Assembly (NCBI GenBank): GCA_964511515.1
Contig: CAZEFU010000001.1
Location: 1-33,681, forward strand
Direction of reading: 5' to 3'
Length of the DNA stretch: 33,681 bases
Source of the DNA: an uncultured Wenzhouxiangellaceae bacterium
GTDB taxonomy: Bacteria > Pseudomonadota > Gammaproteobacteria > Xanthomonadales > SZUA-36
The notes beneath the pieces are model-generated. The model was not told the origin of the DNA, did not search any database, and was given only the letters and a program-made list of their open reading frames with translations. Below, one piece after another: positions 1 to 33,681 of the stretch; within the stretch, counting starts at the first letter, position 1; each line of letters begins with the position of its first letter. The position numbers and the translations under genes were made by a program.

Positions 1-1353
<1,353 letters not shown>

Positions 1354-1399
1354 TTACCGTTTACTTGCTTATTTTGCCGCTACCGGAAGCATATTTGGG

Positions 1400-1405
1400 T
1401 ATAAT
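1400..1405 (+). promoter_or_regulatory. Candidate -10 element (perfect TATAAT) for fumC in the purB/fumC divergent intergenic region
   Basis: TATAAT lies at 1400-1405, 35 nt upstream of the ATG at 1440. The only TTGCCG-like -35 (1374-1379) sits 20 nt away, which is too far, so only the -10 is supported. Confidence 0.3.
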
Positions 1406-1439
1406 CAGATGATTGCGGAATAAGCTGAGTAATTGCATT

Positions 1440-2840
1440 ATGAACAAAGACAGAAAGTTAAAATATCGCCTCGAAGAAGACAGTATGGGCAAGTTGAAAG
1501 TACCGGCCGATGCTCTCTGGGGTGCACAAACCCAACGCGCGGTAAATAATTTTCCGATCAGCGGGCAGACCATGCCACGCCAGTTTATCCGTGCTCTGGG
1601 TTTGATCAAGCAGTCTGCGGCTGAAGTAAATGCAGAGCTTGGGCACTTATCTCAAGTTAAGGCAAAGGCTATCGGCAAGGCTGCTAAGAAAGTTATAAGC
1701 GGCGCGGTTGATGTACACTTTCCCATTGATATATACCAGACAGGTTCTGGCACTTCATCAAATATGAATGCCAATGAAGTAATTACACATTTAGCCAACG
1801 CTGGGCGTAAAAAGGCCCTTATTCACCCCAATGATCATGTAAATATGGGGCAGAGTTCAAATGATGTTATTCCAACTGCTATGCAAGTGGGCGCAAACTT
1901 GCAACTGGAAGAAGATTTATTGCCAGCATTAGAATATCTGAGCAAGACTCTTAAAGCACGCGCGCAAGAATTAAAAAATGAAGTTAAAACCGGGCGCACT
2001 CATTTGATGGATGCAATGCCGGTGACTTTTGCGCAGGAACTAATGACTTGGGCTGAGCAAATTAGTGCCAATATTGAGCGTTTGAAATCTGCACAGAAGC
2101 GTTTGAGGAAATTACCTCAGGGGGGCACTGCTGTTGGTACTGGAATTAATGCCGATGCAAAATTTGCTGCTGGCATGGCAGCATCTTTAAGTAAATCTAC
2201 CGGAGTGAAATTCGAGCGCGCTAAAAATTTGTTTGTCGGAATATCCAGCCTCGATGTTGTAGTTGAATTATCTGGTCAGTTAAAAACCACATCTGTAAGC
2301 TTATTAAAAATAGCCAATGATTTACGCTGGATGAATTCCGGGCCACTGGCTGGAATAGGCGAGATTGAGTTGGAAGCCTTGCAACCTGGAAGTTCGATTA
2401 TGCCGGGCAAAGTTAATCCGGTAATTCCAGAGGCTACGGCGATGGTCTGTGCCAAAGTAACAGGTAACGATGCAACCATTACGATGGCCGGGCAATCAGG
2501 TAATTTTCAATTGAATGTCATGTTACCAGTGGCTATTGCCAGTTTGACTGAAAGCATTATGTTATTGAGTAATGTTAGTCGTTTATTAGCGGATAAAGCT
2601 ATTTCCAGCTTTAAGGTTAGACGCGACCGGATCGATGAGGCTTTATCCAGAAATCCAATTCTGGTAACTGCGTTAAATTCCGTAATTGGCTATGAGCTCG
2701 GCGCAGCTACCGCCAAGCAAGCCTATAAAGAAGGCCGCCCAATCTTAGAAGTTGCCAAAGAAACAACCGGTCTATCTGAGACAGAATTAAAGCGCCTGTT
2801 AGATCCGCTGAAACTAACTAAGGGCGGTATTGCCAAATAA
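1440..2840 (+). CDS. fumC: Class II fumarate hydratase (fumarase C)
   Basis: The N-terminus reads EEDSMGKLKVPADALWGAQTQRAVNNFPIS, typical of FumC rather than aspartase. It carries the GSSIMPGKVNP signature and SSNDVIPTA. The track ORF opens at a TTG (1413); the in-frame ATG at 1440 (MNKDRK...) is the more likely start. Confidence 0.9.
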   Translation: MNKDRKLKYRLEEDSMGKLKVPADALWGAQTQRAVNNFPISGQTMPRQFIRALGLIKQSAAEVNAELGHLSQVKAKAIGKAAKKVISGAVDVHFPIDIYQTGSGTSSNMNANEVITHLANAGRKKALIHPNDHVNMGQSSNDVIPTAMQVGANLQLEEDLLPALEYLSKTLKARAQELKNEVKTGRTHLMDAMPVTFAQELMTWAEQISANIERLKSAQKRLRKLPQGGTAVGTGINADAKFAAGMAASLSKSTGVKFERAKNLFVGISSLDVVVELSGQLKTTSVSLLKIANDLRWMNSGPLAGIGEIELEALQPGSSIMPGKVNPVIPEATAMVCAKVTGNDATITMAGQSGNFQLNVMLPVAIASLTESIMLLSNVSRLLADKAISSFKVRRDRIDEALSRNPILVTALNSVIGYELGAATAKQAYKEGRPILEVAKETTGLSETELKRLLDPLKLTKGGIAK

Positions 2841-2862
2841 GGGACAACTCCTTGCGGACAAT

Positions 2863-3048
2863 TTATTCTTCTTTGTTAGTATTTATATTAAATAACTTAT
2901 ATGGCAGACAATAGCCAGTAACAGCAGTCATCAGGGGTATCAAGCCTACGGCTCCCCACCAGCTCTGGTAATAAACCCCAGCAGCTATTACGACTACACC
3001 AATTACCATACGGATTCTTTTATCAGTTTGACCTACATTGCATTGCAT
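2863..3048 (-). CDS. Small two-helix membrane protein, DUF2892 (YgaP C-terminal domain-like)
   Basis: This 61-aa ORF opens with CNVGQTDKRIRMVIG followed by two hydrophobic helices, matching the DUF2892 pattern. A good Shine-Dalgarno is present (reverse strand GGAGAAATCAAAATG). Confidence 0.7.
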   Translation of the reverse strand: MQCNVGQTDKRIRMVIGVVVIAAGVYYQSWWGAVGLIPLMTAVTGYCLPYKLFNINTNKEE

Positions 3049-3107
3049 TTTGATTTCTCCATGTATTACTTGCCATAGAATTTAGCATAGTCTTTACAAT
3101 GTAACAA

Positions 3108-4094
3108 TTAACCATCGGATGCCCGGCGCCGGAACCATAAGGTCAGGTAAAGGAATGCGGCTGCAACCACTAGGCCGTATAGCATTTCTATCGAAAACAG
3201 TCTACTGGCCATGTTAGTTAGAGTTGGTGCATGATCAAAACCTGAATCAAGGGGGATTCCAAGCGATACGCCTACGTCTACATTAGTATTACCCTCAGAG
3301 TTTGTATGAACACCGCCAGCGATTATGGCAGGGCTGTTTACCAACCAGTCTTTAATTATCCCGACTACACTATCGGGTATTTTGAGATTTTCCAAAAAAC
3401 CAATCCAGGCCTGCAAAATTGAGAGCAGAATGGGTGGCAGTATGGCAAATAACATTGGTACTTTGGGGGCGCTTGATGAGACCAGCAACAACCAACCGTA
3501 GAGTGGTAGCATCCAAATTGAATTCGCTAGCCAACCAGCCAACACAATGCCCCAAGCTTTGAGTGGCTCAGATGGCCCAAACAACAAATTCCAGGCGCTT
3601 TGATCTGCATTCCAGATCATCAGCATACCAATTAACATCAACACAATTTCTGTAACAATTAAGGCTAGCCAGAACATGAGTGGAATTACAAACATGGCGG
3701 CGAACAGCTTGGAGGCAATAGTCAGGGAATCTGATGTTGGCAGCGATTTCCAAAATAGTATCGATTTGTCTTTACGGTCATCATATAAAGAACCGAGCAG
3801 GTAGAAAAAAGTAACAATAGACATTATAAAAATAAAGAAACTGGAAAGCGCCATCATACTCTGAGTAACGAGCATCCCCCGCATCTCTTCAGGTTGAGTG
3901 GCTAACAAGCGCAACCCTTCTCTGAAAGTAAAATCATTATGGTCAAAAGTAGACTGAATGGTTATCCCCATAAGCATAAAGCCTATCGTGAGCAAACCAA
4001 TAATGATGGGGGTATTGCGGAAGGATCCTTTATTTTCCCAGTACTCTCGAAGTAGCAAGGTTTTAAATTTTGTGACTGTTGAATATTTATCCAT
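3108..4094 (-). CDS. ABC-2 type transporter permease (multi-pass membrane protein)
   Basis: The 328-aa protein has at least 6 hydrophobic segments. Its start overlaps the stop of the upstream ABC ATPase gene by 1 nt. There is no recognisable substrate signature. Confidence 0.75.
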   Translation of the reverse strand: MDKYSTVTKFKTLLLREYWENKGSFRNTPIIIGLLTIGFMLMGITIQSTFDHNDFTFREGLRLLATQPEEMRGMLVTQSMMALSSFFIFIMSIVTFFYLLGSLYDDRKDKSILFWKSLPTSDSLTIASKLFAAMFVIPLMFWLALIVTEIVLMLIGMLMIWNADQSAWNLLFGPSEPLKAWGIVLAGWLANSIWMLPLYGWLLLVSSSAPKVPMLFAILPPILLSILQAWIGFLENLKIPDSVVGIIKDWLVNSPAIIAGGVHTNSEGNTNVDVGVSLGIPLDSGFDHAPTLTNMASRLFSIEMLYGLVVAAAFLYLTLWFRRRASDG

Positions 4095-4945
4095 TATTGG
4101 CCTCCCATGATAGCAACGAAGAGGTCAGCAACATTTGGAGTCCTGGTTTCACCTAATTCTTTAAGGTCTCTGCCGGGGGCTCCATTAAATAAAAACACAT
4201 GTTTACCGAAACTAGTGGTTTCACTCAGAGGTAACAACGCTCTTGCTGTAGCGGCATTTTCACTACTGGTCATTAGTTCTACATAGTTGCGCTGGATGTC
4301 TTCCATGCTGCAGTCGAGTACAATTTTGCCATCATTTATAAATATCAAATCGGTAAGAATATGTTCAATTTCTTCGACCTGGTGAGTGGTGATAATAATT
4401 GACTTTTGCTCATCAAAGTAGTCGTTGAGAAGATTGGTGTAGAAGGTTTTTCTATACAGGATATCAAGTCCCAGAGTGGGCTCATCCAGCACCAGGAATT
4501 TAGCATCTATAGACATTACTAAAGCCAAATGCAGTTGGGCAACCATGCCTTTGGATAGTTCCTTGACTTTTTTGTTCATGCCTATTTTAGTTTTACCGAG
4601 AAATTCCATGCATTTGCTACGACTGAAATTACTATGCAAGCCCTCGACAACATCCAGTGTTTGCCATATCTGAATCCAGCCTGGCAATACTGCAACATCG
4701 GCAATAAATGAAATCTGCTCCATCAGTTCATCGCGGTTTGTGCGCGGATCCATGCCTAATACATTAAGCTCACCCTCAAAGGTGGTTAAGCCCAGTATTG
4801 CTTTAAGCAATGTGGTCTTACCAGCACCATTAGGGCCAATCAGGCCGACAATTCTGCCCGGTTGGATTTCGAGATCAATATTATTTACAGCAAAATGATT
4901 GCCATATTTTTTACTTAAGCTTTGTGCGCTAATTACTGTATTCAT
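4094..4945 (-). CDS. ABC transporter ATP-binding protein
   Basis: It has Walker A GPNGAGKTT, the signature-like LSKGMVAQ, Walker B LVLDEPTLGLD and an H-loop TTHQ. Confidence 0.92.
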   Translation of the reverse strand: MNTVISAQSLSKKYGNHFAVNNIDLEIQPGRIVGLIGPNGAGKTTLLKAILGLTTFEGELNVLGMDPRTNRDELMEQISFIADVAVLPGWIQIWQTLDVVEGLHSNFSRSKCMEFLGKTKIGMNKKVKELSKGMVAQLHLALVMSIDAKFLVLDEPTLGLDILYRKTFYTNLLNDYFDEQKSIIITTHQVEEIEHILTDLIFINDGKIVLDCSMEDIQRNYVELMTSSENAATARALLPLSETTSFGKHVFLFNGAPGRDLKELGETRTPNVADLFVAIMGGQ

Positions 4946-4962
4946 TACGGTATTTTCCCCGG

Positions 4963-5328
4963 TTATTTTCTGGGTTTATTAATAGAATCGAATAAGCTGG
5001 TGGGATCTATCTCCAGCCGTTTAATCCGTGCCACTATATCTGGCCAGATATGTTTACGGAATTTTTCTCGCTCGGTATTTAATAGTTGCTCTCTGGCGCC
5101 AGTTTTCACAAACATTCCCAAGCCACGTCTTTTTTCCACAACACCATCATCAACCAGCATCTGATATGCCTTAGATACCGTGATTGGATTAAGTTGCAAC
5201 TCGGCAGCGACTTGGCGAACGGAGGGCAGGGCATCTTCCTCATTTAATGAGCCATCAAGAATGCGCTCAATAGTTAGCTCGCACAGTTGATAATAAATAG
5301 GTTGGTTATCGTTCCAGTTAGATGACAT
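4963..5328 (-). CDS. GntR-family transcriptional regulator, short YtrA-like subfamily
   Basis: The winged-HTH region reads PIYYQLCELTIERILDGSLNEEDALPSVRQVAAELQLNPITVSKAYQMLVDDGVVEKRRGLGMFV, followed by only a short C-terminal tail. The likely start is the internal ATG (MSSNWNDNQ) at 5328 rather than the track start at 5376. Confidence 0.85.
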   Translation of the reverse strand: MSSNWNDNQPIYYQLCELTIERILDGSLNEEDALPSVRQVAAELQLNPITVSKAYQMLVDDGVVEKRRGLGMFVKTGAREQLLNTEREKFRKHIWPDIVARIKRLEIDPTSLFDSINKPRK

Positions 5329-5338
5329 AAATAATCGC

Positions 5339-5581
5339 TCAGAATATGTGTAGCAGAGAAAAACTACGAACCACAACTGGATCAGTAATGTCTATATCGG
5401 GGCTTGTTGTTGCCTCTATACATTCAGTTTGATTTGAGTTTTGGTGGACTTGAGTTAATTGCTCAGAGGCAATTGGTTCCTCAATCATTACACTCAAAAG
5501 CAGTGCAATACCGCTCACAGCCGCGATAAAGTGCGGAATAACCAGGATTTTATGTTGTGTAAGTCTAAACATAGTCTTCAC
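5339..5581 (-). CDS. Hypothetical small single-pass membrane protein heading the GntR/ABC operon
   Basis: This 80-aa ORF has one clear hydrophobic helix (ILVIPHFIAAVSGIALLLSVMI). It ends 10 nt before the GntR start and is co-directional with it. No family was recognised. Confidence 0.4.
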   Translation of the reverse strand: MKTMFRLTQHKILVIPHFIAAVSGIALLLSVMIEEPIASEQLTQVHQNSNQTECIEATTSPDIDITDPVVVRSFSLLHIF

Positions 5582-5740
5582 CTTTGCGTGTATTAGTTGA
5601 TTGCATATTTAGTGTTGTAGTGAAGTATAACACCACATTATTAAAAACACAAATTTATTATACAAAGATATAGTTATTTGCCAGCGTTGGAGCTGGCATT
5701 GATCCTCTTGTCTATGTCTAAACCTAGTAAGTACGGGTAA

Positions 5741-7456
5741 TCAAGCAGCAATAAGCCCCATAGCCTCAAGCTTTAAGATAATCTTCTGTGCGGCCTGCTC
5801 TGGTGACATATTGAGTGTATCAAGGGCTATTTCTGGTGTTTCCGGAGCCTCATACGGGTCATCAATACCAGTAAACTGTTTGATTTCTCCGCGTCTTGCC
5901 TTCGCGTATAGACCTTTTCTATCCCTTTTCTCGCAGACTTCTATTGGAGTAGAGATATGTACTTCAAGGAATCCGCCAAGAGGTTCAATATTTGCGCGAA
6001 TTTGATCGCGTGTATCACTATATGGCGCGATTGGTGCACAGATAGCTACACCACCATTTTTGGTGATTTCGCTGGCAACATAACCAATGCGTAAGACATT
6101 CAGGTTGCGGTGCTCACGGGAAAACCCGAGCTCTGATGAAAGGTTCTTGCGCACAACATCACCATCGAGCAGGGTTACTGGGCGTGAACCCATTTCTTGA
6201 AGTTTAATCATTAACACATTGGCAATTGTAGACTTGCCAGAACCAGATAGCCCTGTGAAAAATACCGTAAAGCCCTGATTGTGGCGGGGCGGATACCTGA
6301 GCCTGAGTGCTTCAACTACTTTGGGGAAAGTGAACCAATCGGGGATATCCAGGCCTTCATACAGGCGGCGGCGAAGTTCGGTGCCACTAATATTAAGAAC
6401 AGTTTCTCCCTCTACTACTTCATCAATTGCTGCGTATTGGGCGCGCTCAGATACATATACCATCATCTTAAATGGTACCATTTCAATACCAATTTCTTTC
6501 TCGTGCTTGGCCAGCAGTTCTTGTGCATCGAAGGCGCCATAAAAAGGCTCGCCGTTGCTATCGTTACCTGGGCCGGCATGATCACGACCTACAATCAGGT
6601 GGGTACAGCCATAATTTTTACGAATAATGGCATGCCAAAGAGCTTCCCTTGGGCCACCCATACGCATTGCTAAAGGCAGCAGGCTAAGTTGGGTGGTTTG
6701 CTCTGGGTAATTCGGTAACAGGGCTTCATAACAACGAACCCGAGTTAAATGATCAATATCACCCGGTTTGGTCATGCCAACTACTGGGTGGATTAATAAG
6801 TTTGCTTCAGTTTCGCGGGCAGCAAGAAAAGTTAATTCCTGGTGCGCTCTGTGCATTGGGTTTCTAGTTTGAAATGCAACGACACGTTGCCAGCCGAGTT
6901 TCTCGAATAAGGTGCGAAGTTTAATAGGATCATGGCGTAAATGTTTGCAGTCATAGTGAACCGTTGCTTGCAGGCCGCGCACTCGGCCACCAATATACAC
7001 AGGATTGCTGTGTTGTTGCAGATAGGCAACGGCTGGGTGCTTTTTATCTGTAGTTCCATATACGGCTTGGGCTTCGGCATCAAAATCTGGAGACCAGATA
7101 GTTTCAGCAGTCATTATTGCAATGGCAACGCCTTCGGCATCACGCAGTACAAACTCATCACCCTGTTCAAGTTTGGCTGCAAACTCAGTAGAAACATCCA
7201 AATTTATCGGTATTGGCCAGAGAGTCCCATCAACCAGGCGCATATCACTAAGTACTTTTTGATAATCATCTTTGTTGAGAAATCCCTCTAATGGTGAAAA
7301 ACCTCCATTTAGAAGCAGCTCCAGATCACAGATCTGACGCGCAGTTAAATCCCAGTCGGACAAGGTTCCAGCATGGGTTTTGGCATCTGCCAACTCAGTG
7401 TCGCTAACAAATAGGTTTAACAGTGGGCCACCGTGGCCATCGAATATTGAAGTCAT
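5741..7456 (-). CDS. Bifunctional sulfate adenylyltransferase (homo-oligomeric Sat type) / adenylylsulfate kinase
   Basis: The N-terminal two thirds carry the ATP-sulfurylase motifs QTRNPMHRAHQELT and VGRDHAGPG. The C-terminal third carries the APS-kinase P-loop FTGLSGSGKSTIA plus LDGDVVR. Confidence 0.92.
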   Translation of the reverse strand: MTSIFDGHGGPLLNLFVSDTELADAKTHAGTLSDWDLTARQICDLELLLNGGFSPLEGFLNKDDYQKVLSDMRLVDGTLWPIPINLDVSTEFAAKLEQGDEFVLRDAEGVAIAIMTAETIWSPDFDAEAQAVYGTTDKKHPAVAYLQQHSNPVYIGGRVRGLQATVHYDCKHLRHDPIKLRTLFEKLGWQRVVAFQTRNPMHRAHQELTFLAARETEANLLIHPVVGMTKPGDIDHLTRVRCYEALLPNYPEQTTQLSLLPLAMRMGGPREALWHAIIRKNYGCTHLIVGRDHAGPGNDSNGEPFYGAFDAQELLAKHEKEIGIEMVPFKMMVYVSERAQYAAIDEVVEGETVLNISGTELRRRLYEGLDIPDWFTFPKVVEALRLRYPPRHNQGFTVFFTGLSGSGKSTIANVLMIKLQEMGSRPVTLLDGDVVRKNLSSELGFSREHRNLNVLRIGYVASEITKNGGVAICAPIAPYSDTRDQIRANIEPLGGFLEVHISTPIEVCEKRDRKGLYAKARRGEIKQFTGIDDPYEAPETPEIALDTLNMSPEQAAQKIILKLEAMGLIAA

Positions 7457-7710
7457 AGGGTTTTCGCCTCAGGCGCTCCTGAATTTTAATTGTTTCCCGC
7501 TAAAGAGAGCGCCTAAATAGGAGGCAAGCTGCGAGTGTGGAATTATACCCTATGTTGCTGCTTTGTAGAGCAATATCAGCATTAAAAACAAGCTGGTAAA
7601 TTTGTTGAGTTTTAGGGAACTCACAGCTCTGTTTAGGCTCAAAGGTACATAATCGAGCGGTACTGGAAGCTGCGGGATAAATATCATACCTGCATTTTCG
7701 CGTCTTCTAG

Positions 7711-7739
7711 TTGCCAAGTGCTCAATATCAGGTGACAAT
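7711..7739 (+). promoter_or_regulatory. Candidate sigma-70 promoter for fkpA
   Basis: TTGCCA (7711-7716), a 17-nt spacer, then GACAAT (7734-7739). This lies about 30 nt upstream of the ATG at 7768, which is preceded by ACGGAG. Confidence 0.35.
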
Positions 7740-7767
7740 AGCAGGTTGAAATTACGGAGTTTTACAA

Positions 7768-8472
7768 ATGGGATCTAATATGTTTAAAAAATCACTAATC
7801 GCGGTTACTTTAAATGCTGTGCTTATCACTAGTGCAGGAGCAGTTGAGTTGGAAACAGAAGCACAAAAATTGAGCTATATCTTTGGTAATGATATCGGCA
7901 GAACGCTTGAAGCCCAAGGAATTGAGGTTGACTTCAAATCACTTATTGCTGGTATAGAAACCGGTTATAAGGGTGATGAAACGGCTATGAGTGAGGAAGA
8001 AATCAATACTACAAGACAGGCATTTATAGAGCGTAAAACCGCTGAAGCAAAAGCCCAAGTTGTTGAGATGGCCACCACTAACTCTGCCGAAGGTACTGCT
8101 TTTCTTGCTGAAAACGCTAAGAAAGATGGTGTTACAACAACTGAATCTGGTTTGCAATATATAGTGTTAGATGCGGGTAAAGGTGCAAAACCTGCCGCTG
8201 AAGACCTAGTGACTGTGCATTACCGTGGTACAACGTTGAATGGGAAGGAATTCGATAGTTCTTATAAGCGTAATGCACCTGCCTCTTTCCCATTGAATCG
8301 AGTGATTCCTGGTTGGACTGAAGGTTTGCAGTTAATGTCTGTTGGTAGTAAATTTAAATTCTTTATTCCTTCAGCACTTGCATACGGTGAAACTGGTTCT
8401 CCTCCAACCATTATGCCAAATGCGACGTTGGTCTTTGATGTTGAGTTAATCTCAATTGGCGAAGACAAATAA
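7768..8472 (+). CDS. fkpA: Periplasmic FKBP-type peptidyl-prolyl cis-trans isomerase (FkpA/Mip-like)
   Basis: It has a signal peptide (KSLIAVTLNAVLITSAGA), a helical N-terminal dimerisation region and a C-terminal FKBP domain (VTVHYRGTTLNGKEFDSSYKRNAPASFPLNRVIPGWTEGLQLM...LVFDVELI). Confidence 0.88.
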   Translation: MGSNMFKKSLIAVTLNAVLITSAGAVELETEAQKLSYIFGNDIGRTLEAQGIEVDFKSLIAGIETGYKGDETAMSEEEINTTRQAFIERKTAEAKAQVVEMATTNSAEGTAFLAENAKKDGVTTTESGLQYIVLDAGKGAKPAAEDLVTVHYRGTTLNGKEFDSSYKRNAPASFPLNRVIPGWTEGLQLMSVGSKFKFFIPSALAYGETGSPPTIMPNATLVFDVELISIGEDK

Positions 8473-8486
8473 ATAATAATTATTAA

Positions 8487-8515
8487 CCGGGGCTGCTCAT
8501 ACAGCCCCGGTTTTT
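8487..8515 (+). terminator. Rho-independent terminator after fkpA
   Basis: A perfect 9-bp GC-rich stem CCGGGGCTG (8487-8495) / CAGCCCCGG (8502-8510) with a 6-nt loop, followed by TTTTT (8511-8515). Confidence 0.85.
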
Positions 8516-8535
8516 AATTAAGTAAGGGATTACAA

Positions 8536-9885
8536 ATGAAAATTGGTGTCGTTGGCACTGGCTATGTAGGATTGGTAACTGGTGCTTGTCTGGCAGAAAT
8601 TGGTTATCAGGTGCTTTGTCAGGATGTTAACACTGTTAAAATTGAAGCCCTTAAGCTGGGCAAGATCCCGATTTATGAGCCTGGTTTGACGAGCCTGGTA
8701 GAGCAAAATACCGCTAATAATCGCCTACATTTCACCAGCAGTATTACTGACTTAGTTGCCTTTGCAGAGATCATATTTATTGCTGTAGGGACTCCTGCAG
8801 ATGAAAATGGCTCTGCCGACCTCAAACATGTCATCAGCGTTGCCACATCAATTGGCGAACTTATGGATGATTATCGCTTGATAATTACCAAATCAACCGT
8901 ACCAGTTGGCACTGCCAGTAAAGTTTGTGCAATTATCGAGCAGTCTTTAGAGCAGCGTAAGCTGGATATTGACTTTGATGTAGCTTCCAATCCAGAGTTT
9001 CTAAAAGAAGGTGCAGCCATACAAGATTTTATGAGTCCTGACAGAATTGTAATAGGTGTTGATTCAAAACGCAGCGAACAGAGATTGCGGGATCTGTATG
9101 CACCTTTTAGTCAAGATCAAGAAAAACTCATTGTCATGGATATTGCCTCTAGTGAAATGACTAAATATGCTGCCAATATTATGTTAGCCAGTAAAATCAG
9201 CACAATGAATGAAATTGCAAATATTGCTGAGTTGGTAGGTGCAGATATCGACCATATACGGATCGGAGTTGGCTCTGATAAACGAATTGGTGAAAATTTC
9301 ATTTTTGCCGGCGCAGGTTACGGCGGTTCCTGTTTCCCAAAGGATGTACGCGCACTGGAAGAAATTGCCAGGGAATATGGCTATAAAGCTGAGATTCTGC
9401 AGGCAATTGAATCAGTGAATAAGCGCCAGAAGGAAGTATTGTTTTCCAAAATCGGAAACAAGTTTGGAGAAAACCTGACAGGTGTAACTATTGCAATCTG
9501 GGGCCTGGCCTTCAAACCCAATACAGATGATATGCGCGAGGCATCAAGCTTGGTGCTGATCGAAAAATTACTATCTTGTGGTGCGAATATTAACGTTTAC
9601 GATCCCGTAGCAATGACTGTAGCGCAAAGCTTGCTGCAAATGCATGCTGACAAAATACACTATTGCGATGATATGTACGCCGTCGCTGATGGTGCCGATG
9701 CACTGGTATTAGTTACTGAGTGGGAACAGTTTTCTGAGCCAGATTTTCCCCGTTTGTTTGCAGAGATGAAACAAAAAATAATTTTTGATGGAAGGAATAT
9801 TTGGAATCCGCAGATCTTAAATAAGCTGGGTTTTGAATATTTTGGTATCGGCAGGCAGAGTCACAACACTGGGAGCGAGGAATGA
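8536..9885 (+). CDS. ugd: UDP-glucose 6-dehydrogenase
   Basis: It has the N-terminal Rossmann motif [15 protein letters not shown], the catalytic-Cys region [12 protein letters not shown] and [14 protein letters not shown]. Confidence 0.93.
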
Positions 9886-10832
9886 GTCATATCTTGGTAA
9901 CTGGTGGGGCAGGCTTCTTGGGTTCTTACTTGTGTGAGAGATTACTTGCCCAAGGTCATAAAGTGACTTGCATGGACAATTATTTCACTGGGCAAAAACG
10001 CAATATAGAGCATTTGTTGGCAAAACTAGATTTTAATGCCATCAATCATGATGTAACAGTGCCTATAAAAATCAAGGTTGATGAAATATACAATTTGGCC
10101 TGCCCAGCATCACCCATACATTACCAAAGCGACCCAATAAAAACTACTCGTACATCTGTGCTCGGTGCCATAAATTTGCTGGAATTAGCCAAGCAGAATG
10201 GCGCCCGTATCCTCCAGGCATCTACCTCTGAAGTATATGGTGACCCGGCGGTACACCCACAACCTGAAGCCTACTGGGGGCATGTAAACCCGATTGGAAT
10301 TAGAGCCTGTTACGATGAGGGCAAGCGCTGTGCCGAAACCCTGTTTGTTGATTATTTTCGTGAACATGCAATGCCGATACGTATAGCCAGAATTTTTAAT
10401 ACATATGGCCCGGGTATGCATCCGGATGATGGTCGGGTGGTTTCTAATTTTATTATTCAAGCTCTTGAAAATAAAAATATTACTATCTATGGTGACGGCA
10501 GTCAGACTCGTTCTTTTTGCTATCGTGATGACTTGGTAGAGGGTCTGATACGATTGATGAATTCGGAGTTTACGGGCCCAGTTAATCTTGGTAATCCGCG
10601 TAGCTTTACAATGCTACAACTAGCAGAGCTGGTGCTGGAACTATGTGATTCTGATTCTCAACTTGTCTACCACGATTTACCAGCCGATGACCCAGTACAG
10701 CGGCAACCAGATGTTAGCTTGGCTGCAGAGCAATTAAATTGGCAGGCAGGAATTGAATTACGGCAAGGTTTATTAACAACTATTGAGTATTTTCGAGGTA
10801 TTTTGGCTGCAGGGAAGGCGAATCATGTCTGA
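9882..10832 (+). CDS. uxs: UDP-glucuronate decarboxylase (UDP-xylose synthase, SDR family)
   Basis: It reads [67 protein letters not shown] and [12 protein letters not shown], co-linear with eukaryotic UXS1 motifs. Its ATG overlaps the ugd stop (ATGA). Confidence 0.88.
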
Positions 10833-11340
10833 ATCACTCCGTGATCAGCTTTTGAGTGCAGGTTTTGCAAAACCTGTAAAAACTAAAGCTAAAAGTAATA
10901 AAAGATCAAAGCCAACAAACAACGCAAGCAAGCAAAAGTCGGATCTCGAGCAGGCATGGGCAGCGCGCAACCATGCGGAGAAAAGCGATAAACTGCAAAA
11001 ACGTGAACAGAAAAAAGCCGAGCAAAGGCGTAGGCAAGAAATAAATCAGAAAATATTTATGCTTGTCGACCCGGTTAAACTTAATATCCCTGATGCAGTT
11101 CTAGCTCGAAATTTCCTGCATCATGGCAAAATCAGAAAAGTAATGGTTGATGAAAAGCAACTGGGCAATCTGAATAGTGGTGAACTTGCAGTGGTTTTTT
11201 TACGCGGCAGGTATTTTCTGGTCAAAGCAGAAACTGCGACCGAGGTTGCAGACTTATCCCCATATCATGTACCCGATCTCAAGGGTGTAGTTGATGCTGA
11301 AGAGGCAGAACACCCTGTACCAGATGATTTAAGCTGGTAA
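10825..11340 (+). CDS. yaiL: DUF2058 family protein (E. coli YaiL-like)
   Basis: The N-terminus is [12 protein letters not shown] lysine/arginine-rich coiled middle section follows, and the C-terminus ends PVPDDLSW (E. coli YaiL ends VPDDLMW). The ATG at 10825 is preceded by GGAAGG and overlaps the uxs stop by 8 nt. The track start at 10783 is probably an artefact. Confidence 0.75.
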
Positions 11341-11345
11341 CAGGT

Positions 11346-12338
11346 CTATTTGCTCGCCAATAAGGTAAGCACCGCAAAATGCGGAGTGCGTTTCTCAATT
11401 GAGGAAGTAGTGCAGAAATTCACTTCCAAACCAGCAGTTTTACAAAAATCACGTAACTCTGGCTCATCAAAACCCTGATTTACGTGATCGAAAGCTGAAA
11501 CAGCGCGGGTATGGGCATGCTGACGCAAGGTCACAGCCAACAGATTACCACCAGTCTTGAGTACTCTGGATGCCTCATCAAACACCCTTTGTGGCTCTTG
11601 GGTATAGGTAAGCGCATGCATCAGCAGCACGGTATCCATGGATTGATCGGCAAATGGAAGATTGTGCATATCGCCCTTGTGGAAGCTTACATTCTGTCTG
11701 TCTTTAAGGCGTTTTTTGCCTGCCTCGAGAATCCGGTCACTGATATCCAGGCAATGGATGCTTTTGGCATGACCCGCCAGTAATTCTGCCATTACTCCAT
11801 CTCCGGAAGCAATATCCAGCACATCGCCAAGCTCTAGTAGATGCACCAAAGCCCTGGTGGTGGCCTCCCATGTACGCCCGGGTGAATAACGCCGTTCCAT
11901 ATCACCGGCAACAGAATCAGCCCAGCTCCGTCCTGCAGAACGCTGGGCAAGAATATCGGCTATGCGTTGGCGATCTTGTTCAATTAAGGGGTCAGCCACG
12001 CTATCGCGAAAAATCTCCCATAAAGCGGCTGTTTGGCGATCATTTTGCTGCGAACTTAGGCGGTAGAACACAGAAGCGCCTGCGCGCCGGTCATTTACCA
12101 AGCCAGCTTCGCGTAATTTGGCCAGGTGGGTAGATACTCGTGGTTGCGCCAGGCGAGTAATAGCAGCCAGCTCAGCCACACTAAGTTCTTCAGATTCAAG
12201 CAAAAACAGCAACCTTGCCCGAGTTGTATCAGATAATAGCCGAATTAGTTGCGATGCAGATTGCAGGTCGATCAGGTTTCTCCTTGAATCATTTATAGAG
12301 CAATAATGCCCGAGGTGGAGTTTAAACTCAATCTCCAT
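11346..12338 (-). CDS. ArsR/SmtB-family HTH fused to a class I SAM-dependent methyltransferase-like domain (SahR-like architecture)
   Basis: The N-terminal region reads LLSDTTRARLLFLLESEELSVAELAAITRLAQPRVSTHLAKLREAGLV (ArsR wHTH). The C-terminal region has the methyltransferase motif I VLDIASGDG and a type-11 fold (VLLMHAL...LKTGGNLL). Confidence 0.85.
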   Translation of the reverse strand: MEIEFKLHLGHYCSINDSRRNLIDLQSASQLIRLLSDTTRARLLFLLESEELSVAELAAITRLAQPRVSTHLAKLREAGLVNDRRAGASVFYRLSSQQNDRQTAALWEIFRDSVADPLIEQDRQRIADILAQRSAGRSWADSVAGDMERRYSPGRTWEATTRALVHLLELGDVLDIASGDGVMAELLAGHAKSIHCLDISDRILEAGKKRLKDRQNVSFHKGDMHNLPFADQSMDTVLLMHALTYTQEPQRVFDEASRVLKTGGNLLAVTLRQHAHTRAVSAFDHVNQGFDEPELRDFCKTAGLEVNFCTTSSIEKRTPHFAVLTLLASK

Positions 12339-12646
12339 AATATCCTAAGACTGTGAGCTTTTAATGAGAGAATCACAGAAGATAGTTTACAGGCGCTGTA
12401 AATCTAGAAATATATACAGTTAATACGGCTATATTTTCTATATCAGCGGCTGTTAATAGTGAATGGTATTGGTGAAATAGTGGTTTGATCTCCGCTCTAG
12501 ATTGAAGAGTGTAGTGACTGCGGTATGAACAGATTTCGTTCAGGAATTTAATAAACTGTATGTTGCTCATCAATTAACCATTAGATGTGCGGTAATCGGG
12601 GCAAAGGTTTATAATCTTGCATATCAATTTATTGGAAAAATGCAGC

Positions 12647-13813
12647 ATGGACTTTAACTTAAGCGAAGAACAGGAAATGATTCAGGCAGCAGCCCGTGAT
12701 TTTGCTATTAGCGAAATTTTACCGGTGGCGGCTGAGTTTGATGCTAGTGGGGAATTTCCGTTGGATAATATTCGGCAAATGGGTGAATTAGGCTTGATGG
12801 GAATTGAAGTGCCTGAAAAGTACGGTGGGGCTGGAATGGATCCAGTTGCCTATGTGCTGGCAATGATTGAAATAGCCAAAGCAGATGCTGCACACTCGAC
12901 CATTATGTCAGTAAATAACTCGCTTTTTTGTCATGGAATCCTTAAGCACGGCAATGAAGATCAAAAACAGAAGTTTGTGCGCGATATTGCCACTGGTAAA
13001 AAGATTGGTGCTTATGCCCTAACTGAACCGCAATCGGGTTCTGATGCAGCCGCCATGCGTACCCGTGCGGTGCTTAGTGATGATGGCAGTCATTACGTGA
13101 TTAATGGCAAGAAATCCTGGATTACTTCAGGGCCGGTGGCTGATTATGTGGTGTTGTTTGCAGTCACTGATCCAGAGCAGGGCACCCGGGGCATCTCTGC
13201 ATTTATTGTTGAGACTGATAAACCCGGATTTATTCGTGGTAAAACCGAACCAAAATTGGGTATTCGGGCATCGGCAACCTGTGAAATAGAGTTCGAAGAT
13301 TATAAATGTCCAGCAGAAAATCTGCTCGGTGAAGAAGGGCGTGGCTTTGCCAATGCCATGGGAGTTCTTGATGCTGGTCGCATTGGTATTGCTTCTCAAG
13401 CAATAGGTATTGCGACTGCAGCGTTTGAAGCAAGCGTAGAGTATTCGCGTGATCGCGAGGCATTTGGGAAACCCATTGGGACCTTTCAGATGACGCAAGC
13501 TAAAATTGCCGATATGAAAACCCGAATTGAGGCCTCCAGATTATTAACTTTCCAGGCAGCAATGGCAAAGCAAAAATATGATCGAGGCGAGGGTGGACGC
13601 TATAGTTTACAGGCGGCAATGGCCAAGTTATTTGCCTCTGAAACCGCAATGTTTGTTGCCCATCAGGCAGTTCAAATTCATGGCGGCATGGGCTACAGCA
13701 GGGAAATGCCTATAGAAAGGTATTTTCGTGACGCTAAAATTACTGAAATATATGAAGGCACCAGTGAGATCCAAAGGCTGGTTATTTCACGCGATGTGAC
13801 TAGTATCAGATGA
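12647..13813 (+). CDS. Acyl-CoA dehydrogenase, short-chain/butyryl-CoA dehydrogenase-like
   Basis: It opens MDFNLSEEQEMIQ and carries ALTEPQSGSDAAAM, GKKSWITSG and the catalytic-Glu region ITEIYEGTSEIQRLVI. It is co-linear with bacterial butyryl-CoA dehydrogenases. The ATG at 12647 is preferred over the track's TTG at 12617. Confidence 0.9.
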   Translation: MDFNLSEEQEMIQAAARDFAISEILPVAAEFDASGEFPLDNIRQMGELGLMGIEVPEKYGGAGMDPVAYVLAMIEIAKADAAHSTIMSVNNSLFCHGILKHGNEDQKQKFVRDIATGKKIGAYALTEPQSGSDAAAMRTRAVLSDDGSHYVINGKKSWITSGPVADYVVLFAVTDPEQGTRGISAFIVETDKPGFIRGKTEPKLGIRASATCEIEFEDYKCPAENLLGEEGRGFANAMGVLDAGRIGIASQAIGIATAAFEASVEYSRDREAFGKPIGTFQMTQAKIADMKTRIEASRLLTFQAAMAKQKYDRGEGGRYSLQAAMAKLFASETAMFVAHQAVQIHGGMGYSREMPIERYFRDAKITEIYEGTSEIQRLVISRDVTSIR

Positions 13814-13867
13814 ATTTAAGATAGCAGATTTTTGTATTCTGATAGCCGCTTTGGGAGATAGGCTGAG

Positions 13868-16800
13868 ATGACTGAAATTAAAGAGATTAGAGCAGCAGTA
13901 GCAGCTTTATTGAAAGCTCGAGAAGATCTACCCTTTACAGATCTTAGGCTCTTGGCTGAGGAGTTTTTCAGGCAGGCAACAGCGGATGAATTTTTAGAGC
14001 GCTCACCGGATGAATTGGCAGGTCGGATAACAGACCTGTACCAGTTTATCGAGCAGCGCGATAAAGGCGCTTCTAAAGTACGAATATTTAACCCCGAAGC
14101 TGAAAAGAATGGCTGGGACAGCAGTGCCAGTGTCATTCAGTTAAATAACCCTGACGGTCCGTTCTTAGTTGATTCCATTAGTTTGTTACTGGCAGAGGGT
14201 GATATTGGTATTCATCACTTATTCCATCCAGTAATCAATGTAGTTCGCGATGAAAGTGGCAAGTTGCTGCGTATTCTTTCAGCCGAGAAAAGTAAAAAAG
14301 ATAAAGATTCGGTATCCGAGTCCTTGATTTATTTGGTTGTAGATCGGCTAAGTAAAGATCGTTTGCAACGACTTAAGAAAGTTATCTATAAAGTTCTAGC
14401 AGAACTAAAATTGGTGGTTGCAGATTGGCGGCCAATGGTCGAGAAGGCTCTTGAGACTTCTGCTGCATTAACCGCTGATAGTGACTCTAAAAGTAGAGAT
14501 GATAGTGCTGATGCGAGCAGATTTATTAGCTGGTTGGCCGATGATAATTTCATCTTCTTTGGTTATCGGCAGTACAAAATAAGTGGCAAAGGGGATGCTA
14601 GAGTCTTACAAATCGTACCTGAAAGCGGTTTAGGTATATTAGACGAGCAGCATTCTCCAGGAGCACCACGCCCACTATCAAGCCTGCCAGCAATTGATAT
14701 CAACAGCAGCAAAGATAAACCTGACTTACTGATTATTACCAAAACAAGCACTCGATCAAGTATTCATCGTAGTGGTTATATGGACTACATTGGGGTCAAA
14801 ATATTCGATAAGAAGGGCAAGGCTATTGGCGAGCATCGCTTTATTGGCCTGTTTACTTCTAATGCATATACTCGAAGTGCCTGGGATACTCCTCTAATTA
14901 GGGCCAGGGTTGAGGCTGTTATGCAGCATTCAGGTTTGCGTCCAGACTCACATGCATGGAAAGCTCTAATTCATATTCTGGAGACTTTACCACGCGATGA
15001 ATTGTTTCAATCTACAGTTGCCGAGCTATCATCTTTGGCACTGGCTATTCTTAAATTACAGGAGCGCCAACGCACGCGATTATTAATTCGCCGTGAGCTT
15101 TTTGGGCGCTTTTACTCCTGCATGTTGTTTATTCCAAGAGATCGATTTAATACTGAAAACCGACGAGCCATTCAGACCATTCTGAAACGCTGTCTTAAAG
15201 GTGAACGCATAGATTATCAAGTTCAGGTATCTGACTCCCCATTAGCTCGCCTGCATATCGTAGTGCGTCCTAGAGCCGGAGAGGATCCTCAATTTGATGT
15301 TGCTGAAATAGAAGCCAAAATCGTTAAAGCTGTGCGTTCATGGGAAGATGAATTAAAGCAAATTTTAATTCAAAAACAAGGTGAGACCGATGGCCTTGCT
15401 GTTTTTGAGAAGTTTAATCGTGCTGTACCGCTTTCTTATACTGAAGATGTGTCGCCTTGGGTAGCCAGCTTTGATCTGCAAAATATGGCAGAGCTCACCG
15501 ATGAGAACGATCTGGGTATGAGCCTGTACCGGCCGCGCAAGAAGCGCATGGGAGTACTGCGGTTTAAGGTATTCAAATACTCAAGACCGATTCCACTCAC
15601 AGAAGTGCTACCAATGCTGGAGAATCTCGGGCTAAGTATTGTTAGTGAGAGACCATATGAGTTCCGCCTAACTGCAGATAAATCCATTTGGGTTCAAGAT
15701 TTCGATATGGTGCTAGCCACTGGCGGCGATCTCGATATCGAAGCTGTGCGTGAAAATATGCAAACTGCATTTGAGCGCACTTGGCGTGGCCACAATGAGA
15801 GTGATAGCTTTAACCGATTGGTGCTTTCAGCGCGTTTACACTGGCGCCAAATCACTATTTTACGGGCTTATTGTAAATACCTGTTGCAAACAGGGATGCC
15901 ATTTTCACAGGCATATATGGCACAAACCCTTGAAAACTATCCATTACTAGCACGCTTGTTAGTGGATTTGTTCGAAACCGAGTTTGACCCAGCACGAGAT
16001 AAGGAAAGCGAAGCCGGTGCACGCCGTCGTGGCGGGCGTATGCAAAAAGCATATGCGGTGCTGCATGAGGATACTGCATCAGCTTTAGGTGAATATTTGC
16101 AAGCTGCAGTAGATGCGCGCGGTAGCGGTAAGCGCGCTGCCCAAATAAAGACTCTTAAGGCTGCAATTCTTTGTGCCCTGGAATCAGTTGCAAGTTTAGA
16201 TCAAGATAGAATATTGCGCGCCTTTTGCAATCTAATTTTGGCTACTCTAAGAAGTAATTATTTCCGCAGTGATGAAGCAGGAAACCCACGCGAATATTTA
16301 TCTTTCAAAATAGATTCTGCCCTAGTTGTAGATTTACCCAAGCCATGTCCATTCCGAGAGATTTGGGTTTATTCTCCACGCGTTGAAGGAATTCATTTGC
16401 GCATGGGCAAGGTTGCCAGAGGTGGTCTACGGTGGTCTGATCGTCGGGAAGATTTCCGCACCGAAGTGCTGGGCTTGATGAAAGCCCAAAATGTAAAAAA
16501 CACAATGATAGTTCCAGTTGGTGCCAAGGGCGGTTTTGTAGTTAAAAGAATGCCTGAAGGTGATCGAGAAACCGTAATGAAAGAGGTTGTGCATTGCTAT
16601 AAAAGCTTTATTCGCGGGCTTTTAGATATCAGTGACAACCTTGTTGAAGATGAGGTTTTGCCACCGCCAGATGTGCTTCGACTGGACGAGGATGACCCTT
16701 ATCTGGTGGTAGCAGCTGATAAAGGCACAGCTACTTTCTCCGATACTGCCAATGAAGTTGCAGCTGAGTATGGTTTCTGGTTGGGTGATGCCTTTGCCTC

Positions 16801-18811
16801 CGGTGGTTCGGTGGGTTATGACCATAAGGTTATGGGTATTACTGCCAAAGGTGCCTGGGAATCTGTAAAACGGCATTTCCGCGAACTTGGAGTAGATACG
16901 CAAACAGAAGATTTTACAGTTGTTGGCATTGGCGATATGGCTGGTGATGTGTTTGGTAACGGAATGTTGCTTTCCGAGCATATTCGCTTGCAAGCAGCAT
17001 TTAATCATATGCATATCTTCCTTGACCCTGATCCAGATGCTGCCAGTAGCTTTGCCGAACGACAACGCATGTTTGCGCTACCGCGCTCCAGTTGGGATGA
17101 TTACAACCACAAGTTAATATCCAAAGGTGGCGGTGTTTTCTCAAGGCAACTGAAGTCCATTGAGCTAAGCCCACAAGTTAGGAAATGGCTGGGTGTGGAT
17201 GAAAAGCAAATGACACCAACTCAGCTAATAATATTGCTGTTAAAAGCTAAAGTTGACCTGCTCTGGAATGGTGGCATTGGTACCTATGTTAAGGCTGCTT
17301 CAGAGAGTAACGCTGATGCTGGCGATACTGCAAATAATATACTACGAATTAATGGTTCTGAGCTAAATTGCAAGGTTGTAGGCGAGGGCGGAAACTTGGG
17401 CTTTACCCAGCTTGGCAGGGTGGAATATGCATTCTCTGGTGGGCGGATCAATACTGACTTTATTGATAATTCCGCCGGTGTGGATTGCTCAGATCATGAA
17501 GTAAATATAAAAATATTACTCAACCAGCTTATGCGTCAGGATAAATTGGATTTTAAATCTAGAAATGAATTACTAGTTGAAATGACAGCTGATGTTGATC
17601 AACTGGTGCTGCGCTCTAACTATCTGCAATCACAAACCATTTCCATGATGGAACGCTTAACTGGCGCCAGATTAGGCGCCAAAGCACATTTTATTGAGTC
17701 TCTAGAGCAACAAGGATTACTGGATCGCGAGTTGGAGTTTCTGCCATCAGATGAAGATATTGAACAACGTCGTAGCACAGGTAAAGGTCTTACCAGACCA
17801 GAGCTATCAACTTTGCTCTCCTATGCAAAAATTGTGTTGTATCAGCAGTTACTGAAATCTGATCTACCTGACGATGAATATTTGCGTACCGAGTTGTTTG
17901 ATTACTTTCCAACAGCAATTCAGCAACGCTATCCAGATGAGATGCACCAGCATCGGTTGAAACGCGAAATCATCACTACTATGGTTACCAATTCGATAGT
18001 GAATCGAATGGGAGCGTCATTTTGTTTGATGATGCAAGAAGCAACTGGGCATAGTCCGGGTGAAGTTAGCAGAGCATTTCTGATTGCCCGCGATGCCTTT
18101 GACCTAGACCCTTTGTGGTTGGCTGTTGAGGCCTTGGATAATAAAGTTTCAGCTACAGTGCAGACTGATGCGCTGCTCGTGGTTTGGAAGCTGTTGCGAC
18201 AGGCTGTGCGCTGGTTGTTGGTACAAGCTGATCTAGAATTAGATATCAAACTTCAAGTTGATCGCCTGAAGCCTGGTATTACCAAGTTAGCGGCAAGTGT
18301 ATCGAGCCTATTGAATAAAGATGATCAGCGCCTGCTCTCATCTCAGGTACAAAGATATGTAGGCTCAGGGCTTGCAGATGAGCTTGCCAATACTCTTGCA
18401 CTTCTACCGCGTTTAACATCTGCATTAGATATTGTTGATGAAGCAGGGCGCAGAGATTTACCCGTGGAGAAAGTTGCCGCAGTATATTTCCAGCTTGGTC
18501 AAACCATGAACCTGAAGTGGCTGATGCAGCAAATTGAAGAACTGGATGTAGAAGGGCAATGGGATGCCGCGGCTAGAAATATTTTACGCGAGGAGTTGTT
18601 CCGGCAACATCGTGGACTCGCCGGGCAGGTATTGGTTGCTTATGGAGATGCCGGTGATGAAACTGTCAGCCGCTGGCTGGGTGATAACAAAGATGAATTG
18701 GATCGGGTAATCGAATTACTGGCCGATATGCGTACACTTCAAGAGCTTGATTACGCGACGATTTCAGTAGCAGTTAACTCGCTGCGTAGTTTGCTCAAAG
18801 AACCGGTCTAA
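13868..18811 (+). CDS. gdhB: Large (about 180 kDa class) NAD-specific glutamate dehydrogenase
   Basis: A single 1647-aa ORF. The central catalytic region reads RGGLRWSDRREDFRTEVLGLMKAQNVKNTMIVPVGAKGGFV and VVAADKGTATFSDTAN, with a dinucleotide fold GIGDMAGDVFGNGML. The size and layout match the Pseudomonas/Streptomyces GdhB class. Confidence 0.93.
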   Translation: MTEIKEIRAAVAALLKAREDLPFTDLRLLAEEFFRQATADEFLERSPDELAGRITDLYQFIEQRDKGASKVRIFNPEAEKNGWDSSASVIQLNNPDGPFLVDSISLLLAEGDIGIHHLFHPVINVVRDESGKLLRILSAEKSKKDKDSVSESLIYLVVDRLSKDRLQRLKKVIYKVLAELKLVVADWRPMVEKALETSAALTADSDSKSRDDSADASRFISWLADDNFIFFGYRQYKISGKGDARVLQIVPESGLGILDEQHSPGAPRPLSSLPAIDINSSKDKPDLLIITKTSTRSSIHRSGYMDYIGVKIFDKKGKAIGEHRFIGLFTSNAYTRSAWDTPLIRARVEAVMQHSGLRPDSHAWKALIHILETLPRDELFQSTVAELSSLALAILKLQERQRTRLLIRRELFGRFYSCMLFIPRDRFNTENRRAIQTILKRCLKGERIDYQVQVSDSPLARLHIVVRPRAGEDPQFDVAEIEAKIVKAVRSWEDELKQILIQKQGETDGLAVFEKFNRAVPLSYTEDVSPWVASFDLQNMAELTDENDLGMSLYRPRKKRMGVLRFKVFKYSRPIPLTEVLPMLENLGLSIVSERPYEFRLTADKSIWVQDFDMVLATGGDLDIEAVRENMQTAFERTWRGHNESDSFNRLVLSARLHWRQITILRAYCKYLLQTGMPFSQAYMAQTLENYPLLARLLVDLFETEFDPARDKESEAGARRRGGRMQKAYAVLHEDTASALGEYLQAAVDARGSGKRAAQIKTLKAAILCALESVASLDQDRILRAFCNLILATLRSNYFRSDEAGNPREYLSFKIDSALVVDLPKPCPFREIWVYSPRVEGIHLRMGKVARGGLRWSDRREDFRTEVLGLMKAQNVKNTMIVPVGAKGGFVVKRMPEGDRETVMKEVVHCYKSFIRGLLDISDNLVEDEVLPPPDVLRLDEDDPYLVVAADKGTATFSDTANEVAAEYGFWLGDAFASGGSVGYDHKVMGITAKGAWESVKRHFRELGVDTQTEDFTVVGIGDMAGDVFGNGMLLSEHIRLQAAFNHMHIFLDPDPDAASSFAERQRMFALPRSSWDDYNHKLISKGGGVFSRQLKSIELSPQVRKWLGVDEKQMTPTQLIILLLKAKVDLLWNGGIGTYVKAASESNADAGDTANNILRINGSELNCKVVGEGGNLGFTQLGRVEYAFSGGRINTDFIDNSAGVDCSDHEVNIKILLNQLMRQDKLDFKSRNELLVEMTADVDQLVLRSNYLQSQTISMMERLTGARLGAKAHFIESLEQQGLLDRELEFLPSDEDIEQRRSTGKGLTRPELSTLLSYAKIVLYQQLLKSDLPDDEYLRTELFDYFPTAIQQRYPDEMHQHRLKREIITTMVTNSIVNRMGASFCLMMQEATGHSPGEVSRAFLIARDAFDLDPLWLAVEALDNKVSATVQTDALLVVWKLLRQAVRWLLVQADLELDIKLQVDRLKPGITKLAASVSSLLNKDDQRLLSSQVQRYVGSGLADELANTLALLPRLTSALDIVDEAGRRDLPVEKVAAVYFQLGQTMNLKWLMQQIEELDVEGQWDAAARNILREELFRQHRGLAGQVLVAYGDAGDETVSRWLGDNKDELDRVIELLADMRTLQELDYATISVAVNSLRSLLKEPV

Positions 18812-19575
18812 TGGCACGGTTGCGTCTGCATATAGTTGGCTCCAGGCACACTCAAACACCGGCTGCCCTGGCCGAGTTAAAATCCAGATACGGGCATGTG
18901 CCACTGGATTCAGCAGATGTAATTGTTGCCCTTGGTGGAGATGGCTTTATGTTACGGGTTCTGCATAAATTTGTTGATACAGGACTACCAGTCTATGGTA
19001 TGCGTTTAGGCAGAGTTGGTTTTTTGATGAACAGGTATCAGAATGATGACTTACTGCAAAGGCTAGATCAGGCCGATTGCGTAGCTCTTAAACCACTGAA
19101 AATGGAAGCATTGACAGCAAGTGGCGAGAGGCATACAGCCATGGCAATAAATGAAGTTTCATTATTGCGCCAGAAAAACCAGGCGGCACACCTGCAAATT
19201 ACTGTTAATAATGCCGTAAAAATTGAAGAGCTGGTAGCGGATGGTGTGTTGGTGGCGACCGCTGCTGGTAGTAGTGCGTATAATTTTTCTGCCTATGGGC
19301 CAATCTTGCCGCTGGACTCGAATGCTTTGGCGCTCACCCCGATTTCACCGTTCAGACCACGCCGCTGGCGCGGGGCGGTACTGCCGGCGGCAGTGAAAAT
19401 AGTTATTGATTTGCTAGACCATCAACAACGGCCAGTTAGTGCGACCGCCGACTTCATAGAAGTACGGGATGTGGTCAGGGTAGCAATTACCGAAGACCAG
19501 CAAACCAATCTAAAGTTAATGTTTGACCCGGATCATTCTCTGGAAGAACGCATTCTAAACGAACAGTTCAGATAA
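18811..19575 (+). CDS. nadK: NAD kinase (short, about 255-aa type)
   Basis: It carries the GGDGFML motif, VGFLMN, NEVSL and DGVLVATAAGSSAYNFSAYGPI. The start ATG shares one base with the gdhB stop (TAATG). Confidence 0.85.
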   Translation: MARLRLHIVGSRHTQTPAALAELKSRYGHVPLDSADVIVALGGDGFMLRVLHKFVDTGLPVYGMRLGRVGFLMNRYQNDDLLQRLDQADCVALKPLKMEALTASGERHTAMAINEVSLLRQKNQAAHLQITVNNAVKIEELVADGVLVATAAGSSAYNFSAYGPILPLDSNALALTPISPFRPRRWRGAVLPAAVKIVIDLLDHQQRPVSATADFIEVRDVVRVAITEDQQTNLKLMFDPDHSLEERILNEQFR

Positions 19576-19696
19576 ATACTCATCTGCAAGCCTCTATTAC
19601 CTTGGTTGAAAGGACGCATGGGAGTATAAGTCGACTTACGCAAAGGTTCAGTAAGATATTGGATTTTAAATTAATGAATGGACACGGAACACCGAT

Positions 19697-21193
19697 ATGG
19701 AAATCAATATGATAAGAAGAATGACACTATTAACAATGCTCTTTGTTAGCGTGGGCAATACATCATATGCTGCTGAGTACTGGGTAGCAAAAAATGGTGA
19801 TGACGATAACAATTGCAGTAATGCAAGCAATGATGCCTGTTTGACCATCCAGAAAGGTATCAGCATGGCGACTCAGGCAGGTGATACTGTAAATATAGCA
19901 GCAGGAACTTATATAGAAGATACCTCTACGAGTCCTTATACAAGCAGAGCCGGGTGGCTCGATGGTGACTATGCCAGCCTGGGACTTGATTATAGTGGAA
20001 CACCTGGAAACCTAATCACCATACAAGCGGCTCCTGGTGCTGAAGGTGAGGTCATTATTGATAGTGAAATGGCTCGACTCGGACTAACTACAAGGAATCT
20101 CGATTATGTTCATATTAAGGGTTTGACTTTTATTAATAATAAAATAATTGGTATTGCATCCTGGGGGCAAACCAGTAATGCTGTGGCAGATGAATCCAGG
20201 CTTGCTATTGGTATAGTTGTTGAAAATTGTTACATATACAATACAAGTGGAGCATGGGGGAAGAATGTATCCGCAATTGGTATGTGGGGCTCTAAAGACT
20301 GGGTTGTGAGAAATAACAAGATTGAGAAAGTTGTTACTACTACACAAAATGAATCAGGTATTCAGGCTTATGGTGTTATTAATGCACTGATTGAGCATAA
20401 CGATATTTCAGATGTAAAAAACGGCATCTTCTGGAAAGATCACTTTATTACAGATCTAGCTACCCGAGGCAAGGTTAACGAATCTGAGATTAGATTTAAT
20501 AAGATTGAGGCAACAGACAGGCCGATTTGGGTTGGCATCAGGGCTACTAACTCTGTTGAGGCAGGAGATAATTATATACATCATAATATTTTATTCGGAC
20601 ATGGCTCCAATGAGGAGGGTGGTGTGAGTATAGAAATGGCTAGTGCTTTTGCACAAAGTGGCAGTGTGCGGATTGAACACAACTTGATTGATGGGGAAAA
20701 TATCACCCACTCCCGAGGTATTAAAGTTGACTCATCTGAAAATATTACAGTAAAGGGCAATATAATTATTCGCACTAAAGTGAATGCAGAATATACTACC
20801 TGGAACTCAAGTATAGCTTTAGGGAAGAAGCCCACTCTTAACTATTCGGATTACAATATCTACAATACTTTTAATCTTGTAATTTCTGCAGATAGCTATG
20901 GCAGTGCTTACCAGGGTTTTTCTGCTTTAAACATTTGGCAGACAGCCCTGGCTTCTCAATTTGTTTCACTAAATTTTGATAATCCAGATGCAAATAGCAT
21001 TGCTGTAAATCCAGCTGATTTATTTGATAACCTGGATAATAAAAACTACATATACAAAGCTGGTTCACCTGCCATAGGCATGATGCCGGATGGAACCAAC
21101 GCAGGTCCTTATCAGCTTGGCAATGAAGTCATTGGGTTGTTACCGCAGTGGCCTGCTGGTACAGGCCTGATATTTGCCAATGACTTTGAATAG
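19697..21193 (+). CDS. Secreted right-handed parallel beta-helix repeat protein (possible polysaccharide lyase/hydrolase/epimerase fold; function unknown), paralog A
   Basis: It has a Sec signal peptide (RRMTLLTMLFVSVGNTSYA|AE). The N-terminal cap YWVAKNGDDDNNCSN..DACLTIQKGI...GDTVNIAAGTY is typical of pectate-lyase-fold proteins. Repeated short I/V-x-N coils follow (VVENCYIYNT, VVRNNKIE, LIEHNDI, YIHHNIL, RIEHNLI, TVKGNII). It ends LIFANDFE-stop. The start could also be the in-frame ATG at 19709. Confidence 0.85.
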   Translation: MEINMIRRMTLLTMLFVSVGNTSYAAEYWVAKNGDDDNNCSNASNDACLTIQKGISMATQAGDTVNIAAGTYIEDTSTSPYTSRAGWLDGDYASLGLDYSGTPGNLITIQAAPGAEGEVIIDSEMARLGLTTRNLDYVHIKGLTFINNKIIGIASWGQTSNAVADESRLAIGIVVENCYIYNTSGAWGKNVSAIGMWGSKDWVVRNNKIEKVVTTTQNESGIQAYGVINALIEHNDISDVKNGIFWKDHFITDLATRGKVNESEIRFNKIEATDRPIWVGIRATNSVEAGDNYIHHNILFGHGSNEEGGVSIEMASAFAQSGSVRIEHNLIDGENITHSRGIKVDSSENITVKGNIIIRTKVNAEYTTWNSSIALGKKPTLNYSDYNIYNTFNLVISADSYGSAYQGFSALNIWQTALASQFVSLNFDNPDANSIAVNPADLFDNLDNKNYIYKAGSPAIGMMPDGTNAGPYQLGNEVIGLLPQWPAGTGLIFANDFE

Positions 21194-21233
21194 TTACTTC
21201 GCACAATATAAAACATAAATAAGAAAAACCAAG

Positions 21234-22196
21234 ATGAAAACTAACATAATAAAATCTTTGATAATCTTAACGACCTTATTAGGGTTTACCAATGTATCAG
21301 CACAGCAAGGTGCAGTACCGACAACATTAGCCAGCCCAGAATGGGAGTTTTTTGATGATTTTGAGGGAGCTATTGATAATTCTTTTTGGATATGTGGGAT
21401 GAATGGTGCTGCAGAAAAGGTGTTGCATGGTGTCGATAGACTAGAAGCCACCAGTAAAGTATTAGAGATGAAATATTACGCAGCTGGCACAGATCCCCAC
21501 ACTATAGCTCCTGGTGATTCCTGGACTGAATGTGATTTTGGTCTTACTTCAAACGGTATTTCTATACAGGCCGTACAAGTAGAGGTGAGCTTTAAAATAT
21601 TTACACCTGCTAATTATGTGCCTGTTGAACTCAATCATAAGTTTTTTATGCTTTGGTCTGGAAATTATGGCGGTTCAGTTGCAAATATTGCTGTTAATAG
21701 TGAAGCATGGGGCAATGAATCTGTGGCATTACCATCTATTAATCCTGGTATTGATCAAGTAAATTACGGACACTCATGGAATATGGATCAGTTGCCTGTA
21801 TGGGAAACTGGATCTGGCGAATGGTCAAGCTATCAAATATTTTTAGAACTAGCTACTGAAGAAGGCGACTATGGTTTATATGAGATTTTTAAGGATAATG
21901 TCCTGTTGACGGCAACTTATGCACCTAATCTCAATAACTGGGGATGGACAGGAAATGGCAATCCTGATTTTAATGGTAATGAACTTATTAAATACGCTTC
22001 TTCAACAATTAACAATGGCGGTAATTTTATAGATCAAGGTACATTATTAGGCTGGGCAAACGGTGCCCCAGGTGGTGGATTCCAGGAAGATACCAAATTT
22101 TTGATAGATGACTTTAGAATCCGAGCTAACGCTGTACACGGAGCTGTACTAAATTCTAATGACTTAATATTGACGGATGGCTTTGAGAGCAACTAG
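21234..22196 (+). CDS. Secreted protein, probable ConA-like/jelly-roll fold (function unknown)
   Basis: It has a signal peptide (SLIILTTLLGFTNVSA|QQ). The mature N-terminus is EWEFFDDFEG and the C-terminal strand is KFLIDDFRI, both typical of the edge strands of lectin/glucanase/lyase jelly rolls. It ends LILTDGFESN-stop. The fold assignment is inference only. Confidence 0.8.
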   Translation: MKTNIIKSLIILTTLLGFTNVSAQQGAVPTTLASPEWEFFDDFEGAIDNSFWICGMNGAAEKVLHGVDRLEATSKVLEMKYYAAGTDPHTIAPGDSWTECDFGLTSNGISIQAVQVEVSFKIFTPANYVPVELNHKFFMLWSGNYGGSVANIAVNSEAWGNESVALPSINPGIDQVNYGHSWNMDQLPVWETGSGEWSSYQIFLELATEEGDYGLYEIFKDNVLLTATYAPNLNNWGWTGNGNPDFNGNELIKYASSTINNGGNFIDQGTLLGWANGAPGGGFQEDTKFLIDDFRIRANAVHGAVLNSNDLILTDGFESN

Positions 22197-22224
22197 ATAC
22201 TTTAAGCTCAAGAGAAATAAGGAC

Positions 22225-23115
22225 ATGATGCATAAAGCAATATTTAAATTAACCCTATTACTTATATTAGTTAGCTTCATTCGTTTTGATGCATTCGCAG
22301 GCACCTTGGAAATGACCTTTGATTCTGGTGTTTCAGGTGAAAGCATCCAGTCAGGTGATTGCATAAAATATGGTGAACCAGTATTTACCTCAACTGCTGG
22401 CAGGACATTTTATACCGAAGCAGAATCATTTGGTATAGGCAAATCTGCTGAACTGAATGTTGTGCAGGGCAGCAATGGATTTGGAACACTGGGGGGAGTA
22501 ATAAACTTCCCTTCTTGCTCTAATTTTGATGATTTAGCCGGCAAGATCACGAAAGGGCAAGAGATCTGGGTAAGTGTCCGGTTAAAATTCCCAGCAGATT
22601 TCGAGTTTAACCAAAATGGCAGAAACAAGTTTCTAAGATTAAGGGCTTTTCACGATGTGGATGGTTCACCTGTGAGCGAAGGCTATAACGACTTATATAT
22701 TAATGGTCCATCAGGATTAGGCGAGCAGCCATTTCATTATATTTTTGAAGGAGCCCAACAGTGGTACTTTGCAGGTGAGCCCAATGATTTTTTTAAATTG
22801 GGTTATTGGAATACTATAGAGTTCTACCTCAAACTTGACAATGTAAAAGGCAGCGAGGGTGGTGAGTCAATGGTCAGAGTTTGGATTGATGGCAGATTAA
22901 TTGGTGAAACTAATGACAGGAATATTTTGGTTTATGCCGATAGCTATATAAGCTCATTATACTTTTTCACTTATTGGGACAATGAGGGCGCACATATGGA
23001 TCAGAAGTTTTGGGCTGATGACCTGACAATTACGACAGAAACTCCCGCTGACAGGGATCAATATGGTAACCCCATGATTGGAGTTGGTTTGCTTTTTACG
23101 AATGGCTTTGAGTAA
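22225..23115 (+). CDS. Secreted protein, probable jelly-roll fold resembling heparin-lyase-I-like/polysaccharide-lyase beta-sandwiches (function unknown)
   Basis: The ATG-ATG at 22225 is preceded by AAGGA. It has a signal peptide (AIFKLTLLLILVSFIRFDAFA|GT). The C-terminal half reads YWNTIEFYLKLDN...MVRVWIDGRLIGE...SLYFFTYWDN...KFWADDLTI, a pattern common in jelly-roll lyase/lectin families. It ends LLFTNGFE-stop. The track ORF starts earlier (22177), at an ATG embedded in the upstream gene's terminal motif. Confidence 0.8.
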   Translation: MMHKAIFKLTLLLILVSFIRFDAFAGTLEMTFDSGVSGESIQSGDCIKYGEPVFTSTAGRTFYTEAESFGIGKSAELNVVQGSNGFGTLGGVINFPSCSNFDDLAGKITKGQEIWVSVRLKFPADFEFNQNGRNKFLRLRAFHDVDGSPVSEGYNDLYINGPSGLGEQPFHYIFEGAQQWYFAGEPNDFFKLGYWNTIEFYLKLDNVKGSEGGESMVRVWIDGRLIGETNDRNILVYADSYISSLYFFTYWDNEGAHMDQKFWADDLTITTETPADRDQYGNPMIGVGLLFTNGFE

Positions 23116-23214
23116 ATATATGAAGAAAACTATTCTAGGCAGAGATTATTGCATAACTATGGTGACGAGTAAAAAGTGATTAAGTCCTACAGCTTTTTGC
23201 TGAAAACTATTACC

Positions 23215-23236
23215 AATAGCTGCTGCTATTATTTTT
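23215..23236 (+). terminator. Weak candidate intrinsic terminator after the third island gene
   Basis: AATAGC (23215-23220), loop TGCT, GCTATT (23225-23230), then ATTTTT. The stem is only 6 bp and AT-rich. Confidence 0.3.
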
Positions 23237-23282
23237 AGATTTCCAGCCCAATCTGACGGCACCCATGTTTTTTCTTTTGCCG

Positions 23283-23288
23283 TATAAT
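23283..23288 (+). promoter_or_regulatory. Candidate -10 element (perfect TATAAT) upstream of beta-helix paralog B
   Basis: TATAAT lies at 23283-23288, 27 nt before the ATG at 23315. No convincing -35 was found at 16-18 nt spacing. Confidence 0.25.
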
Positions 23289-23314
23289 TAGCGAAATCAT
23301 CTAGGTAAAAACTT

Positions 23315-24868
23315 ATGTATGTAATAAATGAATATAAAAGTAATAAAGCAGTAAAATTGTTGCTTATATCATTAACCCTACTTTGTTTGGGCATCACAAA
23401 TGCATTAGCTCAAGATATATATTGGGTTACAAAGAGTGGTAGTGACGACAACAATTGCACCAATATAACCGATGATGCCTGTCTAACAATCCAAAAAGGA
23501 ATAAGTGTGTTGACTCCAGGCGATACACTCAATGTAAGCGCAGGAATTTATGCAGATGATGGTGGTACAAGCCCCTATATTCCAACAGGAACTTTTGTGG
23601 GATGGTCAGATAATGTTCCGCCCTCGAGCAACATTGTATTTACGACCAATGGTGAATTAGACAATTTAATTACAGTCAGAGCAACACCAGGAGACGAGGG
23701 CCTGGTAACCATTGACGGCGAAAACCAAAGAATAGCAATACACCTGCAAAATACAGATTACATCCGCATAAGTGGCTTTAATATTATCAACAGCAGAACT
23801 AGAGCAATTGCAAGTTGGGGTAAGTCAAATGACCCTTTAGTAGATCCTGAAAGAATAAGCACAGGTGTTATTATTGAAAATAATAAAATGATTAATACCA
23901 TAGGGGAGTATGGACGCAATACCAATATCATATCCATGTGGGGTTCACAAGACTGGATTGTGAGAAACAATTATTTAGACAATGTTTATGAGGTAGATGC
24001 GGGGACTACTAATTTTAGACGCATGGGCACAGCTATTATGGCATATGGTGTAATAAATGCCTTGATTGAAAACAACGAAATAAGAAATGCAGGTGCAGGC
24101 ATTTTTTGGAAAGACCACTATATAACTGACCTTGCCACCCGAGGTAAATATTTTGAGTCTGAGATTAGGTACAATAAAATTATAGTAGACTCAAAACCAG
24201 TTTACATCGGTATTAGGGCTGGTGATTCTGCTGAAGCCGGAGATAATTACATACATCATAATATTTTATATAAAGATAAACTCAATGATTCAGGTGGCAT
24301 AAATGTGGAAATGGCAGGAGCTTTTGCCCAAAGTGGAGATGTGCGGATCGAACACAATTTGATAGATGGAGTAAATATTACTAACTCCAGAGGTATTAAG
24401 GTTGATGCCTCTAGAAATATCACGGTAAAGGGAAATATAATCATTCGTGCCAGAACGAATGCGCGATATACAACATGGAGTGCAGCTACAGATCTGGGTA
24501 AAAAGCCTGTATTGAACTATTCTGATTATAATGTATATCATAGTTCAAATAGTATAATTAGTGTTGATGCCTATGGGCTCTCTTCCCAGGGTTTTGCTAC
24601 TCTGCCTCCATGGCAGGCAGCCTTGGCTTCTCAATTTGTAACACTGAATTTCGATAATCCTGATACAAATAGCATTACAGTAAATCCAGCAGATCTATTT
24701 GATAACCTGGGTGATAAAAATTACATATACAAAGTTGGTTCACCTGCCATAGACATGATGCCAGATGGAACCAATGCAGGCCCTTATCAATTTGGTGGTG
24801 AAACTATTGGATTATTACCACAGTGGCCCAGTGGCGCAGTACCGATATTTACCGATGGTTTCGAATAA
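23315..24868 (+). CDS. Secreted right-handed parallel beta-helix repeat protein, paralog B
   Basis: It has a signal peptide (KLLLISLTLLCLGITNALA|QD) and is co-linear with the 19697-21193 product over its whole length (YWVTKSGSDDNNCTN..DACLTIQKGI, AGDNYIHHNIL, VRIEHNLIDG.NIT.SRGIKVD, NITVKGNIIIR). It ends PIFTDGFE-stop. Confidence 0.87.
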   Translation: MYVINEYKSNKAVKLLLISLTLLCLGITNALAQDIYWVTKSGSDDNNCTNITDDACLTIQKGISVLTPGDTLNVSAGIYADDGGTSPYIPTGTFVGWSDNVPPSSNIVFTTNGELDNLITVRATPGDEGLVTIDGENQRIAIHLQNTDYIRISGFNIINSRTRAIASWGKSNDPLVDPERISTGVIIENNKMINTIGEYGRNTNIISMWGSQDWIVRNNYLDNVYEVDAGTTNFRRMGTAIMAYGVINALIENNEIRNAGAGIFWKDHYITDLATRGKYFESEIRYNKIIVDSKPVYIGIRAGDSAEAGDNYIHHNILYKDKLNDSGGINVEMAGAFAQSGDVRIEHNLIDGVNITNSRGIKVDASRNITVKGNIIIRARTNARYTTWSAATDLGKKPVLNYSDYNVYHSSNSIISVDAYGLSSQGFATLPPWQAALASQFVTLNFDNPDTNSITVNPADLFDNLGDKNYIYKVGSPAIDMMPDGTNAGPYQFGGETIGLLPQWPSGAVPIFTDGFE

Positions 24869-25082
24869 GAGAAACTTATATAAAACAAATACAGTTAGAA
24901 AGATAACATTATCAGTCTTGATTCTTTTAAGCATAAGCAGCACATCATTCGCTGCTGAGTGCTGGGGAGGAGTGATTGTCTTTCCTGAAAAAGATCCTGT
25001 ATTGAGTGAACAATTATCACTGATAAGGATAGGCGACTACTTCCATGCCTTTTCAGAATGGTATAGCCCCGGATATTGCTAG
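24855..25082 (+). CDS. Hypothetical 75-aa secreted pre-peptide; predicted 42-aa mature peptide with Cys at position 3 and at the C-terminus
   Basis: The only usable start is the ATG at 24855, inside the last codons of the upstream gene. It has a basic n-region (MVSNKRNLYKTNTVRK), an h-region ITLSVLILLSISS and an SFA|AE cleavage-like site. The mature sequence would be AECWGG...SPGYC-stop. No family was recognised and there is no Shine-Dalgarno. Confidence 0.45.
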   Translation: MVSNKRNLYKTNTVRKITLSVLILLSISSTSFAAECWGGVIVFPEKDPVLSEQLSLIRIGDYFHAFSEWYSPGYC

Positions 25083-25122
25083 TCGCAATTCCAGGAAACT
25101 GGCTGTGTTATTTCCGCAGAGC

Positions 25123-26043
25123 CTATGGATTAGCAACCCCATGAGGAACATGCCCGGTAGGTACATGAGCTTTGGCAGACTCACAGTGCATCTGTTGGTC
25201 ATCAAAGAATATATCAGCACCAAAAGCCTGTAAAAACTCGCCTTTGGAAAGCCCACCAAGAAATAGCGCTTCATCAACTCTAATACCCCACTCACGTAAG
25301 GTCAGAATCACCCTTTTATGGGCTGGTGCTGAACGGGCAGTTACCAGTGCGGTACGGATTGGATTACCCTCAATTGGCCAGGCAGATTGAATGCGATGCA
25401 AGGATTCCAGTACTTTACGAAATGGGCCTTCTCGCAATGGTGTATTGGCAGCGGCTTTTTCAGACGCAGAAAAAGCCTTAAGGCCCGATTGCTTGTAAAC
25501 TCTTTCGGCTTCATCTGAGAACAAGACGGCATCACCATCAAAGGCAATTCGCAACTGATCCGGGTGTCGGTTGTTGGCTGTGGAGGGCAAAATAGTCGCT
25601 GCGGCATAACCTTGTTCAAGAGTTTGTCTGACATCCTCACCATTAGCTGAAAGAAACAACTGCGCCCCGAAAGAACTCATATACTGCTGCGGTGGCTCGC
25701 CATTGGTAAAAGCAGCCCGAGTTATATCCAGGCCCATGGCCTCGATGGTATTAAAGATCCTCAAGCCAGAATCGGCGCTATTGCGGGACAACAAAATCAC
25801 TTCAACAAGAGGGCTATCACCACGACCTTGGTTGAGTTTTAGAAGCTTTCCTACCAGCGGTAAGGCAACGCCTTCTTCCAACAGCTGATTCTCATGCTCG
25901 CGCTGATATCTAGCGTAAGACTCCAAGCCCTGAGTTTCAAAGATCAAATGTGCTTCATCGAGGTCAAACAACGCACGTGAGGCTATTGCCACGACCAATG
26001 GCTCGGGCTTGGGTTCAGAAATGGTTGAAATAACATCTTGCAT
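25123..26043 (-). CDS. 5'-nucleotidase, cytosolic cN-I-like family (Pfam 5_nucleotid type)
   Basis: VVAIASRALFDLDEAHLIFETQGLESYARYQREHENQLLEEGVALPLVGKLLKLN and IRTALVTARSAPAHKRVILTLREWGIRVDEALFLGGLSKGEFLQAFGADIFFDDQ match my recollection of the bacterial cN-I-like family. The likely start is the ATG at 26043 (MQDVIS), not the track start at 26130. Confidence 0.72.
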   Translation of the reverse strand: MQDVISTISEPKPEPLVVAIASRALFDLDEAHLIFETQGLESYARYQREHENQLLEEGVALPLVGKLLKLNQGRGDSPLVEVILLSRNSADSGLRIFNTIEAMGLDITRAAFTNGEPPQQYMSSFGAQLFLSANGEDVRQTLEQGYAAATILPSTANNRHPDQLRIAFDGDAVLFSDEAERVYKQSGLKAFSASEKAAANTPLREGPFRKVLESLHRIQSAWPIEGNPIRTALVTARSAPAHKRVILTLREWGIRVDEALFLGGLSKGEFLQAFGADIFFDDQQMHCESAKAHVPTGHVPHGVANP

Positions 26044-26152
26044 AAGGCCACTATAGCAAATTCTAGTCGCAAAACCTGAGAAATGAAATGTGCTATACCT
26101 GAGCCTGAAAATATTGATAAAATAGCGCAAATCAATTAACTCGGAAAACCCT

Positions 26153-27316
26153 ATGGCAAAGCTGAATCCTCTGGATCTATATGATGTGCGCTCACAGTTG
26201 AGTGAAGATGAACTGATGGTGCAAGACAGCGTTGCTGCCTGGGTCGATGAGCGGGCAATGCCTTTGATTGCAAAATGTTTTGACGATGCGCGCTTTCCAA
26301 CTGAGCTTATACCTGAAATTGCCGATATGGGCTTACTTGGATTGACCTTGAAAGGCTATGGTTGTGCGGGCTTGAACTACACCTCCTACGGTTTGGTTTG
26401 CCAAGAGTTGGAGCGCTGTGATTCCGGCATTCGCAGCTTTGTTTCAGTACAAAGCAGTTTGTGCATGTATCCAATCTATGCCTTCGGCTCAGAAGAACAG
26501 AAACAACAATGGCTGCCAGAGATGGCTGCCGGACGTGCAATTGGTTGCTTTGGATTAACCGAGCCACAAGGTGGTTCTGATCCAGCTAATATGAAAACTC
26601 ATGCCAAGCGCGATGGTGATGACTGGATTCTAAATGGTTCTAAAATGTGGATCACCAATGGTTCTGTGGCAAATATTGCCATTGTTTGGGCGCAGACCGA
26701 TGATGGTATTCAAGGATTCCTGGTAGAAAAGGGCACAGCTGGCTTTGATACCGTTGATATTCATTCCAAAATGTCATTAAGAGCATCAACTACATCTGAA
26801 TTGTACTTTGATAATGTGCGTCTTCCAGATTCCAGTCGCTTGCCCAGCGTAAAGGGTTTGAAAGGGCCGCTATCTTGCCTGACCCAGGCCAGATTCGGGA
26901 TTTCCTGGGGGCCGATTGGCTGTGCTATCGACTGCCTTGATAGCGTACTTAAATATACCGAAGATAGAACTTTGTTTGGTCGCCCATTAGCCGCTAATCA
27001 GGCGATTCAGATCAGGTTGGCCGATATGGCACGTAGAATTACCACAGCTCAGTTGCTGGCCTTACAGTTGGGACGTTTAAAAGATGCAGGGAAAATGCAG
27101 CATACTCAGGTGAATTTGGCTAAATGGAATAATGTCCGCATGGCTTTAGATATAGCCCGTGATGCCCGCGATATGCTTGGTGGTTTTGGAATCACCACAG
27201 AGTATGCACCTATTCGGCACATGCTCAATCTGGAAAGTGTAATTACCTACGAGGGTACCGAAACCATCCACCAACTAGCAGTTGGGCGTGAACTTACAGG
27301 AATTAGCGCTTTTTAA
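26153..27316 (+). CDS. gcdH: Glutaryl-CoA dehydrogenase-type acyl-CoA dehydrogenase
   Basis: The N-terminus LNPLDLYDVRSQLSEDELMVQDSV, then GLTEPQGGSDPANM, GSKMWITNG and the C-terminal VITYEGTETIHQLAVGRELTG match the GcdH layout. Confidence 0.87.
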   Translation: MAKLNPLDLYDVRSQLSEDELMVQDSVAAWVDERAMPLIAKCFDDARFPTELIPEIADMGLLGLTLKGYGCAGLNYTSYGLVCQELERCDSGIRSFVSVQSSLCMYPIYAFGSEEQKQQWLPEMAAGRAIGCFGLTEPQGGSDPANMKTHAKRDGDDWILNGSKMWITNGSVANIAIVWAQTDDGIQGFLVEKGTAGFDTVDIHSKMSLRASTTSELYFDNVRLPDSSRLPSVKGLKGPLSCLTQARFGISWGPIGCAIDCLDSVLKYTEDRTLFGRPLAANQAIQIRLADMARRITTAQLLALQLGRLKDAGKMQHTQVNLAKWNNVRMALDIARDARDMLGGFGITTEYAPIRHMLNLESVITYEGTETIHQLAVGRELTGISAF

Positions 27317-27328
27317 GGAATTTCTGAT

Positions 27329-27871
27329 CTATTGGTGGCTCTTTAATAACATTCTTTGCATAACCGGGTCAGCGCCAAGTATCACACTAGCGTCACTAAA
27401 ACTGAACCAGCGTAGATCGTTAGATTCTGTCGAGAGACTTAGTTGTGAAGTTTGAGCCTGGAGTAAAAAGCGGGCATCGAAGTGCTCGTGTTCAGGGATA
27501 TCCCCACGCGCTGGAATCGAATGAATATCAAAATCGAAAATCGAGTTTTGAATTAAATTAAATGACTCAATCCCGGTTTCCTCGCGCGCCTCGCGCAGTG
27601 CTGCATTTAACCAACTGCTATCTTCTGCTTCAATATGGCCGCCCGGCTGTAACCACCTATCAAGTTTGCGGTGATGTAACAACAAAACCGCATCCATTGT
27701 GGGATTAAGAACCCAGCAAGATGCGGTTAAATGGCTTTGCATGTTATCCGCCTGCCAGAATTTGTCTTGCTTAGTGACTAAGCCTAAAGCACGCTCAGTA
27801 TCCGCAGACACGGCTGAGTCTGCGGGCTGATGTTGATTTAACAGTAGCTGACAATCAGTTCGATTAATCAC
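27329..27871 (-). CDS. NUDIX hydrolase
   Basis: It has the Nudix box GGHIEAEDSSWLNAALREAREETGIE. The track start is a GTG overlapping the upstream stop (GTGA). An internal ATG (MQSHLTASCWVL) would give a more typical shorter protein, so the start is uncertain. Confidence 0.85.
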   Translation of the reverse strand: MINRTDCQLLLNQHQPADSAVSADTERALGLVTKQDKFWQADNMQSHLTASCWVLNPTMDAVLLLHHRKLDRWLQPGGHIEAEDSSWLNAALREAREETGIESFNLIQNSIFDFDIHSIPARGDIPEHEHFDARFLLQAQTSQLSLSTESNDLRWFSFSDASVILGADPVMQRMLLKSHQ

Positions 27872-29559
27872 TCAGCTAAGCTGGCATCACGAATTGCTTT
27901 AAATTCATTGCCTTCATACCAGTATGGAGTCTCACTACTGTTAGCAAAGTGCTCACCAATCTTAAAGAACAGCTCTACATCTTCAACCATCCCGCGTAGA
28001 TCCCAGTCATCATTAATTTCATCACCAGGGGCATGGTAACGGTTGGCAATATGATAGGCGTTTATATCACGCATCCATTGCTCGCCTTTTTCACGATGTT
28101 TAACTCCGCCCTTGGCATACAAAACTGGAACACCGCGTTTAGCAAAGTTAAAGTGATCAGAGCGGTAGAAGAAACCTTTCTCTGGAGTAGGTTCAGGTTC
28201 TACCATACGGTTTTGCGATTTCGCTGCAATTTTTAACTGGTCTTCAAGGCTTGAACTACCATAACCAACCACCACGACATCATCAGACGGGCCGTAAACG
28301 CTCAAAGCATCCATATTGATGCCGCCAACAGTCTTATTTAACGGAAAGGCAGGGTTGGCACCGTAGAATCCTGAACCCAGCAGGCCTGATTCTTCAGCAG
28401 TTACTGCCAGAAAGCCAATACTACGGGCAGGGGCTTGGTCTGATTGAGCAAAGGTGTTTGCTAGAGCGATTAATGCAGCAATACCGCTGGCATTATCTAC
28501 CGCACCGTTATAAATATTGTCACTGCCATCGGTTACAGTTGCATCTGTACCTAAATGATCCCAGTGTCCCATATAGAAAAACAACTCATCAGCTTTAGTA
28601 CTCCCAGGAATGATTCCGCCGATATTATATGAGCTAGATTTTTTTAAACTGTTTTGTAAATGAACTGATATATTCCACTTTAGTGGGATGGCTTCGAAGT
28701 CATTTGAGAGTGCTTCAAGTTTTAATTCTTCGAAATTAAAGCCCGAACTATTTATCATCTCAGTGGCGATATCATTAGTAACCCAAGACTCGAATACTAA
28801 TTTATCCATATTGCCATTGTCACTATCCAGTACTAGTTGCGGTCCAGACCATGAGGATTCAACTACTTTCCAGGGATAAGCAGCAGGTGCTGTTTCATGC
28901 ACAATAATCATCCCAGTTGCGCCTTGGCGCGCAGCTTCTTCATATTTATAAGTCCAGCGGCCGTAGTAGGTCATGGCATTGCCATTAAATAGATTTGGAT
29001 CTTGGGTTGCGAAACCTGGGTCGTTAACCAACACCATAACGGTTTTACCTTTTACATCCAGACCCTTGTAATCATCCCATTCATACTCTGGGGCAACAAT
29101 GCCATAGCCGGCAAATATTACTTGTGAACTCATTACACTCACACTGTCAACAACCTGGCTAGTACCGAGCATTATTTCTGGACCATATTTAAGTTGTTTC
29201 CGGTTCTTGCCTTGGCGAATACTTATTTTTATAGTTTCAGGTTTTGCGGTTATTGAAACCATTGATACTTTTTGCCTGTAGCTATCGCCAAACATCGGTT
29301 GCAAACCTGCATCGCGATATTTTTTCTCGATGAAATCCATAGTTAGCCTGCCGCCAGCGGTACCCGGTGCTCTACCAGCGAAATGATCAGAAGATAGCAC
29401 CTCGATATCTGCCATCATCTTCTCCACTGTAATGAATTGATTACTAGGCAGGATTTGCTCTGCCACCGATTCAGTTTTTGGCTGATGTTGGCAAGCATTA
29501 ATTGCTAAAGCTAAGATAATGATAGTTACCAAGCGGGATAAGAGTATTGCTTTGTTCAT
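27868..29559 (-). CDS. M28-family aminopeptidase with PA domain, exported (possible lipoprotein)
   Basis: The metal-ligand motifs are MGHWDHLG, GAVDNASG, TAEESGLLGS, YRSDHFNF and YHAPGDE. The N-terminal signal ends LALAINAC. The likely start is MNKAILL at 29559. Confidence 0.88.
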   Translation of the reverse strand: MNKAILLSRLVTIIILALAINACQHQPKTESVAEQILPSNQFITVEKMMADIEVLSSDHFAGRAPGTAGGRLTMDFIEKKYRDAGLQPMFGDSYRQKVSMVSITAKPETIKISIRQGKNRKQLKYGPEIMLGTSQVVDSVSVMSSQVIFAGYGIVAPEYEWDDYKGLDVKGKTVMVLVNDPGFATQDPNLFNGNAMTYYGRWTYKYEEAARQGATGMIIVHETAPAAYPWKVVESSWSGPQLVLDSDNGNMDKLVFESWVTNDIATEMINSSGFNFEELKLEALSNDFEAIPLKWNISVHLQNSLKKSSSYNIGGIIPGSTKADELFFYMGHWDHLGTDATVTDGSDNIYNGAVDNASGIAALIALANTFAQSDQAPARSIGFLAVTAEESGLLGSGFYGANPAFPLNKTVGGINMDALSVYGPSDDVVVVGYGSSSLEDQLKIAAKSQNRMVEPEPTPEKGFFYRSDHFNFAKRGVPVLYAKGGVKHREKGEQWMRDINAYHIANRYHAPGDEINDDWDLRGMVEDVELFFKIGEHFANSSETPYWYEGNEFKAIRDASLAE

Positions 29560-29586
29560 AGTAAAGTCCATTGCTTAAAAAAATTG

Positions 29587-30594
29587 TTAGGGCAGTATGC
29601 GTGGTTCTGCTTGTAGTTCGATACCGAATCTCTGATTAACATCATGTTGTATTTGTTGTGCCAGTAGCCACAGCTCTGCGCCTGTACTCCGGCCGTAGTT
29701 TACCAGCACCAGCGCATGATTTGTTGCGGTTCCAGCATCCCCTAGGCGTTTGCCTTTCCAGCCGCACTGTTCAATCAGCCAGGCTGCGGATATTTTTGTG
29801 CTTGCTTCTGCTTGTGGCCAGTATGGGATGTCTGGATTTTTCTCCAGCAGTGCAGTCAGTTGTAACTCATCTACAAGAGGGTTTTTGAAAAACGAACCGA
29901 CATTAGCTAAGATTGCCGGGTCAGGTAGTTTCTGCTGGCGCAGACTACAAATAGCCTCGACCACATCTGTTGCCCTTATCTTCTCAATTCCGGAGTCTGC
30001 AAGTTGCTGTTTTAGGCCCGAATAAGAAAGCCTGAATTTAGGTTTCTTAGCAAGCTTAAGAGTTATATTTAGAATCCAGTAGCGATCAGGCTGCTGCTTG
30101 AAAATTGAATTTCGGTAGCTCAATTCACAAGCTGCGGCTTTGAGCATAAAATGTTGTTTCTTCTGTGTGTCCCACACCTCTACCAGCTCAAGGGTATCAC
30201 TCAGCTCTACTCCATAAGCGCCTATGTTTTGCACAGGGGCAGCCCCTGCAGTGCCAGGAATCAAGGCCAAATTCTCTATTCCTGAAAGCCCTTGCTCAAG
30301 CGCCCACAGCACAGTTTCATGCCAGTTAGCTCCCGCCTGAATGCGAACATAGGCGTGCTTATCTGTGGCATCAATTATTTGCCGTCCCTGGAGCTGATTT
30401 AAGATTACATCGCCAGGGTAATCATCACGGAACAGTATATTGGTACCAGCGCCGAGCATTATGGGTTGGTTTAAATCAAGTTTGCTCAGGCTTGCCAGGT
30501 CTTGGATGTGGCTAAGTTCAAATAGGCGCTCACACTTTGCCGGTACTGCAAAGCTATTGTGATTTAGGAGGTCGTTTGAGGGCAGGGCTTGCAT
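29587..30594 (-). CDS. murB: UDP-N-acetylenolpyruvoylglucosamine reductase
   Basis: It has an FAD-binding PCMH domain (MLGAGTNILF, GIENLALIPGTAGAAPVQNIGAYGVE) and a C-terminal MurB domain (NVGSFFKNP, SAAWLIEQCGWKG, HALVLVN). Confidence 0.92.
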   Translation of the reverse strand: MQALPSNDLLNHNSFAVPAKCERLFELSHIQDLASLSKLDLNQPIMLGAGTNILFRDDYPGDVILNQLQGRQIIDATDKHAYVRIQAGANWHETVLWALEQGLSGIENLALIPGTAGAAPVQNIGAYGVELSDTLELVEVWDTQKKQHFMLKAAACELSYRNSIFKQQPDRYWILNITLKLAKKPKFRLSYSGLKQQLADSGIEKIRATDVVEAICSLRQQKLPDPAILANVGSFFKNPLVDELQLTALLEKNPDIPYWPQAEASTKISAAWLIEQCGWKGKRLGDAGTATNHALVLVNYGRSTGAELWLLAQQIQHDVNQRFGIELQAEPRILP

Positions 30595-31634
30595 TATTCC
30601 TGATTAGTTGCTTGCGGTGCAGAAATTGCTTTACTAAGATCGTAAATCAGCCCAGGGCCTTTGTAGATAAAACCGGTATAGATTTGGATTAGATCAGCCC
30701 CTAAGTCGATTTTTTCCTGGCCATCAGCTGCAGAGTTGATTCCACCAGTACCGATTAGGTTGATATTATCTGGTAAGGCTTGGCGGAAGCTCTGCAGACA
30801 TTGGTTGGCAAGGTCAAATAAGGGTGCACCAGATAAACCTCCGGCTTCATCGGCATGCTCTAGCCCGATAACTGTCTTCCGACTGATGGTGGTATTGCCG
30901 GCGATTACTCCGGCTATCTGATTTTCTGCAATACAGTCAGCCATAGCTGTAATTTGCTCACTATCTAAGTCGGGTGCAACCTTGACCACCAGTGGCACCA
31001 GTTTTCCATGTTGCTCGGCCAGTTGTTGTTTGCGCTCATTCATTGCCTTTAGAAACTTATCTAACTCATCTGCCGCTTGTAATTCACGCAAACCAGCTGT
31101 GTTTGGTGAAGAAATATTCAGGGTTATATAGTCGGCATGCGGATAAACTTTTTCCAGGCAGTACAGGTAGTCATCTAGTGCGTGTTCATTTGCAGTGTCT
31201 TTATTTTTGCCAATATTAATTCCCAGAACACCTTGCCAGCGGCGTTTTTTTACCTGCGCAACAAGGTGGTCTACACCCTTGTTGTTAAAACCCAGGCGAT
31301 TGATCAGTGCTTGTGATTTCTCCAGTCTGAATATGCGTGGTTGCGGGTTGCCTGCTTGCGGCTTGGGAGTCACAGTGCCAATTTCAAGAAAACCGATACC
31401 TAAGCCGCCAAGTGCATTTATATAATCACCGTTTTTATCCAAACCGGCAGCTATACCAACTCGATTGGGAAACTCAATGCCCATAACTGTGCATGGGTCA
31501 TTTACCGGGGTCTGGCATAGCCAGGTACGCAAGCCCACAGAATTACCCAGCTTGAGCGAATCAAGTGCCAGGCCGTGGGCGGTTTCCGGTGGAACCGTAA
31601 ACAAACCCTTGCGTAGTAGATTATATAAGCCCAT
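30594..31634 (-). CDS. pyrD: Dihydroorotate dehydrogenase (quinone), class 2
   Basis: It reads GIAAGLDKNGD, EIGTVTPKPQAGNPQPRIFRL, INRLGFNN, LNISSPNT and GTGGI. Its stop overlaps the murB start (TAATG). Confidence 0.93.
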   Translation of the reverse strand: MGLYNLLRKGLFTVPPETAHGLALDSLKLGNSVGLRTWLCQTPVNDPCTVMGIEFPNRVGIAAGLDKNGDYINALGGLGIGFLEIGTVTPKPQAGNPQPRIFRLEKSQALINRLGFNNKGVDHLVAQVKKRRWQGVLGINIGKNKDTANEHALDDYLYCLEKVYPHADYITLNISSPNTAGLRELQAADELDKFLKAMNERKQQLAEQHGKLVPLVVKVAPDLDSEQITAMADCIAENQIAGVIAGNTTISRKTVIGLEHADEAGGLSGAPLFDLANQCLQSFRQALPDNINLIGTGGINSAADGQEKIDLGADLIQIYTGFIYKGPGLIYDLSKAISAPQATNQE

Positions 31635-31645
31635 GATAATTTCGC

Positions 31646-33163
31646 TTACAGATCGAACTTGATACCTTGCGCCAATGGTAGTTCAGTTGACCAGTTAATG
31701 GTGTTGGTTTGTCTGCGCATATAATTTTTCCAGGCATCAGAACCAGACTCACGACCACCACCAGTTTCTTTCTCGCCACCGAATGCTCCGCCAATTTCAG
31801 CACCAGAGGTACCGATATTTACATTGGCAATACCGCAGTCTGAGCCGCTGTAGGAAAGAAATATTTCAGCATTTCGTAAGTCTTTGGTGAAAATTGCAGA
31901 AGAAAGCCCCTGTACAACATCATTCTGCATCGCCACCGCCTGTTTAACAGTATCAAAGGGAATTACATACAAAATTGGTGCGAAAGTTTCGGTTTGGACT
32001 ATATTCCAGTGATTTTCAGCTGTGATTATCGCTGGTTTGACAAAAAAGCCTTTGCCATCGATGCGCTCGCCACCGGAGAGAACTTCACCGCCTGCTGCTT
32101 TGGCTGAATCTACTGCCAGTAAAAATCTCTGTACTGAAGCCTCATCGGTTAACGGCCCCATCAATGTATCTGGGTCTAGCGGGTCGCCAATGGAAACTTG
32201 GGCATAGCCATTAACTAGCTTTTCAACAACTGTATCAAAGATGCTTGAATGAACAAATAAACGGCGTGTGCTGGTACAGCGTTGCCCAGCGGTGCCAACA
32301 GCTCCAAAGACAACTGCAGGTATTGCTAGTTTAAGATCCGCAGATTCATCAATAATCAGGGCATTATTGCCGCCTAGTTCTAACAGGCTTTTACCCATGC
32401 GGCTAGCAACTTTATGACCAACCTGACGACCAATTTCAGAAGAGCCAGTGAAAGACACTAGAGCAACACGCTTATCGTCTACAAATTTCTCTGCCAACTT
32501 GTGCCCAGTTTCCATAAAGCTAAGGAAAATTGGTGGGAAGTCATGGTCAGCCAGTGCCTGATTACAAATATTTTGCACTGCAACCCCGCACAGGGCACCT
32601 TTTGGTGAAGGCTTCCAAACGCTTACATTACCGCAAATTGCGGCCAAAAATGCATTCCATGCCCATACTGCCACAGGGAAGTTAAATGCTGAAATAACTC
32701 CAACCACACCCAAGGGATGCCATTGCTCATACATGCGGTGATCCGGGCGCTCTGAGTGCATGGTAAGACCGTAGAGCATACGCGATTGGCCCACAGCAAA
32801 ATCACCGATATCGATCATTTCCTGTACTTCGCCATCGCCTTCGGCTTTTATTTTGCCCATTTCCAGGGCTACCAAACTACCGAGTGCATCTTTGTGCTCG
32901 CGCAGAGCATTGGAAACGATGCGAATGGCTTCGCCGCGCCTAGGTGCAGGTATTTGTCGCCATTGGGCAGCCACACTAACAGCCTGCTCGATTACCCGCT
33001 CATAATCCTCATCTGAGGCGGCATATACTCTGGCGATAATCTCGCCTGTAGATGGGTTAATTGAGTCAATAACTCCTGCATCTTGTGTTGATGACCACTC
33101 GCCATTGCCAAAGTAGGCACCAGAGTTGTAATCATTAATGCCTAGTTGTTTTAGAAAATCCAT
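31646..33163 (-). CDS. amaB: Aldehyde dehydrogenase, ALDH7/antiquitin type (probable L-2-aminoadipate-6-semialdehyde / piperideine-6-carboxylate dehydrogenase)
   Basis: The N-terminus [18 protein letters not shown]...[12 protein letters not shown] is typical of ALDH7-like enzymes. It has the catalytic-Glu region LELGGNNA and the Cys region [13 protein letters not shown]. The substrate assignment is by family resemblance only. Confidence 0.8.
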
Positions 33164-33367
33164 AAACCTTTACCTGCTTGATGTAATTTGATGATGTATA
33201 AGAATCCTGTAATTATCGCACTTTTCTGACTTTCAGACCGATGAAATTAATTCTCATGGATGAAAATATTAGCCTTGAATCTATCCCCTACAGACCCAAA
33301 TTTAACTTCGTGCATGTTATTCTTTGCTGCATAAATAATAATATTGTAAATATTCACTAATTTTTTA

Positions 33368-33394
33368 GAACTAACCCGCCTGATCGTTGTCTTT
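33368..33394 (+). promoter_or_regulatory. Candidate sigma-E-type (autoregulated) promoter upstream of rpoE
   Basis: GAACTA (33368-33373), a 16-nt spacer, then TCTTT (33390-33394). The sigma-E/AlgU consensus is GAACTT-N16/17-TCtgA. The -35 match is good and the -10 match only partial. Confidence 0.25.
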
Positions 33395-33434
33395 TTAAGT
33401 GACGGAGCAGGCCGGAACGATCAGGGTGGCCTGC

Positions 33435-33681
33435 ATGGGCAGTAAGGATGAAACAAATAAGTCTCAGGTAGAGACTGCTGATGAGAATCAGCAGCTTAGT
33501 GACCGTCAGGTCGACCAGTTACTGGTCGAGCGGGTACAGAAGGGCGATTCGCGGGCTTTTGATTTACTGGTGCTGAAATACCAGAACAGAATCATTAACC
33601 TGGTTACACGCTTTGTCTCTGATCACAGTGAGGCTCAGGATGTTGCTCAAGAGGCATTTATTAAGGCCTATAGAGCAATTG
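33435..33681 (+). CDS. rpoE: ECF sigma factor RpoE/AlgU, N-terminal 82 codons (continues off the right edge)
   Basis: Hand translation from the ATG at 33435 gives MGSKDETNKSQVETADENQQLSDRQVDQLLVERVQKGDSRAFDLLVLKYQNRIINLVTRFVSDHSEAQDVAQEAFIKAYRAI. From LVERVQKGD onward it is co-linear with E. coli RpoE region 2. Confidence 0.9.
   Translation, partial: MGSKDETNKSQVETADENQQLSDRQVDQLLVERVQKGDSRAFDLLVLKYQNRIINLVTRFVSDHSEAQDVAQEAFIKAYRAI

Follow-up and report, generated by a model that had tools for sequence, protein, structure and literature searches.

AlgL, PslG and ExoK are secreted enzymes encoded in exopolysaccharide (EPS) clusters, where they trim or disperse the cluster's own polymer. Secreted depolymerases that act in the same way are encoded in the EPS loci of Vibrio cholerae (RbmB; PMC11637428, PMC12993940) and Pantoea stewartii (WceF; PMC7949094). 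We describe here a locus whose proteins resemble the secreted beta-helix or jelly-roll enzymes of such clusters, and homologues of two of its families, bH and JR2, occupy an equivalent slot in EPS loci. By contrast, the copy studied here lies outside any EPS locus and comprises four genes. RbmB itself was among the structural matches of one protein, bH1, at rank 42 and weakly (TM ~0.3). Our best explanation, to which we give a little better than even odds (probability about 0.55), is that the block is an acquired set of secreted proteins that would act as EPS depolymerases or modifying enzymes and carry an undescribed C-terminal tag.

The locus was analysed in a window (the whole stretch of DNA studied, 33,681 nt) from an uncultured Wenzhouxiangellaceae bacterium. 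Four co-directional genes and one 75-aa orphan ORF lie between nadK (18811-19575, plus strand; NF003406, 368 bits against a cut-off of 211) and a 5'-nucleotidase gene (25123-26130, minus strand; PF06189, E = 1e-128), both of which are conserved flanks by synteny. The interval, 19576-25122, runs exactly from the nadK stop (19575) to the 5'-nucleotidase stop (25123). The first gene, bH1 (19697-21193, plus strand), encodes a secreted right-handed parallel beta-helix protein of 498 aa ending in GLIFANDFE. It is followed on the same strand by JR1 (21234-22196), encoding a secreted jelly-roll protein of 320 aa ending in DLILTDGFESN, and JR2 (22225-23115; mechanical ORF start at 22177), encoding a secreted beta-jelly-roll protein of 296 aa ending in GLLFTNGFE. 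The last large gene, bH2 (23315-24868, plus strand), encodes a 517-aa paralogue of bH1 ending in VPIFTDGFE.

An earlier sequence-only reading had placed all five ORFs at these positions and assigned each a Sec-type signal peptide, and both points held. Judged from its positive start, hydrophobic core and A-x-A-like site, each of the five N-termini resembles a Sec signal peptide, and the N-terminus formed a helix in both AlphaFold models (bH1 and JR2). The same reading had given every gene outside the block an assignable role. This was true of most, including NAD-dependent glutamate dehydrogenase, acyl-CoA dehydrogenases, NUDIX, M28 peptidase, MurB, dihydroorotate dehydrogenase and aldehyde dehydrogenase, but not of the ORF at 3108-4094, which had no Pfam match, or that at 10783-11340, which matched DUF2058 only.

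The 75-aa ORF (24855-25082, plus strand; read directly) has a signal-peptide-like N-terminus and overlaps the end of bH2 by 14 nt. It had no homologue among 1.84 billion (1.84e9) representative proteins and no match in any fetched locus, and the protein collection does not include it as a called gene. Its codon use was the least typical in the window. The proposal that it is a fifth gene encoding a pre-peptide was thus not upheld, and it is retained here as a putative gene. Nor does the interval as a whole fit a polysaccharide utilisation or catabolic locus, in which CAZymes are linked to a transporter, a regulator and sugar-catabolism genes: its content is only four secreted proteins and the orphan ORF within housekeeping flanks.

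None of the five proteins scored above the threshold of a Pfam or NCBIfam model; the initial report had noted no recognisable catalytic signature. Sequence-based searches detected no solved structure for the island proteins beyond a generic N-terminal cap. The predicted combination of beta-helix and jelly-roll folds was recovered in AlphaFold models with pLDDT ~91, and Foldseek matches were dominated by polysaccharide lyases and glycosidases. TM-scores were only ~0.5-0.6 and therefore assign a fold class, not a catalytic mechanism.

The bH1 model was a right-handed parallel beta-helix (pLDDT 91.5; tail residues 488-498 below 50). Its nearest Foldseek matches were GH136, PL9, PL6 and GH120 enzymes, with chondroitinase B and PL6 alginate lyases also found; among the PL9 enzymes, 5olq gave E = 2e-8 (TMt 0.58) and Pel9A 1ru4 E = 1.5e-6 (TMt 0.57). 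The bH proteins thus have the same fold as PL9 (Pel9A, 1ru4; BT4170, 5olq), PL6, chondroitinase B, GH136 and GH120. With these enzymes they also have in common an N-terminal cap motif, YWV..G.D.N.G...P..TIQ.A....GDT..I..GTY. Sequence similarity to these enzymes is however confined to the cap, and TM-scores are ~0.5. In line with this, the bH family profile matched the PL9 rhamnogalacturonan lyase 5olq (E = 8e-10) in the N-terminal cap only. Neither bH1 nor bH2 matched any Pfam model, PF22842 included. Some homologues match PF22842 (6/44), PF13229 (16/44) or PF07602, and the weak recurrent Pfam matches in the family were Beta_helix, DUF1565, Disaggr_assoc and Pel9A-like.

The bH family, which comprises 88 clusters, has an invariant motif of its own, G-I-F-W-K-D-H. 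The PL9/Pel9A type is marked by a Ca2+-binding Asp cluster and a catalytic Lys. In bH, residues W246-K247-D248-H249 are invariant, and E262, E264, E288 and H295 are conserved. The identification of bH2 as a beta-helix paralogue was confirmed by 59% identity to bH1, with nucleotide identity of 71-84% across the C-terminal half. It keeps every family-invariant residue, including the W-K-D-H motif, so that the invariant polar residues are present in both paralogues.

BLASTP found no similarity between JR1 and JR2, but comparison of their profiles identifies them as remote homologues (hhalign probability 93%, E = 3.7e-7). The JR2 model was a beta-jelly-roll (pLDDT 91.4; tail residues 290-295 below 50) with the same fold as the PL14, PL20 and PL36 lyases (vAL-1, 3gne; AkAly30, 5gmt; T. 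reesei glucuronan lyase, 2zzj; Aly36B, 6kzk). Its top Foldseek matches were all uronate-polymer lyases, namely PL36 Aly36B 6kzk (E = 5e-10), PL20 2zzj, PL14 5gmt (E = 9e-8; TMq 0.51, TMt 0.56) and PL14 3gne (E = 2e-7), giving E values of 5e-10 to 2e-7 and target-normalised TM of 0.55-0.61. Weak profile matches of JR family members to PF21294 and PF14099 add to this likeness. PL14 was weakly matched in 29 of 37 members of the JR2 family (E <= 0.01, best 3e-6) and PF14099 in 15/37. JR2 itself scored 18.2 bits (E = 0.002) against PL14 PF21294, below the 27-bit gathering threshold. JR1 did not match PF14099 (Polysacc_lyase), to which seven of its 19 relatives had a weak match (best E = 3.5e-5). 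Unlike the known lyases, JR2 remains below the Pfam gathering threshold, with 11-16% identity in structural alignments, and JR1 and JR2 form small families of their own (20 and 41 clusters, respectively). The JR2 family profile found no solved structure by sequence.

Catalysis by the PL14 lyase vAL-1 involves a Lys/Arg/Tyr constellation in its cleft (K197, S219, R221, Y233, Y235). In JR2, K134, R137, E174, Q259 and D264 are invariant and R139, Y153, D155 and Y157 nearly so, and the conserved Lys, Arg, Tyr and Gln would fit beta-elimination chemistry. The invariant residues of JR1 include E99, N134, K136 and Y145, and H180 is nearly invariant. We infer enzymatic activity, with beta-elimination more likely than hydrolysis.

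More distant homologues of bH and JR2 sit in one conserved type of Wzx/Wzy EPS locus, found in Cellvibrio, Marinobacter, Marinimicrobium and metagenomes. Its content is GT4 glycosyltransferases, a Wzy polymerase, a pyruvyl transferase, deacetylases, an ATP-grasp enzyme and a FemAB-type protein, the last passing TIGR03019, an XrtA/PEP-CTERM-associated model. In Cellvibrio sp. NN19 a bH homologue lies between GT4 and Wzy genes, whilst in Marinobacter algicola and Marinimicrobium JR2 homologues occupy the equivalent slot. In loci L091, L092, L095, L101 and L105-L108, the genes flanking bH include close homologues of this Wzy (E = 1e-97 to 1e-201) and, depending on the locus, ATP-grasp, deacetylase, pyruvyl-transferase and FemAB homologues. 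These loci, like L003, L113 and L114, have homologues inside an EPS biosynthesis cluster. The EPS-locus homologues behind the substrate link are 40-57% identical to the window proteins, and no EPS biosynthesis, transport or regulatory gene lies next to the island in the window. The sequence-only reading had based a polysaccharide role on fold alone; the embedding of bH and JR2 homologues in EPS clusters supports this role beyond fold.

Under our preferred explanation, the insertion would give the host four secreted glycan-active enzymes, two beta-helix and two beta-jelly-roll. They would be exported by Sec, then either set free or displayed on the outside of the cell, and would there cleave or remodel an acidic exopolysaccharide such as this one widespread Wzx/Wzy locus makes. 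Other Gammaproteobacteria have one bH or JR2 homologue within that locus, which would be its secreted enzyme. Here the enzyme genes appear to have been uncoupled from biosynthesis, multiplied into JR-bH modules and given a lineage-specific C-terminal tail. Adjacency of JR and bH recurs in L001, L093, L094 and L098.

The enzymes could instead serve as a set for foraging on external uronate polysaccharides of algae or plants (alginate, glucuronan, ulvan, pectin), making this an ordinary carbohydrate-degradation locus unrelated to bacterial EPS. Such a role would match the top structural hits, which are alginate, glucuronan and rhamnogalacturonan lyases, and the origin of relatives from marine sediment and hydrothermal samples. 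A GH9 cellulase is moreover among the tail-bearing neighbours in L115, and L087 has bH with PL14-like, glyoxal-oxidase-like and SASA esterase genes. We nevertheless consider foraging unlikely. The island lacks genes for a TonB-dependent transporter, a sugar transporter, a regulator or uronate catabolism, and of the longer bH loci roughly half lie within EPS biosynthesis clusters, not catabolic ones. Confident CAZy assignment of all four large proteins, which the sequence-only reading had taken as the mark of an ordinary utilisation locus, was not obtained, as none reached a CAZy-linked Pfam threshold.

It is more doubtful that the proteins are non-catalytic surface or matrix components, with beta-helix adhesins and lectin-like jelly-rolls binding polysaccharide and not cutting it, as biofilm matrix proteins do. 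Pfam recognises no catalytic signature in them, exchangeable C-terminal anchors (PEP-CTERM, T9SS C-terminal domain) typify cell-surface proteins, and lectins such as calreticulin and toxin binding domains are also among the JR2 structural matches. The top-ranked matches are however enzymes. Invariant charged and aromatic clusters on successive turns of the helix and in the jelly-roll are the usual mark of an active site, and the single-copy slot in EPS loci resembles that of known locus-encoded depolymerases.

We also checked the proposed horizontal acquisition of the block, which was supported because of synteny and not composition. The block was absent from the nadK/5'-nucleotidase site in all 11 related genomes readable there. 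The two flank genes, whose adjacency elsewhere had been suggested as a check, were adjacent in nine of the 11 (L004, L006, L008, L010, L011, L014, L015, L017, L018) and separated by ~1.5 kb in L009 and L012. L004 is the closest available genome, with 68-81% amino-acid identity over five flanking proteins, and has the two genes ~40 bp apart; the other eight with an adjacent pair are Lysobacterales, Wenzhouxiangella and unclassified gammaproteobacterial MAGs. Across the 80 fetched loci, no beta-helix or jelly-roll homologue was found at this position. The block is thus a chromosomal insertion relative to related genomes. At the left junction (19576-19696, plus strand) the spacer from the nadK stop to the bH1 start is 121 nt, compared with ~40 nt for the whole nadK/5'-nucleotidase spacer of L004, and we found no repeat or promoter enrichment there. 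The right junction (25083-25122), a 40-nt spacer up to the 5'-nucleotidase stop, has a CTGG...GCTGTGT stretch in common with the L004 spacer, weak evidence that it probably keeps part of the ancestral intergenic spacer.

Island genes had GC contents of 0.377-0.402 compared with 0.409-0.493 for the 20 other window genes, with no overlap (Mann-Whitney p = 4e-5), and mean GC3 was 0.33 compared with 0.41 (p = 0.002). Much of the GC shift falls at codon position 1 because of amino-acid composition, and synonymous codon choice in the island is inside the range of the flanking genes. The AT-richness noted earlier is thus real but modest, GC being lower than in every other gene, whilst codon usage is not deviant. 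No integrase or transposase gene, tRNA or flanking direct repeat was found, as had been reported, and neither was a flanking inverted repeat or an Rfam match. No homologue of the island proteins was found on plasmids or phages. An ancestral block at this site, lost by deletion from the relatives, is very unlikely, even with host-like synonymous codons, no integrase, tRNA or repeat scars and just one genome closer than ~70% identity in the comparison, given its absence from all 11 informative loci across several lineages (flank genes tightly adjacent in nine), the unrelated contexts of homologues elsewhere (truB/M48 in L002, blaR in L001) and an island GC below that of every other window gene.

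The C-terminal tail has its closest parallels in described sorting signals. PEP-CTERM consists of a PEP motif, a transmembrane helix and an Arg cluster, and the T9SS Por_Secre_tail domain is ~80 aa long. In PEP-CTERM/exosortase, T9SS C-terminal domain and 'choice-of-anchor' families, one catalytic family carries different C-terminal signals by lineage and several neighbouring secreted proteins of one genome share the same tail. Likewise, all four large proteins here end in a common tail, with consensus D-L-I-F-x-N-G-F-E-COOH. The strict tail pattern occurred at 14 of 3051 ORF ends compared with 0.44 expected from its internal frequency, and the tail was present on proteins of ten or more unrelated secreted families, a GH9 cellulase among them. 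Its recurrence on unrelated families is non-random. In other lineages PEP-CTERM, a T9SS C-terminal domain or a strand tail rich in Pro is found on the same catalytic families; in flavobacterial JR1 homologues a T9SS C-terminal domain replaces the tail. The codons of the tail vary synonymously, and selection therefore acts on the peptide and not on a DNA element. Neither the tail nor the EPS-locus link had featured in the sequence-only reading.

Unlike the PEP-CTERM and T9SS signals, the DLIFxNGFE tail is only 8-9 residues long and protein-terminal, without a transmembrane helix or basic cluster; no NCBIfam or Pfam model matched it and it has no known partner enzyme. The window proteins have no transmembrane segment at the tail and no match to PF07589 or PF18962, and the tail was predicted to be disordered in the bH1 and JR2 models. 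We take it to be an undescribed secretion or retention tag. Tentatively, it could represent a novel class of short C-terminal signal for sorting or secretion, without a transmembrane segment, by which one gammaproteobacterial lineage (near Marinicella, Wenzhouxiangella and hydrothermal/sediment MAGs) would route many unrelated secreted glycan-active proteins. As a beta-strand ending in a free carboxylate, it might be recognised by a receptor, such as a surface docking protein or a PDZ-like domain in the type II secretion system. Where they lie in EPS loci, the same enzyme families may be marked by a second tag, made up of a Pro-rich segment and then a strand ('RPxAPxxLxVx').

The island comprises four larger ORFs and a small one, co-directional on the plus strand, and runs from the stop of nadK (position 19575, plus strand; passes NF003406) to the stop, at 25123, of the 5'-nucleotidase gene (25123-26130, minus strand; PF06189, E = 1e-128). 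The ORFs encode the beta-helix protein bH1 (19697-21193, 498 aa), the jelly-roll proteins JR1 (21234-22196, 320 aa) and JR2 (22225-23115, 296 aa), the beta-helix paralogue bH2 (23315-24868, 517 aa) and a 75-aa product (24855-25082), whose ORF overlaps the end of bH2 by 14 nt. The sequence-only reading had assigned Sec-type signal peptides to all five. One can indeed be read at each N-terminus, and this region forms a helix in both AlphaFold models (bH1 and JR2). None of the five proteins reached a Pfam or NCBIfam threshold, the NCBIfam search giving no match at all. Scanning for promoters and terminators showed no enrichment over shuffled sequence, and the Rfam search found no match.

The remaining genes of the window are mostly housekeeping or catabolic, as had been claimed for every one of them, but no role could be assigned to ORFs 3108-4094 and 10783-11340. 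The former (minus strand, 328 aa, no Pfam match) lies directly downstream of ABC-transporter ATPase and GntR-family regulator genes and may encode the permease partner. Another minus-strand gene (11346-12338) fuses an ArsR-type HTH domain to a SAM-dependent methyltransferase domain, and is kept upstream of the acyl-CoA dehydrogenase and gdhB genes in relatives. Sugar-nucleotide and sulfate-activation genes (8536-10832 and 5741-7456) are found 9-14 kb upstream of the island. They include a UDP-glucose/GDP-mannose dehydrogenase family gene that overlaps an NAD-dependent epimerase gene, a pair probably serving nucleotide-uronate synthesis, and a bifunctional ATP-sulfurylase/APS-kinase gene. Given these uronate-type and sulfate-activation genes, the host may make acidic or sulfated glycans.

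GC content of the five island ORFs (0.377-0.402) does not overlap that of 20 other window genes (0.409-0.493; p = 4e-5), and mean GC3 is 0.33 in the island versus 0.41 in the other genes. Codon position 1 carries a large part of the GC difference, mirroring proteins rich in N, K, I, Y and F, and the synonymous codon preference of the island lies inside the range of the flanking genes. Composition alone is thus weak evidence: the lower GC reported from sequence was confirmed, whereas a deviant codon usage was not.

To examine synteny, 185,579 species genomes were scanned with the neighbouring NAD-glutamate dehydrogenase (C-terminal half) as query, returning 80 loci. The nearest (L004), from a MAG labelled Oceanospirillales SZUA-51 with 68-81% identity over five flanking proteins, has the gene order of the window, with only ~40 bp between nadK and the nucleotidase gene. 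The two genes are also adjacent in eight Lysobacterales, Wenzhouxiangella and unclassified gammaproteobacterial MAGs, and two more MAGs have the order nadK, 1.5-kb gap, nucleotidase gene, gcdH, M28 peptidase gene. None of the 80 loci carried a bH or JR homologue at the nadK/nucleotidase site, and homologues elsewhere occur in contexts unrelated to it. Because the site is empty in relatives and the homologues lie in unrelated contexts, the block is an insertion in the window's lineage, as had been proposed; we regard the synteny as decisive. The insertion is probably not recent. As also stated from sequence, no integrase, tRNA or flanking repeat accompanies the island in the window: the tRNA scan found none, and the boundary search recovered just those repeats that arise from the paralogues. 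Searching plasmids and phages by tblastn gave no island homologue, so no vector was identified. The nucleotidase gene (25123-26130) is antiparallel to nadK in the window and L004 and co-directional with it in Lysobacterales/Wenzhouxiangella MAGs (L006, L008, L010, L011, L014, L015, L017 and L018); the junction underwent an inversion earlier than the island insertion.

The bH family, to which bH1 and bH2 belong, comprises 88 clusters at 90% identity, almost all of them from metagenomes. The two paralogues share 59% identity, and bH1 is 64% and bH2 68% identical to the homologue P0002. Each is thus nearer to P0002 than to its paralogue, indicating an old duplication. The last 257 nt of the two genes (20936-21192 and 24611-24867) are 83% identical in nucleotides, compared with ~71% further upstream; either this C-terminal region is unusually conserved or it has undergone gene conversion. 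Sequence searches of solved structures gave no match for the single island proteins, and the family profiles picked up nothing beyond the generic beta-helix cap (bH profile: PL9 5olq, E = 8e-10; GH120 3vst). The AlphaFold model of bH1 (pLDDT 91.5) is a right-handed parallel beta-helix, nearest to GH136 lacto-N-biosidase, PL9 rhamnogalacturonan lyase, Pel9A, PL6 alginate lyases and chondroitinase B (E = 1e-8 to 1e-5, TM about 0.5-0.58). A phage origin was rejected: the viral fold library gave generic tailspike-type beta-helices, which matched bH1 no better than PDB enzymes. Invariant motifs fall on successive turns of the helix (G-I-F-W-K-D-H, E-S-E-I-R-Y-N and E-A-G-x-N-Y-I-H-H-N).

JR2 was modelled as a beta-jelly-roll (pLDDT 91.4), and its best eight structural matches are uronate-polymer lyases (PL36 Aly36B, PL20 glucuronan lyase and PL14 alginate lyases). 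Models and structure searches of bH1 and JR2 therefore bear out both folds guessed from sequence. Sub-threshold matches occur among JR2 relatives to PL14 (29/37) and PF14099 (15/37), and among JR1 relatives to PF14099 (7/19). JR1 and JR2 are remotely homologous to each other (hhalign 93%, E = 3.7e-7), with conserved motifs N-H-K-F-F-x-L-W-S-G-x-Y-G in JR1 and N-K-F-L-R-L-R ... S-E-G-Y-N-D-L-Y in JR2. The invariant charged and aromatic residues of all three families are consistent with a putative active site, judging from sequence. The island proteins fell outside PL14, PL9 and PF14099 in membership tests, and bH, JR1 and JR2 are most aptly regarded as new families belonging to known fold classes. 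In a Chromatiales MAG (L085:8098-9840, L086:5768-7510) a JR2 homologue is preceded by a protein of 580 aa that matches Disaggr_repeat, CBM96 and, weakly, PL14, and seven bH relatives match Disaggr_assoc, a possible link to the matrix-degrading type of enzyme represented by Methanosarcina disaggregatase.

A bH homologue of Cellvibrio sp. NN19 (46% identity) lies inside a Wzx/Wzy exopolysaccharide (EPS) cluster with GT4 transferases, Wzy, a pyruvyl transferase, an LMW phosphatase fusion, an ATP-grasp enzyme, two deacetylases and a FemAB protein that passes the XrtA/PEP-CTERM-associated model TIGR03019. Cellvibrio neighbours of 312 and 322 aa were rejected as jelly-roll homologues, as they carry no signal peptide and look cytoplasmic. 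JR2 homologues fill the equivalent slot of homologous clusters in Marinobacter algicola and Marinimicrobium. When the Cellvibrio EPS proteins served as queries against all fetched loci, their Wzy gene (E = 1e-97 to 1e-201) turned up beside bH in L091, L092, L095, L101 and L105-L108, with varying subsets of the ATP-grasp, deacetylase, pyruvyl-transferase and FemAB genes. This recurrence indicates that a secreted bH or JR2 regularly forms part of one type of EPS locus, recalling RbmB inside the Vibrio VPS cluster (PMC11637428) and WceF inside the stewartan cluster (PMC7949094). Closer relatives of the window proteins lie outside EPS loci, as JR-bH modules or in larger enzyme clusters (L001, L093, L094, L098, L115), and no EPS biosynthesis gene adjoins the island in the window.

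Most likely, the island proteins would be exported by Sec, then secreted or displayed at the surface, and would there cleave acidic EPS of this locus type, with a predicted lyase-type or hydrolytic chemistry. If active, the four proteins would represent two or three new families resembling polysaccharide lyases and tied to one widespread, uncharacterised EPS type. They would offer a way into studying that polymer and how it is turned over in marine biofilms, and might prove useful for degrading biofilms. The sequence-only reading was largely correct as a whole: synteny upheld the insertion, and modelled folds and homologue context support a polysaccharide-related role. Its fifth gene was not borne out. 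The 75-aa ORF does begin convincingly like a signal peptide, and the mature peptide predicted from it carries two cysteines, one at either end. Against this, exhaustive phmmer against 1.84 billion representatives found zero homologues, no relative has a counterpart downstream of bH, the exact sequence is absent from the protein collection, and its codon use is the least typical in the window. Its status as a gene is thus unproven.

The most interesting element of the island is a C-terminal tag. All four large proteins share this motif, ending in GLIFANDFE (bH1), DLILTDGFESN (JR1), GLLFTNGFE (JR2) and VPIFTDGFE (bH2), and 27 compiled tails give the consensus D-L-I-F-x-N-G-F-E-COOH. Across all sequences compiled from the window and fetched loci, the strict pattern ends 14 of 3051 ORFs of at least 100 aa, against 0.44 expected from internal motif frequency, and these ends cluster in seven loci. 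Five tail-bearing proteins occur in L001 (a CarboxypepD_reg-repeat protein, a JR1-like protein, a bH and two of about 370 aa), and a Marinicella MAG (L026) adds one more tail. In the MAG GCA_024275935.1 (L115:939-14776), AAA_16/AAA_22 and T2SSB (GspA/GspB-like) genes are directly followed by five tail genes in a row, which encode a Big_9 protein, a GH9 cellulase, a bH, a He_PIG protein and an unknown protein of 764 aa. A frameshift splits this bH gene into 204 and 317 aa.

The tail has no transmembrane segment. Both models (bH1 and JR2) predict it as disordered, which does not support its being one of the fold's structural strands. Tail codons differ by synonymous changes and the DNA downstream is not conserved, so creation by a DNA element was rejected. 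Its resemblance to the first strand of JR1-like domains ('WEFFDDFEG', 'VTFTDGFESG') makes strand docking conceivable. In more distant members of each of the three families, its position is taken by a PEP-CTERM signal (bH P0011, P0012, P0016, P0019 and P0036; JR2 P0128 and P0131), a T9SS C-terminal domain (JR1 P0092-P0094 and P0097) or a Pro-rich segment followed by a strand, 'RPxAPxxLxVx'. The tail thus behaves like known sorting signals, which are swapped between lineages at one C-terminal position.

A literature search turned up no account of the tail or the bH/JR families. To our knowledge, few linear signals are known that direct the export or retention of Sec-dependent extracellular enzymes in Gram-negative bacteria. 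The shared tail is a more consequential lead than the enzymes: a nine-residue tag found alike on a GH9 cellulase and on beta-helix, jelly-roll and Ig-like proteins would open the question of such signals to direct testing. The segment 'RPxAPxxLxVx' is itself a second shared tail, resembling the first strand of an Fn3 domain. In a marine sediment metagenome (L093:8850-19901) it ends six of seven secreted enzyme-like proteins (two JR2, one bH, one other beta-helix protein and two JR1-like), and it also ends P0018, P0056, P0129 and P0134, as well as bH and JR2 homologues embedded in EPS loci.

Follow-up and report, generated by a model that had tools for sequence, protein, structure and literature searches.

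A short C-terminal tail on unrelated secreted proteins, apparently confined to Lysobacterales, as a probable sorting or anchoring tag

Four island proteins and their common terminus

The window, by which we mean the whole 33,681-nucleotide stretch analysed from a contig of an uncultured Wenzhouxiangellaceae bacterium, contains an island of four genes on the forward strand, the remaining content being housekeeping genes. The island encodes polysaccharide-active enzymes, two of them beta-helix proteins and two jelly-roll proteins (the fold of JR1 being putative), and all four start with Sec-type signal peptides. Beta-helix protein A (19697–21193, 498 aa) terminates in GLIFANDFE, with the tail LIFANDFE at 21167–21190 followed by TAG; JR1 (21234–22196, 320 aa) carries LILTDGFE at 22164–22187, with Asp at position −9, and then two extra residues, Ser-Asn, before TAG. 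JR2 (22225–23115, 296 aa), a jelly-roll of polysaccharide-lyase type that most likely starts at the ATG at 22225 with AAGGA 5 nt upstream, ends in LLFTNGFE (23089–23112) and TAA, and beta-helix protein B (23315–24868, 517 aa) in PIFTDGFE (24842–24865) and TAA. The pattern [LIVP]-[IL]-[FL]-x-[ND]-[GD]-F-E with zero to two further residues is thus the C-terminus of every island protein, and no hydrophobic or basic segment follows it in any of the four.

A degenerate form of this pattern, TTNNNNRAYGRNTTYGAR, has five matches in the window against 0.02 expected from shuffles; four are the tails, and the remaining one falls on FFDDFE, the N-terminal strand of JR1, part of a conserved motif, EWEFFDDFE, at 21339–21365 on the same strand. 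The tail was found on no other window ORF of at least 120 aa, and a search for a repeat or terminator signal revealed none above shuffled controls. The four tails use different synonymous codons (TTT/TTC, GAA/GAG, GGC/GGT, ACG/ACC), which places the conservation at the protein level. A first-pass annotation had reported this common terminus, with no transmembrane helix or basic tail after it, and both observations hold when the tails are read directly from the DNA. It had also considered the carriers too dissimilar for the tail to derive from common descent of whole genes, which stands for JR1 and JR2, between which no significant similarity is detectable (E = 0.87); A and B, however, are paralogs with 59% identity that may have inherited the tail together, and the window therefore provides three independent carriers rather than four.

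AlphaFold2 models support the enzyme assignments and show the tail apart from the enzyme body. The JR2 model (pLDDT 92.2) has PL36, PL20 and PL14 lyases as its best PDB matches, together with a weak PL14 match in Pfam, and the best structure matches of B (pLDDT 92.6) include PL9 and PL6 lyases and GH136. By way of its modelled paralog B, A is assigned a right-handed beta-helix of polysaccharide-lyase type, while JR1 was read as a jelly-roll by both readers of the sequence with no fold model behind the reading. In both models the tail is an unstructured coil with pLDDT of about 40, versus 92 for the body (below 50 at residues 290–295 of JR2 and 513–517 of B), and as far as these predictions go it stands outside the fold of its carrier. 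Homologs of the beta-helix proteins and of JR2 sit within exopolysaccharide biosynthesis loci of other bacteria.

Distribution of the tail and its replacement in homologs

A scan of 185,579 species genomes with a single strict sub-pattern, IFxNGFE followed by a stop, gave at least 120 matches. Among the matches listed, 91 of 120 were ends of long ORFs, 68 of them in named Lysobacterales (Marinicella, Dokdonella, Rudaea, Ahniella, Aquimonas and others) and 21 in unresolved proteobacterial MAGs; named Lysobacterales contributed 68 long-ORF ends versus 2 short ones, and other named taxa 2 long versus 21 short. Judged by these sequence matches, the tail looks restricted to one lineage, the order Lysobacterales including Marinicella, and its carrier loci range in GC from 0.34 to 0.71. 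Because the scan rests on one sub-pattern and only on the matches listed, neither the counts per genome nor the seeming lack of the tail in Xanthomonas and Lysobacter can be taken as firm.

Across 528,197 residues of fetched ORFs, we observed the core motif within five residues of the ORF end 122 times, a count that includes ORFs selected by the scan, and internally 11 times. The consensus of the tag is [DE]-x-I-F-x-[ND]-G-F-[ED]-COOH: the final E or D is the exact end of the ORF in 110 of 123 tagged ORFs (89%), and position −9, which the scan pattern left unconstrained, is D or E in 91 of the 123. The last motif residue can nevertheless be E, D, N or Q, position −4 is sometimes S, T or G, and extensions beyond the motif reach up to 12 residues, variation that speaks against both strict recognition of a terminal carboxylate and a chemistry strictly specific for Asx.

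The carriers belong to unrelated families, among them GH9, choice-of-anchor Q, FG-GAP-like repeat proteins and He_PIG. Two loci encode five tagged proteins each, one (L001) including a protein with CarboxypepD_reg and the other (L005) including GH9, Big_9 and He_PIG, and several MAGs have three to four separate loci each among the matches listed for the one strict sub-pattern. Of 90 full-length carriers, 57 passed a crude signal-peptide filter. Visual inspection shows a signal peptide within the stop-to-stop frame of many of the others, and picks out probable S8 peptidases among the carriers from their C-terminal motifs. NCBI annotates one carrier from Dokdonella as a 'choice-of-anchor Q domain-containing protein', and 58 of 61 homologs retain the tail. 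Clustering of all ORFs from 128 loci yielded no recurrent untagged neighbour gene, and neither the carrier loci nor the window revealed a candidate gene for recognition or processing.

Close orthologs of the island enzymes retain the tail, whereas distant homologs have PEP-CTERM, MYXO-CTERM, a T9SS CTD or nothing at the same place. Some beta-helix homologs stop directly after the conserved GxExIG, and others (P0010–14) terminate in PEP...TM...RRR; P0014 scores 13.6 against TIGR02595, just below the cut-off of 16, and four of its neighbours at locus L002 have the same kind of tail. Two JR2 homologs, P0091 and P0094, lie above the PEP-CTERM cut-off. The closest representative JR1 homolog, P0113, bears a T9SS CTD (47.5 bits, cut-off 23), P0120 bears MYXO-CTERM (20.6 bits, cut-off 20), and further JR1 homologs have Pro-rich tails. 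A second type of tail is found repeatedly in all three families, with a Pro-rich stretch ahead of a strand of alternating hydrophobic residues, as in PPTNIQIQVVN. This type resembles the strand with which FN3 or Ig domains begin.

The first-pass annotation had expected its proposal of a tag to fail if the motif were not enriched beyond the four genes or if orthologs in other taxa lacked it. Enrichment is borne out by the excess of terminal over internal occurrences, scan-selected ORFs included, and by the many unrelated families; of the second expectation, close orthologs do keep the tail but distant ones do not. Loss or replacement in distant orthologs is, however, itself attribute 8 of the eight that Haft published for C-terminal sorting signals, and therefore does not refute a tag. 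The further suggestion that the tag marks one co-functioning set proved too narrow, as the tail marks a broad secreted proteome across Lysobacterales and is not peculiar to the island.

Possible functions of the tail

We consider it probable, though by no means settled, that this short tail, restricted to one lineage, serves as a C-terminal tag for sorting or anchoring that dispenses with the usual three-part architecture. Its status as a sorting signal, the site at which it is read and any cleavage or ligation are inferred, as no function has been shown and no experimental data on localisation or processing stand behind this reading. We propose that the carriers would be exported by Sec with the tail remaining a free, flexible peptide, tethered by a short spacer, acidic and proline-rich, to the last folded domain. 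An unidentified trans-acting factor in the periplasm or outer membrane may then read the tail, most plausibly as an added beta-strand, and would send the carrier across the outer membrane, keep it at the cell surface, or both; the four polysaccharide-active enzymes would thereby be placed outside the cell, where the polymer is. The tail meets six of the eight published attributes (1, 2, 3, 6, 7 and 8), failing the fourth (transmembrane helix) and the fifth (basic cluster), and for want of these two elements it cannot work like PEP-CTERM, GlyGly-CTERM or MYXO-CTERM. We know of no precedent among C-terminal sorting systems for reading a tag that lacks both. The earlier idea of an undescribed sorting, secretion or assembly tag thus gains support from the observed enrichment, unrelated carriers and replacement by known sorting signals, with function still inferred; the tail looks previously undescribed, no description having been found in a full-text literature search, NCBIfam or Pfam.

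A structural or docking role cannot be excluded, given the likeness to the first strand of LamG and lyase jelly-rolls (FxDDFE), although we think it unlikely. The tail would then be an orphan beta-strand mimicking that first strand and inserting into an acceptor domain carried by a surface scaffold or by partner enzymes, either without a covalent bond or with an Asx-Lys isopeptide, much as in dockerin-cohesin pairing or pilus donor-strand complementation, or as a natural SpyTag would. In spacing and key residues, the tail D-x-I-F-x-N-G-F-E matches the strand [DE]-W-x-F-x-D-[DN]-F-[ED] conserved at the mature N-terminus of JR1 homologs (the spacing common to the tail and EWEFFDDFE of JR1 being D/E-x-x-F-x-D/N-D/G-F-E), but the resemblance is post hoc and covers five of nine positions, and JR1 has the tail in addition to an N-terminal strand of its own. 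The mature chain of the L001 jelly-roll begins LITDSFES, and the second tail type is likewise similar to a first strand, that of FN3 or Ig domains. The free, unstructured state of the tail in the models of JR2 and B would suit docking, yet no acceptor protein has been identified, S, T or G at −4 misfits an obligatory Asx chemistry, and replacement by true sorting signals suits surface anchoring generally and not docking specifically.

It is quite doubtful that the tail acts in cis with no trans reader, as a cap, an autoinhibitor or a contact to substrate, polysaccharide, Ca2+ or another metal that recurs as a convenient module. In favour of this, several carriers are enzymes active on carbohydrates, similar FxDDFE strands belong to the normal structure of jelly-rolls, and D, E and the C-terminal carboxylate make the tail acidic, with an N-G or D-G pair that, from sequence alone, could favour a tight turn. 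Against this, the carriers are unrelated in fold and activity (beta-helix, jelly-roll, GH9, probable S8 peptidases, FG-GAP-like, CarboxypepD_reg), AlphaFold2 leaves the tail undocked on both modelled bodies, homologs function without it or with membrane-anchor signals instead, and it is limited to one order among the matches listed although the carrier families are widespread.

We judge it very improbable that the tail is a processing or turnover tag recognised by a protease in the periplasm or outside the cell, whether for maturation like that of a zymogen, as a degron in quality control or as the input to a stress sensor. A conserved peptide exposed at the C-terminus of exported proteins would be suitable, and a parallel would be outer-membrane proteins whose C-terminal peptides PDZ proteases recognise, the PDZ domains of DegS and Prc binding short C-terminal peptides as added strands. 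The last residue here is, however, acidic or amidic and not hydrophobic, extensions past the motif are tolerated, it is difficult to see why dozens of stable extracellular enzymes should carry a degron, and the surface-anchoring signals that replace the tail in homologs indicate localisation. That the tail is no real feature, a product of chance, whole-gene descent or a translated repeat or terminator, draws on the paralogy of A and B, by which one of the four coincidences is inherited, but is refuted by the window statistics, the unrelatedness of JR1 and JR2, the codon variation, the lack of a repeat or terminator signal, maintenance across the GC range and the long-ORF ends, dominated by one order, among the matches listed by the genome scan.

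Comparison with known C-terminal systems

The tail shares several properties with the signals of PEP-CTERM/exosortase, GlyGly-CTERM/rhombosortase, MYXO-CTERM/myxosortase and LPXTG/sortase: a place at the extreme C-terminus, several carriers per genome, nearly invariant signature residues, signal-peptide carriers that are otherwise unrelated, and homologs in other lineages with no signal or a different one. In homologs of the window's own enzymes, PEP-CTERM or MYXO-CTERM literally replaces it. Unlike these tripartite signals, the tail has no transmembrane helix, no Arg/Lys cluster and no PEP, GG, Cys or LPXTG signature, and its motif is usually the very end of the protein. PEP-CTERM, GlyGly-CTERM and MYXO-CTERM retain their substrates in the inner membrane, where an intramembrane protease acts on them; the tail could not be presented to such a protease there, and to our knowledge it has no cognate enzyme.

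The T9SS CTD (type A, TIGR04183) is likewise a C-terminal signal without a membrane anchor, cleavable, by which enzymes exported through Sec cross the outer membrane and reach the cell surface, and in P0113 it occupies the tail's place. It is, however, a folded beta-sandwich of about 70–100 residues in Bacteroidota, whereas the tail is nine unstructured residues in Gammaproteobacteria, and TIGR04183 had no match on the window proteins.

Short beta-strand tags read by strand addition include the TonB box, PDZ ligands, pilus donor strands and SpyTag/isopeptag. By analogy the tail resembles them in being exposed and in the length (7–13 residues), alternating hydrophobics and Asx within a hydrophobic strand, and differs in having no known partner and an acidic last residue. 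Plant Asx-specific peptide ligases act at sites such as N-HV (butelase-1) and N-GL (OaAEP1). The tail's [ND]-G-F followed by E-COOH has, by analogy, the form of a transpeptidase site releasing a short leaving group, although no bacterial enzyme is implicated and −4 is not always Asx.

Several carriers are themselves choice-of-anchor proteins (NCBIfam NF041518, choice_anch_Q, and relatives), families so named because their members bear whichever C-terminal anchor their lineage uses. The NCBIfam model covers the preceding domain and not the tail, for which neither NCBIfam nor Pfam has a model of its own; in these proteins, as in the choice-of-anchor Q carrier, the tail fills the anchor slot, beginning 4–6 residues past the end of the domain.

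A peptide shared by four secreted proteins

Four consecutive genes on the + strand, flanked by genes for an NAD kinase (18811-19575) and a 5'-nucleotidase (25123-26130, - strand), encode proteins that close on the same short peptide: beta-helix A (19697-21193, +) ends in GLIFANDFE, jelly-roll 1 (JR1; 21234-22196, +) in LILTDGFESN, jelly-roll 2 (JR2; 22225-23115, +) in LLFTNGFE and beta-helix B (23315-24868, +) in PIFTDGFE. The first-pass annotation had assigned this tail to all four proteins, and rereading the sequence confirmed both the tails and their coordinates. Each has a Sec-type signal peptide at its N-terminus, none carries hydrophobic or basic residues after the motif, and the tail was not found on any further open reading frame (ORF) of the window. 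A DNA pattern for [FL]-x-[ND]-[GDE]-F-E matches the window five times versus 0.02 expected from dinucleotide-preserving shuffles; four of these matches are the tails, and the fifth is a conserved N-terminal strand of JR1 (FFDDFE). A promoter and terminator scan of the island gave no signal above shuffled controls.

A repeated DNA element as the source of the tail can be dismissed, as can common descent of whole genes, which the first-pass annotation had already excluded: synonymous codons differ between the four tails, indicating constraint on the peptide, the loci of carriers range in GC from 0.34 to 0.71, and JR1 and JR2 have no detectable similarity to each other (E = 0.87). Neither jelly-roll resembles the beta-helix proteins, in agreement with that annotation. 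Its count of four carriers holds for the presence of the motif but not for their independence, as beta-helix A and B are paralogs, 59% identical over their full length, in which the tail may have been co-inherited, leaving three independent carriers in the window.

The mature N-terminus of JR1 (PEWEFFDDFEG) itself fits the degenerate pattern of the four tails (21348-21365). The equivalent strand is kept in JR1 homologs as [DE]W.F.D[DN]F[ED], and a jelly-roll at locus L001, one of the fetched contigs around homologs, starts with LITDSFES, matches which suggest that the tail mimics an ordinary jelly-roll first strand. In AF2 models of JR2 and beta-helix B, the final 5-10 residues form a coil at a pLDDT of about 40, against more than 90 in the bodies, and some beta-helix homologs end directly after a conserved GxExIG without any tail; as modelled, the tail is thus an appendage outside the fold.

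The products of the island are most likely extracellular enzymes that cleave or alter a polysaccharide, although their catalytic residues are unexamined. Pfam and NCBIfam give nothing above threshold on the four proteins, with JR2 showing only a weak Pfam PL14 match below cut-off. The JR2 model (mean pLDDT 92.2) is a jelly-roll whose best PDB matches are the PL36 alginate lyase Aly36B (E = 7e-10), a PL20 glucuronan lyase and PL14 alginate lyases, the fold match to 6kzk having E = 7e-10; the beta-helix B model (mean pLDDT 92.6) is a right-handed beta-helix that best matches a PL9 rhamnogalacturonan lyase, PL6 alginate lyases and chondroitinase B, and GH136, with E about 1e-6 for 5olr and 8bwk. 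A beta-helix homolog (P0020, L003/L004) and a JR2 homolog (P0097, L127) lie inside exopolysaccharide biosynthesis clusters encoding Wzy, glycosyltransferases, polysaccharide deacetylases, ATP-grasp enzymes and an LMW phosphatase, and in L003 also an exosortase. In the window, genes for a UDP-glucose/GDP-mannose dehydrogenase and an NAD-dependent epimerase stand side by side (8536-10832, +). From their Pfam families we infer that these two enzymes may make nucleotide sugars, possibly uronic acids, which would agree with lyase-like enzymes acting on a uronate-containing polymer. Together, the lyase-like folds, the homologs in exopolysaccharide clusters and this gene pair point to extracellular polysaccharide processing, and the lyase matches indicate that the substrate perhaps contains uronic acids.

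The GC content of the island (19600-25100) is 0.38-0.39 versus 0.43-0.48 in the flanks, which, together with its housekeeping neighbors (NAD kinase, 5'-nucleotidase), suggests acquisition of the four genes as a block. The housekeeping proteins of the window share 63-74% identity with their counterparts in a Marinicella metagenome-assembled genome (MAG) and a related MAG, so that a relative of Marinicellaceae is the probable source of the window. A small ORF of 75 aa (24855-25082, +), whose ATG lies within the last codons of beta-helix B, encodes a signal peptide (KITLSVLILLSISSTSFA, followed by AE) and then 41 residues with a Cys at both ends (AECWGG...SPGYC); without a Pfam match or a homolog in any fetched locus, it was rejected as a conserved partner of the tail. 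Elsewhere, a beta-helix gene is split into two overlapping ORFs (L005, 9405-10954), representing a frameshift or a pseudogene, and truncated duplicate beta-helix fragments lie 3' of an intact copy in L002 (11616-13023).

Carriers, conservation and taxonomic range

The first-pass annotation had made its tag hypothesis depend on enrichment of the motif at C-termini beyond the four island genes and their orthologs, and such enrichment is present on unrelated carriers. Across all fetched sequence (528,197 residues, scan-selected ORFs included), the core pattern occurs 122 times within five residues of an ORF end and 11 times elsewhere, the latter close to the chance rate estimated from residue frequencies. 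Most tagged ORFs (110 of 123) stop exactly at the last motif residue, and the others run on for 1-12 residues. The position two residues before the Ile (-9), which the scan pattern did not fix, is Asp or Glu in 91 of the 123 (74%), giving [DE]-x-I-F-x-[ND]-G-F-[ED]-COOH as a working consensus. Close beta-helix homologs (55-70% identity; P0002-P0009, P0024) keep the tail as LIFANDFE, LIFGNGFE, LIFTNGFE, VIYSNGFE, NIFSNGFE, DIFSNGFE, MLFSNSFE or LIFTNGFEEE, as do close JR2 homologs (P0072-74, P0085). Within one orthologous Dokdonella-like family, whose Dokdonella carrier NCBI names "choice-of-anchor Q domain-containing protein," 58 of 61 homologs (P0151-P0211, 29-100% identical to the query) retain it as RERIFANGF[EDNQ], with I-F...G-F the most fixed residues, a last residue of E, D, N or Q, and a few members having S, T or G in place of the Asn at -4; the NF041518 domain of the Dokdonella carrier ends 4-6 residues before the tail starts.

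The proposal that the tail marks one co-functioning set of proteins did not survive, because unrelated carriers occur in loci without the island enzymes. L001 encodes five tagged proteins, among them a CarboxypepD_reg protein of 751 aa and a pair of paralogs of unknown family, and L005 another five, including a GH9 cellulase, Big_9 and He_PIG proteins and a protein of 760 aa. Tagged proteins fall into at least 10 separate BLAST clusters, and the Pfam families of carriers differ (GH9, Big_9, He_PIG, CarboxypepD_reg). Of 90 full-length carriers, 57 were assigned a signal peptide by a crude filter, and one is visible by eye in many of the remainder. The five tagged genes of L005 lie directly downstream of AAA_16 and T2SSB genes resembling a GspA/GspB pair (939-3367), a single and possibly coincidental case to which we give little weight. 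In Marinicella sp. W31, an ORF beside a tagged gene (L052, 3237-3752, - strand) ends in VPTLDSSAIFFLCILILVIFRLKH, which looks like a three-part, IPTL-CTERM-like signal with motif, transmembrane (TM) segment and basic end, so that classical three-part signals may coexist with the short tag in one genome.

A scan of 185,579 species, each represented by a single genome, for the pattern ATHTTYNNNAAYGGNTTYGARTAR (IFxNGFE with TAA or TAG as the only stop codons) gave at least 120 matches; the counts and taxa that follow hold for the 120 matches listed and for this one sub-pattern, with taxa taken from the labels of the sequence records. Ninety-one of these end a long ORF (an upstream ORF of at least 100 aa or one running off the locus), or 87 at a threshold of 150 aa. 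Named Lysobacterales contribute 68 long-ORF ends and two matches in short ORFs, attributable to chance; unresolved proteobacterial MAGs contribute 21 and six, and other named taxa, among them Brucella, Bacillus, Enterococcus, Erwinia and Colwellia, two and 21. The Lysobacterales among the matches listed are Marinicella/Marinicellaceae, Dokdonella, Rudaea, Rhodanobacteraceae, Ahniella, Tahibacter, Aquimonas, Pseudofulvimonas and Pseudomarimonas; the order comprises three families, Marinicellaceae being one (PMC12195097). Single MAGs yield three to four separate tagged loci among the matches listed, numbers that reflect one sub-pattern and are not whole-genome counts.

A putative sorting tag and how it may be read

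The suggestion that the tail is an undescribed C-terminal sorting, secretion or assembly tag is thus supported and broadened, on comparative evidence alone. The tail sits on Sec-exported, mostly extracellular-type proteins, is exposed and flexible, and is evolutionarily interchangeable with anchoring signals, so that a sorting or anchoring tag is the best reading, its function being inferred. Lacking a membrane segment, it could not be retained by the inner membrane and offered to an intramembrane protease in the manner of three-part signals, and its reader would therefore have to be a different factor, periplasmic or associated with the outer membrane. We identified no candidate gene for such a reader in the window, the rest of which is housekeeping; an M28 peptidase gene (27868-29571) is untagged, and no link to the tail was found. 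All-against-all clustering of 2,761 ORFs from 128 loci revealed no recurrent untagged neighbor beyond generic families such as sensor kinases, ABC transporters and dehydrogenases.

The mechanism is resolved only in part. Strict recognition of the C-terminal carboxylate, as by a PDZ-like domain, and strictly Asx-specific chemistry are both weakened by the variable last residue (E, D, N or Q), the occasional S, T or G at -4 and the tolerated extensions. The alternating hydrophobic pattern of the tail and its likeness to the first strand of LamG/lyase jelly-rolls suggest that it may be captured as an added beta-strand, after which the carrier might be translocated, docked non-covalently on a scaffold, or cleaved or ligated at Asx-Gly. 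Going further, we raise tentatively, judging it rather likelier to fail than to hold, the proposal that Lysobacterales including Marinicellaceae possess an undescribed sorting system in which a receptor or transpeptidase of a new type, located in the periplasm or at the outer membrane, reads an anchorless nine-residue C-terminal peptide. Under this proposal, carriers might become secreted or fixed at the surface through cleavage or ligation at Asx-Gly or through strand complementation.

Outside the type 9 secretion system (T9SS) and the three-part CTERM systems, little is known, to our knowledge, of how folded periplasmic proteins are chosen for export or for retention at the surface in Gram-negative bacteria, and we know of no linear signal established for cargo of the type 2 secretion system. 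If the proposal is true, a proteobacterium would here sort soluble exoproteins after Sec export by a signal that is linear and transferable, a rare case, with machinery that has no relation to exosortase, rhombosortase, myxosortase or the T9SS. The tag would identify secreted or surface proteins throughout a bacterial order, explain the missing anchor on that order's choice-of-anchor proteins and mark the four window enzymes as extracellular polysaccharide-processing proteins; as a tool, it could provide a small tag for display or secretion. Because it is recognizable from sequence alone and occurs on many exoproteins in cultured Marinicella and Dokdonella, it is directly testable.

The tail beside known C-terminal signals

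The first-pass annotation had held that orthologs without the tail in other taxa would count against a tag, whereas the published checklist considered below lists such homologs among the attributes of a sorting signal. Close homologs keep the tail, and homologs from other lineages, in all three window families, bear PEP-CTERM, MYXO-CTERM or T9SS C-terminal domain (CTD) signals or no tail. Beta-helix homologs P0010-P0014 end in PEPTSA, a hydrophobic stretch and RRGRSRR; P0014 scores 13.6 against TIGR02595, below the cut-off of 16, and four of its neighbors in L002, from various families, have a tail of the same PEP-CTERM kind, the three identifiable neighbors being a PL14-like protein, a glyoxal oxidase and a protein with a faint PEP-CTERM match. 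JR2 homologs P0091 and P0094 carry PEP-CTERM (16.3 and 19.4 bits, cut-off 16), and JR1 homologs carry a T9SS type A CTD (P0113, closest representative; 47.5 bits, cut-off 23) or MYXO-CTERM (P0120; 20.6 bits, cut-off 20).

Two further tails occur among homologs. One, a Pro-rich stretch followed by an alternating hydrophobic strand and the stop codon (PPTNIQIQVVN, RPLPPVLTVD, SPPAPPALEVQ), recurs in other lineages in all three enzyme families: 22 of 71 beta-helix (P0015-P0070), 16 of 41 JR2 (P0084-P0112) and six of 38 JR1 homologs (P0116-P0149), the few named organisms being gammaproteobacteria such as Marinobacter. It resembles the opening strand of FN3 or Ig domains and might represent a further orphan tag. 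The other, with two cysteines, ends JR2 homologs P0076-P0080 and P0083 (L128, 10001-10930) in PPPCPPPFGL-x8-10-C-[EKQ], P0083 being labeled as from a Chromatiales MAG.

A published checklist for small C-terminal sorting signals has eight attributes (Haft, bioRxiv 10.1101/2023.06.07.544157), of which the tail meets six: extreme C-terminal position (attribute 1; 110/123); several carriers (2; four in the window, five each in L001 and L005); conserved signature residues (3; I, F, N/D, G, F and E/D, with D/E at -9); N-terminal signal peptides on carriers (6; the four window proteins and most others); carrier pairs alike only in the signal (7; JR1 against JR2, and carriers of differing Pfam families); and homologs without the signal or with a different one (8; all three window families). 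It fails the remaining two, as no TM segment follows the motif (4; the protein ends within 0-5 residues in nearly all cases) and no terminal basic cluster is present (5; the tail is acidic, without Arg or Lys after the motif).

Profile searches and sequence bear out the earlier judgment that PEP-CTERM, T9SS and type 1 secretion (T1SS) signals do not fit. PEP-CTERM substrates of exosortase have a PEP signature, a TM helix and an Arg cluster, none of which the tail has, and no NCBIfam model, TIGR02595 included, matches the island proteins at E <= 1. The T9SS type A CTD is a folded domain of about 70-100 aa, in contrast to the 5-10 disordered residues that end the island models, and TIGR04183 matches none of the four proteins. 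T1SS signals are uncleaved C-terminal stretches of about 50 aa, often after RTX repeats, on proteins without a Sec signal peptide, whereas all four island proteins have Sec signal peptides and none has RTX repeats. The beta-signal of outer-membrane proteins is a terminal aromatic residue closing a beta-barrel, whereas the tail ends in E, D, N or Q and its modelled carriers are soluble beta-helix or jelly-roll proteins. No NCBIfam (June 2026) or Pfam model covers the tail, and the full-text literature searched contains no description of it, an absence that does not prove it has gone unseen. Judged from its genomic distribution, the tail appears to behave as a C-terminal sorting signal yet lies outside every described class, its novelty being that of a sorting tag that is short, acidic, free of a TM segment and, among the matches listed, confined to one order.
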